Source: an uncultured Actinomycetes bacterium (GTDB lineage: Bacteria; Actinomycetota; Thermoleophilia; Gaiellales; JAICJC01). From it: 64,000 nucleotides of DNA. The notes under the pieces were generated by a model. The model was not told the DNA's origin and did no database searches. It saw nothing but the letters and a program-made list of their open reading frames with translations. Both the position numbers and the translations under genes were made by a program. Where the stretch lies: NCBI GenBank assembly GCA_963732075.1, contig CAVSYD010000003.1, forward strand, positions 906,518 to 970,517. Reading direction: 5' to 3'. The stretch's first letter is position 1, and the number at the start of each line of letters is the position of its first letter. Below, one piece after another: positions 1-64,000 of this stretch.

Positions 1-77
1 GCATGCCGAAGGGACTCCTGGGCGGAGACGACGTCGACAGCATCGCCGCCTACGTCGTGACCCGGACGAAGCGGTGA
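1..77 (+). CDS. C-terminal tail of a c-type cytochrome-like protein (5' partial, runs off the window)
   Basis: Open to the window edge. The tail PKGLLGGDDVDSIAAYVVTRTKR* resembles the last helix of class I cytochromes c. TGA at 75-77 overlaps the GTG of the next gene (GTGA). Confidence 0.3.
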   Translation, partial: MPKGLLGGDDVDSIAAYVVTRTKR

Positions 78-910
78 GCGCCGCGCTCCCTCCCGGGCTC
101 GACGCCTCGGCCGTGCGGGCGGTGGCCATGGATCTCGACCGCACGGTGGTGCCGTCGTCGCTCACCCTGTCGCCGGCCACGGTGCGGGCGGTCGCCGCCG
201 TCCACGCGGCCGGCATCGAGCCGATCATCGCCACCGGGCGGATGTTCGCGTCGGCCCAGCCGTACGCCCGCGAGCTCGGCATCACCGCGCCGCTGATCTG
301 TTACCAGGGGGCGCTCGTGGCCGACCCGCGGAGCGGCGAGTGGCTGTTGCACCAGCCGATCGACGTGCCGCTGGCGCTCGAGGTGATCGCGGCGGTCCGC
401 GCCGAGGGCTTCCACATGAACGTGTATGTGAACGACCAGCTCTGCGTCGAGCGGCCGACACCGGAGGCGCGCACCTACGCCGAGCACGCCCGGCTCGAGA
501 TGGTCGTGGTCGGCGACTTCGGCGCGTGGCTGCGACAGCCGACCACGAAGATCGTGGTCGTCGGCGAGCCGCACTTGCTGGACGATCTCGAGGTCCGGCT
601 GCGGGCGAGCTTCGACGGCCGGCTCTTCATCGCCAAGTCGCTGCCGGAGTTCCTGGAGATCGCCCAACCCGGCGTGTCCAAGGGCGCTGCGCTGCGGTTC
701 GTGTGCAACCGGCTCGGGATCGACCCCGCCGACACGATCGCGTTCGGAGACGGCGCCAACGACCTCGAGCTCCTCGAGGCCGCCGGCCTGGGCGTTGCGA
801 TGGCCGACGCCGACCCGGCGCTGCTTGCGATCGCCGACTGGACGGTGCCGAGCGTTGTCGAAGACGGGGTCGCGAGCTTCCTGAGCCTGTTAGTAGACTC
901 ACGAGCCTGA
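74..910 (+). CDS. HAD-superfamily hydrolase, Cof-type (subfamily IIB)
   Basis: Intact 278-aa ORF. Contains HAD motif I (AMDLDRTVV) and motif IV (FGDGANDLELLEAAGLGVAM). The stop shares one nucleotide with the serS ATG. Confidence 0.85.
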   Translation: MSAALPPGLDASAVRAVAMDLDRTVVPSSLTLSPATVRAVAAVHAAGIEPIIATGRMFASAQPYARELGITAPLICYQGALVADPRSGEWLLHQPIDVPLALEVIAAVRAEGFHMNVYVNDQLCVERPTPEARTYAEHARLEMVVVGDFGAWLRQPTTKIVVVGEPHLLDDLEVRLRASFDGRLFIAKSLPEFLEIAQPGVSKGAALRFVCNRLGIDPADTIAFGDGANDLELLEAAGLGVAMADADPALLAIADWTVPSVVEDGVASFLSLLVDSRA

Positions 911-2193
911 TGCTCGACCCGAAGCTGATCCGCTCCGACCCGGACGCGGTGCGGGCCGCACTCGAGCGGCGCGGTGGCTCGGCGGCGGCCGACGTCGACC
1001 GGTTCCTGGCGCTCGACCGCGAGCGGCTGGAGCTGCTGCAGCGGGTCGAGGCGGCCCGGGCGGAGCGCAACACGGCGGCCCGCGCGATCGCCGAGGCCAA
1101 GGCGCGCGGCGAGGACGCCGCCGCCGAGATCGCCCTCCAGGCCGAGCTCAAGCAGAGCCAGTCCGAGGGCGAGGCCGCCCTGGCCGGGGCCGAGGCGGCG
1201 ATCCAGGACCTCCTGCTCGCAATCCCCAACCTGCCGCACCCCTCGGCCCCGCTCGGCGACACCGAGGAGGACGCCGAGATCGTGCGGATCCACGGCAGCC
1301 CGCCCGAGTTCGGGTTCCCGCCCCGTGACCACCTCGACCTGGCGGGGCCGGACGGGCTGGGCCTGATCGATGCCGAGGCGGCCGCGCGCGTGTCGGGAAG
1401 CCGCTTCCACTACCTGCTCGGCGACCTCGTGCGGCTGGAGTTCGCGCTCGTCCAGTGGGGGCTCGCGAAGCTGCACGCGCGGGGGTTCACGCCCGTGATC
1501 CCGCCGGTGCTCGTGAAGCGCGAGGCCATGGTCGGCACAGGCTTCTTTCCCGAGGCCGAGGCCCAGGTGTACGGCCTTGCCACCGACGATCTGTACCTGG
1601 TCGGCACCGCGGAGGTGCCGCTGGCCTCGCTGCACGGCGGGGAGATGCTCTCGGCCGACGATCTGCCGCTGCACTACGTGGGCTTCTCCACGTGCTTCCG
1701 GCGCGAGGCCGGCGCCGGCGGCAAGGACACCCGCGGGATCTTCAGGGTGCACCAGTTCGACAAGCTCGAGCTCTTCAGCTACTGCCACCCCGACCGGTCG
1801 TGGGACGAGCAGGAGGAGCTGCTTGCGATCGAGGAGGAGGTCGCCCAGGAGCTCGGGTTCCACTACCAGGTCGTGAACGTGGCCGCCGGCGACCTGGGCG
1901 CGTCGGCCGCGCGCAAGTTCGACATCGAGGTGTGGCTGCCCGGCCAGGGCCGCTTCCGCGAGCTCACGTCGTGCTCGAACTGCACCGACTACCAGGCCCG
2001 GCGCCTGAACACCCGCTTCCGCGGCGACGGCGGGCGACCCCAGTTCGTCCACATGCTGAACGGCACCGCGATCACGTCGAGCAGGACGATCCTGGCGCTG
2101 ATCGAGTACGGCCAGCGCGAGGACGGATCGGTCGAGACGCCGGCCGTGCTGCACCCGTTCGGCGCCCCCCAGGTGCTCGCGAAGGCCGGCTGA
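910..2193 (+). CDS. serS: seryl-tRNA synthetase
   Basis: 427 aa from ATG 910; the upstream part of ORF 340..2193 is read-through. N-terminal coiled coil, then class II motifs FRVHQFDKLE, RELTSCSNCTDYQARR and MLNGTAI. Confidence 0.95.
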   Translation: MLDPKLIRSDPDAVRAALERRGGSAAADVDRFLALDRERLELLQRVEAARAERNTAARAIAEAKARGEDAAAEIALQAELKQSQSEGEAALAGAEAAIQDLLLAIPNLPHPSAPLGDTEEDAEIVRIHGSPPEFGFPPRDHLDLAGPDGLGLIDAEAAARVSGSRFHYLLGDLVRLEFALVQWGLAKLHARGFTPVIPPVLVKREAMVGTGFFPEAEAQVYGLATDDLYLVGTAEVPLASLHGGEMLSADDLPLHYVGFSTCFRREAGAGGKDTRGIFRVHQFDKLELFSYCHPDRSWDEQEELLAIEEEVAQELGFHYQVVNVAAGDLGASAARKFDIEVWLPGQGRFRELTSCSNCTDYQARRLNTRFRGDGGRPQFVHMLNGTAITSSRTILALIEYGQREDGSVETPAVLHPFGAPQVLAKAG

Positions 2194-2194
2194 G

Positions 2195-2794
2195 CTACCC
2201 GGAGATCTGCTGGGCGATGCGGGCCAGGTCGGCCCGCACGATCTGCGCGTCCCGCCGGCTGTAGGCCAGGCCGAGCCCGAGCGCGTCGCCGCGAGCGAGG
2301 TAGATGTCGTAGGCGCCGTCGCTGCCGGCCATCGTGCCCGGCGCGCCCGGTTTGTGCATGGCCATCTCAATCGTGCCGGGGGCGATCACCCTGTAGCCTG
2401 ACGGCGTCGCGCGGTGCTCGTCGGAATACATACCCCCCCGGATGCAGCGGGCGGGCAGAGCCGCGTTGCCGAAGACCCAGACGCCCATCGCGATGCGCCC
2501 AGTGTCGTCGCTGGTCGGCGGAACCCGGCGGTCACCGAACTCCAGGGCGTACCTGGGGCGCTGATAGCCGGCGAACCTGCCCGTCGGCTTCGGCGGGCCG
2601 AACTCGAGGGCGTGCGCCGTGCAACGCCACGACCCCGAGCCGGCAGTCTCCGTCGCGCGGGTGAAGCCGTCGCTTCTGGCCTTGGCGAGCGCCTGAGCGC
2701 CGGTGAGGGGCGGGGGCGACGCCGAGCTCGAGCCGATGCAGCCCGCCGCGACCGCCGTGAGCGCGAGTGCTGCGAGCCGGGCTCGTGTCCGCAT
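2195..2794 (-). CDS. hypothetical lipoprotein
   Basis: Intact 199-aa ORF with signal peptide and lipobox MRTRARLAALALTAVAAGC. No family recognised. Confidence 0.55.
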   Translation of the reverse strand: MRTRARLAALALTAVAAGCIGSSSASPPPLTGAQALAKARSDGFTRATETAGSGSWRCTAHALEFGPPKPTGRFAGYQRPRYALEFGDRRVPPTSDDTGRIAMGVWVFGNAALPARCIRGGMYSDEHRATPSGYRVIAPGTIEMAMHKPGAPGTMAGSDGAYDIYLARGDALGLGLAYSRRDAQIVRADLARIAQQISG

Positions 2795-2844
2795 GGCTGA
2801 ATCCTACGCGTGCACAGGGCCGGCACTACGATCTCTGCCTGTCC

Positions 2845-2933
2845 GGCGGGGTGGCGGAGCGGTTGAACGCACCGGTCTTGAAAACCGGCAACGGGTGAAT
2901 GCTCGTTCGTGGGTTCGAATCCCACCCCCGCCG
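2845..2933 (+). tRNA. tRNA-Ser (anticodon TGA), class II with long variable arm
   Basis: - Acceptor stem: GGCGGGG/CCCCGCC.
- D stem: GCG/CGC.
- Anticodon stem CCGGT/ACCGG with loop CTTGAAA.
- Variable arm: AACG..CGTT.
- T arm: GTGGG-TTCGAAT-CCCAC.
- Discriminator G; CCA not encoded. Confidence 0.9.
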
Positions 2934-2967
2934 CTTCAGCCCCAACCAACCGCGTGGTTGAGCCGAA
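2895..2967 (+). repeat. Direct repeat copy 1 (tRNA-Ser 3' half plus downstream flank); att-like
   Basis: GTGAATGCTCGTTCGTGGGTTCGAATCCCACCCCCGCCGCT at 2895-2935 recurs at 5884-5924 with one mismatch. The 16-mer GCGTGGTTGAGCCGAA at 2952-2967 recurs at 5953-5968. Confidence 0.85.
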
Positions 2968-3426
2968 TCGGCTAGCTCCAGCTCGCGCCGGACACACTCG
3001 CCGGTCGTCCCGAACCGCCAGATCCGCGTAGCCAGGCCGAAGGATCACAGTCGCGCACACGATCGCGTACCAGCCCCGACGGCACGCCTAGATCCGCGGC
3101 CTGGCTAGGTCGCGAAGCCCTACAGGCCGACCGAGTAATACTCGCGGCGTAGCCATCCGGCTGACCTTCGACCCAACCAACCCAAGATCTCCGCTCCGAG
3201 GGTCCGGTGAGCAGAACGCCACCTCGGCCGACGACCAGAGGCATCTTGAATCCTCCGCCGGCTCTTCGTGACCGGTTCACATGCGAACCATCCGTTCGCA
3301 CTCGCCATTTCGAGCCAGCGAATTTCCGACGAACGCCTCATGTGACCGGCAGGGTGCTCTAACCGTTCTCCCATCCGCAGCGAGGAAAACGGGGGTTGGC
3401 TGACTCCGGCGCATTACCCTCATCCT

Positions 3427-3780
3427 GTGGCTAAGCGAAACCGTAAACGGTCTCGACCCCAGCCCCAGCGCAAACGAGGGCCGGTCGCGCCGGCTAGCCC
3501 GGAAGCATTGGTACAGCCGGCGGCGGGTGCAGAGAGCCGAGTCGCTCGTGCGAAGCGCCAGGCGCGGCGGGTGGAGATCGGCATCGGCCTCGGCGCTGGA
3601 GCGCTCTTCATCGGGAGCGCAGCGCTCGCCCATAGCTACGCGCAGGGCCACCCGCGTGCGCCGATGTCACCCCTGGCCGCGCCGAAGAAGTTCCAGGCGG
3701 CTGTCAAGAAGAGCTTCCTTGCCGCCGGCCAGATCGCGCCGCCGGAAGCGCCCCCGCAAGTGAACGCCGGCGCGTCATGA
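3427..3780 (+). CDS. hypothetical membrane-anchored protein (basic N-terminus, one TM)
   Basis: 117-aa ORF with a GTG start. It begins KRNRKRSRPQPQRKR and has a TM segment IGIGLGAGALFIGSAALA. Its stop overlaps the apbE start (ATGA), suggesting an operon. Confidence 0.45.
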   Translation: MAKRNRKRSRPQPQRKRGPVAPASPEALVQPAAGAESRVARAKRQARRVEIGIGLGAGALFIGSAALAHSYAQGHPRAPMSPLAAPKKFQAAVKKSFLAAGQIAPPEAPPQVNAGAS

Positions 3781-4640
3781 TGATCACAGCCGACCATGTC
3801 TTTGGGTGCGAGCTGGAGCTCTCCCACCCGCTCGACCCGGAACTCGCCGAGCTGTTCGATCACTACGACCAGACGTTCAGCCGTTTCCGCGATGGCAGCG
3901 AGCTCACCTTCGTCAACCGCCGGGCGGGCCATCCGACCAGCGCCTCTCCCCTCTTCTCAGACGTGCTGGGAATCGCCCTTGACGCCGCCGTGGAGACAGA
4001 CGGCCTCGTCGACCCGACACTCGGACGCTCCCTCACAACGCCCGGCTATGACCGTGACTTCGCCCTCCTCGAACAGGATGACGACGACGCGATCGCCGAG
4101 ACGATGGCTGACCAGGCGTCCACGGGCCGCTACGGCGACGTCCGTTTCAACCCCGTCGAGCGGATCGTCTGGCTGCCCGAAGATGTCCAGCTCGACCTGA
4201 ACGGCGTTGTCAAAGCGCTCGCGATCGATCACGCCCTCTCCCTGATCGGCGACGGATTCGTCTCGATCGGCGGCGACATCGCAGCCAGCCAGGCGCTCGA
4301 CGTTGCACTCCCCGCAGGCGGCGCTGTTCGCCTCCGGCGGGGTGCTCTCGCGACCTCAAGCCCGCTGCGGCGACGCTGGCGACGCGGCGGCACGGAGCAT
4401 CATCACCTGATCGACCCCCGAAGCGGCCGCTCGTCCACATCGTCCTGGAGCTACGTCACCGTCTGTGGCGCAAACGCGCTCGCGGCTGACATCGCCGCCA
4501 AAGCGGCGTTCCTGCTCGGAGAGGACGGCCCGGCGTGGCTGGAAACGCGCGGCCTGCCGGGACGATTCGTCGCAGGTGACGGACACGTCTCCCACACAAG
4601 CCATTGGCGCGAACAACTCGGACATGTGGCATGCACCTGA
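3777..4640 (+). CDS. apbE: FAD:protein FMN transferase (ApbE family)
   Basis: Intact 287-aa ORF with ApbE-family blocks SRFRDGSELTFVN, DPTLG, LDLNGVVKALAID, IGGDI, LATSSPLRRRW..HHHLIDPRSG and ALAADIAAKAAF. Confidence 0.8.
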   Translation: MMITADHVFGCELELSHPLDPELAELFDHYDQTFSRFRDGSELTFVNRRAGHPTSASPLFSDVLGIALDAAVETDGLVDPTLGRSLTTPGYDRDFALLEQDDDDAIAETMADQASTGRYGDVRFNPVERIVWLPEDVQLDLNGVVKALAIDHALSLIGDGFVSIGGDIAASQALDVALPAGGAVRLRRGALATSSPLRRRWRRGGTEHHHLIDPRSGRSSTSSWSYVTVCGANALAADIAAKAAFLLGEDGPAWLETRGLPGRFVAGDGHVSHTSHWREQLGHVACT

Positions 4641-5608
4641 CCACGAGCCCGATCGACTGGTATGCCGCCCGCGCCGCGGGCATCGTCGCCTACGTATTGC
4701 TGTCCCTCGTAGTCTGCCTCGGCTTGGCGATGGCGGGCAAAGCACCGACGAAACGCTGGCCGAAATTCACCCAGGAGGGTATCCATCGCGTCGGCGGCTT
4801 GATGGTCGGAACCTTCATCGCGATCCACATCGCGACGATCGCGGCTGACTCCTATCTGCCGTTCAAACCGGTCGAGCTTCTCGTGCCGCTCGCCTCTCGC
4901 TACCGGCCCGTCTGGCTCGGGCTCGGCATCTGTGCAGCCGAGCTACTGCTCGCGCTTGCGATCACGAACCGGCTACGCAAACGCCTCGAACACAAGACTT
5001 GGCGGACGCTTCACTACCTGAACTTCGGCGTCTGGACCGCCGCGACGCTGCACTCGATCGGCATCGGCACGGATCGTTCCGCGACCTGGATGCTCGCGAT
5101 CGACGTGCTCGCTGTCGGCTCTGTGGTAGGGCTTTGCGGATGGCGGTTCGGCCGCACGCTCAGCTGGCGAGCAAGCGCAGCGGTCCTGGGAGCGCTCATC
5201 GGCGGCGCACTACCCGTCTGGCTGGCGCTCGGCCCACTCTCCTATCATCCGAAGCCGTGGAACCTGGCCTCGTTCTCGGAACGTATCCACGGCCAGATCC
5301 TCAGCCAGCAGGCGCCGACAAAAGCGATTGTCTCGATGGCCGGAACCGCGAACGGCGATCAGCGCGTGCTCGTACGCGCCGACCTGCTGATCGGCCAGAC
5401 ACGAAGCCAACAGACCGCACTCCAGCTGGAATACATCCCCAGCGGCCTTCACTGCGCGGGTCAGATCGATCACGTCGCCCAGACCGGCTTCAGCGGCCAT
5501 TGTCGACTCTCCGACGGCAGCGGACAGCGAAACGTGACAGCGAACTGGCAGCTGACAGGCGTCAGCTCGAAGCTCGTCGGCACGCTCGACGTCCAGCCTC
5601 GCGGCTAA
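4631..5608 (+). CDS. ferric-reductase-like transmembrane protein (MsrQ/YedZ-type haem-binding core) with about 130-aa C-terminal extension
   Basis: Start taken at MHLTTSPIDWY, overlapping the apbE stop. About six TM helices carry conserved His residues (IHRVGG, IAIHIATI, LHYLNFGVW, TLHSIG). The C-terminal soluble part matches no family I recognise. Confidence 0.7.
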   Translation: MHLTTSPIDWYAARAAGIVAYVLLSLVVCLGLAMAGKAPTKRWPKFTQEGIHRVGGLMVGTFIAIHIATIAADSYLPFKPVELLVPLASRYRPVWLGLGICAAELLLALAITNRLRKRLEHKTWRTLHYLNFGVWTAATLHSIGIGTDRSATWMLAIDVLAVGSVVGLCGWRFGRTLSWRASAAVLGALIGGALPVWLALGPLSYHPKPWNLASFSERIHGQILSQQAPTKAIVSMAGTANGDQRVLVRADLLIGQTRSQQTALQLEYIPSGLHCAGQIDHVAQTGFSGHCRLSDGSGQRNVTANWQLTGVSSKLVGTLDVQPRG

Positions 5609-5709
5609 GAGTCGCACGCAGGTCCTCGAACACCAGCACGAGCGGCGTCCGCACGGCCAGTTCCTCGAGGGCGGCCGAGGTCGCGATTGCCGCGAACAGA
5701 TCCCGGCAC

Positions 5710-5880
5710 CTATCTGCCGGCGGTCACGGCCTTCAGCTGGTCGAGCGACTCGCGAATGAGCTGCGGCAGGTCCCGGTGGTTGCTCTCGTTGATCCAGCGC
5801 TCAAACGCGACCCGAAAGACCGCGATTCCGGCCTCGGCGGTCAGGCTCGCATCGGGGTCGGTGACGCCGCGCCGGCGCAA
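5710..5880 (-). pseudogene. TetR-family regulator, C-terminal 56-codon fragment
   Basis: Minus-strand translation is LRRRGVTDPDASLTAEAGIAVFRVAFERWINESNHRDLPQLIRESLDQLKAVTAGR*. Hand alignment to the 3' end of the full TetR gene (9288-9458) gives 22 mismatches and 1 indel over about 170 nt. The fragment is truncated exactly where the tRNA fragment begins. Confidence 0.75.
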
Positions 5881-5883
5881 GGC

Positions 5884-5968
5884 GTGAGTGCTCGTTCGTG
5901 GGTTCGAATCCCACCCCCGCCGCTCGCTCGCTCGCTCGCTCCATGATGACCGGCGTGGTTGAGCCGAA
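5884..5968 (+). repeat. Direct repeat copy 2: truncated tRNA-Ser 3' half (5884-5924) plus conserved downstream 16-mer
   Basis: 40 of 41 nt identical to 2895-2935. No 5' half of a tRNA is present. See copy 1. Confidence 0.85.
5921..5940. repeat. (CGCT)x5 tetranucleotide tandem repeat
   Basis: cgctcgctcgctcgctcgct lies directly after the tRNA fragment. This segment is absent after the intact tRNA. Confidence 0.8.
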
Positions 5969-6050
5969 CCGCGGGCCTAGGGGGGGCGCGCGCGCCCGGC
6001 CCGGGACTCCAGACATATACGTAGCCGCGGATCCCCCCTACCTTTAGAGG

Positions 6051-8296
6051 GTGCCCCGCTTCTCCCGAAGTCCGCGCCTTGCCGCCGGACTCCTCGCCTT
6101 CACGCTGGGCGCCGCTCTCATCGTCGCGCCGCTCGCCGATGGTGCTTCAGGCACAGGCGTGTGGACACAGAGCGGCCCGTATGGCGGCACCGTCAACGAA
6201 CTCGCGGCCGCTCCCGGCGCGCCGGCGACGATGTATGCCGCGACGGGCGGGGGAATCTTCAAGAGCACGAACGCCGGTGCGACCTGGACCGGTTCATCGA
6301 GTGGTCTCACCGACGGCAACGTGACCTCGATTGCGGTCAACCCGGCCGATACTTCCGAGGTCTACGCGACCACGAGCACGGCGCTCTGGCGCAGCACCGA
6401 CGACGGCGCGACGTGGGCGACAGTGCCGGTGTCGGTGAACGGCGTCACGCCGTACAACGACACGAGCCTCGCGTTCGGTGCCGCGTCGACGCTCTATTTC
6501 TCGGGCAGCAACGGCGCTGTGGTCAGCTCCGATGACGGGTCGACCTGGACGTTTCTGGAGTCCACCGGCGGTCAGGTGAACGCGGTGATCCCAGATCCGC
6601 TGAATGCCTCCAACGTCCTCGTGGTCACCTCTGCCGGTCTGCAGCGCAGCGTCGACGGCGGCCTCACGTTCACGAACTGCTCGGTTCCCACGGGTCTCGG
6701 CGTTGCCAGCGCGACGTATGACCCGGGCAACGATGCGATCGTGTTCGCCGGCGCCGGGTCGCTCCTACGCAGTACCGACGGCGGAGCCTCGTTCCAGTCC
6801 GTGCAGACCGACGCAGGATCGCAGGTATGGAAGGTCGCGGCATCGCCCTCCGACCCGACTCATGTGTATGCCTCCGGGCGGGTGGGCCAGCTCACCTACA
6901 TCGCGCGCAGCGTCGACAGCGGCGCGACGTGGACGACCATGACCAGCGTGGGCGGCAGCGACCTTGTCCCGAACCTGCTCGTCGATCCGGCCTCCTCAGA
7001 CCACGTCTACGCCGGCACAAACGAGGGCGTGTTCCTGAGCAGCGACGGCGCCACGACGTGGGCGGCCAGCAACAACGGCCTCGCTGCGGCGGCGCCCAAC
7101 GGCCTGGCGGTCGATCTCTCCAACCCCACCACCGCCTATGCCGCGATGGGCGCACAGGGCGTGTACCGCACCACGGATTCCGGGGCGACATGGCAGCAGG
7201 CCGACAACGGCCTGGGTGACCCCGCGAACCCTTCGGCGCAGATCACCGCGGAGGAGGTCGCCGTGATGGCGAATGGGACGGTGCTCGTCGCACGGGCGCT
7301 CTCCGGGCCCAACGCCCAGCCGGTCAGCATCTTCAAGAGCACGAACGGCGGCGCGACCTGGACGGCAGCGGACAGCGGCCTCCCCTCCGCGGGGGTGTGG
7401 GACGTCGTCGCGCAGCCCGGCTCGGACACCAACGCGTTCGTGACGATCCAGAGCCCGGTAGGTGTGAGCTCGGCCGTCTATGGCACGACCGACGGCGGCT
7501 CGACATGGAATCCCGTCGGTCCCGCCGCGACCACAATCGCTGCGCTCGCGATCGCGAGCGATCACACGATTGTGGCGGCAACGGGCGGGGTGTACGACAA
7601 CTCGCCTGCGCAAGCGCTCTACATCAGCACCAACGGCGGCGTCTCGTGGGCGGCTCGCACGGCTCCGCCGGTGCAGGTTTCGACGTTCGCCTTCGGCGCC
7701 ACCTCCGCGACGATCTATGCGGGCAGCGCGCTCACTTCGCAGGTCGCCGTATCGACGAACGGCGGTGGTAGCTGGACGTTGCATTCCGTCGACCCGTCCA
7801 ACCGCTCGAGTCAGATCGATGCAATTGCCGTCGACCCGCTCGACCCGCGCGTTGTCTACGCCGGCACCGACGCGGGCGGCCTCTGGCAGAGCTCCGACGC
7901 CGGCGCGTCGTGGGCCGCGATGAGCACCATGGGGACCGGGTCGCGAGCCTCACGTTCAGCTCGTCCGCCAACACGCCCCTCCTGGCGTCCCTGCGGGGCA
8001 CCACGAGCGCAGGCCTCGCCAGCTTCGTGTCCACTCCGGCCAACCTCACGCTGCCGACAATCACCGGCACCGTCACCGCGGGGAACACCCTGAGCGCCAG
8101 GCGCGGAACTTGGGCCCGCGGCAAGACGTACGCCTACCAGTGGCTCGTCGGCGGCTTCACCGTCAAGGGCGCTACGAAGGCGACCTACAAGCTCCCCTCG
8201 AGCGCGGCCAAGAAGAAGGTCTCATGCCGCGTCACGGCCACCGGCCCGGGCGGTGTCACCGCTGTGAAATCGGCCTCGCTCACGGTCTCCAAATAG
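6051..8296 (+). CDS. secreted BNR/Asp-box repeat protein (beta-propeller) with C-terminal Ig-like module; one apparent frameshift near 7930-7940
   Basis: - Signal peptide: RLAAGLLAFTLGAALIVAPLADG.
- 13 Asp-boxes (SxDxGxTW type), for example STNAGATW, STDDGATW, SVDSGATW, TTDSGATW, STNGGGSW and SSDAGASW.
- The reading continues in ORF 7910..8296 (PTITGTVTAGNTLSARRGTW..YAYQWL).
- The shift falls at a GGGG run. Confidence 0.75.
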
Positions 8297-8493
8297 CTCC
8301 GACCACAGGTGGCGCCGATCGGGGAACCTCGATGACCCTCACGCTGTGAAGCGTTGCTTACGGAAAGTGTGAATGTCCGCACTATTTCGCTAGGGTTCGA
8401 CTTCGAGGCTGATGGCGGGTACGACGCACGCGGCAGGGCCTCCCGGGCTGACGAGTCAGCCACCACTCACGCGCCCAGGAGGGCATACCCACA

Positions 8494-9259
8494 ATGAGAA
8501 ACGTCCGACGCTTCATCATCTTGGCGACCGCTGGCGCCTGCACACTGGCGGTCGCAGCGCCCGTCCAGGCCGCCACGGTCACGGCGGTGCCGGCCGACCT
8601 GGGCGCGGTGGTCACCGGGCAGCATCCGGAAGCCACGGTCACATTCCACGCCGACCCCGGCATGGCGTTCGCCCACGACGACGGCGCCTTCCCGCTCACG
8701 CAGACGTATGAGACCGCGTGGGACGAGGTGTCCGACACCTGCAACGGGCCCCTGTCGGTTCCAGGCGCCCCGGTCACCTCCTGCAGCGCGCTGATGCGTG
8801 TGCACACGGAGGAGCCGGGCATCAACCTGGGCATCCCCCTGCTCCACCTGGACGTGCTCGAGTTTGACCCCGACGGCGTCAAGCCGAGCAAGGTGGTGCA
8901 GCTGGACGCCGTGGTGCAAGGCGGGATCACCACCCCGCCTGCCCGCGCAATCAAGGGCGCGACGGTCACGCCGTCGTTCGTCCACCAGTCGGGCGCGGCG
9001 GTGTTCCGCGTCACCTACGACCGGGGCATGTCCGGCCGTCGTCGAGGTGGTGAGTATGCGCACCGGTCATGTGGTGCGCACGCTGCACGTGCGTGACCTG
9101 CGCGTGTCCTGGCAGGTGCGCTGGCACGGCCGCGATGATCACGGCCACCTGGTGGCGCCCGGCCGTTACCAGATGCGGGCAGTCGCCCACGTCAAGCGCC
9201 CGTTCATCGCCAGGCCGGACGTCCTGCGCTCCCGCTGGGTCACCACCCGGATGCGCTAG
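8494..9259 (+). CDS. secreted hypothetical protein with FlgD-like Ig C-terminal domain; one apparent frameshift near 9015-9030
   Basis: AGGAGG lies 8 nt upstream of the ATG. Signal peptide is RRFIILATAGACTLAVAAPVQA. The C-terminus lies in the second frame: VVEVVSMRTGHVVRTLHV..WHGRDDHGHLVAPGRYQMRAV. Confidence 0.6.
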
Positions 9260-9846
9260 GCCGAAGACCCAACCGAGCCACTTGCTCCTATCTGCCGGCG
9301 GTCACGGCCTTCAGCTCGTCGAGCGACTCTCGGATGAGTTGCGGCAGGTCTCGCTGGTTGCGTCTCGTCGACCCAGCGTTCGAAGGCGATCTTGAAGACG
9401 GCGATCCCCGCCTCGGCGGTCAGGCTCGCGGCCGGGTCGTCGACGCCGCGCCGGCGCAGCGCGTCGGCGAGCGCCGAGGCGAGCGAGGCGAGCTTGATCA
9501 GCTCGCGCTCCTGGAGCTCGGCGTTCGCGGCGATGACGGCCTGGCGCTGCCGGGCGAACTCGCGGCGCTCCTGGAGCAGGGCGCCGGCGGCCTCGAGGGC
9601 GGCGGCGACCGCGTCGATCGGCGCGGCGGAATCGGGCGCGCCGGCGACGGCGCTCACGAGGAGCTCCTGCAGCGCGCCCGCGCCCCAGAACAGCACCTCG
9701 CGCTTGTCGGCGAAGTGCCGGAAGAACGTTCGCTCCGTGAGCCCGGCCCGCTCGGCGATCTCGGCCACGGTGGTGTTCTCGAACCCGCGCTCGCCGTAGA
9801 GCGCGAGGGCCGCCTGCTCGAGCCGGCCGCGGCGTCGGGCTCCCAT
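9256..9846 (-). CDS. TetR/AcrR-family transcriptional regulator (C-terminus probably frameshifted; conserved stop at 9288)
   Basis: HTH region is LEQAALALYGERGFENTTVAEIAERAGLTERTFFRHFADKREV. Compared with the fragment at 5710-5880 there is one extra nucleotide near 9360. Without it the gene would end ..RDLPQLIRESLDELKAVTAGR* at 9288. Confidence 0.85.
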   Translation of the reverse strand: MGARRRGRLEQAALALYGERGFENTTVAEIAERAGLTERTFFRHFADKREVLFWGAGALQELLVSAVAGAPDSAAPIDAVAAALEAAGALLQERREFARQRQAVIAANAELQERELIKLASLASALADALRRRGVDDPAASLTAEAGIAVFKIAFERWVDETQPARPAATHPRVARRAEGRDRRQIGASGSVGSSA

Positions 9847-9970
9847 CGCGCCATGCTCCGATCGTACCGGTGATGACAGCGGCTGACATCCGTGCTACAG
9901 TGATGACAGCAACTGACATCGACGTTCGCGCACCGCTGCCGAGGACGGTCGACCAAACTGGAGGTTTCTC

Positions 9971-10900
9971 ATGCGTGTATTCGTCACCGGCGCGTCCGGC
10001 TGGATCGGCTCCGCCGTCGTTCCCGAGCTCATCGGCGCCGGCCATCAGGTCGTCGGGCTCGCCCGCTCGGATGCCTCGGCCGCCGCCCTCACCGCCGCCG
10101 GGGCCGAGGTGCAGCGCGGCACGCTCGATGACCTCGACAGCCTGCGCGAGCGCGGCCGCGCGCGTCAGACGGCGTGATCCACCTCGCGTTCAAGCACGAC
10201 CTCGCGTTCTCGGGGGACTTCCAGGGCGCCGCCGACGCGGATCGCCGCGCCGTCGAGACATTCGGCGAGGCGCTGGCCGGCTCGGATCGACCGTTCGTCA
10301 TCGCCTCCGGGACGCTCGGGCTCGCACCGGGGCGGGTGGCGACCGAACGGGACGGGCACGGTCCCGACCCGGCGTCGGCGCCCTGATCGGCGGCGGTCCG
10401 CCGACCCGGTTGGCCACCGCGGAGCTCACGCTCTCCCTCGCCTCGCGCGGCGTCCGCTCGTCCGTCGTGCGACTCCCTCCGACGATCACGGCGACGGAGA
10501 CAACGGCTTCATGGCCACCCTGGTCGCCATCGCCCGCGACAAGGGCGTCTCCGGCTACATCGGCGACGGGTCCAACCGCTGGCCCGCCGTGCACCGGCTC
10601 GACTCCGCGCACCTCTTCCGCCTGGCGCTGGAGAAGGCGCCGGCGGGATCGACGCTGCACGCGGTCGCCGACGAGGGCGTGCCGATCCGCGACATCGCCG
10701 AGGTGATCGGGCGGCATCTCGACCTCCCCGTGGTCGCCGATCTCTCCCGAGGACGCCGGCGAGCACTTCAGGTGGCTGGCCGGCTTCCTCGCGGCTCGAC
10801 AGCCCGGCGTCCAGCGCGCTGACCCGCGAGCTGCTGGGTGGCAGCCGACGCAGCCCGGGCTGATCGACGATCTCGACCAGGGCCACTACTTTGCGCCGCG
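9971..10900 (+). pseudogene. NAD(P)-dependent SDR / NAD-dependent epimerase-dehydratase family protein, at least 3 frame changes (3' end approximate)
   Basis: Rossmann start [33 protein letters not shown]. The reading continues through ORFs 10174..10386 ([16 protein letters not shown]) and 10511..10822 (GYIGDGSNRWPAVHRLDSAHLFRLALE). The tail LTRELLGWQPTQPGLIDDLDQGHYF lies in a further frame. Confidence 0.7.
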
Positions 10901-11295
10901 ACCGCCAGGACAGTCCGATACTCGCGGGGAGAGATCCGAGCGACGCCGGCCTGGAAGTCGCCGCCGGCATTCTCCGCCGGGTCGATGTGTTCGAGGACGT
11001 TCTTCACCGGCACGGGAGGGTTCCACTCCTCAACCTGAGCGAGCACCACTCCGCCCGGCAACCCGCCCGGGTACAGCGCCGCCTCGGACGGCGTCCAGTC
11101 ACGGGCCACCGAGGCAACCACGGCGCGCCCGATGAACTCCCGTTCCGGTGCCCCGAGATAGACGACGAGGTCGCCGGGCGTGAGCGCGTCTCGGTGCGGC
11201 TCCCCGGCGCGGAGACCCCACATGTTGACCCTCAGGAGCCCCGCAGCCTCCTCGCGGCCCGCCTCACCTGCAAGCTGGAACAGGTAGTGGGCCAC
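10768..11295 (-). CDS. PUA-like (EVE/ASCH-like) domain protein
   Basis: 175-aa ORF with the pattern GDLVVYLGAP..EFIGRAVVASV..GGVVLAQVEEWNPPVPVKNVL..ARISPREYRTVL. The last 35 or so residues look like read-through, so the true stop may be nearer 10890. Confidence 0.45.
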   Translation of the reverse strand: MAHYLFQLAGEAGREEAAGLLRVNMWGLRAGEPHRDALTPGDLVVYLGAPEREFIGRAVVASVARDWTPSEAALYPGGLPGGVVLAQVEEWNPPVPVKNVLEHIDPAENAGGDFQAGVARISPREYRTVLAVAAQSSGPGRDRRSARAASAATQQLAGQRAGRRAVEPRGSRPAT

Positions 11296-11296
11296 G

Positions 11297-12649
11297 TCAG
11301 CGGGTGAGCCGCTCGGTCAGCTCGGCCGCCTGGTCGCGGAGCTCCGGTATGGCCACGGACTCCCACAACTCCCCGCGCCGCATCCAGCCGATCGTCGAGA
11401 TCGTCGTCGAGAGCTCACCGGCAGCGTCCCTCACGGCTCCTCCGGCATCTGTGTCGAGCCCGAGGCCGAGCGGGTGCGGCCGGGCGAGGCCCCGGTCGAG
11501 CAGGCGATCGTAGAGCGGTGAGCCCGCACCGAACGGCGAGTCGGCGGGGCCGACGCAGTTCACGGCCGCGTCGAACGTCATGGTCTCGACGCTGCCCCCG
11601 GAGCGACGGCGCAGGCTCACCGTCAGCCGCCCATCGTCTTCCCCGGCGGCGAGCAGCGAGCCGGCCACGATCGTCAGCTGCCCGCTGGCGCGGAGCGCTT
11701 CGATCCACGTCGCCGCCGCCGGCGCCATCCGGTTTCGGTTGATCGCCCAGAACCGGGCGTAGCTCTGCAGGAAGCGGCGCTGGTCGTCGCGCGAGAACCC
11801 CTTCCAGATCGCCTGCGTCTGGGCCCGCATCGAATCGACGACGTCGCGCGCGTCACCACCCCGCGCTGCGGCGGCGGACACGGCCGCGCGGAAGGCGCGA
11901 ACCTGCTCTCGCAGCGTCGTGCCCGCCGGCGGCGGATGGTGATCGAGCGCAATCGGCCCCTCCGGCCAGCGATGCGGTACCGGCAGGAGCCCGGTCCGCG
12001 AGATGCCGACCAGGCGGACGCCGGGCCGCAGCTCGACGAGGCGCAGCGCGACGTCGACCATTGTGAGTCCCGTTCCCACCAGGAGGATGTCGTTGCCGTC
12101 CGCGAGCCGGTCGAGCGCCTGCACCCCCCACGGATTGGCCAGGTACCGCGGCGACGCGTGCGGCCACCCTCCGGAGCGCAGCGGCGCGTCGCGAGCGGCC
12201 GGCGTTCCCGTGGCGAGGACCACGTGACCGGCCTCGATCTCGCGTCCGTCGGCCAGTGCCACGCGGATTCGCCCGTCCACAGGCGTGAGGGCGACCGCTT
12301 CGGCGCGGATGGTCGCCAGGGTGCCGGGGGCGTGCTCGGACGCCTGCGCGAGCAGGTCGGTGAGGTAGCGGCCGAACGTCATGCGCGGCAGGAACGCCCC
12401 GTCCGGCGCGGCCTCGCCGTGCGCGGCCAGCCAGTCGCGGAAGTGCTCCCGGCGGCCCGCGATGCCCCCCATGTTCGCGGCGACGACATTCAGGAGATGC
12501 TCGGGGAACATCGTGGAGTAGGCGACGCCACGCCCCAGGCGATCGTCGCGCTCGACGATCACGACCGGCCCGGCCGTCTCGGCCCGGAGCAGATGAACGG
12601 CGGTGAGCGTCCCGGCGGCGCCGCCGCCGATGATTGCGATCTGCGTCAC
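11297..12649 (-). CDS. FAD/NAD(P)-binding oxidoreductase (FAD-NAD(P)-binding family)
   Basis: Intact 450-aa ORF. Has an N-terminal dinucleotide fold (IAIIGGGAAGTLTAVHLL) and a second fold (ILLVGTGLTMVDV). Confidence 0.7.
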   Translation of the reverse strand: MTQIAIIGGGAAGTLTAVHLLRAETAGPVVIVERDDRLGRGVAYSTMFPEHLLNVVAANMGGIAGRREHFRDWLAAHGEAAPDGAFLPRMTFGRYLTDLLAQASEHAPGTLATIRAEAVALTPVDGRIRVALADGREIEAGHVVLATGTPAARDAPLRSGGWPHASPRYLANPWGVQALDRLADGNDILLVGTGLTMVDVALRLVELRPGVRLVGISRTGLLPVPHRWPEGPIALDHHPPPAGTTLREQVRAFRAAVSAAAARGGDARDVVDSMRAQTQAIWKGFSRDDQRRFLQSYARFWAINRNRMAPAAATWIEALRASGQLTIVAGSLLAAGEDDGRLTVSLRRRSGGSVETMTFDAAVNCVGPADSPFGAGSPLYDRLLDRGLARPHPLGLGLDTDAGGAVRDAAGELSTTISTIGWMRRGELWESVAIPELRDQAAELTERLTR

Positions 12650-12738
12650 AGGCCCGCCGATGATATTGACCGCGAGCCTTGGGCTGTGCCGGAGCGGGCG
12701 CTCCCCCGCACGAGTTCTGAGCGGCGCGGCGGTGTGGC

Positions 12739-15700
12739 TCAGACCGACGCGAGCCCGTGCCGGTGGGCGTAGGACGCGGCCTCGGTGCGGTTGGCGCAGC
12801 CGGTCTTGCGCAGGATGCTGCGGACGTGGTTGGCGGCGGTGTGCTCGCTGATCGAGAGCGCCTGGCCGATCTCGCGGTTGCTGAGCCCTCGGGCGACGAG
12901 CGCGCAGGATCTGCGACCTCGCGCGGCGAGAGCCCGTCGGGCAGGTCGGCTGCCGGCAGCGCGACGGCGCCGAGCGCGCGGATCCTGGCGAGCAGCGCCG
13001 GCATGCCGATCCGCTCGGCCAGCGAGGCGGCCTCGCCGAGCAGCGCCTCGGCCTGCGTCGCGGTCGCGCGCGCCACGCGCGAGCAGGAAGCGCCCGTACT
13101 CGTAGGCGGTGTGCGCGAGCCAGGTCGACGCGCCCATGCGCCGGTTGAGCGCCATCGCCCGCTCGAAGTGCTCCTCGGCGCGTCGGGCTCGCCGAGCGTC
13201 GCCGCGAGCATGCCGAGGTAGCGGTCGGCGGCGCCGTAGCAGGCGACCAGGTGGCCGATCATCACGTTCGGCGCCGGCGAGCGGCTCGAGCTCGGGATAG
13301 ACGAGGGCCGCGATGGCCTCGTCGCCGAGCGCCGCGCAGGCGTCGGTCAGGTAGGTGAGCGAGGCCAGCCAGAGCGACGTCGCGGAAGCCGTCGAGCCCT
13401 CGGCGGCAAGCCGTGCGCGAGCTCCCGCCTGCGCCTCGGCCTCCATTCCCGAGCTCGGCGAGCAGCGGCGACGAGCCCGGGCCGCCACGGCCCGTCGCGC
13501 TCGGCCCTCGCCGGCGAGGATCCGGATCACCGGCGCGAACTCCGCCAGCCGCCCCTGCTCGCGGCGGACGCCGAACATCTGGATGCCGTAGACGCCGGAG
13601 GCGTCGCGGCCGGTCAGCAGCCGGCCCCACTCGTGCGAGCGCGCGCGCCAGTCGCCTCGGCCTCCGCGAGGTTCCCGTCGCAGAGGGCGATCGCCGAGCC
13701 GTAGTGCTCGGCGACATGGTGCATGAACGGCTGCGCGGTGCGCTCGGCCATCTCGCGCAGGGCGGCGACCTCGCGCGCGGGCAGACTCGAGGTCGCCGAG
13801 GGCGACGAAGGTCGGCACCCGCCAGGCCATCGCCTCGGTGTGGATCTCGGTGTCCCCGAGCTCCTCGCCGAGGTCCCGCGCCTCGGTCAGCATCGCGAGG
13901 ATCTCCTCGAGCGGGGTCGTCCCGCGCGCCCAGTAGGAGCGCATCAGCACCGTGGCGAGCCCGGCACGGTCGTCGAGGCGCCGCGCCAGCGCGACGGCGT
14001 CGTCGCGGACGATCGCGCCCGCGCTCGCGCTCGCCCTGGAAGTCGAGCGCCCGGGCGAGGCCGGCGAGCAGGCCGATCCGCAGCTCCGAGTCGCTCCTCG
14101 CCGAGCGCTGCAGCGCCTCCTCGAGCAGCGCGACCGAGTCCCTGCTCGGCCATGCCCGGGCGCCAGCAGGCCTCCTCGTAGCCGATCGCCGCCCGCGCGA
14201 GCAGCTCGCGTCGCCCAGCTCGCGGGCGATCTCCGCCGCCGCCGCGAACGCGTCCAGCGCGTCGACCGCCTTGCCCGCCCGGTGGCTGGCCGCGCCGAGC
14301 TCGAGCAGACGCCGGCCGCGCTCGGCCTCGTCGTCGATCCCGAGCTCGATCGCGGTGCGCAGGCGCGACGCCGGCTCGTCGAAGGCGAGCGCCGCGCTGG
14401 CCGCGCCGCGCCGCGAGCAGGTTGTACTCGATCGCCGCGCTCGGCCCCGCCGAACGGCGCGGCCGCGCCGAAGTGATGGGCGAGGTCGGCGAGCGCCCGG
14501 CCGCGAGGCGCCCCGGCGCGCCTCGAGGGCCTCGCCGACACGGAGGTGCAGCTCGGCCCGCCGCAGCCGCGAGAGCCGGTCGTAGAGCGCCCGCCGCACG
14601 AGCTCGTGGGTGAAGCGGTAGGCGAGCCGCGGCGCGGGGAGCTCCTCGATCATCCCGCTCCCCACCGCCTCCTCGAGGGCGGCGAGCAGCTCGGGCTCGC
14701 GCGAGCCCGGCGGCGCGGCGGACCGAGTCGAGCTCGAACTCCGGGCCGGCTACGGCCGCCAGCTCGAGCAGGTCCGATGGTCGCGGGCGCGAGGCGCGAG
14801 AGCCGCTGGCTGACGACCTCGCGGACGCTCTCGGGCGTGCCGAGCTCGGCAGCGGCCGCGTCACCATCACGTCGCCGCCGGCGACCTCGACGACCCCGGT
14901 CTCGACCAGGGCGCGCCAGAGCTCGCAGACGAGGAACGCGTTGCCCTCGGTGAGGTCGTGGATCGCTGCGCGCGAGCTCGCGCAGCTCGGGCCGGGAGTC
15001 GCCGCCGGCGGCGCGACGGACGAACTCGGCGACCTCCGTCGCCCGAGAGCCCGGCGAGCCGCAGCCGCGACGACGTCCTCGGAGCGGCGCAGGTCGGCGA
15101 GCGTCTCCGCGAGCGCCTCCGGCACGTCGGCCTCGGTGTCGCGGAAGGTCGCGAGCAGCAGCATGCGGGCGTGTCCGGCGGAGCGCGCCAGGTGCCGCAG
15201 GAGGAGCAGCGTCGGCGCGTCGGCCCAGTGCCCGTCCTCGAGCACGAGCAGCACCGGCCGGCCCCGGCTGACGCTGGCGAGCAGGTCGGTAACCGCCGTG
15301 TGGAGGCGGAGGCGCTCGGTGTCGGGATCGGCCTCGACCGGCGCGGGCAGCTCGCCGACCCGGGTCGGCAGATCGGGCAGCAGCCGGGTCAGCTCGCCGC
15401 CGCCGGTGCCGAGCGCGGCGCGCAGCTCGGCGGGATCGGTGACCCGCGGCGAGGCTGGTCGAGCGCCTCGACGAACGGGCCCGTAGGGCGTCCGCACGAC
15501 GGCGTCGCAGGCGCCGTAGAGGACCAGCGCGCCATCCGCGCGCCGCCTCGCGCGGCGAACTCGCGGACCAGCCGGCTCTTGCCGAGCCCGGGCTCGCCGC
15601 CGAGCAGCACGACCCGGCGGCCCTCGCCCTCGGCGCGCGGCATCAGGCGTGCGCGAGCTCTCGAGCTCGGCCGCGCGCCCGACGAACGGAAAGGCCGAGG

Positions 15701-15743
15701 TGAGCCGGAGCGAGCCCGGGAGGTCCGCGATCTCGGCGTCCAT
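12739..15743 (-). pseudogene. large ATP-binding LuxR-family regulator (AAA/P-loop N-terminus, TPR-like middle, LuxR HTH C-terminus), many frame changes
   Basis: - N-terminus: FPFVGRAAELE.
- Walker A: LLGGEPGLGKSRL.
- Walker B: PVLLVLEDGHWAD.
- C-terminus: LSNREIGQALSISEHTAANHVRSILRKTG.
- These pieces lie in three alternating minus frames: ORFs 13944..15794, 15389..15643, 13262..14665 and 12739..14541. Confidence 0.8.
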
Positions 15744-15893
15744 GCGACGACGATAGTCAGATCTGACCATTCGCGCCGGAATCGGCCGCAGCACCGGCGC
15801 TCGAAGTGGGTCAGGTCAGGTCATGACAGGCGGCATTCGGCGGTCCTAGGGTCGACGCCGATAAGACGATCTCGACCGAGCAAGGAGGACAGC

Positions 15894-17298
15894 GTGAGCA
15901 CCACCACGTCACCTGCACGCAGCGCCCGCAGGAGCTCACCGGCTTCGAGGGACGGCTGATCCGACCCGAGGACGCCGGCTACGAGGAGGCGCGCAAGGTC
16001 TACAACGCGATGATCGACCGGCGCCCGGCGCTGATCGCCTGCGCCGCCGACGCCGACGACGTCGCCAGGATCGATCGCGCTTCGCCCGCGACCACGACCT
16101 GCTGCTCGCCGTGCGCGGCGGCGGCCACAACGGCGCCGGCCTGGGAACGTGCGACGACGGCGTCGTCCTCGACCTCTCGCGGCTGAAGGGCGATCGAGGT
16201 CGACCCCGCAGGCCCGCACCGTGCGGGTCGGCGGCGGCTGCACCTGGGGCGAGGTCGATCGCGGCGACCAACGAGCACGGGCTGGCGACGCCGAGCGGGA
16301 TCATCTCGACCACCGGCGTCGGCGGCCTGACGCTCGGCGGCGGCATCGGCCACCTGACCCGCAAGTGCGGCCTGACGATCGACAACCTGCTCGAGGCGGA
16401 CGTCGTGCTGGCAAACGGCGAGCAGCGTGCGCGCCAGCGCCGACGAGAACCCCGACCTGTTCTGGGCGATCCGCGGCGGCGGCGGCAACTTCGGCGTCGT
16501 CACCTCGTTCCTCTTCCGGCTGCACGAGGTCGGCACGATCGTCGGCGGGCCGACCTTCTGGCCGGTCGAGCAGGCGCCGAGGTGCTGCGCCGCCTACCGC
16601 GACTTCCTCCCGACGCGCCGCGCGAGCTGAACGGCTTCTTCGCCTTCACGTCCGTTCCGCCGGCGCCGCCGTTCCCCGAGGAGCTGCACCTGCGCAAGGT
16701 CTGCGGCGTCGTCTGGTGCTACGTCGGGCGCGAGGAGGACGCCGCGCGAGGCGATGGCTCCGCTGCTGGAGTGCAGTGCCGAGCCGCTGCATGCACGGCG
16801 TCGGCCGATGCCGCCACCCGGCGCTGCAGAGCGCCTTCGACGCTGTCTACCCGCCCGGCGACCAGTGGTACTGGCGCGCCGACTTCGTCAAGGAGATCCC
16901 CGACGAGGCCGTCCAGGTCCACGCCAGGTTCGGCGCCGAGATGCCGACGATGCAGTCGACGATGCACCTGTACCCGATCGACGGCGCCGCCCACGACGTC
17001 GGGCCGACGGAGACGCCGTGGGGCTATCGCGACGCTCGCTGGGGCTCGGTCTTCGCGGGCGTCGACCCCGACCCGGCCAACGCCGACGGCGATCCGCCGC
17101 TGGTGCGTCGACTACTTCGAGGCGCTGCACCCCTACTCGGCCGGCGGCGCCTACGTGAACATGATGATGGACGAGGGCCAGGAGCGGGTGCGGGCCAGCT
17201 ACGGCGACAACTACGACCGCCTCGCCCAGATCAAGGCGACGTACGACCCGGGCAACCTCTTCCGCGTCAACCAGAACATCCAGCCCAAGACCGCATGA
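15894..17298 (+). pseudogene. FAD-linked oxidase with BBE C-terminal domain, several frame changes
   Basis: AAGGAGGA lies upstream of GTG 15894. FAD_binding_4 blocks are [29 protein letters not shown] and [18 protein letters not shown]. The BBE tail is [43 protein letters not shown]. The pieces are split over ORFs 16111..17298, 16149..17351 and 16427..16630. Confidence 0.8.
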
Positions 17299-18490
17299 GC
17301 GAACACGACGTCATGATCGTGGGTGGCGGATCGCGGGCGGCGCGCTGGTGACGGTCATGGCCCGGGCTGGCGCGAACGTCCTGATGCTCGAGCGCCAGGC
17401 TGGGTACCAGGATCACGTGCGAGGCGAGATTCTCGGCGATGGGGTGCTCGCCCCGCACGTGAGCTGGACATCGAGCGTTGCTCCTCGATGCCTGGGTCCG
17501 GTGGTGCGACGGCTTGACCTGTACGACGAAGGCGAGGACGGGCCGACCCGGGACGACGTCGGCGCCGCCATCCCGGGGATCGCCGGGTCGCTCAACGTCA
17601 ACCACCCGACCGCCTGCGCGGCGCTGACCGAGGCGGCCGCGTCCGCCGGCGACGATGTGCGCATGGGTGTGCGCGACGTGCATCCCGCCTGGCAGGCGGC
17701 CGTCGGCGCGGTGGCTCGATCGCGAAGGGGTGAAGCACGCGACCGGCACGATGGTCGTGGGCGCCGACGGGCGCCGCTCGGCCGTGCGCTCCCAGGCGGC
17801 GATCCCGTTCGAGGTCGATCCGCCGGCACACCTCGTGGCCGGGATGCTGGTGCAGGGTGACGCCGGGATCGGCGAGGGGCCAACCTGATCGTGCGAGAGT
17901 CCGACGTCATGTTCTTCTCGTTCCCGCAGGAGGCCGGACGGGCCCGGCTCTACTTCCGTTCCCGTCACGACCAGCGCTCGCCTTCGCCGGCCGTGACGGC
18001 GCGCGCCGGTTTCTGGGCGAGACGAGGCTCGACTGCCGGCAGCGAGCGGCGGACTAGGAGTACGGACAGCCCGCCTGACCGTGTGCGACCTTCCCCGGCG
18101 AGGACAGCCGCGCCCCGAATCCGCTGGCCGGGGGCGTCGTCTTGATCGGCGATGCGGCCGGGTACGAGAACCTGCTCCAGGGCCAGGGTCTCTCGATGGC
18201 GCTCCAGGACGTGCACGACGTGTCCGCAGCGCTTCTGGACGAGGGCGGCGCGCCGCCCTGGAGGGGTACGCAGCCGCTCGCGCCACCGCCAGCGGCTTGC
18301 GAACGTCGGCGCTGCGCTCGAAGTCTGGACACACGCCGGATCCGCCCCACAGGACCCGGCCGAGCGGGCCGCGCGCTACGAGCACATCGAGAACGACGAC
18401 GTGCTCGCCGCGCTCGAGCTCGACTGCAGCCTGGATCGAGCCCCTCCCCCAGGACCTGACACACACAGAGCTCGGCAAACGGCTCGATAG
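17295..18490 (+). pseudogene. FAD-dependent monooxygenase (UbiH/PheA-type), several frame changes (3' end uncertain)
   Basis: The start overlaps the preceding stop (ATGA). Blocks are [24 protein letters not shown] and IGDAAGYENLLQGQGLSMALQD. They are scattered over ORFs 17348.., 17655.., 17891.. and 18142... Confidence 0.7.
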
Positions 18491-18812
18491 GTACACAGCG
18501 AACTCAAAGGTACTGCCGAGCGCCCTTTGATGTCACGGTGGTGGAATCCAGTTACCTCAAATGCCCTCCCAAGGAGGAACACATGGGGAACCGAATCCCA
18601 ATCGCCGGAGCCGGGCGCTCAACATCCCGACCGTCGTTGCCGCGGCGTACGTCCCAACCCTCGCCACCGTCGTGATGGCAGTTGTCTGGCCGCGCTGGGC
18701 GCCCGTCTCGCCCCTGATGGTGGACTGGGCGATCCTGCCCGAAGAGACACAGAGCGCCCGCGTTGCCGAGCGCCACGACGAGGTATTACCCCGAAGCCGC
18801 CTGATCTCACCT

Positions 18813-20267
18813 TCAGGCAGTCTCCTTCGGTGACGGCGCGGGTGCGGGTGTCCGATCGCCCGGCAGGACGATTCGAAACGTCGCGCCGTCACCGAGGGTG
18901 CTCTCAACCTCCACGGATCCCTCGTGTCCTCGAGCGATGGCCTCCACAATGGAGAGGCCGAGCCCGGATCCGCCGCTGGCCCGGGCGCGCGAGGGGTCGG
19001 CCCGGTAGAAGCGTTCGAACAGGTGCTCGACGTGATCCTCCGGGATGCCCGGGCCGTGGTCTTTGACCGCAACGACGACGCCGCGGTCGGTGGCGCGCAC
19101 GGACACGTCGATGCGCGTCCCCGGGGGTGTGTGGGAGCGGGCGTTGGAGAGCAGGTTTGCGACCGCCTGGCGAAGCCGGCCGGGGTCGCCGACCACCACG
19201 CAACCGGCATCGGCTTCGAAGGTAATAGGCCAATCGGGGTGCAGCAGCCGATGGTCGGTGACCAGGTCCTCGACGAGGTTGGGCAGGCTGACGGGGCCCC
19301 GTTCGAGCGGGCGGTCCTGGTCGAGCTTCCCCAGGAGCAGCAGGTCGTCGACGAGCCGTCCCATGCGCTCGGCCTCGGCCTCGATGCGCCGCATCACAAC
19401 GGCCAGATCGGCCGGATTCTCGGCGGCTCCGCGACGGAACAACTCGGCGTATCCGCGCACCGACGTCAGCGGGGTGCGCAGCTCATCGGAGGCATCGGCG
19501 ACGAATCGGCGCAGACGCTCCTCAGACCTCTTGCTCTGAAGGAAGGCTGCTTCGATCTGACCCAGCATCGTGTTGAGGGAGGCACCGAGCCGTCCAACCT
19601 CGGTGCGCGGGTCGTCGTCATCGCGCGCTGGGTGAGATCGCCGGCCGCGATCGCGGCGGCGGTGCCCTCGATGGATTCGAGCGGCCGGAACTCACGCCGC
19701 ACCATCACGTAGGCCAGGATCGCCACGAGGGCGAGCACGGCGAGACCAACCAGGAGCTCGAGGTTGACGAGGCGCGACAACGTGGCGTTGACGTCGGCCA
19801 GCGGAGTGGCGATCACGAGCAGCGTGCCGCGCGGGAGCCGGGTCGCCGGTGGGGGCGGGCCCGGGCCGCCCTCACCGGCGGTGGAGACGCTCGCCGCACG
19901 GACAGCGGAGAACCGGTACCCGGACGAGGTGAAGCGGCCGGGCTTGACGTGTGTCATCGCGGAGATCAGGTCTGCGCGATCCGGAACGGTGCCGACCGTC
20001 GCCGCGGTGATCGATCCGCCGGGGCGGACGAGCGCCGTCAAGAGCATGCCGGGGAAGCGCCTGGTAGAGGCCGCGCGAGGAGCCGAGGTCGTGGTCGCCG
20101 GAGAGATAGTGGAGGGCCGGCCCCTCCGCCGCCTGGAACTGCTGGTCGACACGACCGATGAGGAACGACTGCAGCGCAACCCGCGTCGCAAAGCCGGCGG
20201 CAATGAGACCGAGCGCGACCAGGACGACAGTTAACGCCGTCAGGCGACTTCGCAAAGAGATCCGCAT
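18813..20267 (-). pseudogene. two-component sensor histidine kinase (2 TM, HAMP, HisKA, HATPase_c), at least 2 frame changes
   Basis: - N-terminal TM: LTALTVVLVALGLIAAGF.
- HAMP: IAAGDLTQRA.
- H-box: FVADASDELRTPLTSV.
- N/G boxes: LLSNARSHTP, DHGPGIP, GGSGLGLSIV.
- One shift near 19620 is bridged by restoring a single G. Confidence 0.85.
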
Positions 20268-20274
20268 GCTGCGC

Positions 20275-20995
20275 CTACGACCGAGGACGGCGGAGGGCGT
20301 AGCCGAAGCCACGCACCGTGTGGATCAGCGGCGTCTCGCCGTCGGCGTCGACCTTCTTCCGCAGGTAGCTGATGTATGTCTCAACCACACTCGAACCGCC
20401 CCCGAAGTCGTAGTTCCACACGTGATCGAGTATCTGGGCCTTGCTCAGGACGCGTTCGCGATTCATCAGCAGATAGTGAAGGAGGTTGTATTCAGTCGGC
20501 GAGAGGTTGATCACCCGAGCGCCCCTGGTCACCTCGCGAGCGTCCTCATCGATCTGGAGATCGTCGTAGCGCAATAACGCTGAATCGTCGGCCCCGCCGC
20601 GGGTGCGCCGCAGGATCGCCCGCAGGCGCAGTACGAGCTCCTCGAGGCTGAACGGCTTTCCCACGAAGTCATCCGCGCCCAGGGTCAGGCCCTGAATACG
20701 TCCTGCGGCGTGTCGCGCGCGGTGAGGAACAACACCGGTGTCCCGCCGGAGGTGGCATTGAGCCGGCGATAGACCTCGAATCCATCCCAGTCCGGCATCA
20801 TCACGTCAAGCACGATGATGTCGGGGCGAAACGTCCGTGCCGACCGAACCGCCGCCTTCCCGTCACCGGCTGTCTCCACCTCGAACCCTTCGTAACGGAG
20901 CACCGTGACACCAACTCGGTGATCGACTCCTCGTCATCGACGACGAGAACTCGAGGCCTCTCCGCCTGATCCTTCCCTGCCCGCGTGGCCATCAT
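20275..20995 (-). pseudogene. OmpR/PhoB-family response regulator, 2 frame changes
   Basis: The receiver domain is RVLVVDDEESITELV plus DIIVLDVMMPDWDGFEV. The winged-helix domain is LSPTEYNLLHYLLMNRERVLSKAQILDHVWNYDF..TVRGFGYAL. The pieces are split over ORFs 20801.., 20685.. and 20275... Confidence 0.85.
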
Positions 20996-21118
20996 GATCT
21001 CCCGTGGATTGCGACTGCGAGCACAATACTGACGTGACCACCTGAGAGAAGCCTGTGAGCCGGATCAGAGATCCCGCAGAGCGCTCTCAATTTCACGCGT
21101 CGACGGGCGTAAAGTTTG

Positions 21119-21156
21119 GGCGTGCGGCGGCCAACTGTTTCTGACCGCCGCACGCC
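21119..21156 (-). terminator. GC-rich hairpin downstream of the small secreted-protein gene
   Basis: GGCGTGCGGCGG (21119-21130) pairs with CCGCCGCACGCC (21145-21156) around a 14-nt loop. On the minus strand a short CTTT follows. Confidence 0.4.
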
Positions 21157-21169
21157 GGTTGCTCCGGGC

Positions 21170-21471
21170 TCAGCTGCTCCCGCTGCTACCGCTGGTCCCA
21201 CCTGGCGCACCGGTCATGCCGGGGCACTTGTGGGTGGGGGTCGACTTCTTGGTCGTCGACTTCGTCTTGGCCGCGACGGTCACCGCCGAAGCGGTCGTTG
21301 CGGCCGCTCGCGCGTGGGTCGTGGCGTGATGGGAGTCCGCCGCCGATGCGAGGCTCACGGCTCCGGCCGACACGGCCACCGCGAGAACGCCCGTGAGGAC
21401 GACGCGACGCGCCGACGTGAACCCACGCCAACGGCGAACATCCCTGCTTTGGGGGTTTCGTTGCTGTCCAT
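21170..21471 (-). CDS. small secreted Ser/Thr/Ala-rich protein; one apparent frameshift near the start
   Basis: GAGAGGAGGTGAGT-ATG at 21471. After a one-nucleotide shift it reads RRVVLTGVLAVAVSAGAVSLASA (signal peptide), then ..KTKSTTKKSTPTHKCPGMTGAPGGTSGSSGSS*. Confidence 0.4.
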
Positions 21472-21572
21472 ACTCACCTCCTCTCAGGGTTGAGATTAAC
21501 CCTAATTCGCCACCTTGGGAGCCACTTGAGAACGGCATGTGGATCGGGTCAGAGGTGAGGGCGCAACAGCGG

Positions 21573-21603
21573 GTGGGGAGCCCCGCGACCCGGGGCTCCC
21601 CAC
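21573..21603 (-). terminator. 13-bp hairpin immediately downstream of the phosphoesterase gene
   Basis: GTGGGGAGCCCCG - cgacc - CGGGGCTCCCCAC. No clear U-tract. Confidence 0.35.
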
Positions 21604-21612
21604 TCGGTGGTT

Positions 21613-22787
21613 TCAGCGGAACAGCGGGGTCAGCAGCTGCGCGCGCGAGATCGAGCAGGTGTTCTCGAGGCACCCGAGGTGCCACATGCGCTCGATCGTG
21701 GCGAGCAGGTTGTAGTGATTCGCCGGAACATCGAGCACGCGGTGACCGGACCCGCGCGAGTTCAGCACGATCGTCGGTACCTGAGCGCCGCCGAGGGTGA
21801 TTCCGTCAACTCCCTTGGGGCTGGTCGACGTCCCGCTGAAGCCGGAGTAATCATCCTCGTCCCAGGTGATCACGATCGACGACCGAGTCGTGCGCCATGT
21901 CCGCGAATGCGTGATCATCGCCACGGTTCGCCGCAGGAAGCGATCGCCAAGGCGGATCGCGCCGTGGTCGAGCCCCGACACCGGGTAGCCACATCGCGGC
22001 AACCCGATCAGGACTGCCTGGGCCGGGTCGATACCGTGCATGTCATGGCAGGTGTCGGGACTGATCCAGACAAAGTTCGGGACGTGCCCCGACCGCAGGT
22101 TGGACGCCAGACGGCGGAGCGGCACGATCTGACGGAGCCGCCTGCTGCCCGGATGGTTGATGTCCGAGAAGTACATGAACGGGTTGTGCTTCTGGACATA
22201 CAGCGCCACCGCCACGGGGCCGGATGGCGTCTGAATCGTCGGAGCGTCCACGGCCTGAGAGCCGACGCTGGGGATGCTCTGCATGTACGCCCGCCACGAC
22301 AGGTGGTGCGCCTCGAGCTGATCGACGAGGTTTGCGCCGGAAAACAGGTGCGGAGTCGCACTCGCGCTCGCGATCTCGGCCTTCGTCAGATAGTTCCCCG
22401 CGGTGCCGTCGCCCGCGGTGGGAATGAACTCCTCCGGCGGGCACGTGATCGCAGCGCCGGCCTGGCAGTCATCCCAGATGCCTTGGAAACTGCCTGAAAT
22501 CGCGGCCAGGTAGTTCGGAAGGCTGGGGTGCGTGACGCCGTAGTAGTCCGTCGCCAGGCCCGCCCGTGCCGCAAGGCGATTGATGAACGGCGCATCGGCG
22601 TGGTTGCCGATGATCTCGGAGGTACCCCGTGGTTCTCCATCATGATGTAGAAGATGTGCCGCGGCGCAGCGTGCGGCGGCTCGGAGCGCGGTGACGGTGG
22701 CTTTGCCGACGCGCTCTGAGCGACAAGGAGCAGCGACGCGAGCGCCACCAGGAACGCTGCCACAAGACGACCTTTTGCTCGGATCAT
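21613..22787 (-). CDS. secreted phosphoesterase-family protein (acid phosphatase / non-haemolytic phospholipase C type); one apparent frameshift near 22620
   Basis: Signal peptide is LVAAFLVALASLLLVAQSASA, followed by IFYIMMENHG in ORF 22386..22787. The rest lies in ORF 21613..22872: HPSLPNYLAAISGS, YVQKHNPFMYF, VPNFVWISPDTCHDMHG and ITWDEDD. Confidence 0.75.
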
Positions 22788-22960
22788 TTTCCGTTCCCCC
22801 TCTCGTGAACACGGCAGGACGCAGCGACTCTACGAGCCGCGCACCGAGATCGGGTAACCGGACGGTGAGCATTCAGTGAACGATTGGCAATGACTCCCCA
22901 GGGAAGAGTGTCGAATCGCCGCCACGCCCAGGTGTGCCGCACTATGTTGGCGGCTGAGAG

Positions 22961-24104
22961 ATGACAGCATCCACGCGCACCGTGGTGGTGGGACTGGGCG
23001 TCGTCGGACTTTCGACCGCGCTCGCGCTCGCGCGCCGGGGAACACACGTGATCGGCGTCGACCGGCTCGGGAGCGGGCACCCATACACGTCCTCCACCGG
23101 CGTCAGCCGATCGATCCGGGTCGCCTACGCGCTGCCCGACTACGCGCGGCTCGCGGCGGAGACGCTCGATCGGTGGGCACAGCTCGAGGTGCGGTCGGGC
23201 GGCCGGTTGCTGCACCTAACGGGGCAGGTGGACATCGGCACGCCCGAGATCCTGACCGGGCTGACCGTGGGCCTGCGCGCGGCCGGCGCGGAGTACGACG
23301 AGATGACCGCCGCCGACATGCGCCAGCGCGTCCCGGATCGCGGTCGGCGACGATGCATATGGACTCTTCCACCCGCGGGCCGGCGCGGTGCTCGCCGATC
23401 GGGCGATGGCGGCGCTGAGCTCCGCGGCCGTCGCCGCCGGAGCCGAGCTGCGCTCGCCAGAGCGGGCTCTCGCGGTGATCCCGTCCGCCGACGGCGGCGT
23501 GCGCGTCACAACCGAGGCGGGCACGATCGCCGCCGACCGCGCGGTGATCGCGGCCGGCCCGTGGACGCCGGAGCTCGCAGAGCCGCTCGGCGCCCACCTG
23601 CCACTGGCTCCGGCCTACGGCCAGGTCACCTACTTCGACGCGCCCGCGTTCGTGGGCGTCCCGGGCTTCGTCGAGTGGGGACGCGCCGGCGAGTGCGGCG
23701 TCTACGGCCACCCGGTGCCCGGCGTGGGCTACAAGCTCGGCTTCGACGCGGCGGGCGACGCCCCCTGGCGGCCCGACTCAGCCCCGGTGCCCGACCCCGA
23801 TGAGCAGCGCCGCCTCGAGGAGTGGGTGGGCAGCCGCATGCCCGGCCTGTCCGGCCGAGCGCTGCGGAGCGACCGCCATCCGTGGACGATGACCCCGGAC
23901 GGGGATTTCGCCATCGGCGCGCTCGGCCCGGTCACCATCGCCGCCGGGTGCTCGGGCCACGCCTTCAAGTTCGGCCCCGCGCTGGGCGAGCTGGTCGCCG
24001 ACACGAGCGACGGCAACCCGCGACCCGCCGCGGCGATGTTCGCTCTCGACCGCAGCGCGCTTCACGGGCCCGCCCCGGCACCCTCCATGCCGATCACCCG
24101 CTAG
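22961..24104 (+). CDS. FAD-dependent oxidoreductase, sarcosine/N-methyltryptophan oxidase-like (DAO family); one apparent frameshift near 23340
   Basis: N-terminus VVVGLGVVGLSTALALARRGTHVIGVD. C-terminal half lies in ORF 23388..24104, with ADRAVIAAGPWTPEL and AAGCSGHAFKFGPALGE. Confidence 0.7.
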
Positions 24105-24132
24105 CGATCCAGAGCCTCGACCGCGGCGTCGG

Positions 24133-26228
24133 TTGGAGGGATGCCAATCAGGCGCGGATACGGTCTTCGACTTGGCGCAACACCGCCCCCGAGGCCGCCG
24201 CAGGCGGCACCAACTCCTGCGCCGGAGACTCGCGGCCGTGTGCGTCGCGGCCGCCGCCTGCGTCGTTCTCATCGGCGGGGCTCAGCGGCTGCTGGCGGCG
24301 GCTCGAGCTCCAATGCCGATCCGGGCCCGGCGAGCCTCACGGTGAAGCCTGCGACGACTACGCCGGCCGGCGGCACCTCGACGGCCGCGCGACCCGCCCC
24401 CCACCTGGTGTCCTCTTCGATTGGCATGCTGCCGGCGCCGCTGCAGGACGCTGCGGTGACGGCGGTTGGACGGGACGTGTACGCCTTCGGCGGCCTCTCC
24501 GCGTCGCTCGCATCCTCCGGTGCGGTCAGCCGGATCTCGGCGACGGGCGTGAGCACGATGACGCCGCTGCCGACTCCGCTGCACGATGCCTCCGCGACCA
24601 CCCGCGGCGGCCAGCCCTACGTTCTCGGCGGCGGCCAGTCGGTCAGCTATTCGGGCATCGGCCGGTACGACCCCGGCTCGGGGTCAACAACGCTCGTCGG
24701 CGCGTTGCCCACCCCGCTCTCCGACCTCGCGACGGCCACGATCGGCACGACCACCTACGTGGTGGGCGGCTATACCGGCACGGCCTTCTCGGATCGGATC
24801 CTGGCCTACGGGGGCGGCGGCTCAGCCCGCGTCGCCGGTCATCTGCCGGAGGGTCTCGGATACGCCGCCGTTGCGGCGCTCGGCGGCCGGCTCGTGATCG
24901 CCGGGGGCCGCACGACGGGTGGCGCGAGCGACGCCGTGCTCCGCTTCGACCCGGCGACCGGGCGCACGACCCGGATCGGGCGTCTGCCGCAGCCGCTCAT
25001 GCACGCCTCGGCCGGAGTGATCGGCTCGACGATGTACGTCGTCGGCGGGCAGACCGCGGCCGGCGCACCCACCAGCTGGGTGTTGGCGATCGATGCCACC
25101 GGCCATGTCCACCGCGCGTTCCATCTCGCTCAGCCGCTGTCCGACGCCGGGGTGGCCACAACGCCGGCCGGACTGGTGGTGGTCGGCGGATGGGACGGAC
25201 ACGGCCCGGTGGATCGGGTGTGGTCACTGCATCTGAGCTCGTCCAGATCCGGGGCCGGCGCAAGGACGGTTGCTGCGCCGCCGAGGCCTGCGATGTTCAG
25301 GGGGCCGCTGCCGGGTGACCTGCTGATCGCCGATCGCGGCAACGACCGCATGCTGATCGTGAACCCCGCCCACAGGATCCTGTGGACGTTTCCCAACCGG
25401 CCCGGGCCAGGTGCACCTGTATTTCGACGACGACACCTTCTTCACGCCCGGCGGGCGGCGGATCATCTCGAATCAGGAGGAGAACCACCAGATCGTCGAG
25501 ATCTCCTACCCCAGCGGACGGCTGGTGTGGAGTACGGCCACGCCGGCGTCCCCGGCTCGGGGCCCGGCTACCTCAACACTCCCGACGACGCCTACGCGCT
25601 CCCGCACCACCTCGTGATCGTCGCCGACGCATACAACTGTCGGGTCCTCGAACTGCGCGGAAGCCGGATCGTCCGGAGCATCGGCCAGGCCGGGCACTGC
25701 GTGCACGATCCGCCCCGGTATCTGGGTGCCGTCAACGGTGACACACCACTACCGAACCACGACATCCTGGTCTCCGAGATCAACGGCTCGTACCTCGACG
25801 AGTTCACGCTGACCGGACGCCTGGTGCGGTGTACAAGGCGCCAGTGACCTACCCGTCCGACCCGCAGTTGACGCTCAGGGGCAACATCCTTTTGGCCGAC
25901 TACACGAGCCCGGGCGGCAATCGTCATCCTGAGCCGGAAGACGGGCAGGCTGTTGTGGCGCTACGGCGTCACCTCCGGCCCCGGAATGCTCGACCACCCA
26001 AGCCTCGCGGCGATGCTCCCGAACGGCATGATCGCGCTCAACGACGACTACAACCATCGCGTCGTCATCATCAACCCGCACACGAAGAAGATCGTGTGGT
26101 CGTACGGTCACCTCGGCCGGCCCGGCAGGGCCGCCGGATACCTCAACACGCCCGACGGCTTCGAATTCATCCCCGTCACCGCGTCCGGCCGGCCGGCGCC
26201 CTGGCGCATCTGGGCCGCGGGCCGCTAG
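24133..26228 (+). pseudogene. membrane-anchored double beta-propeller protein (Kelch repeats plus NHL-like repeats), at least 5 frame changes
   Basis: The TM segment AAVCVAAAACVVLIGGA lies in ORF 24133... Kelch-type units include VYAFGG, PYVLGG, TYVVGG, LVIAGG, MYVVGG and LVVVGGW. The NHL-like part includes LLIADRGNDRMLIV, GYLNTPDDAY, VIVADAYNCRVLEL and LNDDYNHRVVIINP. It is spread over ORFs 24141.., 25411.., 25829.. and 25953... Confidence 0.65.
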
Positions 26229-26230
26229 CG

Positions 26231-26894
26231 ATGCCGGACGACGCCACGCCCGGTCCGCCCCGGCAACGAGCGCCTGACCACGTCCGTTGGACTGGTCCTC
26301 CTCGTGCTGCTCACCGCCGAAGCGCTGACCACGATCTCGCTGCACACGTATCTCTCGGTCCACATCTTCCTCGGGATGCTGCTGCTGGCGCCGGTTGCGC
26401 TCAAGCTCGCCACCACCGGCTGGCGATTCATGCGCTACTACACCAACAGCCGGCCGTACCGGCTCGAGGGGCCGCCGAGACTGCTGCTGCGACTGCTCGC
26501 GCCGCTCCTCGTCGCCTCGACCCTAACGCTGTTCGGAAGCGGCGTGGCCCTGATCCTCGTCGGGCACGGCGGGGGGCCGTTGCTCACCGTGCATGCGGCC
26601 AGCTTCGCCGTCTGGGGCGCCTTGATGGTCATCCACATCCTCGCGTACCTCACCCGCGCGGTGCGGGTCGGTCCGGCCGACTGGCGCCCCCATGCGATGG
26701 TGGTCGTCGCCGGAGCCCGCAGCCGCCGCGCAGCGCTCATCGGCGCGCTTCTCGCCGGCATCGTCATCGCCCTCGCCACGTACCCCACCCAGCAGTCGTG
26801 GCTGAAACACCGCCACCGGCACCGGTATGACGGCGGCCCCGCCCACACGGCGAGCGCCGGGCACCGATCCCACGCACATGAACGCATCGCATGA
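26231..26894 (+). CDS. hypothetical integral membrane protein (possible frameshift near 26270; alternative GTG start 26304)
   Basis: About four TM helices (VGLVLLVLLTAEAL, IFLGMLLLAPVAL, LLAPLLVASTLTLFGSGVALIL, FAVWGALMVIHILAYL). The ATG at 26231 follows the previous stop by 3 nt but is in another frame. Confidence 0.45.
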
Positions 26895-26903
26895 TGCAGG
26901 CAG

Positions 26904-27851
26904 ATGCAGGACTCCCTGGAACAGCTGCGCGACGCCGCGGCCGCCTACGGAGATCGCTTCGGTGACACGCACCTCCTGCCGCTCGCCGTCGCGCTCGTTC
27001 TCCACCTTCTGAGCCTGCTCGTTCGGGCGGGTGTCTGGCGCGGCATCCTGGCCGCAGCGTTTCCCGATCGGCGCGTCGGGTTTCGCTCGGCGGTGTGGTC
27101 ATACCTGGCCGGTGTCGGGGCGAACGCGATCGCGCCCTTCCGCGGTGGTGACGTCGTCCGGATCTTCACGATCCGGCGAGAGCTCGGGGGCGTGTCGGTG
27201 ACGACGATCGTCTCGACGCTCGTGGCCGAGACGATCTTCGGCGTGGTGGTGGTCGGCCTGATGGTCGCGGCGACGGTTGGTCTCGGCTGGCTGCCGCCGA
27301 TCGTGCACCTGCCCGACGCAAAGGCGTTCGAATTCTCGTTCTACGCTCGCCACGTCGCGCTCGTCGCGATCGCGCTCGGAGTGGTCGTCGTCTCCGTGCT
27401 GCTCGGCGCTGAATGGGCGATGCACCACCTGCGCGGCTTCTGGCTGCGCGTCAGCGCGGGCATGCGCATCCTGCGCTCACCGGGCCGGTTCGCGCGGGTG
27501 GTGGCCGCGCCCCAGCTCGTCGACTGGGCGCTGCGGGTGGGGACGGCCTACGCGATGCTCGCAGCCTTCGGCATCCCCACGGCGTTGCGCTACGCGGTGC
27601 TCGCTGTGGTGATCGACTCGGTCTCGACCGCGCTTCCGTTCACCCCCGGCGGCATCGGCGCTCAGCAGGGGCTGCTGGTGTTCGCGCTCGGCGGGGTCGC
27701 GACATCGGGCCAGGTGCTGGCGTTTTCGATCGGCGCCCAGGCGGTCATCATGGCCTTCAACGTCCTGCTCGGGCTGATCGCGATCTTCGTGCTCTTCGGG
27801 CACGTGCGGATGGGCGCCGTCAGGCGCGAGGCGCACGCCGTGCCGCGATAG
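26904..27851 (+). CDS. flippase-like / lysylphosphatidylglycerol-synthase TM-region family membrane protein (UPF0104)
   Basis: Intact 315-aa polytopic ORF. Contains the family-like block GANAIAPFRGGDVVRI and the C-terminal TPGGIGAQQG. Confidence 0.6.
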   Translation: MQDSLEQLRDAAAAYGDRFGDTHLLPLAVALVLHLLSLLVRAGVWRGILAAAFPDRRVGFRSAVWSYLAGVGANAIAPFRGGDVVRIFTIRRELGGVSVTTIVSTLVAETIFGVVVVGLMVAATVGLGWLPPIVHLPDAKAFEFSFYARHVALVAIALGVVVVSVLLGAEWAMHHLRGFWLRVSAGMRILRSPGRFARVVAAPQLVDWALRVGTAYAMLAAFGIPTALRYAVLAVVIDSVSTALPFTPGGIGAQQGLLVFALGGVATSGQVLAFSIGAQAVIMAFNVLLGLIAIFVLFGHVRMGAVRREAHAVPR

Positions 27852-27864
27852 CCTACGAGGCACC

Positions 27865-28332
27865 ATGCAGGTCGACCGCCCCGCACTCTCGGCACTGGAC
27901 GCGTTCGTGGGCGAGTGGGATGTCGAGGCGCACCTCCCGGACGCCGCCCCAGCGCCGGTGGCCGGGCTCCCGATCGTCGGCAGAGCCGTCTTCGAGTGGA
28001 TGTTCGGCGGAGAATTCCTGGTCCAGCGCACGACGATCCCCGACCCGGGCGCGCCCGACAGCTTCGCGATCGTTGGCGTCGATGCGGGCCCCGGGGCCTA
28101 CACGCAGCACTACTTCGACTCGCGTGGCGTCGCCCGCGTCTACGCGATGACCTTCAGCGACGGCGTCTGGACGCTCCTTCGGGAGGCGCCAGACTTCACG
28201 CCGCTTGACTTCTCGCAGCGCTTCTCCGGCAGGTTCAGCGCCGACCGGACGACCATCGCCGGCACCTGGGAGGTGCGCACCGACGGGTCGAGCTGGGAGC
28301 ACGACTTCGACCTGACCTACACAAGGAGATGA
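27865..28332 (+). CDS. DUF1579-like small beta-barrel protein
   Basis: Intact 155-aa ORF with the pattern FVGEWDVEAH..GRAVFEWMFGGEFLVQR..YTQHYFDSRGV..GTWEV. The family assignment comes from memory of the motif pattern only. Confidence 0.4.
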   Translation: MQVDRPALSALDAFVGEWDVEAHLPDAAPAPVAGLPIVGRAVFEWMFGGEFLVQRTTIPDPGAPDSFAIVGVDAGPGAYTQHYFDSRGVARVYAMTFSDGVWTLLREAPDFTPLDFSQRFSGRFSADRTTIAGTWEVRTDGSSWEHDFDLTYTRR

Positions 28333-28356
28333 CGCAACCCGCACGCCCGCTGTGAG

Positions 28357-28371
28357 CGGTGCCTGGCACCG
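28357..28371. repeat. 15-nt palindrome CGGTGCCTGGCACCG, copy 1
   Basis: Perfect 7-bp arms around a central T. An identical copy lies at 28489-28503. Confidence 0.7.
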
Positions 28372-28488
28372 GTCGGGCGTTCGCCGGGCGCAGCGCCTGG
28401 CCCCGTTCGCCGGCAACCGGCCAGGGAACCCGGATTCGCCACCGAGCCCCATCACGCAGGCGTCACCGAAGCCGCACCCCCTCCGTTT

Positions 28489-28503
28489 CGGTGCCTGGCA
28501 CCG
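28489..28503. repeat. 15-nt palindrome CGGTGCCTGGCACCG, copy 2
   Basis: Identical to 28357-28371. An 8-bp hairpin AGCGACGG/CCGTCGCT (28508-28531) follows and overlaps the R2lox stop codon. Confidence 0.7.
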
Positions 28504-28529
28504 TCACAGCGACGGCGAACGAACCGTCG

Positions 28530-29651
28530 CTAGCCCGGCACGTCCTCGGCGGCGTCGAGGATCACGTCCTCGAGCTCGAAGCTTCCGTGCTCCTCGCCGA
28601 CGTGGCGGTTTGCCGCTGCGACCAGCTGCTCGTCGTCCTCGGCGGTGACGACCGTGTCGCACCCGGCCTCGAGGCAGCGCCAGGCCCGGGCCACGCCTAG
28701 TCCCGCCTCCACACCGACGACGAAGTCGATGTCGGGGTCGAGGATCTGGTCGATCAGCGTCTCGTCGGGGGTGATCCCCATCTCGCGGCAGCGGTTGCGG
28801 TAGTGGCGCACCTTCATCGTCTGGTACTTCTGCAGATCGAGGCCGGGCACGGCCTTCTGGTACTCGACCAGCCCCACCAGGTTGCCGCGGTACTCGTCGA
28901 ACACCTCGTGCACGAGCGCCTCGTACGCGGGGTTCTTCTCGATCAGGATCCGGCAGGCGGCGGTGCCGAAGGTGATGTGCCGGCCCTCGTCCGCCAGGAT
29001 CAGGCGGAAGCCCTGGCGCAGCGTCGGAAACGCGTCCCACATCAGCGTCGTGTCGATCACGATCTCGTAGGACGGCATCGTCAGCACGCCCTCGGCGAAC
29101 CCGTTGTAGGCGGCCGAGAACCGCACGAACGCCGCCTCGATCTCGGACTCCTCGCCGCCCGCAACCGCCTCCATCAGCATGCCGCCATAGCGCGGCAGCG
29201 CCTCGTGCAGCACATCCTTGACCTCGAACCTGCCGGTCGGGTCGACCGTCGCCGACCGCACCAGGAAGTGCGCCGCCACCTCGTCGGGCTCGAGCACCCC
29301 GACCACCCGGTCATGCCAGAGCATGAAGAACTCGGAGTGCTTCGCCTCCTCCATCAGGAACGTCGACAGGAACATCGTCCAGTCGTAGCGGCGCAGCGCG
29401 TGTGCGGCCGCGAGCATCGGCACCAGCTCATCGGTCACCGCCTGCTCGCCCGCCAGGAAGCGCACCGTCACCCCGAGCAGGCCGCGCCGCTGCACCTCGT
29501 CGATGCGCTGCCAGTCGGCGGCGTCCTGGGAGTAGTCGAGATCCTTGGGATTCCAGACGCCCCGGATCGCCTTCTCGTACTTGCGGTAGATCGATCCCTC
29601 GACCATCTCCCGCGTGAAGTGGAACCTCGACGTCACCGAATCGGCACTCAC
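28530..29651 (-). CDS. R2-like ligand-binding oxidase (ferritin-like di-metal carboxylate protein) fused to a C-terminal DUF1059-like small metal-binding module
   Basis: Intact 373-aa ORF. Metal ligands are FLAGEQAV, FLMEEAKHSEF, GFAEGVL and LADEGRHITFG. The roughly 55-aa tail is WRCLEAGCDTVVTAEDDEQLVAAANRHVGEEHG. Confidence 0.8.
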   Translation of the reverse strand: MSADSVTSRFHFTREMVEGSIYRKYEKAIRGVWNPKDLDYSQDAADWQRIDEVQRRGLLGVTVRFLAGEQAVTDELVPMLAAAHALRRYDWTMFLSTFLMEEAKHSEFFMLWHDRVVGVLEPDEVAAHFLVRSATVDPTGRFEVKDVLHEALPRYGGMLMEAVAGGEESEIEAAFVRFSAAYNGFAEGVLTMPSYEIVIDTTLMWDAFPTLRQGFRLILADEGRHITFGTAACRILIEKNPAYEALVHEVFDEYRGNLVGLVEYQKAVPGLDLQKYQTMKVRHYRNRCREMGITPDETLIDQILDPDIDFVVGVEAGLGVARAWRCLEAGCDTVVTAEDDEQLVAAANRHVGEEHGSFELEDVILDAAEDVPG

Positions 29652-29660
29652 GGTGCAAGC

Positions 29661-30140
29661 CTACCGGCCGTGGCAGCGCTTGAACTTCTTACCCGAGCCG
29701 CACGGACACGGGTCGTTGCGGCCCGTCTTCCCGCCGCCGAGGACGTTTCCGAGCTCGGGCAGGTCGAGCGGCACCGCGTCGATGCTGCCGACGTCGCGGG
29801 CGGCGCGGATCTCCTCGAGCTCGCGCACGTCGTCGTGGTCGAGCGTCAGGACGAGCTCGACCGACTCCGGCGGCCGCTCGTCGAGCAGGCCGAGATCCTC
29901 GAGCACGCGGTGGACGTGCTCCTCGTCGAGGTCGTCCTCCTCGGGCAGGTCGATCCGCGAGGGACACACGAGCGCGAACCGCTGCCACCGCTCGCGGTCG
30001 TCGTCGCTCGGCCCGCGCTCGAGCCGCTTGCGAAACGCGCGCCGCTCCGCCGAGCCGCCGTCGCGCGCGGCGAGCGCGTCGATCAGCTCGAAGGGAAGCC
30101 AGGCCGACCAGCCCGAATCGATCAGATTCGTCATGCCCAC
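29661..30140 (-). CDS. SEC-C metal-binding-motif protein
   Basis: Intact ORF ending [20 protein letters not shown]. The middle is acidic. It lies 9 nt upstream of the R2lox gene on the same strand. Confidence 0.7.
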
Positions 30141-30182
30141 ACCCTACGCGCCGGGGCGTCGCTGGGTTAGGATTGTGCGGCG

Positions 30183-30783
30183 ATGTTCCTGAACGAGCCC
30201 GAAGCCGATGCGACGGTGCAGGCCGCGCTATGCCGCCAATGCGGACGACGCTGGGTACCTGATGAACTACGCCCACGCGTGGGCGTGGCGGCAGGATGTG
30301 ACCAACGCATTCCTGTCGGCCCGAAAGCTGGCCGCCGGCGCGACCACGCTCTCGGCCGGCGAGATCGCGGTCGTGAACGCGGCGGTGGCCGGTGCGCGCA
30401 AGGACCCGGCGTGCTCGCTCGCGTGGGGGACGAAGCTGGCCGCGCATGTGGGGCCGGCGGTTGCTGCGGATGTGCTCCGCGGGTCGACCGAGGGGTTGAG
30501 CGGCCGCGAGGCCGCGCTCGCCGTGTGGGTGGCCAGGGTGGCGGCCGATCCCACCGCGACCACCACGGCAGATGTGGCCGACCTGCGCGCGGCCGGGTTC
30601 GACGACCGTGAGATCGCCGAGGCGACGATGCTGGCCGTCTTCCGGCTGGCGTTCACCGCCTTCAACAGCGCGCTCGGAGTCGTCACCGACGCCGAACTCG
30701 TGGCCGCCGCCCCGCCGGAGGTACGCCAGGCCGTGGCCTACGGCGACCCGGCGTCGGACGAGTATTCGAACGTCGCCTCGTAG
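30183..30783 (+). CDS. carboxymuconolactone decarboxylase (AhpD-like) family protein; one apparent frameshift near 30230
   Basis: Starts MFLNEPEADATVQAA, then ORF 30208..30783 with two CMD-like halves (LSAGEIAVVNAAVAGARKDPACSLAW; FDDREIAEATMLAVFRLAFTAFN). The 3' end overlaps the convergent DUF1326 gene by 46 nt. Confidence 0.6.
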
Positions 30784-31379
30784 CCGCACCGGCCCGTGTA
30801 GTTGAGGCTGAAGTACTCGTCGTCGACCTCGAGCAACTCCGCCACGACCTCGCGGCCCATGCGGTGATGACCGGGGATGATGCATGACACGGAGGTCTGG
30901 GTCTCGAACGGGCGTGCGATCCGGACGTTGACCGACCCGCCTGCCCGGAACCAGCCCCGGCCGGGTGTGTGATCGATCTCGATGCGGCTTCGGACGACCG
31001 CGAGCAGGTTGCTCGGCTTGAACGCCCATGGAAACTGGCTGAGGGGCGTTCCGCCCAGGCGTCCGGCGAAGATGTCCTCGAGCGCCGAGCGCTGGGCCGG
31101 GTCGGCGCGCTCGTCGACGTGCAGCACCCAGCTCCACGGAGACCCCGCCTCGTCGTCGCTGTACCAGGACACGAGCACGACGCAGAGTGACGAGAGGTCG
31201 ACGCCGCCGACGGCGCCCTCGAGGATCCGCCAGGACAGCGCCCCGGTGCACTCCCCGTAGGTCGAGCGGCCTCCCTGCGCGCCGCCGATGCGACGGCAGG
31301 GACAGATCGCATCGCAGTTGCACACCTCGAGGTAGGTGCCCGAGATCCGCCAGGCTGCGGTGGCAGCCGGCGGGCTCAC
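30738..31379 (-). CDS. DUF1326-family protein
   Basis: Starts at a GTG overlapping the DUF2182 stop (ATGTGA). Shows the family signature WRISGTYLEVCNCDAICPCRR..GECTGALSWRI. The longer ORF 30738..32195 is read-through. Confidence 0.7.
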   Translation of the reverse strand: MSPPAATAAWRISGTYLEVCNCDAICPCRRIGGAQGGRSTYGECTGALSWRILEGAVGGVDLSSLCVVLVSWYSDDEAGSPWSWVLHVDERADPAQRSALEDIFAGRLGGTPLSQFPWAFKPSNLLAVVRSRIEIDHTPGRGWFRAGGSVNVRIARPFETQTSVSCIIPGHHRMGREVVAELLEVDDEYFSLNYTGRCGYEATFEYSSDAGSP

Positions 31380-32131
31380 ATCCCACCCATCGGCATGGGC
31401 GACTCGTGCAGCCCGGGCACGATCCCGGGGTGCCAGAGGGCGAGCAGGCCCAGCACGATCAGGGCGATGCCGGCCGCAACCGCCACCCGCTCCCCATGGC
31501 GCCAGATCTTCTCGAGCGTGATCACGGCCGTGAAGGCGACCATCCAGACCAGGTCCATGACGCCGAGTGCGATCAGTGCGACCATCAGCGACCAGCAGCA
31601 GCCGACGCAATACGCACCGTGGTATGCGCCGGCGCGGACGTGACGCCCCGGCCCGCGAAACGCCCCGACCCGCATGAGGATATGCAGCGGGGAGCGGCAG
31701 AGCGCGAGACAGCGATCCTTGAGCGGGCTGAACTGGTAGATCCCGGCGCCGACGAGGAGCGCCGCTCCGATCCAATCGCCCGTCGATGAGTTGCGCGCTG
31801 CGATGCGCGCAGCCGTGTCGCTGATCAGGAGGGCCAGCACCCCGAATCCCGCCCAGACGATCAGATACCCGGCCCCGAGTCCCGCCGCACGGGCGCTCCG
31901 GCCATGACCCTCGCCCGCATAGAGCACGCCCAGGGGAACGAGCGCCGGCAGCATCATCGCGGCCATCATCACGGTCCAAAGGCTCACGAACGCGGCCGCG
32001 CCCAGGCCCATCGTCCCCGGCGCCGACGACATGCCCACCGTCATGCGAATCACGACCAGCCAGGCGACGGCGGCAACGGCCAGCGTCCCACCGGTCACGC
32101 GAACCGACGCGCCCCGCGTGCGTACCGTCAC
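31376..32131 (-). CDS. DUF2182-family predicted metal-binding integral membrane protein
   Basis: GTG start overlaps the MOSC stop (GTGA). Blocks are WTVMMAAMMLPALVP and CRSPLHIL..GAYCVGCCWSLM. Confidence 0.7.
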   Translation of the reverse strand: MTVRTRGASVRVTGGTLAVAAVAWLVVIRMTVGMSSAPGTMGLGAAAFVSLWTVMMAAMMLPALVPLGVLYAGEGHGRSARAAGLGAGYLIVWAGFGVLALLISDTAARIAARNSSTGDWIGAALLVGAGIYQFSPLKDRCLALCRSPLHILMRVGAFRGPGRHVRAGAYHGAYCVGCCWSLMVALIALGVMDLVWMVAFTAVITLEKIWRHGERVAVAAGIALIVLGLLALWHPGIVPGLHESPMPMGGM

Positions 32132-32910
32132 ACGCCCACGCTCGCCCCGATCGCATCTCCGACGGCAACGCGCCCGGGCGTCGTGACGGCCGCATAGACG
32201 CCGAACGGCAGCGGCTCCGTCCGGCCCTCGCGGCGGTAGCGCGCGAGCGCGCCGAGCGTGTCCAGGTCGCGGGTGCCGAGATCCGGGTCGAGGGTGGTGA
32301 TCACACAGCGGCCGACGTCGCCGCCGACCTCGATCTCGGCCGCTCCCACCCGCACCCGCGAGCCGATCCACTCATCCTCGGCGTGCGCGTCGACCCCGTC
32401 GATCTCAAACAGCATCCGGAACCGGCGGCCGTCGACCGCGGCGGCCGCGCCGGTCTCGGCCCGCAGCCGCTCGAGCGACGCCTGTGAGATCACCGAGACG
32501 GCGCCGCCAACGGCCGCCCGGTCGGCCGCTCCGCACTCCGACCACAGCAGCCGAAGCGGCGCGCCGGCGTGGGCCGACAGCGCCTCCTGCCACGGACCGA
32601 TCACGCTCCGCGAGACGTGCGCAAGTCCGTGCAGCTCCGGTTCGAGCGGGGCGCCGAGCTCGACGACCCCCTCGACGACATCCCCGCCGGGAAACGCCAG
32701 TGACAGGTGGCGGCTGGCCTCGTCCCAGTCCGGCCGCACCTGCATGAGCCGGCCGTGGCGGCGGTTGTTGACCAGCCGCCCGTCCCGGTCCAGGAGCCAG
32801 AAGCGCCGGTCGCCGGCAACACCGTCCCGTTCGAGATCGACCGCTTCCGGATGCACCAGGCCAAGCGCCTTCACCGGGGCGATCGAGATCCGCACCACGC
32901 GCCCGCTCAT
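32128..32910 (-). CDS. MOSC-domain protein (with N-terminal MOSC_N beta-barrel)
   Basis: Intact 260-aa ORF. Blocks are VRISIAPVKALG, DRRFWL, RFRMLFEI and the conserved Cys context GRCVITTLDPD. Confidence 0.75.
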   Translation of the reverse strand: MSGRVVRISIAPVKALGLVHPEAVDLERDGVAGDRRFWLLDRDGRLVNNRRHGRLMQVRPDWDEASRHLSLAFPGGDVVEGVVELGAPLEPELHGLAHVSRSVIGPWQEALSAHAGAPLRLLWSECGAADRAAVGGAVSVISQASLERLRAETGAAAAVDGRRFRMLFEIDGVDAHAEDEWIGSRVRVGAAEIEVGGDVGRCVITTLDPDLGTRDLDTLGALARYRREGRTEPLPFGVYAAVTTPGRVAVGDAIGASVGV

Positions 32911-32949
32911 CGGGTCAGGATACCGGCGCGCTCCGCCGAGGCGGCTTCT

Positions 32950-33405
32950 CTACGAGACCACCCTGGCGACCAGGAAGCCGGCGATGCCGTTGCCGTTGAC
33001 GCTCGTGCCGCTGTCGTTCACGAACGTGTAGAGCCGGCGATGCCGGTAGGTGACCTGGCGGCGGCCGCTGGCGAGGAGGACGGTGCGCAGACCGACGATC
33101 CCCCTGGGGATGGTCTTTCCCCTGGGCATCAGGAGCGGAGGCCAGATGGCGAGGCACGACCCGGCGCAGGGTCCATTCGGGTGCTTGTAGAGGGTGCGGC
33201 CGCCGACGGTTGTCAGGATCTTTCCGAACCCGCCCCGCTTTGCGACCTTGACGACCACCGCCGACGTGCCGGCGGCGGGCCTCGACGCCGCGCGCGCCCC
33301 CGCGGAGAGCATCACGAGCGTGGCGAGCATCGCCAGCGCCGTGAGCGCGATCGCCGCCCACAGCCGGTTCGCCGGCCGAGCGGCCGTTCGTTCAAGATTC
33401 TTCAT
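32950..33405 (-). CDS. secreted protein with two copies of the lipoprotein_15 / COG4315 repeat
   Basis: N-terminal TM/signal is LWAAIALTALAMLATLVMLSAGARA. The repeats are GGRTLYKHPNGPCAGSCLAIWPP and GRRQVTYRHRRLYTFVND. Confidence 0.6.
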   Translation of the reverse strand: MKNLERTAARPANRLWAAIALTALAMLATLVMLSAGARAASRPAAGTSAVVVKVAKRGGFGKILTTVGGRTLYKHPNGPCAGSCLAIWPPLLMPRGKTIPRGIVGLRTVLLASGRRQVTYRHRRLYTFVNDSGTSVNGNGIAGFLVARVVS

Positions 33406-33524
33406 CGTCGCCCCCTGTCGGTCGTGTCATCCACTTCGAGTACGGATGCCTACGCCCGCCGCGACGGCGCGGACTGCGCGAGTGTGACGGGGCTCACCGG
33501 TCGCCGTGTCGGCAACAATGGGCC

Positions 33525-33962
33525 ATGGCAGATCGCCCGCAGCCGCCGCCCGACCTCGCCGAGCGCCTGCTCGCCGTGCGCCCCCGGTTGCTCGAGGTGC
33601 ACCGCGAGCTGCTCGCGGCCGAGCGCGCCGACATGGAGCGCTACCAGGGCCGGTTGAGCGGCGCCGAGTTCCTCCAGATCGTCACCGACAGCCCGCGGGT
33701 GGCGTGGCTCGGCCCGCTCTCGGAGCTCATCGTTGCGATCGACGAGGCGCTCGAGGCCGAGGATGACGAGCCCGACGATGCACCCGCGGCGGACGCCGGG
33801 GCGCTCATCGACCGGGCCCGGGCGCTGGTGGCACCGCCCGACGACACGACGCCGTTCGGCCGCCGTTACCTCATCATGCTGCAGCTGCACCCGGGCATCG
33901 TGATGGCCCACAGCGCGCTCGTGAAGGAGCTCGCCGCGAGCCCCACCGCCCCTGACGGCTGA
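33525..33962 (+). CDS. hypothetical protein
   Basis: Intact 145-aa ORF with coding-like composition and an acidic linker (EALEAEDDEPDDAP). No family recognised. Confidence 0.45.
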   Translation: MADRPQPPPDLAERLLAVRPRLLEVHRELLAAERADMERYQGRLSGAEFLQIVTDSPRVAWLGPLSELIVAIDEALEAEDDEPDDAPAADAGALIDRARALVAPPDDTTPFGRRYLIMLQLHPGIVMAHSALVKELAASPTAPDG

Positions 33963-33974
33963 TAGCCTGCCGGT

Positions 33975-34313
33975 GTGGGCCTCGACGTGCTCATCACCGG
34001 GTTTCAGCTCTCCGGCGTGTTCGCGGTCGCGCTCCTGTGGTGGGCGCTTCGGGACACGCTCTCCGCGCCGCCCGGAGGCGACGCGCCCGGCGGTGGCTGG
34101 CAGGATGGCGGCTCCGACCGCGTGACGCCGCCGTGGTCGTGGCATGACCGCCACCGTCCGTCCGGGCCCCCGCGCGGGCACCCCGGCAACGGATCGCCCG
34201 CGCCGGTCGCGCCGCGCCTCCCCGCAGCGGTGACCCCGCACCCCCCTTCCGGGGGACGTTCCACAGCGTTCGGGACTGGAAAAATCCCCGCTCACGCTGG
34301 AAAAACGCCCTAG
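33975..34313 (+). CDS. hypothetical membrane protein (one TM, Pro/Gly-rich tail)
   Basis: GTG start and TM FQLSGVFAVALLWWAL. The low-complexity tail makes this a weak call. Confidence 0.25.
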   Translation: MGLDVLITGFQLSGVFAVALLWWALRDTLSAPPGGDAPGGGWQDGGSDRVTPPWSWHDRHRPSGPPRGHPGNGSPAPVAPRLPAAVTPHPPSGGRSTAFGTGKIPAHAGKTP

Positions 34314-34322
34314 GAGGTCTTC

Positions 34323-34538
34323 ATGCCAAGCCACCGCATCACCCCGGTCGACTCTCAGCCGCTGCACCACGCGCGCGACGTCGCCCGGGAAGGCGTTCGC
34401 GCCCTCACGGGTACGGCGGCGAAATTCCTCAACATGGACGAGCGCGACGCCGGCGACCCGCCGCGGCGGGCGCCGCTCGAGGCATGGCTGGCCGCCGGTT
34501 GCGTCGTCGTGGTGCTCTGGGCGGTGGGGTGGCTGTAA
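34323..34538 (+). CDS. small hypothetical tail-anchored membrane protein
   Basis: AGGAGG lies 6 nt upstream of the ATG. 71 aa with C-terminal TM LAAGCVVVVLWAVGWL*. Confidence 0.4.
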   Translation: MPSHRITPVDSQPLHHARDVAREGVRALTGTAAKFLNMDERDAGDPPRRAPLEAWLAAGCVVVVLWAVGWL

Positions 34539-34562
34539 GGGGCTGTGGGATGATGACGGCGG

Positions 34563-35481
34563 ATGCGCGACCTCGATCTGCTCGTCGTGGGCGATTGCAA
34601 TCCCGACCTGGTGCTGGCGGGGGCGCGGGTGCGACCGGAGTTCGGGCAGGGCGAGACGTGGGTCGACCACGCCGAGCTCGTGGTCGGCGGAACGAGCTCG
34701 ATCACCGCGTGCGGTGCGGCCCGGCTCGGGCTGCGAACGGCGATGGCCGCGGTCGTCGGCGACGACCGCTTCGGGCGCTTCATGCTCGACGAGCTCCAGG
34801 CGTGCGGGGTGGACACCGGCCCCACCGTCGTTGACGGGACGCGGCCGACTGGCCTCTCCACCGTCCTCGTCGAGCCCGGCGACCGGGCGACGCTGACGTT
34901 CCGGGGGACGATCGGCGCCCTCGAGGCGGGCATGGTCAGCGACAGCCTCCTGGCCCGCGCCCGCCACGTCCACACCGGTGGCTGGTTCCTGCAGGGCGCC
35001 TCGGCCGCCACCGCGGACATCCTGCGCCGCGCGCGCGCGGCCGGGGCGACGACGTCGCTCGACCCCGGCGCCGATCCCGACGGCGAGTGGGACGGCGGCC
35101 TGACCGCGATCCTGCCCGAGATCGACCATCTGCTCCCCAACGCGGCCGAGGCCCTGGCGCTGACCGGGCTCTACGACGTCGAGGCTGCCGCCCGCCGGCT
35201 GGCCGCCGGCGGCACCAGTGCGGTCGTCAAGTGCGGCCCGCGAGGGCGTGCTGGCGGTCGTGGACGGCTCGCCCGTGCGGGCGCCCGCCCTCGACGTCGA
35301 GGTGGTGGACACGATCGGCGCCGGCGACAGCACGAACGCCGGCTGGCTGGCCGGGGTGCTGAACGGCTGGCCTGCCGAACGCGCCGTCCGCCTGGCCGCG
35401 ATCTGCGGATCGCTCTCGACCCGGGCCCGGGGCGGCACCGCCGCACAGCCGACGCTCGCCGAGGCGCTCGCCCTGCTGTGA
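34563..35481 (+). CDS. PfkB-family carbohydrate kinase; one apparent frameshift near 35240
   Basis: Starts DLLVVGDCNPDLVL..GGTSSITACGAARLG. The C-terminus lies in ORF 35218..35481 with the nucleotide-binding motif DTIGAGDSTNAGW. As sequenced it reads through into the next kinase as a 603-aa ORF. Confidence 0.8.
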
Positions 35482-36374
35482 TCGTCTGCGCCGCGGCGAA
35501 CCCGTCGATCGACCGGCTCTTCGAGGTCGAGGAGCTGCGCGTGGGCGGGGTGCACCGCCCTGCGCATCAGGCGCAGGTGGCCGGCGGCAAGGGGCTGAAC
35601 GCCGCCCGCGCGGTCGCCACCCTGGGCGCGGACGTGCGGGTGGTCGCGATCCTGGCCGGACATGCCGGGCGCTGGCTCGAGCACGAGCTCGAGCGGGAGG
35701 GCATCCCCCTCGAGCCGGTCTGGGTGGACGGCGAGTCGCGATCGTCGCTCTCGGTCGCCGACCGGGCCGGCACGGGCCTCACCGAGTTCTACGAGCGCGG
35801 AGTCACGATCACCAACGACGGATGGCGGCAGTTCGCGGACGCGGCGTCGCGGCTGGCGCGCGCGGCCACCTGGCTGACGGTCTCGGGCTCGCTCCCTCCG
35901 GGTGCTCCCGCCGACGGCTACCGCATGCTCGACCCCGCGTGTCCCGTCGCGGCCGACACCATCGAGACGCGGCCCGCTCCGGTCGCCCTGACCAAGGTGA
36001 ACGCGACCGAGGCGGCCGGCCTCACCGGCGTCCGGACGGACACGCCCGAGGGCGCGCTCGCCGCGGCGCGGCAGCTGAGCGACGGCGACGGCGCAGGCGC
36101 GGTCACCCGGGGGCCGGAGGGCGCGGTGCTCGTGACGTCCGACGGCTCCGCCCTGGCCGGCACGCTGGACGCGCCCGGCCCCTATCCCGTCGGCAGCGGC
36201 GACTCGTTCCTGGCCGGACTGGTCGTCGCGCGCGCGGCCGGCGCGGCCTGGGAGGACGCGCTCGCGCTGGCGCTCGGGGCGGCCGCGGCCAACGCCGCCG
36301 TGCCCGGAGCCGGCCGCTTCGCGCGCACCGACGCCGAGCGGCTGGCGGAACGGGCGGTCGTCACCCGCGTGTGA
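35478..36374 (+). CDS. 1-phosphofructokinase / tagatose-6-phosphate kinase family (FruK/LacC-type PfkB) kinase
   Basis: GTG overlaps the preceding TGA (GTGA). Blocks are ANPSIDRLFEV, VAGGKGLNAARAV and PVGSGDSFLAGL. Confidence 0.8.
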   Translation: MIVCAAANPSIDRLFEVEELRVGGVHRPAHQAQVAGGKGLNAARAVATLGADVRVVAILAGHAGRWLEHELEREGIPLEPVWVDGESRSSLSVADRAGTGLTEFYERGVTITNDGWRQFADAASRLARAATWLTVSGSLPPGAPADGYRMLDPACPVAADTIETRPAPVALTKVNATEAAGLTGVRTDTPEGALAAARQLSDGDGAGAVTRGPEGAVLVTSDGSALAGTLDAPGPYPVGSGDSFLAGLVVARAAGAAWEDALALALGAAAANAAVPGAGRFARTDAERLAERAVVTRV

Positions 36375-37428
36375 TCGCGTCGCCGCTCGCGGCGTCGAAC
36401 ACGTGGGTGGCGCCGGGATCGAACGCGAGCCGCAGCGGCTCGCCCGGGGTCGGCCGGGCGGTCGCATCGAGCCGCGCCGTCAGCGGGACGGAGACGCCGG
36501 GAAGCGATCCGTGGACGATCACCTCGCTCCCCAGCGGCTCGACGATGTCGACCACCATCTCGAGCTCGGGATGAGCGTCGCCGGCACCGGGGGCCATCAG
36601 CCGCTCGGGCCGCACGCCGAGCACGACCTCGCCGTCGGGGGCACCCGGCATCGGCATCGTCACCGTGCCCGCCGTCAGGACGCCCCCGCGCACGCTCGCC
36701 GGGAGCAGGTTCATCGGCGGGCTGCCGATGAAGCCGGCGACGAAGAGGTTGGCGGGCCGGTCGTACAGGTCCTGCGGCACGCCGAGCTGCTGGATGCGGC
36801 CGTCGGCCATGACGGCGATCCGGTCGCCCAGGGTCATCGCCTCGACCTGATCGTGCGTGACGTAGATCGACGTCGTCGGCACGAGCTGGTGAATCCGCTT
36901 GAGCTCCGCGCGCAGCTGTGTCCGCAGCTTGGCGTCGAGGTTGGACAGCGGCTCGTCCAGCAGAAACGCCTGGGGATGGCGGGCGAGCGCCCGGCCCATC
37001 GCCACCCGCTGGCGCTGGCCGCCCGAGAGCTGGGCCGGCTTGCGCTTGAGCAGGTCGCCGAGCTCGAGCAGCGCGCTCACCTCCTTCACGCGCGCGTCGA
37101 TCTCGGCCCGCGGCATCCGCCGCTGCCGCAGCCCGAAGCCGATGTTGCGCTCGACGCTCATGTGCGGATAGAGCGCGTAGTTCTGGAACACCATCGCGAT
37201 GTCGCGCCGCCCCGGCTGCTCGTCGTTGACGACCCTCGTGCCGATCACGATCTCGCCCTCGCTCGGCTTCTCGAGTCCCGCCACCATCCGCAGCGCGGTG
37301 GTCTTGCCGCACCCCGACGGCCCGACCAGCACCATGAACTCGCCGTCGGCGATGGTGAGCGACAGCGCATCCACCGCGACCACGTCGCCGAATCGCTTGG
37401 TCACTGCCCGGAACTCGACCTCCGCCAC
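36361..37428 (-). CDS. sugar ABC transporter ATP-binding protein (MalK/UgpC/MsiK type)
   Basis: Intact 355-aa ORF with Walker A GPSGCGKTT, signature LSGGQRQRVAMGRAL, Walker B FLLDEPLSNLD and a C-terminal TOBE-like domain. Confidence 0.9.
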   Translation of the reverse strand: MAEVEFRAVTKRFGDVVAVDALSLTIADGEFMVLVGPSGCGKTTALRMVAGLEKPSEGEIVIGTRVVNDEQPGRRDIAMVFQNYALYPHMSVERNIGFGLRQRRMPRAEIDARVKEVSALLELGDLLKRKPAQLSGGQRQRVAMGRALARHPQAFLLDEPLSNLDAKLRTQLRAELKRIHQLVPTTSIYVTHDQVEAMTLGDRIAVMADGRIQQLGVPQDLYDRPANLFVAGFIGSPPMNLLPASVRGGVLTAGTVTMPMPGAPDGEVVLGVRPERLMAPGAGDAHPELEMVVDIVEPLGSEVIVHGSLPGVSVPLTARLDATARPTPGEPLRLAFDPGATHVFDAASGDAITRG

Positions 37429-37431
37429 GGG

Positions 37432-38262
37432 TCAGCCCTTCACGCCGGACGCGGCGATCGAGCGGACGAACGACCGCTGGGTGAGCAGGAACGCCGCGAG
37501 CATCGGCAGAAGGGCGAGCGTGTTGCCCGCCATCAGGATCGTCCACTGGGTCTGGTGCGCCCCCTGGAATGTGGACAGGCCCACCTGCAGGGTCATGTGG
37601 CTCTCGGTGTTGATCGCCACCAGCGGCCACAGGAAGTCGTTCCACGTCCAGAGCAGCGTGATCAGGGCGAGCGTCGAGAGCGCCGGGCCCGACAGCGGCA
37701 GCACGATCTTGGCCAGCACGCCGAGCCGGCTGCAGCCGTCGATCCGGGCCGCCTCCTCGAGCTCCACCGGGAGCGTGCGGAAGAACTGGCGCAGCATGAA
37801 GATGCCGAACGCACTCGCGAGGTTGGGAACGATCAGCGCGCTGATGTTGTCGATGAGCCCGAGGTGGCGGACGATCAGGAAGGTCGGGATCAGGATGACC
37901 TGGAACGGCACCATCAGCGTGGCGAGGAGCGCGATGAAGAGGATGTTGCTGCCCGCGAACCGCATGCGGGCGAAGGCGTAGGCGGCGAGGCTGCAGAAGA
38001 CGAGGTTCGAGATGACGACGACCGCCGAGACGATGACCGAGTTCAGGTACCAGGCGCCGAAGGGCGCCGAGTCGACGGCGGCGGTGTAGTTCTGCCAGTG
38101 GATGCCCGCGGGGATCAGCACGGGCGGGAAGTGGCGGGCCTCGTCCGGGGTCTCGATCGAGGTGATCACCATCCAGACGAGCGGCGCCGCCATGATCAGC
38201 GCGACCGGCGCCAGGAACAGGTGCCGCGGGCTGGGCCACCGGTGGGGTCGCAGGGCGGTCAC
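37432..38262 (-). CDS. carbohydrate ABC transporter permease (MalG/BPD_transp_1 type)
   Basis: GTG overlaps the upstream stop (GTGA). EAA loop is ELEEAARIDGCSRLGVLAKIVLPLSGPAL. Confidence 0.9.
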   Translation of the reverse strand: MTALRPHRWPSPRHLFLAPVALIMAAPLVWMVITSIETPDEARHFPPVLIPAGIHWQNYTAAVDSAPFGAWYLNSVIVSAVVVISNLVFCSLAAYAFARMRFAGSNILFIALLATLMVPFQVILIPTFLIVRHLGLIDNISALIVPNLASAFGIFMLRQFFRTLPVELEEAARIDGCSRLGVLAKIVLPLSGPALSTLALITLLWTWNDFLWPLVAINTESHMTLQVGLSTFQGAHQTQWTILMAGNTLALLPMLAAFLLTQRSFVRSIAASGVKG

Positions 38263-39138
38263 GAGGTGTAGTGCACCGTGCGCCGGCTGATCAGGAGCTG
38301 GACCACCGTCACGACCAGGGTGGCCAGGAAGAGCACATAGGCGATGGCCGCCGCGTACCCGGCGTTGAAGTACTGGAACGCCTGCTGCCACAGGTAATAG
38401 ACGATGACGGTGGTGGACTCGAGCGGCCCGCCGCGGGTGGTGTTGTAGATCTCGTCGAAGAGCTGCAGCGCGTTGATCGTCGACCACACGATCAAGAAGA
38501 GCGTGGCCGGCCCGAGCAGCGGCAGGACGACCGAGCGAAACGTCGCCCACCGGCCGGCGCCGTCGATCGCGGCCGCCTCGAGCAGCTCCTGCGGGATCCC
38601 CTGCAGCGCCGCCAGGTAGATGATGACGTCGAACCCGATCCAGCCCCAGACGGTCATCGCGACGATCGAATAGAGCGCCTGGTCGGGGTCCTGGAAGAAC
38701 CCCTGCGACGCGATGCCGACCTCGTTCAGGGCCCAGTTTGCGATCCCGTAGGTCGGGTCGAACACCCAGTTGAAGACGATCGCCGTCGCCACGGTCGAGA
38801 CGGCAACGGGGACGAAGACGGCCGTCCGGTAGAACGAGATTCCGCGGATGCGCGTGTTCAGCGCGACCGCGACACCCAGCGCGAGCCCGATCGAGATCGG
38901 GACGAAGAGCACGGTGTAGACGATCGTGTTGCGGATCGACTTGCGGAACTCCGGGTCGTGCCGGAGCGCCTGGTAGTTCGCGATCCCGACCCAGTGCGGG
39001 GCCGACAGCAGGTCGTTGTGCTGGAACGAGAGCAGCAACGACCACCCGATCGGCAGCAGCCCGAACACGAACAGCAGGATGGCCGCGGGCGCGACGAACA
39101 GCCAGCCGGTTGATGTGGTCGGACCGCAGCAGCCGCAT
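38259..39138 (-). CDS. carbohydrate ABC transporter permease (MalF type); one apparent frameshift near 39095
   Basis: EAA loop is ELLEAAAIDGAGRWATFRSVVLPLLGPA. The N-terminus MRLLRSDHINRLA lies in another frame. Confidence 0.85.
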
Positions 39139-39146
39139 GGGCTGAG

Positions 39147-40432
39147 CTACGGGGTGGCCAGGATCGCGTTCACCTGGGACGCGGCCTGGTCAAGCGCCTG
39201 CTGTGGCTGCGCCTTCCCCAGCAGCACGGCCTGGATCGCCTGCCCGATGCGCGGTCGAGATCTTCGGGTAGAGCGGGGTCACGGGGCGCACCTTGAGCGC
39301 GTTCGACAGGTTGTGGACGAACGTCGCGACCCCGCGGTACTTGGCGATGTACTCGGCGTAGCCGGGCAGCTTCAGGTCGGAGCTTCGGATCGGCAGGTCG
39401 CCCGTCCGCAGCGACCACTCCAGGCTGCGCTGCGGGCTCGTGAACCACGACATGAACGTGAACGCGGCCTTCGCCCGGGCGGAGCCGTTGTTGAAGAGCA
39501 CCCAGTTGTCGGGCCCCGAGATGGTCTGGTGGTTCAGGTCGGCGGGCAGGATCTGGACGCCGAAGTCGACGTTGGGGAATCCGGACAGGTCCCACGGACC
39601 GGTGTAGAGCATGCCGATATGGCCCGAGTTGAACAGGTTGGCGTACAGGTCGTTTCCGCTGTCCAGGTAGACCGACTTGTCCTGCACGGCCATCTGCTGG
39701 AGCAGCGTGAGCGCCTTGACGCCCGGCCGGCGAGTTGAACGCGGCGTGCTTGCCATCGGCGGTCAGGATGTTGCCGCCGGCCTGCCACAGCAGCGCCTCG
39801 AACCGCCACACCGTGTCCTCGCTGCCGTCGTTCACATACGCCCACCCGAACTGCTTCTTGGCCGGGTCGGTCAGCTTCTGGGCGGCGGCGCGCAGGTCCT
39901 GCCACGTCCAGTTCGCCGTCGGGAACGGGATGCCGGCCGCGCGGAAGAGCTTCTTGTTGTAGACGAGCGCAAGGTTGTCCACCAGCGCGGGTATGCCCAC
40001 GATGCGGCCGTTGACCGTCGCCACCTGGCGCTCGGACGGCCAGAAGTCGTTCCAGTGGAAGTTCGGATCCGCCTTGATGTAGCTGTTGAGCGTGAGCGTC
40101 TTTGGGCTCTGGGCGATGTTCGCCGCCCAGGATCCGTACAGGTAGGCGATGTCGGGCGGGCTGCCTCCGGCGATCGACGTCAGCACCTTCTGCAGGGCGT
40201 AGTCGGAGTTGCCGTAGTACTGGGCGGTGACGTGGATCGTGGGATGGCCGGCGTTGAACTGCGCGACCATCGTCTTCATCGCCTTGCCCTCGGTGTCGAC
40301 GTAGCCGTGCCAGAGCGTGATGTTCGTGACCCCGCCGGACGACGACCCCGACGACGAGCCTCCGCAGCCGGCGCCTGTCACGAGCAGGGCGGCAAGGGCG
40401 GCGAACGCGAACAGGTTGCGCACGGATCTCAT
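39147..40432 (-). CDS. ABC transporter extracellular sugar-binding lipoprotein; 2 apparent frameshifts (near 39740 and 39230)
   Basis: Lipobox LAALLVTGAGCGGSSSGSSSG, then LWHGYVDTEG. The middle lies in ORF 39190..39756 (MLYTGPWDLSGF). The tail IGQAIQAVLLGKAQPQQALDQAASQVNAILATP* lies in a third frame. Confidence 0.85.
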
Positions 40433-41306
40433 GGCAGCACCACCGATCGGGTCAGGCTGTGGGGGTGGTCAGGGTCGAGGTTGCGGGCGCGCGCGAGTGC
40501 GACCGCGACGCGCTGGGCGAGCACGAGCGATGCGAGCGGGCTGGTGCCGTTGGCGGCGATCGCCGAGCCGGCGCGGGCGGCGTCCTCGAGCACGCCGGGG
40601 TCGACGGTGCCGACCGGCCACACCAGCGTCTCCTCCGCGTTGGCGCTGATCGGGCCGTGGCGGTACTCCATCGCCGGGTACGCCTCGGCCCACGCGCCGG
40701 ACGCCTCCCGCAGCTTGAGCGCGGCCTCGTTGGCCAGGCCGACCGTCCAGCCCGACCCGAGGAACGCGAACCGGCCGAAGTCGGTCATGTCCGGAACCGG
40801 CAGCCGGAGGGCGAGGTCGGTGGCGTCGGCATCCGCGTCGACCGCGATGCCGACACCGGCGAGCAGGAGCACGAGCGCCGTCGTCGCAAACCGGGTCTGG
40901 ACGACCGACTCCTCATCGGCGAATTCGAGCACAACGGCGGCCGTTGCGCGCCGGGCGCACGGCGACGCCCGCGGACCGCGGTGATCACGAGGGTGGGCGG
41001 GCCTGGCGGCGCCGCGTCGAGCAGCCGCACCACCTCGCTGGTCGTCCCCGAGCGCGAGATGGCAACCAGGCGGTCGTACCGCCGACCCGCCGGAAGCTCG
41101 GACGCCGGGAAGGCGTCGGTCTCGCCGGCGCCCGCGGCCTCCCTGGCGACCGCGTAGGCCTGGGCCATGTGCAGCGAGGTCCCGCATCCGACCACCACGA
41201 CCCGCTCGCCGGCCTGCGGCAGGAGCGCCGCCTGGGCCTCCGCCACGCCGGCCGCGCGGCGCCAATCTGCGGGTTGCGTCAGGATTTCACGCTCGATTGC
41301 GCTCAT
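40429..41306 (-). CDS. SIS-domain sugar-phosphate isomerase/deaminase (AgaS/FrlB-like); one apparent frameshift near 40960
   Basis: Starts VVVGCGTSLHMAQAY..LVAISRSGTTSEV. The second half is FLGSGWTVGLANEAALKLREAS..AMEYRHGP. The stop overlaps the binding-protein ATG (ATGA). Confidence 0.8.
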
Positions 41307-41378
41307 ATCGGGCGACTATATTGCACAATCGCGCAGAAAACAACGGGTTCCGCCGATCCCTGTCAGTAGACTGCGCGC

Positions 41379-42138
41379 ATGCGTCAGGCAGACCGGCTGA
41401 GCAGCGTCCTCGAACGCCTCTCGGGCAACGGCAGCGTCGGTGTCGGCGACCTCGCCAGGGAGCTGGGCGTGTCGGCCGCGACGATCCGCCGCGACCTGCG
41501 GCTGCTCGACGACCAGCACCTGCTCACCCGCACTCACGGCGGCGCCGTGGCGCACGGCGTGCTGTACGAGCTGCCGCTGCGCTACCGCAGCGGCCGCCAC
41601 GGCGAGGAGAAGCTGCGGATCGCGCGCGAGGCCGCTGCCCGTGTCAGCGAGGGCACGGCGATCGGCCTTACCGGCGGCACCACCACGACCGAGGTCGCCC
41701 GGGCGCTGGTGGCCACGCCGCGCCTGACGGTCGTCACCAACTCCCTCAACATCGCCTCCGAGCTCGCCGTGCGTCCGAACCTGAAGCTGGTGGTGACGGG
41801 CGGCGTGGCCCGCGCCGAGTCCTACGAGCTGGTCGGGCCCGCTCGCGGAGTCCGCCCTGTCGGGGCTCAACCTCGACCTGGTGCTGGTGGGCGTCGACGG
41901 AATCTCGGTGCGGGCCGGGCTGACGACCCATCACGAGGTCGAGGCGCACACCAACCGCGCGCTGATCGACCGCGCATCGGTGGTCATCGTGGTCACCGAC
42001 AGCTCGAAGCTCGGGGTGGTCGCGTTCGCGCAGATCTGCGGGCTCGAGCGGGTGACCGAGGTGATCACCGACGCAGCCGCCTCACCGGCAGCGGTCGCCG
42101 AGCTGACCGCCGAGGGCGTGCGCGTCACGGTCGTCTAA
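41379..42138 (+). CDS. DeoR-family transcriptional regulator; one apparent frameshift near 41840
   Basis: The HTH is GVGDLARELGVSAATIRRDLRLLDDQHLLTRTHGGA. The sugar-phosphate-binding half is GLTGGTTTTEVARAL..VGVDGISVRAGLTT. Confidence 0.85.
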
Positions 42139-43431
42139 GCGCGGCGGATGCCCTCGGGGAGCGCGTCCCCGTGGGCGTCGATCAGCTCCTCGACCACGGC
42201 GTGGATCTCGTCAGGCGAGAGCGACGCGGCCGCCGACGGGTCGAGGAGAGCCGCGTGGTGGACGTAGTCGCGCCGGCCCTCGAGGACCGCCCGCACCGTC
42301 AACTCGCACACGTTCAGGAACGTGCGGTTGAGCGCTGCCAGTTGCGGCGGAAGCGCCCCGACGACCGTCGGCTGCACGCCGTTTCGGTCGACCAGGCACG
42401 GCACCTCGACGCAGGCCCCGGCGGGCAGGTTCGTGATCAGATCGTCGTTGCGCACGTTGCCGTAGATCACCCGCTCCTGCCCGGTCAGCATCGAGTGGAT
42501 GATCAGCGAGGCGTACTCCTGGCTGCGCTCGATCTCGATCTCCTCGCCAGCCTCGAGGCTCTGCCGCATCTGCTCGTAGAGCTCGAGGTTCTCCTCGCTG
42601 CGGGCGACGTACTCGCCGGCGGGGATGCGGAAGTGCTCGATGGCCTCATCACTGTGCATGAACCAGGGCAGGTACTCGGCGGAGTGCTCGCTCGACTCGG
42701 TCGGGAAGTAGCCCAGCCGGCGGTACATCTCGACCCGCACGCGCCGGCGCAGCTCGGGGTCGCGTTCGATGGCCCGGTCGAGCAGCGGGTACAGGTTCTC
42801 GCCGCCGCGCTCGAACCGCAGGATGAACGCCTGGTGGTTGACGCCGGCGCCCGAGGAACGTGACCTCGTCGAGCGGCACGCCCACCAGCTCGGCCAGCTC
42901 GGCCGTCGTGTTCTGCACCGAGTGGCACAGGCCGACGATCCGTTGCTGCGGCGTGCCGGCGTAGGTCGCCCAGCACAGCATGGCCATGGGGTTCGTGTAG
43001 TTGAGCAGCCACGCGCCGGGGCACAGCTCGGCCATCTCGTCGCCGAGCGCGAGCATGACGGGGGCCGTGCGCAGTGTGCGGAAGATGCCCCCGATCCCCA
43101 GCGTGTCGCCGATCGTCTGGCGCAGCCCGTGGGCGGCGGGGATCTCGAAGTCGAGCAGGGTGGCCGCGTGGCCCCCCACCTGGATCATGTTGATCACGTG
43201 ATCGGCGCCGTCGAGGGCGCGGCGGCGGTCGAGGTGGGCCTCGACGCGCGGCTCCGCGCCGAGCACACCGGCGGTGTAGCTGGCCATGGCCTCGGCGACC
43301 GCGAGCCGCTCGGGGTCGATGTCGTGCAGCGCGATCTCGCAATCGCGAAGTTCGGGGAACGAGAGGATGTCTCCGAGCAGGTTTTTGGTGAACTCGACGC
43401 TGCCCGCACCCATGAAGACGATTCGTGGCAT
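42135..43431 (-). CDS. glycoside hydrolase family 4 (NAD+/Mn2+-dependent glycosidase, MelA/AglA-like); one apparent frameshift near 42860
   Basis: Blocks are MPRIVFMGAGSVEFTKNLLGDIL, NYTNPMAM and GLCHSVQ. The C-terminal half lies in ORF 42135..42740. Confidence 0.85.
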
Positions 43432-43469
43432 GATTGAGAGTGTTCCACATCCGCTCGAATCGAGCAAGA

Positions 43470-44331
43470 ATGTTCACGACGTCGGAGAACCGCGCACTTC
43501 AGCAGCTGTCCACCCGCCAGGGTGCGCTCGCGGTCGTCGCCGCCGACCAGCGGGTCAGCCTGCGCGCGATGTTCGAGCGGGCCGGGGGGGCGTCTGACCT
43601 CGAGGCGCTGCGCGAGTTCAAGCGTGCGCTGGTGGTCGCCCTCGCCCCGGGGGCAAGCGCCGCTTCTGCTCGATCCCGAGATCGCCCTGCCGGACGTCGT
43701 CGACGGCGGCCTCGTGCCCGCCGACGTGGGCCTGCTCGTGTCGGTCGAGGTGAGCGGCGCCGAGTGGTCGGACGGCCTCTCACCCGCCCGCCTGCTGCCG
43801 GACTTCGGAGCGGCGGGCGTCCGCCGGATGGGCGGCACGGCGGCCAAGCTGCTCGTGCGCGTCCGCGCCGACCGCGAGGATGCCGCCGGCCACAACGCCG
43901 CGATCGTCCGCGAAGTCATCCGCGACTGTGCCGAGCACGATCTGCTCGCGGTGGTCGAGGGGCTCGTCTTCCCGCTTCCGGACGAGCCCGACGAGGACTA
44001 CCGGCGCCGGCGCCCGGAGCTGATCCGCGACTGCGCCGTCCTGCTCGAGGAGTGCGGCGCCAAGTACCTCAAGCTCGAATACCCGGGCAGCGAGGCAGCG
44101 TGCCGGGCGATCTCGGATGCCGTCGGCGTGCCCTGGGCCCTGCTCTCGGCCGGCGTCGACCACCCGACGTTCGTCGTGCAGCTGCGGGCGGCCCGGGCGG
44201 CGGGCGCGTCGGGATTCATCGCCGGCCGCTCGATCTGGAAGGAGGCGGTCGGGCTGCCGGCAGCCGACCGCGACGCGTTCCTCACCGGGGAGGGACGGCG
44301 ACGACTCGACGAGTTGCTCGGATTGCTCTAA
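43470..44331 (+). CDS. class I aldolase, DeoC/LacD family (tagatose-1,6-bisphosphate-aldolase-like); one apparent frameshift near 43660
   Basis: Blocks are AVVAADQRVSLRAMF, AAKLLVRVRAD, KYLKLEYPGS and GFIAGRSIWKEAV. The gene is divergent from the GH4 gene with a 38-nt spacer. Confidence 0.75.
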
Positions 44332-44345
44332 AACGGGGGAAGAAC

Positions 44346-46079
44346 ATGCGCGTGAAACGACACACTGTCCGCCTGACCGCGACCGCGCTCGTCGTGGCCG
44401 CGGCGTATCTCGTGCCGGGGGCGGCGAGCTCCGCCGCCTCGCTGCCCGGCGTGGCGGCGCACATCCCTGCGCCCGTCGTGGTGGGCTCCCCTCGCATCGC
44501 GGGCCGGATGCGGGACGGCGGCACCGTCGTCGCCCGCGGCGCCGCGTGGCACGTGCCGGCTCTCCCCGCCGGCGACCGCCTGCTCAGCTTCGAGGTGGCC
44601 TACGTGTGGACGACCTGCGCGACTTCCGCGAGTTCCTGCCGCCCGGCGGCCGATACCACCGCGACGCCGTTCGCAGCCCGCCGCTACGTCGTCGGGCACG
44701 CCGATACCGGCCGCCTGCTGCGGCTGACCGAGACGGCGACCGAGGTCGTCGAGACCGACCCGGCGACGTTCACCTTCCGGGTGGTGCGCGCGTCGGCGAG
44801 CGCGCTGGCCCGCACGCCGGTGCGGCCGTACGCCGCGGGCCGCGCCCCGCGCAGCGCGTTTATCAACGGCACGCCCGAGCACCGCACCGCGTCCGCCGAG
44901 GAGTACTTCGACGTCTCACCCGCGCACTTCAACACCGCCGACGGCACCCCCGTCGTCCGCTACCGAATTGACGCGCGCCGATGGCGGCTGCTTGCCGCCA
45001 CCCGGCTCGTCTACACCGGCAAGCTCCGGCCAGGCCTGCACCGGGTGGCCGTGCGCACGTCCAACACGGCCGGCACCACCCTGCGGTCGTTCCGGTGGCG
45101 GGTGGTGCCGCTGCCGGCCCCGCTTGCCTGCGTCCCCCGCAAGGGCGGGGCGTGCTGGTATCCGCCCCACCTCGACAGCACCGGCCGGCCGATGCGCTGG
45201 GACTGGCAGATCGGCCGCGTGACGCCGCTCGAGCGCACAGGCGCCCAGGCCGTCGACATCTACGACATCGACGGCTTCCTCACGACCCCGGCCGAGGTCA
45301 AGACGCTGCACACCCAGTGGCCGGGCAGCACCCTCGCCCACCCCAAGGCGGTGTGCTACCTCGACCTGGCCTGGGAGGACTACCGGCCCGATGCCAGCCC
45401 ACCCTTCCGGGGTGGCGGGTTCCCGGTCTCGACGCTCGGCAACGTCTACTACGGCTACTCGCAGGAGCGGTGGCTCGACCTGCGCCAGCTCGATGCCCTC
45501 AAGCCCGTGATCGACGCGCGCCTCCGCATGTGCGCGGCCAAGGGCTTCGACGCGGTCGAGCTCGACGACATCGACAGCTTCGACCCGCCGTCGACGACCG
45601 GCTTCCATCTCACGCCCGGTGACGCCCAGAACTTCCTGAGCTACGCCATGAACGAGGTGCACCGGCTCGGCATGACCGTGATGTGGAAGAACTCCCCCTA
45701 CCTGAGCTGGTGGGGCCGCCGCTACTCCGACGGGGCGATCGTCGAGGAGTGCTACATCTACCACCAGTGCTTCTCATCCCAGGTCGCCGGGAGCACGCAG
45801 TACGGGTTCACGTGCACCAAGGTCACCGGCCCCACCCCGTGCGGGTGGGACGACTTCACGACCGACAGGACGGCCCACCAGCCGAACGGGAAGTGGGTCG
45901 GCGAGGTGGAGTACGCAGAGGACGGCTACGTCTGCGCGCCCGGCGCCTCGTGCCCGCTGCCGCGGAGGTTCTCGACCTACTGCGCGGCGGTCGAGGGCCC
46001 GAGCTACGGGTTCTCCGCCATGCGCCTGGACGTCGACCTGGACGGGCGGCTGTTCCAGACGTGTCCTAGGGGAGGCTGA
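44346..46079 (+). CDS. secreted protein: N-terminal Ig-like region plus glycoside hydrolase family 114 (endo-alpha-1,4-polygalactosaminidase-type) TIM barrel
   Basis: Signal peptide is LTATALVVAAAYLVPGAASSAAS. GH114-like blocks are WDWQIG, DIYDIDGF, AVCYLDLAWEDYRPD, ERWLDLRQ, GFDAVELDDIDSF and MTVMWKNS. The region is intact within ORF 43434..46079. Confidence 0.7.
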   Translation: MRVKRHTVRLTATALVVAAAYLVPGAASSAASLPGVAAHIPAPVVVGSPRIAGRMRDGGTVVARGAAWHVPALPAGDRLLSFEVAYVWTTCATSASSCRPAADTTATPFAARRYVVGHADTGRLLRLTETATEVVETDPATFTFRVVRASASALARTPVRPYAAGRAPRSAFINGTPEHRTASAEEYFDVSPAHFNTADGTPVVRYRIDARRWRLLAATRLVYTGKLRPGLHRVAVRTSNTAGTTLRSFRWRVVPLPAPLACVPRKGGACWYPPHLDSTGRPMRWDWQIGRVTPLERTGAQAVDIYDIDGFLTTPAEVKTLHTQWPGSTLAHPKAVCYLDLAWEDYRPDASPPFRGGGFPVSTLGNVYYGYSQERWLDLRQLDALKPVIDARLRMCAAKGFDAVELDDIDSFDPPSTTGFHLTPGDAQNFLSYAMNEVHRLGMTVMWKNSPYLSWWGRRYSDGAIVEECYIYHQCFSSQVAGSTQYGFTCTKVTGPTPCGWDDFTTDRTAHQPNGKWVGEVEYAEDGYVCAPGASCPLPRRFSTYCAAVEGPSYGFSAMRLDVDLDGRLFQTCPRGG

Positions 46080-46086
46080 CCCGCCG

Positions 46087-46530
46087 TTAGATCAGATCGG
46101 GCCCGAAGCGGGTCAGGCGGAACAGTGCCGTGCGCGGGAGCCCGGCTGGCGGCTTGCGGAACGCGTGCACCCGCAGCCGGGTGTAGCGGAGACCCAGCGG
46201 CGTCTGCACGAGCCGGCGCGCGACGACCCGCACGCGGAAGTGGACGAAGTGGCCGCTCGCGCAGTCCGGAACGCAGGTGTTGGCAAAGCCGACCCCACGC
46301 CCGATCGCGCGCCCGGCGCCCCACCGCAGCCAGTGCAGCTTGGCCACGCCCCAGTTCGCATCGGCGCACGCGAGCACGACCTCGCGCGGCCGGACGCGGT
46401 GCTGCCCCCCGCACAGGATGATGACCGGCCTGGAGGCCGCCGTCGGTGAGGCCGACGCGGTTGCGGCGGCCGCCGCCGTCATGGCGACGACGAGCACGAG
46501 CACATTGCGAACCAGGCGGACGGTGGACAT
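46087..46530 (-). CDS. hypothetical secreted Cys-containing protein
   Basis: Start taken at MSTVRLVRNVLVLVVAMTAAAAATASA. No family recognised. Confidence 0.4.
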   Translation of the reverse strand: MSTVRLVRNVLVLVVAMTAAAAATASASPTAASRPVIILCGGQHRVRPREVVLACADANWGVAKLHWLRWGAGRAIGRGVGFANTCVPDCASGHFVHFRVRVVARRLVQTPLGLRYTRLRVHAFRKPPAGLPRTALFRLTRFGPDLI

Positions 46531-46611
46531 GGCGGTGCCTCCAGCGCGAGTGACGACGGTTCTCAGAGTGTGACGCACGGGTGTAACGGCTGGGTCACGA
46601 GGAGACGACTC

Positions 46612-47511
46612 TCAGGCATCGCCCGAAGGCTCTGGCCACGGGAACACTCTGCCGATCGCCGCTTCAAGAGCCCTGCGGTCATCCTCGAAGAACTCCACGA
46701 GTAGCTCGCGCAGTTCCGGACTCCATGGGGGCTTCTCGCCCGAAGTGAGCAGACCTTCGCGAGCGGCCGTACGCAGCCTGCGTGGGACGGCCGCCCGCGT
46801 GACCGCACGAACCGAGGGGCTGCCCATGACTCGTCCGGCGAGCGACGACCGCGGCCGGGCGTACTCGTTGCTCCGTGGAAGCCCTCCAGCCTCGCTCGGC
46901 GGCGGGACGCCAAGGAACGCTGCCAATCGATCCGCCTCATCGGACTCGGGCGAGATCACCTCCTCGAAGCACGCGACGAAGAAGCGGTCGCCGAACGCCG
47001 CCACGTACTCCTGAACCTGGCCCGCATAGAGGCCGAGCCGCAGATAGGCGTTGAATACCCAGACCGAATCCGGATCCCGCATCTCGGCCGCGACGGCGTC
47101 GCCGAACGCCCGGGCTTCCGTCCCCTCGCGCACATTGTTCAGGTAGTGGGAGTAACCGCGGTCGGCCGGGGCACGCAGGAGCGCCACGACCCGTGCGGCG
47201 GGCGCGAAGGCGCGAATCTTCGCCGCAACCCCAGGTGTGGGTAGATAGGACGTACTGGCGTCGACGCGGAAAGCCGCGGCCGACCCGGGCCCGTAGAGTC
47301 GCCGGTAATCGGCCGGGGATTCAACAGTCCTCAGCGTGCCCCTACCTCCCGGTCCCGCCCCGACCTCGGATAGGTGATGAGGCTCCTTCAACCACGGGAC
47401 GTACCAGCCCGCCTGGCGACCGAGGTACTCGGCCAGCGAGGTGGTCCCCGCCTTCGCCGCACCCACGACGAACACATTGGGCGCACCTGGAAACGGATCC
47501 TCGGCGATCAC
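46612..47511 (-). CDS. sulfotransferase-family protein
   Basis: Intact 299-aa ORF. It has a 5'-PSB-like loop (VFVVGAAKAGTTSLAEYL) and a 3'-PB-like block (RVVALLRAPADRGYSHY). The start overlaps the Wzy-like stop. Confidence 0.75.
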   Translation of the reverse strand: MIAEDPFPGAPNVFVVGAAKAGTTSLAEYLGRQAGWYVPWLKEPHHLSEVGAGPGGRGTLRTVESPADYRRLYGPGSAAAFRVDASTSYLPTPGVAAKIRAFAPAARVVALLRAPADRGYSHYLNNVREGTEARAFGDAVAAEMRDPDSVWVFNAYLRLGLYAGQVQEYVAAFGDRFFVACFEEVISPESDEADRLAAFLGVPPPSEAGGLPRSNEYARPRSSLAGRVMGSPSVRAVTRAAVPRRLRTAAREGLLTSGEKPPWSPELRELLVEFFEDDRRALEAAIGRVFPWPEPSGDA

Positions 47512-48995
47512 TGCAGGTGGACGTTAGATGCGTGAGGCGTCGGTAGCAGCGTGCCCTCCATCGTGGCTTCCTCCGTCGCCTGCGCTGCACGCCGCCGCTG
47601 AAACTCCATCCCGATCAGGAATCCCACCGGCACGAAGAGATACCGGTTGTAGATGTCGTTCTGCACGACTCCTTCAATCAACCAAACCATGAAGGACAGC
47701 GTAAACGCGGAGGCGAGAATCCGTTGCGGCGCATCTATCGGATACGCGCGGCAAAGACGAATTCCGAGCGCAAGGGTGCCGAAGACGAACCAGAGGAACG
47801 CAACCAGGGCTGGAACCCCACCCGCTTGGAGCACCTGCAGATAAATGTCCGTCGCATACCGGACCACCGAGAAGCCGACGCCCGTGAGTGGGTGGGCGAC
47901 CGCGGAGTCCAGTGCCTGTCTGTAGAGGAAGAGACGGGTCGAGTTGGCTCCATTTTCTGCCGAGCTCAGACTGAAGAGGCGATTCACCGCCACCAGATTC
48001 GGGCTGGACGCGCTCGCACCCGCGAGCGCAAGCAACGGCACCAGTGCCGCCACCGCCAGAATCCCCACCCCCACACGGGTGCGCATCGGAGGGCTCACGA
48101 TCGGACATAGAATCACAACGACCACCGCCGCGAGCAGTGCCGCGCGTGAGCCCGAGATCATGATCGCTACCAGTGCGGCAACCAGCACGGAGCCGTAAAA
48201 GACTCGGGACCGCATCGTCTTAGCCAGCACTGTCACCTGGGCAATCGCGTACGGGATCACCATGGCCGCCACGATGCCAAGGTCATTCGGTTGGAGGGTC
48301 AGGCCGGTCTGCCGCCCAACGTACCCTCGGCCCGCGAAGAAGTGCCCGATGCCGGTGTTCAGTGTGTAGTCGAGCAGTGCGACCACGCCGTTGATCAGCA
48401 CGGAGGCCGACCACGCGGCACCTGCGACCGCGAGCCTTGCGGGAGAAGAACTGATCGCACCGACGAGAAGGGGCGTCAGTATGAGAGCCAACGCGAACTC
48501 GAGCGCTTTACCCAGATCGGAACTCACACCACCCACCGGGTCAGCAGTCGCGGCCGTGATCCCGGACGCCAGCAGGAGCACCCCGCTGAACACGAGGTAG
48601 GGCGGGGTGAGCGTGAGCCACCGACGCTCGACGACCGCGGCCATACCGAGGCATGCGGCGCTGAGCACAAAGAGGGCGTCGGCGACCTCCACACCTCCGT
48701 GTATGTGGACGGAGATCAGCGTTACCGCGACGAGACCGGCGAATCCAGAGGCAAGGCCAAACCGAAGCAGCGGAGAGTACGAAACGCAGTCATCCAACCT
48801 CCCGAGCCACGCGGCGAACCACATCAGCAAAAGCAGCCCGGCGAGCGCCGCCAAGCCGATGAGGACCGCTGAACGGGGCAGCGTCGCGGATACCAGGCCA
48901 ACGCCGCCGCCGGCGGCCAGCGCAATCATCAGCAGCCCAACCGACCGGGCCAACTGACCGCCGCGCACGCGAGTCCGGTTTGGAGCATGCACCAC
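47508..48995 (-). CDS. O-antigen polymerase/ligase-like (Wzy_C domain) polytopic membrane protein
   Basis: GTG start lies 3 nt after the upstream GT stop. About 10-12 TM helices, with the Wzy_C-like loop IMISGSRAALLAAVVVVI. The N-terminal 240 aa of ORF 47508..49724 is read-through antisense-frame sequence. Confidence 0.65.
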   Translation of the reverse strand: MVHAPNRTRVRGGQLARSVGLLMIALAAGGGVGLVSATLPRSAVLIGLAALAGLLLLMWFAAWLGRLDDCVSYSPLLRFGLASGFAGLVAVTLISVHIHGGVEVADALFVLSAACLGMAAVVERRWLTLTPPYLVFSGVLLLASGITAATADPVGGVSSDLGKALEFALALILTPLLVGAISSSPARLAVAGAAWSASVLINGVVALLDYTLNTGIGHFFAGRGYVGRQTGLTLQPNDLGIVAAMVIPYAIAQVTVLAKTMRSRVFYGSVLVAALVAIMISGSRAALLAAVVVVILCPIVSPPMRTRVGVGILAVAALVPLLALAGASASSPNLVAVNRLFSLSSAENGANSTRLFLYRQALDSAVAHPLTGVGFSVVRYATDIYLQVLQAGGVPALVAFLWFVFGTLALGIRLCRAYPIDAPQRILASAFTLSFMVWLIEGVVQNDIYNRYLFVPVGFLIGMEFQRRRAAQATEEATMEGTLLPTPHASNVHLQ

Positions 48996-48997
48996 GT

Positions 48998-50308
48998 TTA
49001 TCTCCCGGTGTTCCGAGTGGGGTCGACCTCGTGTGAGACGGGTGTTCGACCGCCGCTCACCGCAAGTGCCTGCTCGATCACCTGGCTGAACGCATCCGCG
49101 ATCCGATCGATATCGAACGTCGATTCGGCATAGGCCCGGCCGGCCGACCCCATTGCCTGGAGTTGGTTGCGGTCGCCTATGAGGGCTCCGGCGGTCTCGA
49201 GGAATGCAGGGCCGTCGTGCGGATCCACGACAACTCCGGATCCCGCCCGCTGGATGATCCGAGCTGCGAGATTCTCGGACGGGATCGCCCCAAGAATGGC
49301 GCGCCCCGCACAGTGGTAGCTGAGCACTTTCGAGGGCACCGAGTACTGCCCCGCATCGCTTTGCAGGATCGCAACCAGCACGTCGGCGCTGGCAAGCACG
49401 TCGGGGAGTTCGCTGTAGGGCTGGTAGGGCAGGAGAATCAGATTGTCCAGCCCATGCGCACGAGACTGTCCGGCGAGCCAGTTCGCGCCGCGGCCCTCCG
49501 AAACCACGACCACTCGCACATCCGGGTGTGCACGCATCGAGATCGCGAGGTCGCGGATCAACGCTGGATCGTGCTTCACCCCGAGCGTGCCGGCATAGAC
49601 GAAGTTCCGGGTCTGGGCCAGCCGATGGGCACGAGACCACGCGTTGTCGTGCGGCCGGAGCGGCGTCTCCGAGAGAGGGGCCCAATTCTCGATCACAGTG
49701 ATCCGCTCTGACGACACTGACCACGCCGCGAGTTGCGGCAGAAAATCCTCGGATATCGGGACGACCGCGGAGCTCTGGCGAAGGGAGGTCGCCTCAACTC
49801 GGCTGAGGACGAAGCCGGCGATCGCACTCACCGTGCGGGGCCGGCCTCGCGCGAGCGTGAGCTTCGTCCCGACGCTCCAGACATCCTGCTGCCAGAAGAT
49901 GAACGCACGCGGGAGTCTGGTCTTCCTCACCAGCAACCACTGACTCAGCAGCGGCGTGTTGCCCGACATCAGTACTTCCGTATTCTCGGCGGTCGCAATC
50001 TCGGACACGATTCGCGCGTACTGAACTTCATAGACCGCACGCTTGATCACCGAGTACTTGTTGAACGGCCGGCCGAGGTCGATCCCCTGGATGCGGAGCG
50101 TCGCCGGGTCATCGGCCGTGACCTCGATTCGGCCCTTTCCCTTGAGATCCGAGGCGCAATGGAGGTGAAGGACGTCGAAGCCCCTCTCGGCCAGGCGCCG
50201 GCTCAGCTGAATCTGAAAGGCGTGTCCGGCGAAGTCATGAACGACGATCCGGGTGCCCGTGGCGCTCGCGGTTCCGGTCCGCGCGCTGTCCGCGGTGATG
50301 TCACCCAC
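48998..50308 (-). CDS. glycosyltransferase family 4 (WcaI-like)
   Basis: Intact 436-aa ORF. N-terminus is IVVHDFAGHAFQIQLSRRLAERG. The C-terminal GT-B block is YSVPSKVLSYHCAGRAILG. Confidence 0.8.
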   Translation of the reverse strand: MGDITADSARTGTASATGTRIVVHDFAGHAFQIQLSRRLAERGFDVLHLHCASDLKGKGRIEVTADDPATLRIQGIDLGRPFNKYSVIKRAVYEVQYARIVSEIATAENTEVLMSGNTPLLSQWLLVRKTRLPRAFIFWQQDVWSVGTKLTLARGRPRTVSAIAGFVLSRVEATSLRQSSAVVPISEDFLPQLAAWSVSSERITVIENWAPLSETPLRPHDNAWSRAHRLAQTRNFVYAGTLGVKHDPALIRDLAISMRAHPDVRVVVVSEGRGANWLAGQSRAHGLDNLILLPYQPYSELPDVLASADVLVAILQSDAGQYSVPSKVLSYHCAGRAILGAIPSENLAARIIQRAGSGVVVDPHDGPAFLETAGALIGDRNQLQAMGSAGRAYAESTFDIDRIADAFSQVIEQALAVSGGRTPVSHEVDPTRNTGR

Positions 50309-50335
50309 CGGGCGTCTCCCGCTTCACCGCGCACG

Positions 50336-51970
50336 TCACGTAGGCCGAGGGGTTGTCGAACCTTGTTGGGTTGACCCTGTGCCGTTGGCCTCGACGGCAG
50401 CCACTCCATTCACAGATGCGCGCTCCGGGCCAGGGCTATAGCCATAGCTGCCATAGCCGTACCCGTCGCTTCCAGCGCCGACCCCGGCGAGCACGTACCC
50501 CAGCACCGGGCTACCGAGCGTGCAGAGGACGCGGTGAAGCTCCTGCAACGTGTCGCGCTCGGTGTTCTTGAGGTGGACGACCGGAATCACCCCACCTACA
50601 AGACGGCTCAGCGCGACCGAATCGACCACCGGGAGAAGCGGCGCGGAGTCGATGACGACAACGTCGGCTCGTGTGGAGAGTTCGCTCAGCAGATTACGCA
50701 GGCGGTCGCTCTCCATGAGTTCCGCGGGGTTCGGCGGCATCCCCCCAGCGGGGAGGAGGGTGAGCGTGCCCTGCGAGCCGCCCGGGGAACCGGGAATCGG
50801 GACGGGCACCAGGACGTCGTCGAGTGACACCGACCCGATCATCACGTCGGTGGCGCCTGGCGCGATCGGCACCTTGAAGAACGTGGACACGAACGGCCTT
50901 CGCAGGTCGAGGTCAAGCAGGATGACGCGTCTCTCGCTCAAGGCCAATGCGTAGGCGAGGTTGGCGCTGGTTGTCGACTTCCCCTCCTGCTCAACGGCGC
51001 TCGTCACCATCACGGTTCTCGCGTTAGCCTTGAGGTTGCTGAAGTCGAATCCGACCCTGAGCTTGCGATACGGTTCGGACTCGACGGCATCCCCATCGAT
51101 CATTGCGATGGTGTTGCCCGATCGAAGGGCCTTGGACGGGGCGGGGATTCGCGCGAGGAGCGGGATGCCGAGGGTGCGGCCAATCTCGCTCGTGGAGCGA
51201 ACCCGGGTGTCCAATGCCTCGCGGAGGAACGCTGCGATAACGCCGATGACGCACCCCAGAACGAAGCCCAGCAGCAGATTCTGGGGAACGTTCGGCTGTA
51301 CCTGATGCGCACCCGTTGCGGACGTCGAGACGGTGGTACCCGGATTGCTCTCCTGGGTCGCGATCAGGCTTTGGAGATTCGTGATCTTTCCAACCAGCTT
51401 GTTCAGCTGGGCGTTCACCGTTGACACCGACTGTCCGGCATTGTGGAGCTTGACGGCCTGCGCCTCGAGCCCGGCCTTCTCGTTCTGAAGCTTTCGAAGT
51501 GTGTTCGTCAGCCCGGCGGTGCCCACGGCGGTTTCGTATTTGACGAACGCCGCTGCGTACGCGTTGACGAGCGCCTCGGCGACCGCGGGTGACTTGCTTC
51601 GTACCGAGAATGTGAGGATGTTGTTGGTGGTGCTGGGCGTGATTGTCGTGACCCGTAGCGCGGTCACGCTGTCGACGCCCGGCAGGTGCGCGGCGGTCGC
51701 GGCGAGCGCCGCGACGGTGTCCGTATGGGCTACCTCGGCGAGATTCGCGACGATGCGCGCCTGCACATCGTTCGACTGCTGAGCGCCTGCGAGCTGCCCG
51801 ACCGAGGTGCTGACCAGCACCTGGGAGGACGCCTCGTAGACCTTGTGCTCACGAGTCGAGACGGCGAATGAGGCCGCGACGGACGCCAGAAGCACGACCA
51901 AGACGATCCACTTCCGCCGCCGGATGACCGCTAGATAATCGACCAGCGTCGCGTACCGCGGTGAACTCAT
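50336..51970 (-). CDS. polysaccharide co-polymerase / BY-kinase (Wzc-like: Wzz domain + CpsD-type tyrosine autokinase)
   Basis: - Two TM helices flank a coiled-coil periplasmic-type domain.
- Walker A-like block: SAVEQEGKSTTSANLA.
- Further kinase blocks: LLDLDLRRP and VVIDSAPLL.
- C-terminal Tyr cluster: DGYGYGSYGYS. Confidence 0.85.
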   Translation of the reverse strand: MSSPRYATLVDYLAVIRRRKWIVLVVLLASVAASFAVSTREHKVYEASSQVLVSTSVGQLAGAQQSNDVQARIVANLAEVAHTDTVAALAATAAHLPGVDSVTALRVTTITPSTTNNILTFSVRSKSPAVAEALVNAYAAAFVKYETAVGTAGLTNTLRKLQNEKAGLEAQAVKLHNAGQSVSTVNAQLNKLVGKITNLQSLIATQESNPGTTVSTSATGAHQVQPNVPQNLLLGFVLGCVIGVIAAFLREALDTRVRSTSEIGRTLGIPLLARIPAPSKALRSGNTIAMIDGDAVESEPYRKLRVGFDFSNLKANARTVMVTSAVEQEGKSTTSANLAYALALSERRVILLDLDLRRPFVSTFFKVPIAPGATDVMIGSVSLDDVLVPVPIPGSPGGSQGTLTLLPAGGMPPNPAELMESDRLRNLLSELSTRADVVVIDSAPLLPVVDSVALSRLVGGVIPVVHLKNTERDTLQELHRVLCTLGSPVLGYVLAGVGAGSDGYGYGSYGYSPGPERASVNGVAAVEANGTGSTQQGSTTPRPT

Positions 51971-52088
51971 CAGATATGCCTCTCTTGCCGTCTGGGACGA
52001 GTGCGCGGAGCGATTACCCCCAGGATGTTCCAGTGATACGTGCATGCGCGAGCATCGTCAAGGGCTGAAGAGCACGGCGGGTTTTTGC

Positions 52089-53975
52089 TCAGCGCGATCC
52101 TTCCCTTTCTGCGCGGCGTACCAGCCGGGAGTAGAGACGCAGTTCGCGCGACAGAGGGTTCAGAGTGGCGGCGGCGGTAAGAGCCCGTCCCTCGAGTCGC
52201 CCTTCAGAGGCCTGCGCAAGCCCGAACTGGAGCTTCCACTCGGCAGGGTCAACAGCCAACCCCCGTCGGAAAGCGTCACGAGCGTCCGCCTTGTGGCCCA
52301 TCCCGAGCGCCGCATAGCCCGCTGCGATCCACGGGTCGTATGACCATGGCATCCATCGGCGGGCCGATCTGGCCTCACTCGCCGCATTCGCCCAGTGACC
52401 CGCGTTGACATCGTGCTCGGCTGCTTCGAGGTGCTCCGCACCGATAGCGCCCATCGTGAGCGCCAGCGTTGCGGCGACGAGGAGCGCGCTCGCGATGAGC
52501 GTCACCGGCGCGCTTGTCTTCAGATCTCGTTGCTCGGCGCCGCGGTTCGCTACCACCAGACAGGCGGCCATCCCGACGCCGAGCAGTCCCACCGCCGGCA
52601 GTTGCCAATCCCAGTCGACGCCGGTGTGCACGACGAACATTGCAAACGCCGCAAGGCACGCCGGCACGAAAGGGCGCCTGCGCGCTGCGATCCCTTGTGC
52701 CCCCGCGAATCCGAACGCGAGGAGCAGGAGCGCCAGTCCCACAACCCCCGTCTCGGCGGCGGTTTCAAGATATGCGGAGTGCGCGAAGTCGCCCTCGAGT
52801 CCCGTGGTGCGGTGCAAGAGCCAGACTCTCGCGAATCCTCCGGCTCCGATGCCAACCACGGGGTGTGACGCAAACTCAGATGCTGCTAGTCGCCAGAGTT
52901 CAGGTCGGGCTTCGAGTGTGGTCGCCAGCAGCCTTCCCGGCTTTCCCGGCGCGCTGCCGGCGCCGCTTGCCGATAGCGTGAGCAGACAGATCGCACCGAC
53001 AGTTGCCATTGCGGCGACCGCGACGACCACTCGTCGCAAGACTTGGTCGGATCCACGCCATGAACGCGAGATCACCAGCGCGAACGGATTGAGGCAGAAA
53101 CGGATCAGAATCACAGCGAACGCGCACCCGAAGACCAGCGCGACCGACACGACGATCGCGGCGTGATGTGACCGCGAGTCGAGGGTGGTCGCGGTCAGAT
53201 GAGGATCCAGGATCGCTGCAACGACCGGAACCATCGCCGCCAGGGCACACAGCACAGCCGCCACGAGCACGCGGACACATTTGCGGTGTGCCACCGCGGC
53301 GACCGCCACGCCCAGAACCGTCACGGCGATCCCGCCTCGGCTCAGAGTGAGATACAACGCCAGTCCGAGAACGGGGGCGCTCGCGGCCGCGGCGATGCGC
53401 ACGCCGGGCCTCGACCCATCCAAAATGATGCCGATTGCGAGAATCAGTCCGATCCCCGCGATCATCGCCAGCCCGTTCCAATACCCGACGGGGGCGAAAA
53501 GGCGACCGGCGACCCCTGCCGTCTGGGCATATGAGCTGCCGGGTAGGAGGCGCACCCCAACTCCGAACGCTGCCACCGCCACGCAGCCCACCCAGGCCGC
53601 GCCAGCAAGGAACGCGACGGAGCGCCCTCTCGATCCGGCGATGACTGCCAGAGAGAGCAGTCCGTAGGTGCCGACACGGGCGGAATCCGGCACAGTCGCC
53701 GTCGCATCGGCCGACCACGAGAGTGAGGCGAACCCCCAGGCGGAGAGCCCTAGGAGCGCGAGCGGCAAAATGAGTGGACGGCCCCGCAAGCGCGCGGGGG
53801 CCTGCACGACGCCCCCGACCGAAACCACCGCGAGCGCAGCGCCGGCTAGCTCGTACGTGCTCGGCGCAACGCCTCCATTCTGGAAGGCGAGCAGAATGAA
53901 GCCTACGCCAAGTGCCGCTGGAAGCAGCAAATCTCGGTGGTATATCGAGAAAGATCTGCTGTATCGCGGTACCAT
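52089..53975 (-). CDS. O-antigen ligase-family (Wzy_C) membrane protein with C-terminal TPR-like domain
   Basis: Intact 628-aa polytopic ORF. Blocks are YLTLSRGGIAVTVLG and AHSAYLETAAETGVVG. The soluble tail carries TPR-like repeats (GYAALGMGHKADARDAFRRGLAVDP). Confidence 0.7.
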   Translation of the reverse strand: MVPRYSRSFSIYHRDLLLPAALGVGFILLAFQNGGVAPSTYELAGAALAVVSVGGVVQAPARLRGRPLILPLALLGLSAWGFASLSWSADATATVPDSARVGTYGLLSLAVIAGSRGRSVAFLAGAAWVGCVAVAAFGVGVRLLPGSSYAQTAGVAGRLFAPVGYWNGLAMIAGIGLILAIGIILDGSRPGVRIAAAASAPVLGLALYLTLSRGGIAVTVLGVAVAAVAHRKCVRVLVAAVLCALAAMVPVVAAILDPHLTATTLDSRSHHAAIVVSVALVFGCAFAVILIRFCLNPFALVISRSWRGSDQVLRRVVVAVAAMATVGAICLLTLSASGAGSAPGKPGRLLATTLEARPELWRLAASEFASHPVVGIGAGGFARVWLLHRTTGLEGDFAHSAYLETAAETGVVGLALLLLAFGFAGAQGIAARRRPFVPACLAAFAMFVVHTGVDWDWQLPAVGLLGVGMAACLVVANRGAEQRDLKTSAPVTLIASALLVAATLALTMGAIGAEHLEAAEHDVNAGHWANAASEARSARRWMPWSYDPWIAAGYAALGMGHKADARDAFRRGLAVDPAEWKLQFGLAQASEGRLEGRALTAAATLNPLSRELRLYSRLVRRAEREGSR

Positions 53976-54271
53976 TCAACCATGAAGGCTAGCCGACCTG
54001 GCAAACTCCGGAGTCTCCACGAACTCCGCGGGGTGATTGCGGCCATGGCGTTGCTTGCCGGCCTACTCGCCCTCGTTGCGGTCTCGGGCTCGCTTTCCGT
54101 TGTGCGTCCGACGCACCTGATTGCCACTCCAACCGACCTGGTGTCGCCAACATCAGCGTGGCCGACTCAACAACAGTCGCTCGTGATCCGCCGGGCCTGC
54201 CTCGGTCGCCCTCACACGGAGCCCGATTGGTGTCCGGCTACCAGGCGGCCGAGCGGACGGTGAGTGTCGCA

Positions 54272-55057
54272 ATGGCCCGGGGTCGGCGGCTCCGGTGGCG
54301 TGCGAGTTCCCACCTCGCACACAGCCATCTGTTCCTGGCGGCGAACCGCCTTGATCGCAATCGCGCAGTCGTCGATAGGCGGACAGAACTCGTCATCGAG
54401 GGCTTCCCTCGGTCGGCCAACACCTTCGCGGCCGTCGCGTTTCAGGTGGCGCAGCCGCGACCGATTCGGCTCGCCCACCACCTCCACGCACAGAGTCAGG
54501 TCACGTGGGCGCTCAAGGCGGGCATACCAACGTTGGTGGTCATCCGGGAGCCGTCCGAGGCAGCAGCGTCCGTCGTCACTCGGTCCCCCTATCTGACCCT
54601 CTCAGATGTGCTGGGCGGATACGCGCGCTTCTACGAGTCCCTCATGCCCCACCGTGACGCGTGCGTGATCGGACGATTCGACCTTGTGACGACTGACTTC
54701 GGCGGCGTGATCCGCGATCTCAACGCTCGCGCCGGCACACACTTCGAGCCCTTTGAACACAACGAGGCGAATGCCGCCGCGGTCTACGGGCTGATCGATC
54801 TGCGGACGAGCCAGCCGACCCTGGCGGGAGCCGTCGACCGCTTCACCTCCGGCGCGATTAGCCTACAGGACCTCGACGCGCTTCGGCGTGAGGCCGGCCC
54901 AAGCGCTTCCCCCGTCCCCGAGCACAGAGTTGCGCGACCATCCGCTCTGCGGGCTGACAAGCTTGGCGCTTTGGCAGAGCGGATTCGAAGCCGCGAGCTC
55001 GCACCCCAGTATGGTCGGGCCGAGGCCGCGTTCAGTGCGTTCGCCGGCCTGTCGTAG
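54272..55057 (+). CDS. hypothetical protein, possibly sulfotransferase-like
   Basis: This is the only plus-strand gene inside the glycan locus. Its loop ELVIEGFPRSANTF resembles a PAPS 5'-phosphosulfate-binding loop. The assignment is weak and the start is uncertain (ORF 54158..55057). Confidence 0.35.
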   Translation: MARGRRLRWRASSHLAHSHLFLAANRLDRNRAVVDRRTELVIEGFPRSANTFAAVAFQVAQPRPIRLAHHLHAQSQVTWALKAGIPTLVVIREPSEAAASVVTRSPYLTLSDVLGGYARFYESLMPHRDACVIGRFDLVTTDFGGVIRDLNARAGTHFEPFEHNEANAAAVYGLIDLRTSQPTLAGAVDRFTSGAISLQDLDALRREAGPSASPVPEHRVARPSALRADKLGALAERIRSRELAPQYGRAEAAFSAFAGLS

Positions 55058-55084
55058 GAGTCCAGGCAACCGCCTTCGGCGGCG

Positions 55085-56608
55085 CTACTCCGCGCCGGAG
55101 GATCCGGCGTAGGCGGCACGCCCAATCTGCCCTCGCTGGGGCAGTGCCCCGGCGATAGCCAAGCCAGCCACGAGGACAAGTCCGGCGACGGCCGAAACCA
55201 CGACGATCTCGGCGGCGGGGGTGTAGCTGGACGTCAGGATGGCCATTATGCCCGCGGTAACCCCGAAGGCCACCATCACCAAGGACACCTTCCCGGTTGC
55301 ACGGTCGAACGGTTGGATGCGGAGGTTCTTCCACACCTGCAGAAGGCGCAGTCCGTTGCTCAGGACCACGGCCAAGGCCCACGCTGCCCCCGCACCCACC
55401 ATTCCGTATTCCGGAATCAGAACGATGTTCAACGCGACGTTCACGACGACCACGAGTGCATTGATCCGGAAGGTCACGTCCGCACGGCCGATCATGGTGA
55501 TGACGTATCCACACGGCCCCGTGGCCGCATTGACCAACTGGGCAGCGGCAAGCATGGCGAGTGGGACTGCCGCCCGCGCATAGCTTTGTCCGTAGAAGAG
55601 CGTCAGGATCGGGGATGCGAGCAGGGCCACCAGGAGCAGAGGTGGAACGCCGAAGATGACGGCCAACCGGGTCGCGAAGGAGTACATCTTCCCGAGCTGG
55701 GCGATGTCCCCGGTCGTGTGCAAACGGCCGATCACCGGTTGGAAGGCAATGGCTACAGGCAGAACGAAGACCAGGCCGAGGGCGACCGTCCGGGTGGCGA
55801 CCGAATAGGCCGCGACGTCTTGGGGTGGACGCCAAAGACCGAGGAGCAGTGTGTCTGCCCAGAGAGTGCCCGCACCCGCAAGGACCGTCCCCCACTGAAA
55901 TGCCGAGAAGCGTACCAACGCACGCTTGTCGAGTGCCGCCGAGGTGGCATCCGCGGTGAGGAAACGCCGGGTGACGAACGCCGCTGCGCAGAGCGTGACC
56001 ACGCTCGTCGCGGTCGACGCCAGTGCAGCCCCTGCCGCACTCGCGCCCATGAGCAGGACGAGCCACACAAGTCCGAGACGGAGTGTCCCATCCAGTATCT
56101 GATCGACGTAGACATACGATCGCATCCGCCCGGTGCCACGGCTCGCTCCGATCAGCACAGATTCGACCACAATGAACGGCAGGCCGACCGCCATCACCCG
56201 CAACACGTCAGCCAGAGCAGGAGCACCGAACCATCCCGCGACCCACTGTGCTCCGAGTATCGTCGCGATCGCGACTGCCGTCGATGCCAGACCCGAGAGC
56301 TTCACCGAATATCGGATCGAGGACGCGGCCGCCGCGCGATCGCCGGCGGCGAGATGCATGGCTACGTAACGGACCGCCGTTACATCCAGACCCAGGGTGG
56401 CGACCACCGAAAGCAACTTGATCGCGGCGAATCCTTCGAAGAACACACCCGCTTGCCTCTGAGGCAGCCAGTGAGCGAGCGCGAGCACGAGGCAAAACTG
56501 TGTCAGGCTCGAAACGCCGAGGCCGGCGAAGTTGAACATGGATCTGTGGGCGAGAACGCGCTTCTCCGCCGCCAGTTCAGCGGGTGCGGCGCTACCAGGA
56601 CTGGTCAT
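55085..56608 (-). CDS. Wzx-type oligosaccharide flippase (MOP/polysaccharide biosynthesis protein family)
   Basis: Start taken at MTSPGSAAP. About 12-14 TM helices. The N-terminus FNFAGLGVSSLTQFCLVLALAHWL is typical of this family. The start overlaps the upstream sulfotransferase stop by 17 nt. Confidence 0.75.
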   Translation of the reverse strand: MTSPGSAAPAELAAEKRVLAHRSMFNFAGLGVSSLTQFCLVLALAHWLPQRQAGVFFEGFAAIKLLSVVATLGLDVTAVRYVAMHLAAGDRAAAASSIRYSVKLSGLASTAVAIATILGAQWVAGWFGAPALADVLRVMAVGLPFIVVESVLIGASRGTGRMRSYVYVDQILDGTLRLGLVWLVLLMGASAAGAALASTATSVVTLCAAAFVTRRFLTADATSAALDKRALVRFSAFQWGTVLAGAGTLWADTLLLGLWRPPQDVAAYSVATRTVALGLVFVLPVAIAFQPVIGRLHTTGDIAQLGKMYSFATRLAVIFGVPPLLLVALLASPILTLFYGQSYARAAVPLAMLAAAQLVNAATGPCGYVITMIGRADVTFRINALVVVVNVALNIVLIPEYGMVGAGAAWALAVVLSNGLRLLQVWKNLRIQPFDRATGKVSLVMVAFGVTAGIMAILTSSYTPAAEIVVVSAVAGLVLVAGLAIAGALPQRGQIGRAAYAGSSGAE

Positions 56609-57467
56609 GTTCGTATCCCATGTCGACAAGCAGTTGACCGCCAAGGCGTTTGAAAAGGTCGGTGAGTGCCGGGGTGAAGTAGTCGCGCCAGCCGCCCGAT
56701 ACGCCGCGTCGGAAGGTTGTGCTCGATGGTGTCCAAACCGCATCGGCGACGCGTTCCGCGCCGGCTCGGTCGAGCGGTCGATCCACGAATGCTGCAATCT
56801 GGGAGACGGTGTCGATCTGGATCTCCCGGTCGCCTCCACCCCTCACTCCGATCAGGTCCTCGAAGCGCACAACCCTGACGCCGGGGGCCGCCCCCCACGG
56901 CAGAAACGCTCCCACCCGCTGGTCAAGTGACAGCAACTCGGGGGAATCTTCTGTCGCGGGCAATCCCGTGATCGACGCGCGGATTCTATCCTCATCCGAG
57001 CCGAGCGCGCGGAAGCGCTGATGGAGATGGTGTTCCTTGAGCTTGCTGGCGTAGAACGCGAAGGACACCGCGACGTCCCGAGGGTCGCGGACAAGGAGCA
57101 TCATGCGGAATTCGAGATCGCCGAAGGCCGACTCGAAGCCGGGCCACGCGGGGATGTGGGCGGTCGCGTACTGCCCGTTTCTGACGCGGTCCATGTGGGC
57201 CCGAGCGATGCGCAAAGCGTCTGCGGACTCGTCCGCCGTGAGCGGGGCCCCGCTCACGTGATGCAGCGTCTCCGGCTGGACGTGCACGCCAGCGTATGCC
57301 ATTTTGGGCAGCCGCGAGAGGACGCCCACCGCGAGGTGCGTGCCGGCCTTGGGTACGCTGTTCACGATGACCCGAGGAGCGGGTCGCCACCTGACCACCG
57401 ACCCCATCCATGTGGCGTACGCCACCCTGGACACAGAACGCGTCGTGACCCTCATGCCGCCGATCAA
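56592..57467 (-). CDS. sulfotransferase-domain protein (Sulfotransfer_1-like)
   Basis: Intact 291-aa ORF. Blocks are VNSVPKAGTHL (5'-PSB), LLVRDPRDVAVSFAFY (3'-PB) and FRRGVSGGWRDYFT. The start overlaps the GT4 stop (ATGA). Confidence 0.8.
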   Translation of the reverse strand: MIGGMRVTTRSVSRVAYATWMGSVVRWRPAPRVIVNSVPKAGTHLAVGVLSRLPKMAYAGVHVQPETLHHVSGAPLTADESADALRIARAHMDRVRNGQYATAHIPAWPGFESAFGDLEFRMMLLVRDPRDVAVSFAFYASKLKEHHLHQRFRALGSDEDRIRASITGLPATEDSPELLSLDQRVGAFLPWGAAPGVRVVRFEDLIGVRGGGDREIQIDTVSQIAAFVDRPLDRAGAERVADAVWTPSSTTFRRGVSGGWRDYFTPALTDLFKRLGGQLLVDMGYEHDQSW

Positions 57468-58672
57468 GCCGCGGATCCTCTGGCCGGTTTGCGCCGTTGG
57501 GTGGCATCGCTGCCTCGTTGCATTGCTTCAGCGTACACCGACTCGATTTGGTCGACATGATGACCCAGCGAGAGTTCGTTGGCGGTGCTCCCCCACCCGG
57601 CCGCGGAGAGGGTTGCCCATGTATCGTCGTCGTCGAGTAGCAGTCGGGTTGCCGCCACCATGCTCCGCAAGTCGGGCAAGACCAGCCGACCGCCACCCGC
57701 CACCCGCACATAATCGGCCAGTCCGCCCACATCGAACGCAACCACCGGTGTGCCGACTGCGAAGGCCTCAAGGGCGACCAACCCCGCGGGCTCGGGCCAC
57801 ACCGAAGGGATCACCGTGGCCACCGCTCGTGACAAGACTTCCTTCACTGTCTCCGGAGCAACCCACCCGTAGACCTCCAGGTTCGGCACCGACCGGGCTT
57901 CGGAGTCGAGCCATCCACGCAACTCACCATCGCCGAAGACGCTCACCCGGACATCGGGCAGAGCCCGTGCGAGGTCGGGAAGCACCCGCGCGCCCTTCGC
58001 CTCCGTGAGTCGCCCGACAAAGACGATCCCACCCCGCTCCTCACGGGGGGGCGCGGCTTGCTGGGTGACTCCGTGCCGGACGACCTCAGCGTCGATCCCA
58101 AAGCCCGAGTACGTGCCGGCGATCGCAGCGGAGATCGCGATCCATGAATCGACTCGTGGAATGTGGGCATGACGCTTCACCTGAAAGAGCGCCGTGTTAA
58201 GAGCCCGAAAGGCGACGTCGCTGTCGAGGCGATCGACGGCGCCGCCTGACGCATCCGTCGGGCTCGCCGACACAAATTCATAGTCATGAATGGTTTGCAC
58301 GACGGGAATGTGTCTCCTTCCGGCCATCACGGCGGGCGCGACGGAGAGCTGGGGGTAGAGCTTGTTCAGATGTACGATGTCCGGTCGAAATGATGCGCAC
58401 AAAACGGAGAGCGAGCGAGCGGCCGAGCGGTTCCAAAACGCCTCGCACACCACTCGAGCCCTGGTGTCGAACGCAAGGTTGCCACGCGTGGCGTGACTGA
58501 CCCGCAGCGGGATGAACTGGCCAGATGTCTCGAGGTTCTCTGCGTGGTCGGTCGACAGCCACTGAACATCATGACCGCGGCTTCTCAGGCCGCGGGTGAG
58601 TTCAAGGCAGTATCGATCGGCGCCGCCGGTCACGCGTGCGAACTTATTGACGATCAGGATGCGCATGTACAA
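57464..58672 (-). CDS. glycosyltransferase family 4 (GT-B, group 1)
   Basis: Intact 402-aa ORF. N-terminus is RILIVNKFARVTGGADRY. The C-terminal block is PSVWPEPAGLVALEAFAVGTPVVAFDVGGL. Confidence 0.85.
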   Translation of the reverse strand: MYMRILIVNKFARVTGGADRYCLELTRGLRSRGHDVQWLSTDHAENLETSGQFIPLRVSHATRGNLAFDTRARVVCEAFWNRSAARSLSVLCASFRPDIVHLNKLYPQLSVAPAVMAGRRHIPVVQTIHDYEFVSASPTDASGGAVDRLDSDVAFRALNTALFQVKRHAHIPRVDSWIAISAAIAGTYSGFGIDAEVVRHGVTQQAAPPREERGGIVFVGRLTEAKGARVLPDLARALPDVRVSVFGDGELRGWLDSEARSVPNLEVYGWVAPETVKEVLSRAVATVIPSVWPEPAGLVALEAFAVGTPVVAFDVGGLADYVRVAGGGRLVLPDLRSMVAATRLLLDDDDTWATLSAAGWGSTANELSLGHHVDQIESVYAEAMQRGSDATQRRKPARGSAA

Positions 58673-58779
58673 CCGGCAAATCGATCGGGGCCGCCGCAGA
58701 TGTGCACCCTCTCAAGGGTTAGTCGCCGACACATTGATCCTGCCCACGTTGTCGAGTCCGCCTGAACTCCGTCGGCTCA

Positions 58780-59793
58780 TCAAGTAGAACCGCCATTCCT
58801 GCAACCGTCAAGGCTCGGCTCACGGGCGCTTGCATCACCGACCAGCCGCCGAGATGTCGACCGGAGCGCGGAGAGAACTGATGGTGTCGAGAGGCGGAAG
58901 TCGAACCCCGCCGGGGAAACTGCGTCGTTATACACCCACGCTCGAATCCTGGGATGCTGCTCGATCCACCGCGCTGCGGAGACCAGCCACCAGCGCTGGC
59001 GCATCGCGTCGCCGGGATCGATCGTGGATCCGCTCTCCGACACCATAAGCCGCTTGTGCGTCGTCACTCCCCACGTGTAGAACGGCGTGAAGATCTGCCG
59101 AAACCCATCCCACCTCGTATCCGGGTATCGGTTGTACCCGTCTGCGGCGACCCATTGCACATAGCGGCCTCCAGGGTAGAACGTCTGTGCTCTGCCGGTG
59201 GCGAATCCTGCGGCGGTGGCAGACCACACAAACTGCGCGTTGGTTGCGTGCTCCGCATGAAAGATCCCGACAATCCTACGCCAGGCGAGTTTGAACTCGT
59301 GCGGCGTCCCGATGTAGTGGCTGCCCGGCACGCCGAGCTTCTGGTTCATCTCGAAGCCGAACCGGATAAAAACCGGCTTGTGCAGCGACCTCACGCCGAG
59401 TGCCACCGACCGGATCACGCCATCCTCGAGTCCGCTGGCGATCGCACGCGCGGTTGTAGTGCCGACCGCCGACCATGAGATCATGGGTATACGGCCCGCC
59501 TCGACATCCTTTCGCTCCTCAACCAGTGGAATCCGATCCCAGGCGCGGTAGTGCGGGTCTATCGAAAGTGTGCATCCAAGCCGTCGATCCAAATTCTCGA
59601 AAAAGGCGAGTTGGCCACCGCCGTTCGGGGCCGGCACCCACGCACCCATCAGGATGCCCGAACCGAAACGCGGTAGTGGAGCCGTGACCGGACTTTGGCT
59701 CGAGCCACACGCGGTGACGGAGCCGATCATCGCTGTCGTGTAGATGAGGATGAAGCACCTTCGCCCGTGTGACAGCGCCGCCGGACGATGCAC
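58780..59793 (-). CDS. glycoside hydrolase family 26-like lipoprotein
   Basis: Start chosen at a GTG that gives VHRPAALSHGRRCFILIYTTAMIGSVTAC (lipobox). It has an acid/base-like block (VFIRFGFEMNQ) and a nucleophile-like block (RLMVSESGS). The upstream part of ORF 58780..60132 is read-through. Confidence 0.5.
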   Translation of the reverse strand: MHRPAALSHGRRCFILIYTTAMIGSVTACGSSQSPVTAPLPRFGSGILMGAWVPAPNGGGQLAFFENLDRRLGCTLSIDPHYRAWDRIPLVEERKDVEAGRIPMISWSAVGTTTARAIASGLEDGVIRSVALGVRSLHKPVFIRFGFEMNQKLGVPGSHYIGTPHEFKLAWRRIVGIFHAEHATNAQFVWSATAAGFATGRAQTFYPGGRYVQWVAADGYNRYPDTRWDGFRQIFTPFYTWGVTTHKRLMVSESGSTIDPGDAMRQRWWLVSAARWIEQHPRIRAWVYNDAVSPAGFDFRLSTPSVLSALRSTSRRLVGDASAREPSLDGCRNGGST

Positions 59794-59852
59794 GGCCGCC
59801 AACAACTTCCCGGCGGAGCGTCGAGACCATCTCTCCTCCTCGAATGCGGCGG

Positions 59853-62800
59853 TCAAGCAGGGCCGGAATCGGAGAGGCTTGGCAGACTCCGCGTCAACGC
59901 GTCGGACAGATGTGACACGAGGGGTTCGTACATCATATCCCGATGATCCCCATCCACACCTATCACCGACAGCTGGCCAGTGATCAGCCGGGACCATCCC
60001 CTGACCGGATCGACCGGGGAACCCAGGCGGCGGGCCGCCTTGAAGTATGTGGCGTTCCCGTCGTAGGGCCAGGGCTGATACGTCGATGTCGCCCGCCGGC
60101 CGATCTGCCCCAACACCCCGATGTTCGACCATGCTGCGGATTGCCCCCGAACGGTGGCGTGCGCCCGACGAACCGCGGCAAACCGGCGAAGAGACCGGCG
60201 CACGACTCGCCGAGCCCTCCCCCGAAGGTCAACGACGAGCCAGCCTGGCACATTCCTCAGTGACGCCATCACGTCGGCGCGGCTGACGAAGTGCGACGGC
60301 AGTCCGGCGTCTATCAGTCCAAGAAACGCGACGCATTCCCCGTCTTCGACCAAGCGGCGAGCGAGTTCGAGAACGACGAGACCACCGAACGAGTAGCCTG
60401 CCAGAGCGTACGGACCGTTCGGCTGGGCCTCCCGGATCTGACTCAACTGATACTCGGCCATGTCCTCGACACGTCGGTCCGGCTGTTCCCCGTCAGCCAA
60501 ACCGCGCGACCGCAGTCCATACACACGGCGTTCCGTCGACATGTGTGCGGCCAGCGGCGCGAGCACGAGCACATCGCCGGCAACACCGGGCACGAGGAAG
60601 AGCGGCTGTTCGGGGCTGCCTTCCTTGAGCAAAACGAGTGACGATCGGACCGCTCCCGGCTCTTCACGGACGATCTCGGCGAGGGCGGCGATCGTGGGCG
60701 CCGTGATCAGCGTCGAGAGCGGCAGGCCGCGGCCCAAACGGTCATAGATCGCCTGAAACAGCGGCACCGCCAAGAGCGAGGTCCCGCCGATCTCGAAGAA
60801 ATTGTCGGAGCGGTCAATGGGAGAGACACCGAGCAACTGCTCCCAGATCGCGGTAAGTTCGCCCTCGATCGAAGGTGTGGGGTCGCTCGCCACCGGCGTC
60901 GGCCCGCTCCGGCCTTCCGCGGCAACCAGGAGCCGGATCGCCTCGAGGCACTCAGGGTTACGGAGCGCATCGACATTCGTGAGCCGTTCCCCGTTGAGGG
61001 TGTCGCGAGCGGCGCGCTCGGACCGTTTGGCGTTGTGAGTTGAGGGGAGTTCGGGCACTTGGGCAATGATCGATGGCACGTGCGCAGATGATGCCTCCCG
61101 AGCAAGAAGCGCACGGATACGCGCTTTGAGAGGTGGATCGAGGTCACATTGGTCGCGCATGACAAGGAGCAGCACGATCCTCGAGTCGCCCGCAGCAGTG
61201 CCGGTGCGCTGCTCAACGGCCATCGCCTCATCGATTTCGGGAATCCGCTGAAGGACGCGGTAGATCTCAGCCGGCCCGATCCGCATGCCGCGGACGTTCA
61301 AGACGCCATCGGATCGCCCCAGTACTCGCGCCGATCCGTCGGGTGTGAGTTCGATCAGGTCGCCGTGTGTCCATACCCCTGGGTTGGCTGCGAAGTACGC
61401 ATCATGAAAGCGGCCTCCCTCAGCGTCACCGTACAGACCCAGCGGGCGGGATGGGAAGGGGCTGCAGCACACCAACTCACCCACGGGCGAGTCCGCGGGC
61501 GCATTCGGTGAATGCAGCGTCTGGACATCGAGACCCAGACTGCGACACTGACTCTCGCCGCGGTAAACCGGAAGGTTCGGGTTGCCCAGCACGAAGCAGC
61601 CCACGATGTCAGTGCCACCGGAGATCGACTGAACCGGAAGCGAGCCAACATTACGCTCCACCCAATCGTATTGAGCGTCGTTGAGAACCGACCCGGTCGT
61701 GAGCACAGCTCGTAACGATTCGAGCGGCAACTCCTGCCGCGGGACGTAGCCACTGTCCTCGCACAGCCGCAGGTAGGGCGGGCTGGTGCCGAATACTGTC
61801 ACCCTCTCGGCGGCAACGATGCGCCATAGTGTCCCAGGGTCTGCGACGGGGCCATCGTAGACTACGATCTCGGCGCCGCAGGCGAGAGCGGACAGCTGCC
61901 AGTTCCACATCATCCATGCGGCGCTGGTTTGAAAAAACAGTTTGTCGCCGGGCCGAAGATCGCCGTGCAGGCGATGTTCCTTTATATGTTCAAGGAGCGT
62001 GCCGCCTGCCCCGTGGATGATGCACTTCGGCGGACCGGTCGTGCCTGACGAAAAAAGAATGAACAGCGGATGGTTGAACGGGAACCGGGTCCACGAGTGC
62101 TCGACGTTGGCGACGTGAGCATTCGCAGCAACGTCGGCCAAGCGGTGCACCGGGCATCCCAGTCCAGGCGGGACGACGCCGTCGTCGAGGATCACAACCG
62201 CTCGCAGCGAGGAGAGCCCGCGCACGACCGCGACCAGTCGCTCTCCGGCGGAAACCGACGACGTGTGCGTCTCGCCACCGAGAGTGACGATCAGGAGAGC
62301 CGGTTCGAGTTGCCCGAACCGGCTCAAGATCGCGTCTGCTCCCATCTCGGGTGCCGTGCTCGAAAAGGTGGCACCGACTGTGGCGCTCGCCAGCCCCGCA
62401 ATCAGGGCTTCGGCGCAGTTCGAGATAACGCTGACGATGCGGTCGCCGGGTTCTACCCCAAGCTCGACGAGCGAACCCGCGAGCGAGAGGACTCGATCGC
62501 GTAGCTCTCCCCGCGTGATTCGCTCGTTGGCGCCGGACGCATGCACCGCGGTCACGGCGGAGCGCTTCGCGTCTTCGGCCAAGTCAACACGCAGCAGATT
62601 CTCGGCGTAATTCAGATGAAGATTGGGGAAGAAGCGAGCTAGTTCGACGCTATCGCCGGCGCACACCGGTTGGTCGACCCCCTCACGGAGGATGTCCGAC
62701 CACGCGAGAAACAACCGCCAGAACAGTTCGGTACTCGTCGACCGAGAACCGGTAGAGAGCCTCCTCACCCGAGATCGATCGGCCCAACTCCGCCTCGCAG

Positions 62801-62913
62801 AACTGTCTGAACGCCGTCAGTTGAGAGGCCGCGACGACCTCCGGCGCTGGGCGAAATACGACGTCTCGGTCACGAGGCGGAGCGTCGGGTCCGGGTTCGA
62901 CCTTCGTCGCCAT
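59853..62913 (-). CDS. tri-domain enzyme: acetoacetyl-CoA-synthetase-like adenylation domain + carrier (thiolation) domain + thioesterase domain; one apparent frameshift near 62730
   Basis: - The N-terminus MATKVEP..LTAFRQFCE..YRFSVDE lies in ORF 62683..63000.
- AACS-type blocks: ELFWRLF, FILFSSGTTGPPKCIIH, AAWMMWNW, SGGTDI and THGDLIE..GRSDGVLNVRGMRIGPAEIY.
- Carrier motif: FFEIGGTSLLAV.
- Thioesterase motifs: PLFLVPGVAGDV and GYSFGG.
- The ATG shares one nucleotide with the PPTase stop. Confidence 0.85.
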
Positions 62914-63677
62914 CAGCCCGGGCCGCTGAAAGCGTGCATCGAGACGGCAGCCGCGGACAGCCTTTGCCGACTCGCGACCGCTGCGACGTATCCGGGCCAA
63001 GGCTTCAGCGACCGAAGCGTCCAGGCACCCGGATCGTCATCGGTCAAATTCAGCATGGAGGGGTAGGGGTTCTCGTCGACGGAGACGCAGAACCGGTCGA
63101 ACGGCAGTCCCAAACCCTGGCCAACCGCCTTGGCGTACGCCTCCTTGCGCGTCCAGCAGTTGAAGAACGCCTGGATTTTCGCGTCGCCCTGCTTCTCGCG
63201 GATCGCAAAAGCTTCCGCGGGCGCGAGGAACCGCTCGGCAATGCGATCGACATCTCCGATTGGCCACACCCGTTCGAGGTCGACACCCACGGGTACGGAT
63301 CGGCTGACGACAATCACGCACCGATCACCTGATCGCGAAAGGTTGAATTGGAGATCACCCTGTCCCGCGGTCAGGGACGGTTTGCCGAACTGCCCGCGTT
63401 CGAGACTGATGTCCACCGGCCGGCAACTCAGATATCCGGCCAGCACGGCTCGTGCGGCGACCTGTGACCCGTGCTTGAGCGTGCGCACCCGTTCCCGGGA
63501 GAGCGCCACGCCCGCCGCCACTCCCTCGTCTACATGTGCAGCGATCTCGACCCGCCAGACGTGGATCTCGCCGCGACTCAGCGCCCACGATCCTGGCGCT
63601 GGAAGGTACTCATCGCCACTGTCGATCGCGGTTTCAGCGAGATCAGTACCGAGCGCGCCAAGAATCGTCATCAGCAC
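62913..63677 (-). CDS. 4'-phosphopantetheinyl transferase, Sfp type
   Basis: Intact 254-aa ORF with blocks GQFGKPSL, FNLSRSGD, VGVDLE and WTRKEAYAKAVGQG. Confidence 0.85.
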   Translation of the reverse strand: MLMTILGALGTDLAETAIDSGDEYLPAPGSWALSRGEIHVWRVEIAAHVDEGVAAGVALSRERVRTLKHGSQVAARAVLAGYLSCRPVDISLERGQFGKPSLTAGQGDLQFNLSRSGDRCVIVVSRSVPVGVDLERVWPIGDVDRIAERFLAPAEAFAIREKQGDAKIQAFFNCWTRKEAYAKAVGQGLGLPFDRFCVSVDENPYPSMLNLTDDDPGAWTLRSLKPWPGYVAAVASRQRLSAAAVSMHAFSGPG

Positions 63678-63781
63678 CCGCCGAGCCCCCTACCGAGATG
63701 GACATGCCTACAACACTCAAATAGAGAGTGCCACCTCGTTCGGAACGTGTCAAGCTGCGGATCCAAATTCTCCCTGACGAA

Positions 63782-63820
63782 ACAACGGGGAGGCCCGCAA
63801 GCGTGGGGCCTCCCCGTTGT
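63782..63820 (-). terminator. strong hairpin (14-15 bp stem) downstream of the partial minus-strand gene and upstream of the PPTase operon
   Basis: ACAACGGGGAGGCC (63782-63795) pairs with GGCCTCCCCGTTGT (63807-63820). It starts 19 nt after the stop codon at 63839-63841. Confidence 0.6.
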
Positions 63821-63838
63821 GCAGACACCTGGCTGCTC

Positions 63839-64000
63839 TCAGTACCAGTTGTGCCAGGTGGTGCTGAAGCTGCTTCCAGCCGTCAAAGCCGACACGGTCG
63901 ACAGATCGTAGGCCGCGGTGGCGTCAACCATGATGCTCTTGTACTTGTTGGCTCCCGAGAAGCCGTTGATCGTGGTCGTGACACCGTGGGCGGTCTGTGA
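63839..64000 (-). CDS. C-terminal end of a hypothetical (probably secreted) protein (5' partial, runs off the window)
   Basis: Open from the window edge: SQTAHGVTTTINGFSGANKYKSIMVDATAAYDLSTVSALTAGSSFSTTWHNWY*. A strong hairpin follows. This ORF is not in the supplied ORF track. Confidence 0.4.
   Translation of the reverse strand, partial: SQTAHGVTTTINGFSGANKYKSIMVDATAAYDLSTVSALTAGSSFSTTWHNWY

Follow-up and report, generated by a model that had tools for sequence, protein, structure and literature searches.

A candidate gene cluster for a sulfated Wzx/Wzy-dependent glycan, with a putative sulfotransferase of an unannotated family, in an uncultured soil Actinomycetota bacterium

Does a gene cluster that combines sulfotransferase-like genes with Wzx/Wzy/Wzc machinery direct the synthesis of a sulfated glycan in an uncultured soil Actinomycetota bacterium, and how many of its three candidate genes encode sulfotransferases? 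The original prediction, made from a stretch of 64,000 nucleotides (the window), had placed such a locus at 46612-58672. Our analysis indicated that the cluster runs past these coordinates (Table 1), and we hold with moderate confidence that the role of the locus, which covers at least 46612-59856 and probably extends to 63677, is to assemble, by a Wzx/Wzy-dependent route, a sulfated heteropolysaccharide of the cell surface or the extracellular space.

Table 1. Predicted features of the locus, with window positions and the evidence for each assignment
Feature	Position	Strand	Evidence
ST1, heparan-sulfate/Sulfotransfer_3-type PAPS sulfotransferase, 299 aa	46612..47511	-	Pfam, PDB, motifs
WzyA, polytopic Wzy_C (O-antigen polymerase/ligase-type) membrane protein, ~495 aa	47508..48995	-	Pfam
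GT4a, WcaI-like GT4 glycosyltransferase	48998..50308	-	Pfam Glyco_trans_4_4, Glycos_transf_1
Wzc-type polysaccharide co-polymerase/bacterial tyrosine autokinase, fused form	50336..52045	-	Pfam Wzz and P-loop domain
WzyTPR, second Wzy_C membrane protein, C-terminal TPR tail	52089..53975	-	Pfam Wzy_C 39 bits
Possible small membrane-protein gene, 93 aa	53982..54263	+	Divergent gap; overlaps start of cand3 gene
cand3, third sulfotransferase candidate, 275 aa	54230..55057	+	Motifs, fold, gene neighbourhood
Wzx-type (MOP superfamily) flippase, 507 aa	55085..56608	-	Pfam Polysacc_synt 59 bits, MatE 53 bits
ST2, Sulfotransfer_1-type PAPS sulfotransferase, 291 aa	56592..57467	-	Pfam, motifs, alignment
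GT4b, GT4 glycosyltransferase	57464..58672	-	Pfam Glycos_transf_1 76.5 bits, Glyco_transf_4 64 bits
GH26-like glycoside hydrolase	58780..59856	-	Pfam GH26 21.5 bits, cut-off 20.2
Acetoacetate-CoA-ligase-type adenylating domain/carrier domain/thioesterase fusion	59853..62714	-	TIGR01217, PDB, Pfam
Sfp/HetI-type 4'-phosphopantetheinyl transferase	62913..63677	-	Pfam ACPS 68.9 bits; NCBIfam HetI-like match

Sulfotransferases and assembly genes of the cluster

Canonical PAPS-binding loops had been predicted in ST1 and ST2, and these motifs were found in both proteins. ST1 contains VVGAAKAGTTSL and LLRAPADRGYSHY, with the motifs AAKAGTTS, KEPHH and RAPADRGYS, and it exceeded the Pfam thresholds for Sulfotransfer_3 (PF13469; 34.0 bits, cut-off 27) and Sulfotransfer_1 (22.2 bits, cut-off 22). 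It also matched the PDB sulfotransferase 3rnl over residues 10-296 (E 2e-31) and, more weakly, heparan-sulfate 3-O- (3-OST) and N-sulfotransferases (NDST). ST2 contains PKAGTHL, TAHIP, RDPRDVAVSF and RRGVSGGWRDYF, and scored 41.9 bits against Sulfotransfer_1 (PF00685; cut-off 22). In an alignment with SULT2A1, its His, RxPxDxxxS and RKGxxGDWK elements were in register, and residues K40, H104, R127 and S135 were invariant across 37 homologues (742 homologues of ST2 were found). Like the known PF00685/PF13469 enzymes (3rnl, SULT2A1 and HS 3-OST), both proteins have a 5'-PSB loop, a catalytic region (His or Glu/His) and R-x7-S as the 3'-PB motif, and the profile searches placed them in PAPS-sulfotransferase families and not in other P-loop families. 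No transmembrane (TM) segment was predicted in ST1, ST2 or cand3, which fits cytoplasmic action.

ST1 and ST2 are embedded among genes for polysaccharide assembly, and the two GT4 glycosyltransferases, the Wzx flippase, the two Wzy_C proteins (one TPR-tailed) and the Wzc kinase of the original prediction were each matched in profile searches. WzyA scored 51 bits against Wzy_C and has at least 10 hydrophobic segments. GT4a matched the NCBIfam WcaI family with an E value of 9.5e-30, under the family cut-off, while Wzc reached 127.5 bits against TIGR01007 (cut-off 108) and possesses a Walker A motif (EQEGKST), a C-terminal Tyr cluster (GYGYGSYGY) and two TM segments. The TPR matches of WzyTPR in Pfam were weak, and this protein could be either a polymerase or a ligase. 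The flippase has about 12 TM segments, and a Logan contig carries an identical 507-aa Wzx gene call. The long ORFs 47508-49724 and 55085-56839 reach too far at their start, and the two genes probably begin at 48995, which comes after GGGAGA and the GT4a stop codon, and at 56608.

Most junctions had been described as overlapping stop and start codons. Only four of the nine same-strand junctions overlap: ST1/WzyA, ST2/GT4b and GH26/adenylating fusion (4 nt each) and Wzx/ST2 (17 nt). Among the others, one gap is 2 nt and the rest are about 27-107 nt. The overlaps suggest coupling of ST1 with WzyA, of ST2 with GT4b and Wzx, and of the GH26 enzyme with the adenylating protein. The GH26-like gene itself, predicted within 46612-58672, is present but lies beyond that end. 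Its product matched the GH26 domain of C. thermocellum CelH in the PDB (E 2e-13), and is possibly a secreted lipoprotein, judging from ...IGSVTAC followed by GSS... in its sequence. The adjoining fusion protein scored 548.6 bits against TIGR01217 (cut-off 520.9), matched 4wd1 (E 4e-113) and the EntF PCP-TE region in the PDB, and carries AMP-binding, PP-binding and Thioesterase matches in Pfam.

These carrier-protein genes bear on the acceptor. Conserved at the cluster end and coupled to the GH26 gene, the adenylating/carrier/thioesterase and phosphopantetheinyl transferase genes could supply an acceptor other than a glycan, for example a small product of acyl or lipid type, with the polysaccharide remaining neutral. 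Some members of the ST2 family do lie outside glycan loci; a distant homologue in locus L004 has no polysaccharide context, indicating that the family is not restricted to glycans. However, the overlaps tie ST1 and ST2 to glycan-assembly genes, homologues of cand3 are sometimes fused to GT4 or Wzc, and carrier-protein genes are missing from many related loci that bear sulfotransferases. We therefore regard a non-glycan acceptor as very improbable.

The third sulfotransferase candidate

The weaker third candidate had been placed at 54272-55057. Our results indicated that it is a real conserved gene whose start should be moved to 54230, 54272 being an alternative ATG. The window protein had no sequence match in Pfam, NCBIfam or PDB, and approximately 3,100 representative clusters were recovered at E<=1e-10; cand3 belongs to a large family for which Pfam and NCBIfam gave no named model. 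Sulfotransfer_1 was the sole Pfam family that recurred among its members. The family motifs are FPRSANTF, AHHLHAPAQ and IRxPxDAxxS, with R106-x7-S114, and the motif order and R-x7-S spacing follow the canonical sulfotransferase pattern and are invariant across the family.

The AlphaFold2 model of cand3 is confident (pLDDT 93). The protein keeps the fold and motif order of the PF00685/PF13469 enzymes but is too divergent for any curated model. In its PRSANTF loop, Arg and Ala replace the Lys and Gly of known sulfotransferases; its triad is HHLH, and neither its N-terminal helix nor its C-terminal helical region is shared by the solved enzymes. All 50 of the 50 PDB matches listed by Foldseek were sulfotransferases, but the matches were weak (E 1e-3 to 6e-2, TM 0.3-0.4). 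Profile-profile alignment with hhalign gave a 70% probability against Sulfotransfer_3-like proteins (E 3.9e-5) and an E value of 1e-3 against the ST2 family, while one comparison reached a probability of only 20%.

Gene neighbourhood provided further evidence. A bifunctional sulfate adenylyltransferase/APS kinase (PAPS synthase; NF004040, 838 bits) was encoded in 16 loci with a cand3 homologue, directly adjoining it in most, and no other recognisable sulfotransferase was seen in these 16 loci. Fusions of the types GT4-cand3, Wzc-cand3 and sulfotransferase-cand3 also occur. The locus might nevertheless hold only two sulfotransferases, cand3 being a sulfotransferase-fold or P-loop protein for nucleotide binding, regulation or transfer of a different group. 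The lack of a sequence match for the window protein, the weak fold matches and the 20% comparison are in line with this, as is the finding that the commonest neighbour of the family is a histidine phosphatase. The invariant motif pattern, the uniform identity of the fold matches, the 70% alignment and the dedicated PAPS synthase point the other way, and we consider such a role unlikely. Each homology line alone is weak; taken together with the gene neighbourhood, which weighs most, they suggest that cand3 is a sulfotransferase.

The 93-aa ORF that overlaps the cand3 start keeps its frame, TM stretch and stop position in locus L006 (differences by codon position 25/21/38), which is weak evidence that it may be a small membrane-protein gene.

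Conservation, PAPS supply and the glycan product

A comparative search for the gene order found the whole of it in L006, from another Actinomycetota MAG, with 59-84% amino acid identity. There the order continues into the acetoacetyl-CoA-synthetase-like/carrier/thioesterase gene and the phosphopantetheinyl transferase gene, equivalent to the window up to about 63677. Identity was 75% for ST1, 82% for WzyA and 65% for the phosphopantetheinyl transferase. Parts of the order are kept in L005 and L010. Together with the Wzx/Wzy/Wzc machinery, the genes make up a single conserved cluster in no fewer than three further genomes or contigs (L006, L005 and L010), and the position of the GH26 gene is retained in L005 and L006. 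WzyTPR homologues adjoin cand3 homologues in class-A loci, and sulfotransferase-rich polysaccharide loci occurred in many soil Actinomycetota MAGs in our survey.

As originally predicted, no initiating phosphoglycosyl transferase, sugar-nucleotide or PAPS-synthesis gene was found among the window ORFs scanned (small ORFs only partly), and none was found in the 20.7-kb L006 locus. A tblastn search of the window with a Bac_transf initiator, PAPS synthase, WecG and an epimerase as queries gave no match either. A host that carries the cluster without sulfating its product, either because it makes no PAPS (assimilation of the APS-reductase type and no APS kinase) or because the genes are silent, would agree with the failure to find sat, cysC and cysDN in these two regions. 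However, the three sulfotransferase genes are intact at 75-83% identity between the window genome and L006, which argues for selection, and PAPS synthase genes lie next to cand3 homologues in other Actinomycetota. An absence of sulfation is thus highly unlikely in our view.

The form of the product would depend on the Wzy_C proteins. The core module conserves two different proteins of this type side by side, and they would allow either a free glycan or one ligated to another molecule. Should one of them act as a ligase of the WaaL/PglL type or as an O-oligosaccharyltransferase, a sulfated glycan, short or polymerised, would be attached to a protein or cell-wall acceptor, and the product would be a glycoconjugate instead of a free exopolysaccharide or capsule. 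WzyA weakly matched the O-oligosaccharyltransferase TfpM (E 2e-4) and WzyTPR weakly matched a putative O-glycosylation ligase, but both matches were far under the family cut-offs. A small Gly-rich LPFTG-type secreted protein is encoded between the Wzy_C and cand3 genes in L001, L003 and L012, whereas none is encoded in the window, and a full Wzc co-polymerase/tyrosine kinase with a GH26 enzyme is typical of the export of high-molecular-weight polymers. A glycoconjugate is therefore a possible but doubtful product.

Thus, because of the ST1 and ST2 profiles, the upgrade of cand3 and the conserved Wzx/Wzy/Wzc cluster, a sulfated Wzx/Wzy-dependent glycan appears to be the best reading of the product. 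Taking the Wzx/Wzy pathway and the synechan model as guides, we infer that undecaprenyl phosphate would be primed by a phosphoglycosyl transferase encoded elsewhere, and that the two GT4 enzymes, working at the cytoplasmic face, would lengthen a short repeat unit. ST1, ST2 and cand3, as soluble sulfotransferases from three different families, would sulfate the lipid-linked unit at different hydroxyls from cytoplasmic PAPS. The sulfated unit would then be flipped across the membrane by Wzx and polymerised by one Wzy_C protein, with the Wzc autokinase controlling chain length and output, while the TPR-tailed protein would polymerise the chain or ligate it to an acceptor. Extracellularly, the GH26 enzyme may trim or release the polymer, and the adenylating/carrier/thioesterase protein and phosphopantetheinyl transferase may serve to attach a short acyl group.

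Comparison with known sulfated polysaccharide systems

To our knowledge, there is no chemical evidence for ester sulfate in any actinobacterial polysaccharide. Among the closest described clusters, wps-1 (WpsA-K) of Actinoplanes missouriensis is of the Wzx/Wzy kind and encodes two sulfotransferases, which belong to different families, and a GH26 enzyme; it has genetic data (sporangium defects), and its product is predicted to be sulfated, with verification pending according to its authors (Appl Environ Microbiol 2026; PMC13390465). Compared by published description, both are actinomycete clusters with Wzx, a Wzy_C-type Wzy, a Wzz/Wzc-like protein, a heparan-sulfate-like sulfotransferase (ST1 in the window) and a GH26 hydrolase, and the paper mentions no priming transferase in wps-1, just as none was found in the window (PMC13390465). 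In contrast, wps-1 has GT2 and GT26 glycosyltransferases, a methyltransferase, a kinase-like protein and a DUF4262 protein, whereas the window has two GT4s, two Wzy_C proteins, a putative third sulfotransferase of an unannotated family, and the linked adenylating/carrier/thioesterase and phosphopantetheinyl transferase genes; its host is uncultured, unlike the genetically studied A. missouriensis.

The product of the xss cluster of Synechocystis PCC 6803, synechan, is chemically supported as sulfated, and sulfation forms part of repeat-unit assembly in its model (eLife 2021; PMC8205485). Like the window, xss unites Wzx/Wzy/PCP machinery, several glycosyltransferases and sulfotransferases of distinct subfamilies (two in xss) in one cluster (PMC8205485). 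Its eight glycosyltransferases, XssQ/R/S regulators and outer-membrane OPX partner (diderm) were not seen in the window, and its host belongs to a different phylum with a different envelope type. Sulfated capsule structures are also reported to have been determined for the marine bacteria Vibrio sp. KMM 8419 and Cobetia marina KMM 1449, together with surface-polysaccharide clusters including sulfotransferase genes; compared by these descriptions, the hosts are Gram-negative and the export contexts differ from that of the window.

The rarity argued in the original prediction was overstated, given wps-1, the Vibrio and Cobetia capsules and the many soil Actinomycetota MAG loci. Sulfated Wzx/Wzy clusters are already described, one verified (xss) and one predicted (wps-1), and this locus, where sulfation is predicted, therefore adds an example to a known type of cluster. 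Judged from sequence, the unannotated cand3 family would be its most interesting part.

Gene content and limits of the cluster

Gene calls were based on codon-position G+C bias and agreed with the genes called on a public 6.7-kb contig of identical sequence. Pfam and NCBIfam profiles placed a Wzx flippase, two Wzy_C proteins, a Wzc co-polymerase and two GT4 glycosyltransferases in one cluster, and the initial observation of sulfotransferase genes amid Wzx/Wzy/Wzc genes was confirmed by profiles and motifs. The GH26-like hydrolase that had been counted among the contents was also recovered, although its gene lies past the point at which the original prediction ended the locus. Two long ORFs of that prediction were over-extended at their 5' ends, and overlapping stop and start codons, first attributed to most junctions, were found at four of the nine same-strand junctions.

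Features of the cluster and its left-hand surroundings (window positions)
Feature	Position	Strand	Assignment or remark
GH4 hydrolase	42135-43431	-	split across two frames
'881-aa' ORF	43434-46079	+	aldolase-like gene plus GH114 gene
GH114	44346-46079	+	endo-alpha-1,4-polygalactosaminidase family; adjoins cluster
Small secreted protein	46087-46530	-	Cys-containing; adjoins cluster
ST1	46612-47511	-	Sulfotransfer_3
WzyA	47508-48995	-	Wzy_C, 51 bits
GT4a	48998-50308	-	GT4 glycosyltransferase
Wzc	50336-52045	-	TIGR01007, 127.5 bits (cut-off 108)
WzyTPR	52089-53975	-	Wzy_C, 39 bits, plus TPR tail
93-aa ORF	53982-54263	+	one hydrophobic segment; in divergent gap, overlapping cand3 start
cand3	54230-55057	+	sole plus-strand gene of the cluster; divergent from WzyTPR, convergent with Wzx
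Wzx	55085-56608	-	Polysacc_synt, 59 bits
ST2	56592-57467	-	Sulfotransfer_1
GT4b	57464-58672	-	GT4 glycosyltransferase
GH26-like hydrolase	58780-59856	-	Pfam GH26 just over cut-off; PDB CelH GH26, E 2e-13
Adenylating/carrier/thioesterase protein	59853-62714	-	TIGR01217, 548.6 bits (cut-off 520.9)
Phosphopantetheinyl transferase	62913-63677	-	HetI-like

When one genome per species was scanned, a syntenic locus, L006, was identified in an 'uncultured Actinomycetes bacterium' (MFD10113.bin.2.41). Its genes from ST1 through to the phosphopantetheinyl transferase stand in the same order as in the window, with 59-84% amino-acid identity. The order GH26-GT4-ST2-Wzx is kept on a JGI contig (L005), and the order Wzc-GT4-cand3-ST2-Wzx on a Gaiellales MAG contig (L010). 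The cluster is thus a conserved unit, larger than originally outlined. Because the genes to the left of ST1 (those for the small secreted protein and GH114 and the sugar-utilisation genes) are absent from L006, ST1 was taken as the left boundary, and GH114 was ruled out as a cluster member for the same reason. Several genes are interrupted by frame breaks: the GH4 gene and the '881-aa' ORF in the window, and the adenylating/carrier/thioesterase gene in L006 (15424-18890), which is broken into three ORFs. These breaks look like long-read indel errors or pseudogenes.

The G+C content of the window is about 70%, with values of about 70-76% upstream and 63-67% from about position 46000 to the window end at 64000; a dip of this kind across the cluster is frequent in variable surface-polysaccharide loci. 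No regulator was seen within 46.6-63.7 kb in Pfam scans, and a scan for promoter and terminator consensus sequences over 46-64 kb gave nothing beyond the shuffled expectation. The 93-aa ORF ahead of cand3 keeps its frame and stop position in L006 (about 9730-10010), and third-position changes between the two copies are only mildly in excess. Wzc carries a Walker A motif and a C-terminal tyrosine cluster, GYGYGSYGY. As first remarked for the window, no initiating phosphoglycosyl transferase of the WbaP/PglC or WecA type was found among the ORFs scanned there, nor among those of L006. The initiator may be encoded elsewhere in the genome, an arrangement that is common among such Wzx/Wzy clusters.

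At the right-hand end, adenylating, carrier and EntF-like thioesterase domains are fused in one protein of about 953-971 aa, whose adenylating domain matches PDB 4wd1 (E 4e-113). The stop codon of its gene and the start of GH26 overlap by 4 nt, and the two genes are translationally coupled. A reading as an amino-acid NRPS module was ruled out because the adenylating domain belongs to the acetoacetate-CoA-ligase type. Together with the phosphopantetheinyl transferase, this gene forms a pair that is kept at the cluster end in L006 (15424-19252) and that may serve glycan acylation or a separate small pathway.

Assignment of the three candidate sulfotransferase genes

The two clear candidates were assigned by HMM to the two families proposed for them, both over the Pfam cut-offs, and the peptide motifs originally quoted were all found exactly as written. 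ST2 matched PF00685 (Sulfotransfer_1) with 41.9 bits (gathering cut-off 22; E 1e-10). Its motifs comprise PKAGTHL, corresponding to the PKxGT 5'-phosphosulfate loop, TAHIP with the catalytic His, RDPRDVAVS with the 3'-phosphate R-x7-S, and a C-terminal RxGxxGxW(K/R)xxF motif, RRGVSGGWRDYF. Residues K40, H104, R127 and S135 do not vary among 37 homologues and are in register with human SULT2A1. One homologue of ST2, P0016 (40% identical), is surrounded by non-polysaccharide genes and was left out of the supporting evidence. ST1 matched PF13469 (Sulfotransfer_3) with 34 bits (cut-off 27) and carries the PAPS-loop motifs AAKAGTTS, KEPHH and RAPADRGYS; it matched PDB 3rnl over its full length (E 2e-31) and, more weakly, the heparan-sulfate 3-OST and NDST structures (E 3e-4 to 2e-3). 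No hydrophobic segment is present in ST1, ST2 or cand3. By profile, PAPS-binding motifs and homology, ST1 and ST2 are PAPS-dependent sulfotransferases with predicted transfer activity.

The third gene, cand3, had been regarded as the weaker candidate. It indeed lacks a curated-profile match: searches of the window protein against Pfam, NCBIfam and PDB sequences gave nothing useful, and its sole PDB phmmer match, a ribosomal protein (E 0.08), was discarded as noise. Other evidence was obtained from its family. A first homologue search yielded 557 clusters at 90% identity, and among 1.84 billion representatives there were 3,737 matches at E<=1e-3 and 3,125 at E<=1e-10. The family alignment contains ELVIEGFPRSANTF, an analogue of the 5'-phosphosulfate loop, followed by AHHLHAPAQ and LIRxPxDAxxS with the canonical Arg-x7-Ser spacing. 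Conservation is complete or almost complete for the loop PRSANTF, HHLH and R106-x7-S114, and R61, T65, H83/H84/H86, R106 and S114 are invariant. In a Foldseek search with the AlphaFold2 model (pLDDT 93), all 50 of the PDB matches listed were PAPS sulfotransferases, among them cytosolic SULTs, tyrosylprotein sulfotransferases and a heparan-sulfate 3-O-sulfotransferase, the matches being weak (E 1e-3 to 6e-2, TM 0.3-0.4).

Profile comparisons pointed in the same direction. The cand3 family aligned by hhalign with Sulfotransfer_3-like neighbours (70% probability, E 3.9e-5) and with the ST2 family (20% probability, E 1e-3), the His and the R-x7-S being in register in the latter. Custom HMMs from the ST1 and ST2 families gave weak matches to cand3 members, and the sole recurring Pfam family was Sulfotransfer_1, matched weakly by 4 of 43 members (best E 0.0023). 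When the two nearest genes to the left and to the right of cand3 homologues were annotated with Pfam, over 35 genomes, His_Phos_1 occurred 23 times, GT4 12, ATP-sulfurylase with PUA_2 10, APS kinase 7 and Wzz 6. The sulfurylase and kinase belong to a single bifunctional PAPS synthase (NF004040, 838 bits, cut-off 669), found in 16 loci of the family, in most of them directly adjoining cand3; these loci are those of relatives, not the window. No Sulfotransfer family was present among the 25 families listed by Pfam scan in nine PAPS-synthase loci, and the ST1 and ST2 family HMMs had no match in any PAPS-synthase locus. In addition, the cand3 domain is fused with GT4, with a Wzc-type kinase and with a Sulfotransfer_3-like domain (P0251, P0252 and P0261; L059 8597-10678, L068 8747-10822 and L021 4631-7150).

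That cand3 is not a sulfotransferase would fit the empty profile searches and the weakness of the structural matches, and this is unlikely given the motifs, fold, profile-profile alignments, sequence bridges, neighbourhood and fusions, six lines that converge on a predicted PAPS sulfotransferase. We consider it probable that cand3 is an active sulfotransferase.

Locus classes of the cand3 family

The loci of the cand3 family fell into three classes. Class A, represented by the window, L006 and Gaiellales-like MAGs, has the order Wzy_C, cand3, Wzc-GT4-Wzy_C, followed in relatives by WecG and an epimerase, and often contains one to five additional sulfotransferase genes. Class B combines a histidine phosphatase and cand3 with a beta-propeller protein and a protein of the GGDEF type. 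Class C occurs in the cultured Kribbella antiqua and Pedococcus ginsenosidimutans, in many Nocardioidaceae and Streptosporangiaceae MAGs and in Dormibacterota. Its cluster contains a GFO/IDH/MocA oxidoreductase, a DegT aminotransferase, a hexapeptide acyltransferase, a small Bac_transf initiator and two MurJ-like flippases, after which come a Wzc-like protein, a histidine phosphatase, a GT4, cand3, the PAPS synthase and a polysaccharide deacetylase. Class C therefore has its own initiator and PAPS supply, whereas the class-A cluster of the window is without both, and it shows what a self-sufficient version of the cluster looks like. A lack of PAPS supply in the organism of the window, or silence of its genes, is very improbable in our estimation. 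A WbpB/E/D-like amino-sugar pathway is encoded in class C loci including those of K. antiqua (L034) and P. ginsenosidimutans (L051) as well as L069, L035, L055, L056 and L076. The class C cluster is a candidate sulfated envelope glycan locus.

Three further features of these loci were observed. First, the histidine phosphatase (His_Phos_1, CobC/PspA-like) is the commonest neighbour in the family (38 loci, L017-L081 and others); its gene is frequently found between those for Wzc and GT4 or immediately ahead of cand3 (e.g., L028 9189-9950), and the enzyme might remove the 3'-phosphate of PAP. Second, a Gly-rich secreted protein of about 100 aa is encoded between the Wzy_C gene and cand3 in three class-A loci (L001 9668-9973, L003 1852-2175 and L012 9478-9801). 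It ends in LPFTG and a hydrophobic/basic tail, resembling a sortase-type anchor, and could be a glycosylation substrate. Third, in a set of Actinomycetota loci (L021, L022, L039 and L064; L065, L067 and L079), some have four to six consecutive sulfotransferase-like genes beside Wzx, comprising ST1-type, ST2-type and cand3 paralogues, and others have three tandem cand3 copies.

Proposed product and its precedents

The best reading, in which we have moderate confidence, is that the cluster makes a Wzx/Wzy-dependent sulfated heteropolysaccharide. Beyond the family assignments, the steps are modelled on the Wzx/Wzy pathway and on synechan (PMC8205485). An initiator from elsewhere in the genome would prime the lipid carrier, and the two GT4s would assemble a short repeat unit, probably a trisaccharide judging from the number of GT4 genes. 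The three sulfotransferases, predicted to be cytoplasmic and belonging to different families, would decorate this unit with PAPS as the donor. There is very little chance, in our view, that they act on non-glycan acceptors. Wzx would then flip the unit, one Wzy_C protein would polymerise it under Wzc control, and GH26 would trim the polymer. The TPR-tailed Wzy_C protein may polymerise or ligate. That the product is joined to another molecule as a glycoconjugate, and is not a free polymer, is an unlikely alternative.

Sulfated polysaccharides are valued biomaterials. In the literature, they have been called rare in bacteria outside cyanobacteria. The demonstrated case is the synechan cluster xss of Synechocystis PCC 6803, which combines Wzx/Wzy/PCP with eight glycosyltransferases and a pair of sulfotransferases from distinct subfamilies (PMC8205485). 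The wps-1 cluster of Actinoplanes missouriensis, described in 2026, has Wzx, Wzy, a Wzz/Wzc-like protein, GT2, GT26, GH26 and two sulfotransferases of different families; a sulfated exopolysaccharide is predicted as its product in this actinomycete, and its authors state that verification is pending (PMC13390465). Sulfated capsules with gene clusters that include sulfotransferases have been reported for the marine Gammaproteobacteria Vibrio and Cobetia. A literature search on sulfated cell-wall polymers of actinobacteria and on glycopolymers of Kribbella returned nothing relevant, and a review of polysaccharide sulfotransferases did not cover bacteria. In the window, as in xss and wps-1, the Wzx/Wzy cluster includes two or more sulfotransferase genes that come from different families. 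It differs from the known clusters in a third sulfotransferase, of an unannotated family, in its two Wzy_C proteins, in having glycosyltransferases of GT4 only, and in the linked pair of the adenylating/carrier/thioesterase protein and the phosphopantetheinyl transferase. The original prediction of a sulfated Wzy-dependent glycan is supported, but its rarity was overstated in view of wps-1, the Vibrio and Cobetia capsules and the sulfotransferase-rich loci of many soil Actinomycetota MAGs. The architecture is already known, as a prediction for Actinoplanes and as a demonstrated case in Synechocystis, and to these the window adds one more, richer case.

Taken alone, the window is a modest gain. 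Our results suggest that Wzx/Wzy clusters with several sulfotransferases are common in uncultured soil Actinomycetota. The window and its relatives also bring out a sulfotransferase-like family that lacks a Pfam or NCBIfam match and is accompanied by a dedicated PAPS synthase, and the weight falls mainly on this family and on its connection with PAPS synthesis in Actinomycetota that can be cultured. Since the carriers include culturable strains (Kribbella antiqua VKM Ac-2541 and Pedococcus ginsenosidimutans JCM 18961), the occurrence of sulfated envelope glycans in Gram-positive soil bacteria is directly testable. We give about even weight to the broader proposal that cand3 represents a large family of PAPS sulfotransferases (about 3,100 clusters at E<=1e-10) at the core of envelope-glycan clusters of Actinomycetota, present also in Dormibacterota and Chloroflexota and often paired with a PAPS synthase and a histidine phosphatase. 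If this is true, sulfated surface glycans would be widespread but overlooked in soil Gram-positives, including cultured Kribbella, Pedococcus and Nocardioides.

Follow-up and report, generated by a model that had tools for sequence, protein, structure and literature searches.

The locus described here raises the question of why a protein built around an adenylation (A) domain of the acetoacetyl-CoA synthetase (AACS) family, fused to a carrier and a thioesterase (TE) and preceded by the gene of a phosphopantetheinyl transferase (PPTase), should stand at the head of a set of polysaccharide genes. A preliminary description of the window, that is, of the whole stretch of 64,000 nucleotides that was analysed, had proposed that the in-cis carrier, and not CoA, receives the acyl group, by a logic resembling the D-alanylation of teichoic acids. 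The reading that we favor, to which we would give a probability of about one half, is that the two genes form a self-contained module of acyl activation and hand-over, which in this lineage would serve a Wzx/Wzy glycan. The features on which the discussion turns are collected in Table 1; related loci are referred to by labels such as L001.

Table 1. Features of the module and of the glycan locus, with positions in the window.
Feature	Positions	Strand	Evidence and remarks
Sfp/HetI-type 4'-phosphopantetheinyl transferase (PPTase), 254 aa	62913..63677	minus	Pfam ACPS, AASDHPPT_N
TGATG stop/start overlap, PPTase to A-T-TE gene	62911..62915	minus	read directly in sequence
AACS-type A-PCP-TE gene, 1019 aa with extra base removed	59853..62913	minus	start ATG 62913, stop 59853
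Adenylation domain, acetoacetyl-CoA-synthetase family, residues about 17-661	60930..62865	minus	NF002937, TIGR01217, 4WD1
Single extra G, coding strand	62729..62729	minus	DNA alignment with L001
Carrier (PCP) domain; attachment Ser712 in GGTS at 60777-60779	60672..60860	minus	Pfam PP-binding 7.3e-12
Type-I thioesterase domain; GYSFGG Ser841 at 60390-60392	59901..60608	minus	Pfam Thioesterase PF00975 8.4e-27
GH26-like putative lipoprotein	58780..59802	minus	weak Pfam Glyco_hydro_26, 21.5 bits vs 20.2 cut-off
GT4 glycosyltransferase	57464..58672	minus	Glycos_transf_1 2.3e-21, Glyco_transf_4 2e-17
Sulfotransferase, overlaps GT4 stop by 4 nt	56592..57467	minus	Sulfotransfer_1 1e-10
Wzx-type (MOP family) flippase	55085..56839	minus	Polysacc_synt 5e-16, MatE
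Rest of glycan locus	46612..53975	minus	Pfam/ORF scan
Wzy_C protein	52089-53975	minus	
Wzz/P-loop kinase	50336-52045	minus	
GT4, second	48998-50308	minus	
Second Wzy_C protein	47508-49724	minus	
Second sulfotransferase	46612-47511	minus	

Domains and ancestry of the large protein

The profile searches confirm the three domains that had been proposed, since Pfam recognizes AMP-binding and AMP-binding_C, PP-binding and Thioesterase in the large protein, and all the hallmarks listed beforehand were located in it: WMMWNW (residues 333-338), SGGTDI (431-436), the A8 stretch GRSDGVLNVRGMRIG (532-546), GGTS (709-712) and the GxSxG motif in the form GYSFG (839-843). The order is A, carrier and TE, with a carrier serine and a catalytic triad predicted to be Ser841, Asp868 and His990, as in an NRPS-like A-T-TE protein. 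Across 58 family members the catalytic Lys629 of the A domain is conserved, G710 and S712 of the carrier and G839 and S841 of the thioesterase are invariant, and D868 and H990 are at least 90% conserved. The carrier-thioesterase portion is NRPS-like (EntF 5ja1, 5e-40; AB3403 4zxh, 6e-38), and the thioesterase part matches the EntF PCP-TE structure 3tej (5e-23).

The A domain has another affinity. It passes the cut-offs of two NCBIfam AACS models (NF002937, 666 bits against 639; TIGR01217, 593.9 against 520.9), and its closest solved structure is the AACS of Streptomyces lividans (SlAacS, 4WD1; E = 6e-122, residues 19-662), with which it aligns end to end and shares WMMWN, TTGS and SGGTD. An NRPS-type adenylation domain was considered and rejected, as TIGR01733 scores 100 bits where its cut-off stands at 317, and AACS and Acs give the best matches. 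The positions that correspond, by alignment only, to the acyl-pocket residues Val310, Thr311, Val386 and Trp414 of Acs are M334, M335, T406 and G432; when 58 fused proteins were compared with 41 free-standing AACS, M334, M335 and G432 were invariant in both sets, and T406 was invariant in the fused proteins and present in 37 of the 41 free ones. The AACS character claimed for the domain is thus upheld, and these conserved pocket positions suggest what the acyl substrate may be.

The fused proteins depart from AACS in the part that holds CoA. In Acs, Arg191 and Arg584 bind the CoA phosphates (PMC10455477). The loop DGYxYxGK, equivalent to Acs D187-R194, the segment that holds Arg191 and Arg194, is conserved in 33-37 of the 41 free AACS and is degenerate or deleted in the fused clade; position 604, equivalent to Arg584, carries R or K in 39 of the 41 and A, G, V or S in all 58 fused proteins, while Arg526 and Gly524 still have their equivalents. 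To this are added about 30 clade-specific substitutions (for example, with the fused clade named first and AACS second, PFPSRP/PMPSMP, WTHGD/WRHGD and RIGPAE/R[IM]GTAE), and a difference in length, a free-standing AACS, which releases acetoacetyl-CoA, having about 650 aa and the window protein, with its carrier and thioesterase, 1019. In neighbour joining all 41 free AACS fall apart from all 116 carrier-clade sequences, the fused clade being separate from AACS. The loss of the nucleotide loop and of the Arg584 equivalent, with the pocket kept, agrees with a change of acyl acceptor in which CoA gave way to a carrier protein; the ligase descends from acetoacetyl-CoA synthetase and appears to load its own carrier arm in place of CoA.

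The adjoining gene agrees with this. Its product has the Pfam matches expected for an Sfp-type PPTase (ACPS, 4.9e-19, plus AASDHPPT_N), as had been claimed, and its top NCBIfam model is HetI (1e-30, under the model cut-off); it shares 78% identity with the PPTase of L001 and 59% with that of L170. The PPTase gene and the large gene meet in a TGATG junction, found where it had been reported, in which stop and start codons overlap and by which the two genes are translationally coupled; overlaps of 1-4 bases, or abutting genes, recur in L001, L002, L169, L170 and L172. The enzyme for priming the carrier is thus at hand, and the fusion, the PPTase partner and the loss of CoA-binding residues lend indirect support to an ANL ligase that may load a carrier.

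It could be argued that the protein is an ordinary acetoacetyl-CoA synthetase and the carrier-thioesterase part an irrelevant or regulatory appendage, since the AACS models score above their cut-offs and both NCBI and JGI call the homologues acetoacetate--CoA ligase. However, the CoA-phosphate-binding elements have been lost across the whole clade, the carrier serine and the thioesterase triad are kept under purifying selection, a dedicated PPTase recurs, and the phylogenetic split from the free AACS is clean, so this reading is very improbable. As for the parking of the acyl group on the in-cis carrier, the clade-wide loss of CoA-binding residues fits it and the carrier and thioesterase are intact; the loading itself would be a property predicted from these residues.

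State of the large gene

As written, the large gene consists of two open reading frames, 62683-62913 (76 aa) and 59853-62768 (971 aa), because of the extra G of Table 1, which shifts the frame after codon 61. It lies outside any homopolymer, the window reading TACC[G]AACTG where L001, 92% identical, reads TACC-AACTT, and the homologues read VDEYQLFW or VDEYRLFW across the point. The frameshift that had been suspected near 62730 is therefore present in the sequence, whether by mutation or by an error of assembly. If the insertion were real, only a 76-aa N-terminal fragment would be made, or at best a truncated protein from GTG 62768; its position outside a homopolymer run would agree with this, as would the replacement by Ala of Gly628, beside the catalytic Lys. 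Yet there is no second lesion within 3 kb, dN/dS is about 0.15 on either side of the shift, and the nearest relative reads through it. Against L169 and L170 the gene gives dN/dS of 0.16-0.18, and when it is split by domain against L169 every segment lies at 0.14-0.24, the 62 codons that precede the frameshift among them; at highly conserved columns the window protein deviates in 3 of 252, the family median being 7. Furthermore, related assemblies are prone to indels, L001 having split GT4, sulfotransferase, Wzy and TE frames, so that a consensus error in the window is plausible. The large gene is thus broken by one extra base, otherwise fully conserved, and under purifying selection, and we regard a dead gene in the source genome as unlikely.

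The glycan locus and the neighbourhoods of the family

The GH26-like lipoprotein, GT4, sulfotransferase and Wzx that had been described downstream on the same strand were all found by Pfam, the first of them weakly; this protein has a lipobox-like VTAC after a hydrophobic stretch, and its start is uncertain. The true start of Wzx is probably near 56608 (the Wzx gene call of L001 has 507 aa). The locus reaches about 46.6 kb, and with Wzx, two Wzy_C proteins, Wzz with a P-loop kinase, two GT4 and two sulfotransferases it has the composition of a Wzx/Wzy-dependent locus, whose polysaccharide is probably sulfated; no initiating phosphoglycosyl transferase was seen among the ORFs scanned. The spacing fits an operon, as the genes overlap or stand no more than about 110 nt apart, and a terminator scan gave chance level. 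The module sits at its head, co-directional and tightly spaced.

The architecture, taken at first to be unusual, is common. Of the top 120 database matches all but one are A-PCP-TE (the exception, P0004, is a 738-aa protein without a PCP or TE call), the clade motifs were matched in at least 600 metagenome stretches, and the gene occurs in 13 Burkholderiaceae replicons; its hosts include soil Actinomycetota-like MAGs and cultured Cupriavidus, Caballeronia, Paraburkholderia and Geodermatophilus. With homologues annotated everywhere as "acetoacetate--CoA ligase", the family is widespread, uncharacterised and mis-annotated.

In a census of two genes on each side of 44 non-redundant loci, glycosyltransferases accounted for 2 of 146 nearest-neighbour ORFs; farther out, at ranks 3-6, they were 3 of 150. 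No Wzx or Wzy family was among the recurrent neighbours; direct glycan adjacency holds for about 10% of the loci. Many are orphan genes, those in complete or large contigs among them, and the sole recurrent partner is an adjoining PPTase (10 of 32 non-redundant loci, in varied orientations), which is also found in L169-L172. There is no family-wide tie to glycan loci. If the gene usually lay away from glycan genes, its co-location here might be coincidental; at family level it does largely lie away from them, though not in the window's own subclade.

There, the window, L001 and L169 share gene order, a GH26-like gene following the A-T-TE gene in both relatives, and in L170 (71% identity) the PPTase and the A-T-TE gene head a different glycan gene set, with a Wzy of 29% identity and an unrelated sulfotransferase. 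The subclade thus retains the module in front of Wzy/sulfotransferase clusters that differ from one another, and outside this subclade (L001, L169, L170) the glycan link is kept only in a few others: L172 (53% identity), where a cluster of GT4, ligase, ACP, carbamoyltransferase and Acetyltransf_6 has its ligase and ACP as a pair of their own, next to the PPTase and A-T-TE genes; L157, with a Wzz gene 0.7 kb away; and Burkholderia sp. RPE67, where a MviN flippase and a glycosyltransferase adjoin the gene. Between the window and L001 the identity is 96-97% in the glycan genes; in the PPTase and the greater part of the A-T-TE gene it falls to 80-90%, and the switch lies near 60300. From this mosaic it follows that module and glycan genes have had partly separate histories, the module being like the conserved flank of a mobile glycan cassette.

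These same data could be explained by an independent module that makes or processes a small molecule, after the manner of an NRPS-like A-T-TE synthase, that merely borders a hypervariable glycan locus, and whose thioesterase would dimerise, cyclise, oligomerise or esterify a C4 acyl unit. The breakpoint within the 3' end of the A-T-TE gene, the retention of the module in L170 with the glycan genes replaced, and the dominance of orphan or PPTase-only contexts in the family all favor it, as do a Paraburkholderia piptadeniae gene that adjoins an NRPS and that of C. necator NH9, beside an integrase and a transposase. It has to contend, however, with the co-directional, tight glycan arrangement of four contigs at 71-92% identity, with the further glycan contexts of L172, L157 and RPE67, with sister A-clade architectures lying inside glycan loci with MBOAT/SGNH or GT4/Wzz partners, and with the neighbour census, in which the recurrent neighbours of the A-T-TE gene include none of the tailoring or export genes that characterise small-molecule clusters. 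We therefore hold it to be doubtful, and less probable than a module that serves the glycan.

Known systems and the proposed acyl route

The serving of a glycan finds a parallel in the Dlt system (DltA/DltC/DltB/DltD), in which an ANL ligase loads a phosphopantetheinyl carrier and a small acyl group is donated to an envelope polymer. This analogy, already drawn in the preliminary description, received unexpected independent support: in a sister A-only subclade (L150, L158, L110), cassettes of SGNH (DltD-like), MBOAT (DltB-like), a carrier of roughly 90 aa and A lie inside glycan loci, beside PMT_2, polysaccharide deacetylase and Wzy. Sister clades also carry A-PCP-GNAT fusions, and L145 has the arrangement GT4, A-T-X, Wzz; the sister clades thus point to acyl transfer onto envelope glycans. 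The window differs in having its carrier in cis and a cytoplasmic thioesterase for off-loading. No MBOAT homologue turned up in the window by tblastn with the L150 seed, nor among the annotated genes of the locus; such seed searches, of limited sensitivity, gave no homologue of the Acyl_transf_3 or Acetyltransf_6 seeds in the window either, and no locus ORF scanned matched an SGNH family. MBOAT, SGNH and a discrete small carrier are partners that only the sister A-only subclade has. As the ligase is of the AACS type and not of the DltA type, the acyl group would not be D-alanine.

Three other systems share parts of this logic. (i) The NRPS-like single-module A-T-TE proteins, among which we take bacterial RalA and the fungal quinone or furanone synthetases to belong, have the same A-PCP-TE order, stand-alone occurrence and dependence on an Sfp-type PPTase; the window's A domain, however, is not NRPS-type, and it is predicted to take a short aliphatic beta-keto acid in place of an aryl alpha-keto acid. 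(ii) In Pks13 the thioesterase domain hands the mycolyl chain to trehalose, which sets a precedent for a type-I thioesterase that is fed by a carrier and off-loads onto a sugar hydroxyl; the TE region gives a partial match to the NCBIfam Pks13 model (3.3e-18, 65 bits against a cut-off of 2100), but the window has no PKS context, and a transferase activity in it is a hypothesis only. (iii) TIGR03098 and its partners, the acyl-CoA ligase and acyl carrier protein set of exosortase-A (PEP-CTERM) EPS loci, also combine an ANL ligase and a carrier in exopolysaccharide loci, and the ligase and ACP of L172 are a pair of this kind; the window protein, which matches the model weakly at 57 bits against a cut-off of 592, is a ligase of another family and carries a fused PCP-TE.

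If we accept the preferred reading, the PPTase would turn the carrier of the protein encoded downstream into the holo form, and the A domain would adenylate acetoacetate or a closely similar C4 acid with a beta-oxo or beta-hydroxy group, which would be thioesterified onto the pantetheine arm of its own carrier and not onto free CoA. The Ser-Asp-His thioesterase, acting hypothetically as a transferase rather than as a hydrolase or cyclase, would then take the acyl group and hand it to a nucleophile. In this lineage the acceptor would most likely be a hydroxyl of the lipid-linked repeat unit or of a precursor, at the cytoplasmic face, and this glycan acceptor is the weakest step of the scheme. 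The product would be an acetoacetyl- or 3-hydroxybutanoyl-type ester decoration on the polysaccharide. As a chemical precedent, esters of 3-hydroxybutanoyl occur on the EPS of Rhizobium leguminosarum (PMC11598398).

In summary, given the glycan neighbours of the window's subclade and the orphan loci of the family at large, glycan acylation is plausible at this locus, unproven and not a family-wide rule, and the acceptor of the acyl group probably differs between lineages.

The PPTase and ligase-carrier-thioesterase genes

The minus-strand series opens, as the preliminary description had proposed, with genes for a 4′-phosphopantetheinyl transferase (PPTase) and for a protein joining an adenylation (A) domain of the acetoacetyl-CoA synthetase (AACS) type to a carrier (PCP) and a thioesterase (TE), called here A-T-TE or A-PCP-TE; ORF calling, Pfam and NCBIfam recovered both genes, their TGATG junction, the three domains and every motif quoted there. 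The top NCBIfam model of the PPTase is HetI, at a score under that model's cut-off. In the A-T-TE protein the profile search suggested at that stage (Pfam, NCBIfam) found the AACS-type A domain (AMP-binding and AMP-binding_C), PP-binding and Thioesterase, the acetoacetate--CoA ligase models of NCBIfam being passed above their curated cut-offs (666 vs 639 bits and 594 vs 521 bits). The nearest solved structure is Streptomyces lividans AACS 4WD1 (E = 6e-122, residues 19-662), and in the same kind of comparison the PCP-TE region is similar to EntF and other NRPS termini. The predicted catalytic residues are all present (PCP Ser712; TE Ser841, Asp868 and His990; Lys629).

Features of the window and of related loci (L numbers: loci or contigs of homologues)
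Feature	Coordinates	Strand	Remarks
PPTase, Sfp/HetI type, 254 aa	62913-63677	-	Pfam ACPS 4.9e-19 + AASDHPPT_N
TGATG overlap	62915-62911	-	PPTase TGA / A-T-TE ATG; from sequence
A-T-TE gene, ORF of 76 aa	62683-62913	-	
A-T-TE gene, ORF of 971 aa	59853-62768	-	stop at 59853
Strong AGGAGG with ATG 4 nt on	59828-59840	-	ATG at 59830
ORF of 103 aa	59519-59830		starts at ATG 59830
GH26-like gene, candidate start	59802 or later		TTG
ORF of 299 aa	54158-55057	+	between Wzx and Wzy
Far end of glycan locus	43434-47511		GH114-family domain protein (881 aa, +) and second sulfotransferase (Sulfotransfer_3)
A-PCP-X genes	L104:8540-11764; L124:7337-11734; L167:2316-5504		also in L092, L136, L145
A-only cassettes	L150:5721-10576; L158:1942-6819; L110:641-5542		
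L172 cluster	3365-14409		co-directional

The A-T-TE gene is read in the window as two ORFs, and DNA alignment with the closest relative, L001 (protein identity 92%), places an extra G at 62729 (window TACC[G]AACTG, L001 TACC-AACTT); homologues continue uninterrupted across this point as VDEYQLFW or VDEYRLFW, and without the extra G the protein has 1019 aa. The dN/dS of the gene is 0.16-0.18 against L169 (78% identity) and L170 (71%), and by domain, against L169, 0.14-0.24 per segment, a range that also holds for the 62 codons ahead of the frameshift; at highly conserved family columns the protein deviates in 3 of 252, the family median being 7. The extra G reflects an error in the consensus or else a mutation of very recent date; programmed frameshifting was ruled out, a slippery motif being absent and the homologues being in frame. 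A GC-frame plot for further frameshifts in the window, insensitive at this GC3 bias, left even 62729 unflagged. In L001 (13859 bases) the reading frames are broken, with the GT4 gene in three pieces, the sulfotransferase in two and Wzy in three, and the C-terminus of its TE runs into the GH26 frame. These breaks look like assembly indel errors, and because they are so many among the neighbour genes, assemblies of this lineage would seem to be indel-prone.

Probable substrate and thiol acceptor of the A domain

The residues of 58 fused (A-T-TE) proteins were compared with those of 41 free-standing AACS from the genome scan. By alignment, the acyl-pocket positions V310, T311, V386 and W414 of the reference enzyme Acs become M334, M335, T406 and G432, and this comparison, already called for in the preliminary description, finds the pocket kept: neither set varies at M334, M335 or G432, and T406, constant among the fused proteins, occurs in 37/41 free AACS. 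Such constancy argues for a substrate of the same kind as that of AACS, a small beta-keto acid.

At the CoA side the two sets part. The loop DGYxYxGK (D187...R191...R194 of Acs), conserved in 33-37 of the 41 free AACS, is degenerate or deleted in the fused clade, and position 604, the equivalent of Acs Arg584, is R or K in 39/41 free AACS, whereas each of the 58 fused proteins has A, G, V or S there. [quoted passage not shown] The Gly524 and Arg526 equivalents and the catalytic Lys are kept, and the other clade-specific changes include PFPSRP, WTHGD, RIGPAE and about 25 more. Neighbour joining puts 41/41 free AACS on one side and, on the other, all 116 sequences of the carrier clade (the fused proteins and their sister forms). 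The loss of the loop and of the Arg584 equivalent, together with this split, is what would be expected if the thiol acceptor had changed from CoA to protein-bound pantetheine, and this change we infer for the fused clade.

Among known systems, the window protein passes both NCBIfam cut-offs for AACS, but it is without the CoA-binding features and is not free-standing; it shares the domain organization of NRPS-like A-T-TE enzymes, but its A domain is not of the NRPS type; and it is similar in principle to the Dlt system, although among the locus ORFs scanned DltB and DltD are lacking. It has been classed as a variant combining an NRPS-like A-T-TE organization with a Dlt-like logic.

Spread, neighbourhoods and sister forms of the fused proteins

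The A-PCP-TE fusion is not rare. The best 120 database matches (50-92% identity), with one exception (P0004, 738 aa, without a PCP or TE call), are about 1000 aa long and contain both PP-binding and Thioesterase, and the named ones carry the label acetoacetyl-CoA synthetase. Motifs specific to the clade, taken from a 62-residue segment, matched at least 600 metagenome stretches, with 303 confirmed among the matches listed. An earlier scan of a genome collection had used a full-length alignment and the pattern F[ST]SGTTGxPK, and because this is generic the matches listed were mostly free-standing AACS; two tri-domain loci were gained among them. The gene occurs in Geodermatophilus sp. DSM 45219 and also in Paraburkholderia piptadeniae. 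Full-length copies lie on 13 plasmid or chromid records of Cupriavidus, Caballeronia, Burkholderia and Paraburkholderia. The searchable literature covered describes neither an AACS-type A-T-TE protein nor the pairing of an MBOAT with an AACS-type ligase.

In RefSeq three tri-domain proteins (L173, of C. necator NH9 pENH92; L175; L176) are called acetoacetate--CoA ligase and are given the GO term 'isopentenyl diphosphate biosynthetic process, mevalonate pathway', which is probably a propagated mis-annotation; the NH9 gene adjoins an integrase and an ISL3 transposase. An apparent PPTase-A-T-TE fusion in Geodermatophilus (L006) was rejected, as the PPTase lies in another frame and the length of the ORF comes from extension on its upstream side.

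In the window, the genes that follow A-T-TE on the same strand are, in the order already described, those of a putative lipoprotein (weakly GH26-like by Pfam), a GT4, a sulfotransferase and Wzx; neighbours in this putative operon overlap or are at most about 110 nt apart. Beyond one plus-strand ORF come Wzy, Wzz/kinase, GT4 again, a Wzy_C protein and a sulfotransferase, these last two each the second of its kind, to about 46.6 kb; the presence of two Wzy_C proteins raises the possibility of several polymers, or of a complex sulfated one. That ORF, of 299 aa, is 96% identical in L001 and is without a Pfam or NCBIfam match, a conserved unknown within the locus. Just past the A-T-TE stop, the ATG behind a strong AGGAGG does not share the frame of the GH26-like ORF. 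Homologues of MBOAT, Acyl_transf_3 and Acetyltransf_6 seed proteins were not found in the window by a search of limited sensitivity.

The neighbourhoods were studied in 64 non-redundant carrier-clade loci, L169-L172 and four annotated Burkholderiaceae replicons, with ORFs in high-GC loci picked by a GC1 > GC2 filter and six-frame HMM search; ranking by length and GC3 alone had picked shadow ORFs on the antisense strand and passed over PPTases already known, and was dropped. In the ±2-gene Pfam census of 44 non-redundant A-T-TE loci the synteny of one lineage dominates (Rhodanese + Lactamase_B, DUF2630, Sacchrp_dh), and ACPS is the sole functionally suggestive recurrent family: a PPTase, upstream, downstream or divergent, adjoins 10 of the 32 loci with both flanks (six-frame HMM). 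Plain orphan genes are frequent in long contigs and complete replicons. One soil lineage (L086, L117, L128, L132, L161, L163 and others) has an orphan A-T-TE with constant flanks, namely a divergent saccharopine-dehydrogenase-like gene with DUF2630 and a convergent metallo-beta-lactamase-rhodanese fusion.

It is here that the main rival explanation must be weighed, that of an autonomous small-molecule module which merely flanks a variable glycan cassette. GT families make up 2/146 ORFs at ±2 genes of the 44 loci and 3/150 at ranks 3-6, and Wzx or Wzy families do not recur within ±2 genes, so that placement beside glycan genes does not hold as a general rule: by this measure the tri-domain gene, across the family, usually lies apart from them, the outcome that the preliminary description had itself named as counting against its reading. 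The gene order of the window recurs in L001 and L169, and in L170 the PPTase and A-T-TE genes, abutting and co-directional, precede a different glycan gene set (Wzy 29% identical to that of the window, sulfotransferase unrelated). The pair is kept in L002 and L171 (57% identity), the glycan adjacency being gone and the glycan genes of L002 lying about 8-10 kb away. Other glycan neighbours are a Wzz gene 0.7 kb downstream in L157; an MviN-type flippase, a lipolytic protein and a GT in Burkholderia sp. RPE67; and the cluster of L172 (53% identity), with AsnB, GT4, ligase, ACP, carbamoyltransferase, PPTase, A-T-TE, Acetyltransf_6, GT4 and GT2. The L172 cluster, flanked by AsnB-like and GT4/GT2 genes, also includes a luciferase-like monooxygenase; the separate ligase there is a second AMP-binding protein, standing alone, and the carrier has 83 aa. 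Direct glycan adjacency was judged to occur at about 10% of loci, above chance against a crude background estimate and far from being the rule. Between window and L001, DNA identity is 96-97% over the glycan genes (50003-60295) and 80-90% over the PPTase and most of A-T-TE (59896-63888), with dS of 0.08 for Wzx vs 0.40 for the PPTase; the switch near 60300, inside the TE-coding part, suggests a recombination boundary, and module and glycan genes would have partly different histories. The family has thus been classed as widespread, uncharacterized and systematically mis-annotated, with a facultative and lineage-specific link to surface glycans.

Two further architectures form monophyletic groups inside the carrier clade (neighbour joining). 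In A-PCP-X, about 300 aa (about 650 in L124) replace the TE, with weak GNAT (Acetyltransf_9) matches in three of seven representatives, and the gene of L145 lies between GT4 and Wzz. In the A-only form, the ligase closes a conserved cassette in three independent metagenome contigs (L150, L158, L110): a protein of about 380 aa (SGNH-like in L158), an MBOAT, a PP-binding carrier of about 90 aa with the motif LDSLG, and the AACS-type ligase; in L158 the cassette is followed by LMWPc, PMT_2, a polysaccharide deacetylase and Wzy. By analogy, this cassette would be Dlt logic with an AACS-type ligase, giving independent support to the Dlt comparison made in the preliminary description, and off-loading across the clade would generally seem to be acyl transfer.

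A possible route for short acyl groups

The PPTase would prime the PCP of the A-T-TE protein, whose A domain would adenylate acetoacetate, or a similar C4 acid with a beta-oxo or beta-hydroxy group, and load the acyl onto its own carrier; the TE would then hand it on. On the cytoplasmic side, the lipid-linked repeat unit of the probably sulfated Wzx/Wzy glycan is the nearest plausible acceptor. Of the earlier idea of an acyl group parked on a carrier within a glycan locus, carrier loading agrees with the lost CoA-binding residues, while the glycan link is confined to some lineages. The chemistry is reasonably supported as far as loading; the glycan as acceptor is the weak step. A Wzx/Wzy exopolysaccharide bearing 3-hydroxybutanoyl esters is that of Rhizobium leguminosarum (PMC11598398).

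More broadly, and tentatively (with a probability of roughly 0.3), the AACS branch in which carriers replace CoA could be a modular route by which C4 beta-oxo- or beta-hydroxy-acyl groups (acetoacetyl, 3-hydroxybutanoyl) reach envelope glycans. Its interchangeable off-loading devices would be: (i) the fused TE of the window form, which would work on the lipid-linked repeat unit from the cytoplasmic side; (ii) a fused GNAT; (iii) and an MBOAT/SGNH pair like that of Dlt, working with a separate carrier.

The A-T-TE clade would be a clear-cut case, provided by nature, of an ANL enzyme swapping CoA for a carrier as thiol acceptor, by identifiable changes (Arg191 loop and Arg584 equivalent lost; PFPSRP, WTHGD and RIGPAE gained), and its clade-specific residues give a simple rule to tell A-T-TE proteins from true AACS. 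The many public proteins of this type that bear the label "acetoacetate--CoA ligase" probably make no CoA thioester. Together with its GNAT and MBOAT/SGNH sister forms, the module points to a carrier-protein-fed acylation of polysaccharides with short chains outside the Dlt paradigm; were the C4-acyl route true, Dlt-type logic would reach well past D-alanylation in Firmicutes, and a donor pathway would be named for the short acyl decorations of Wzx/Wzy polysaccharides.
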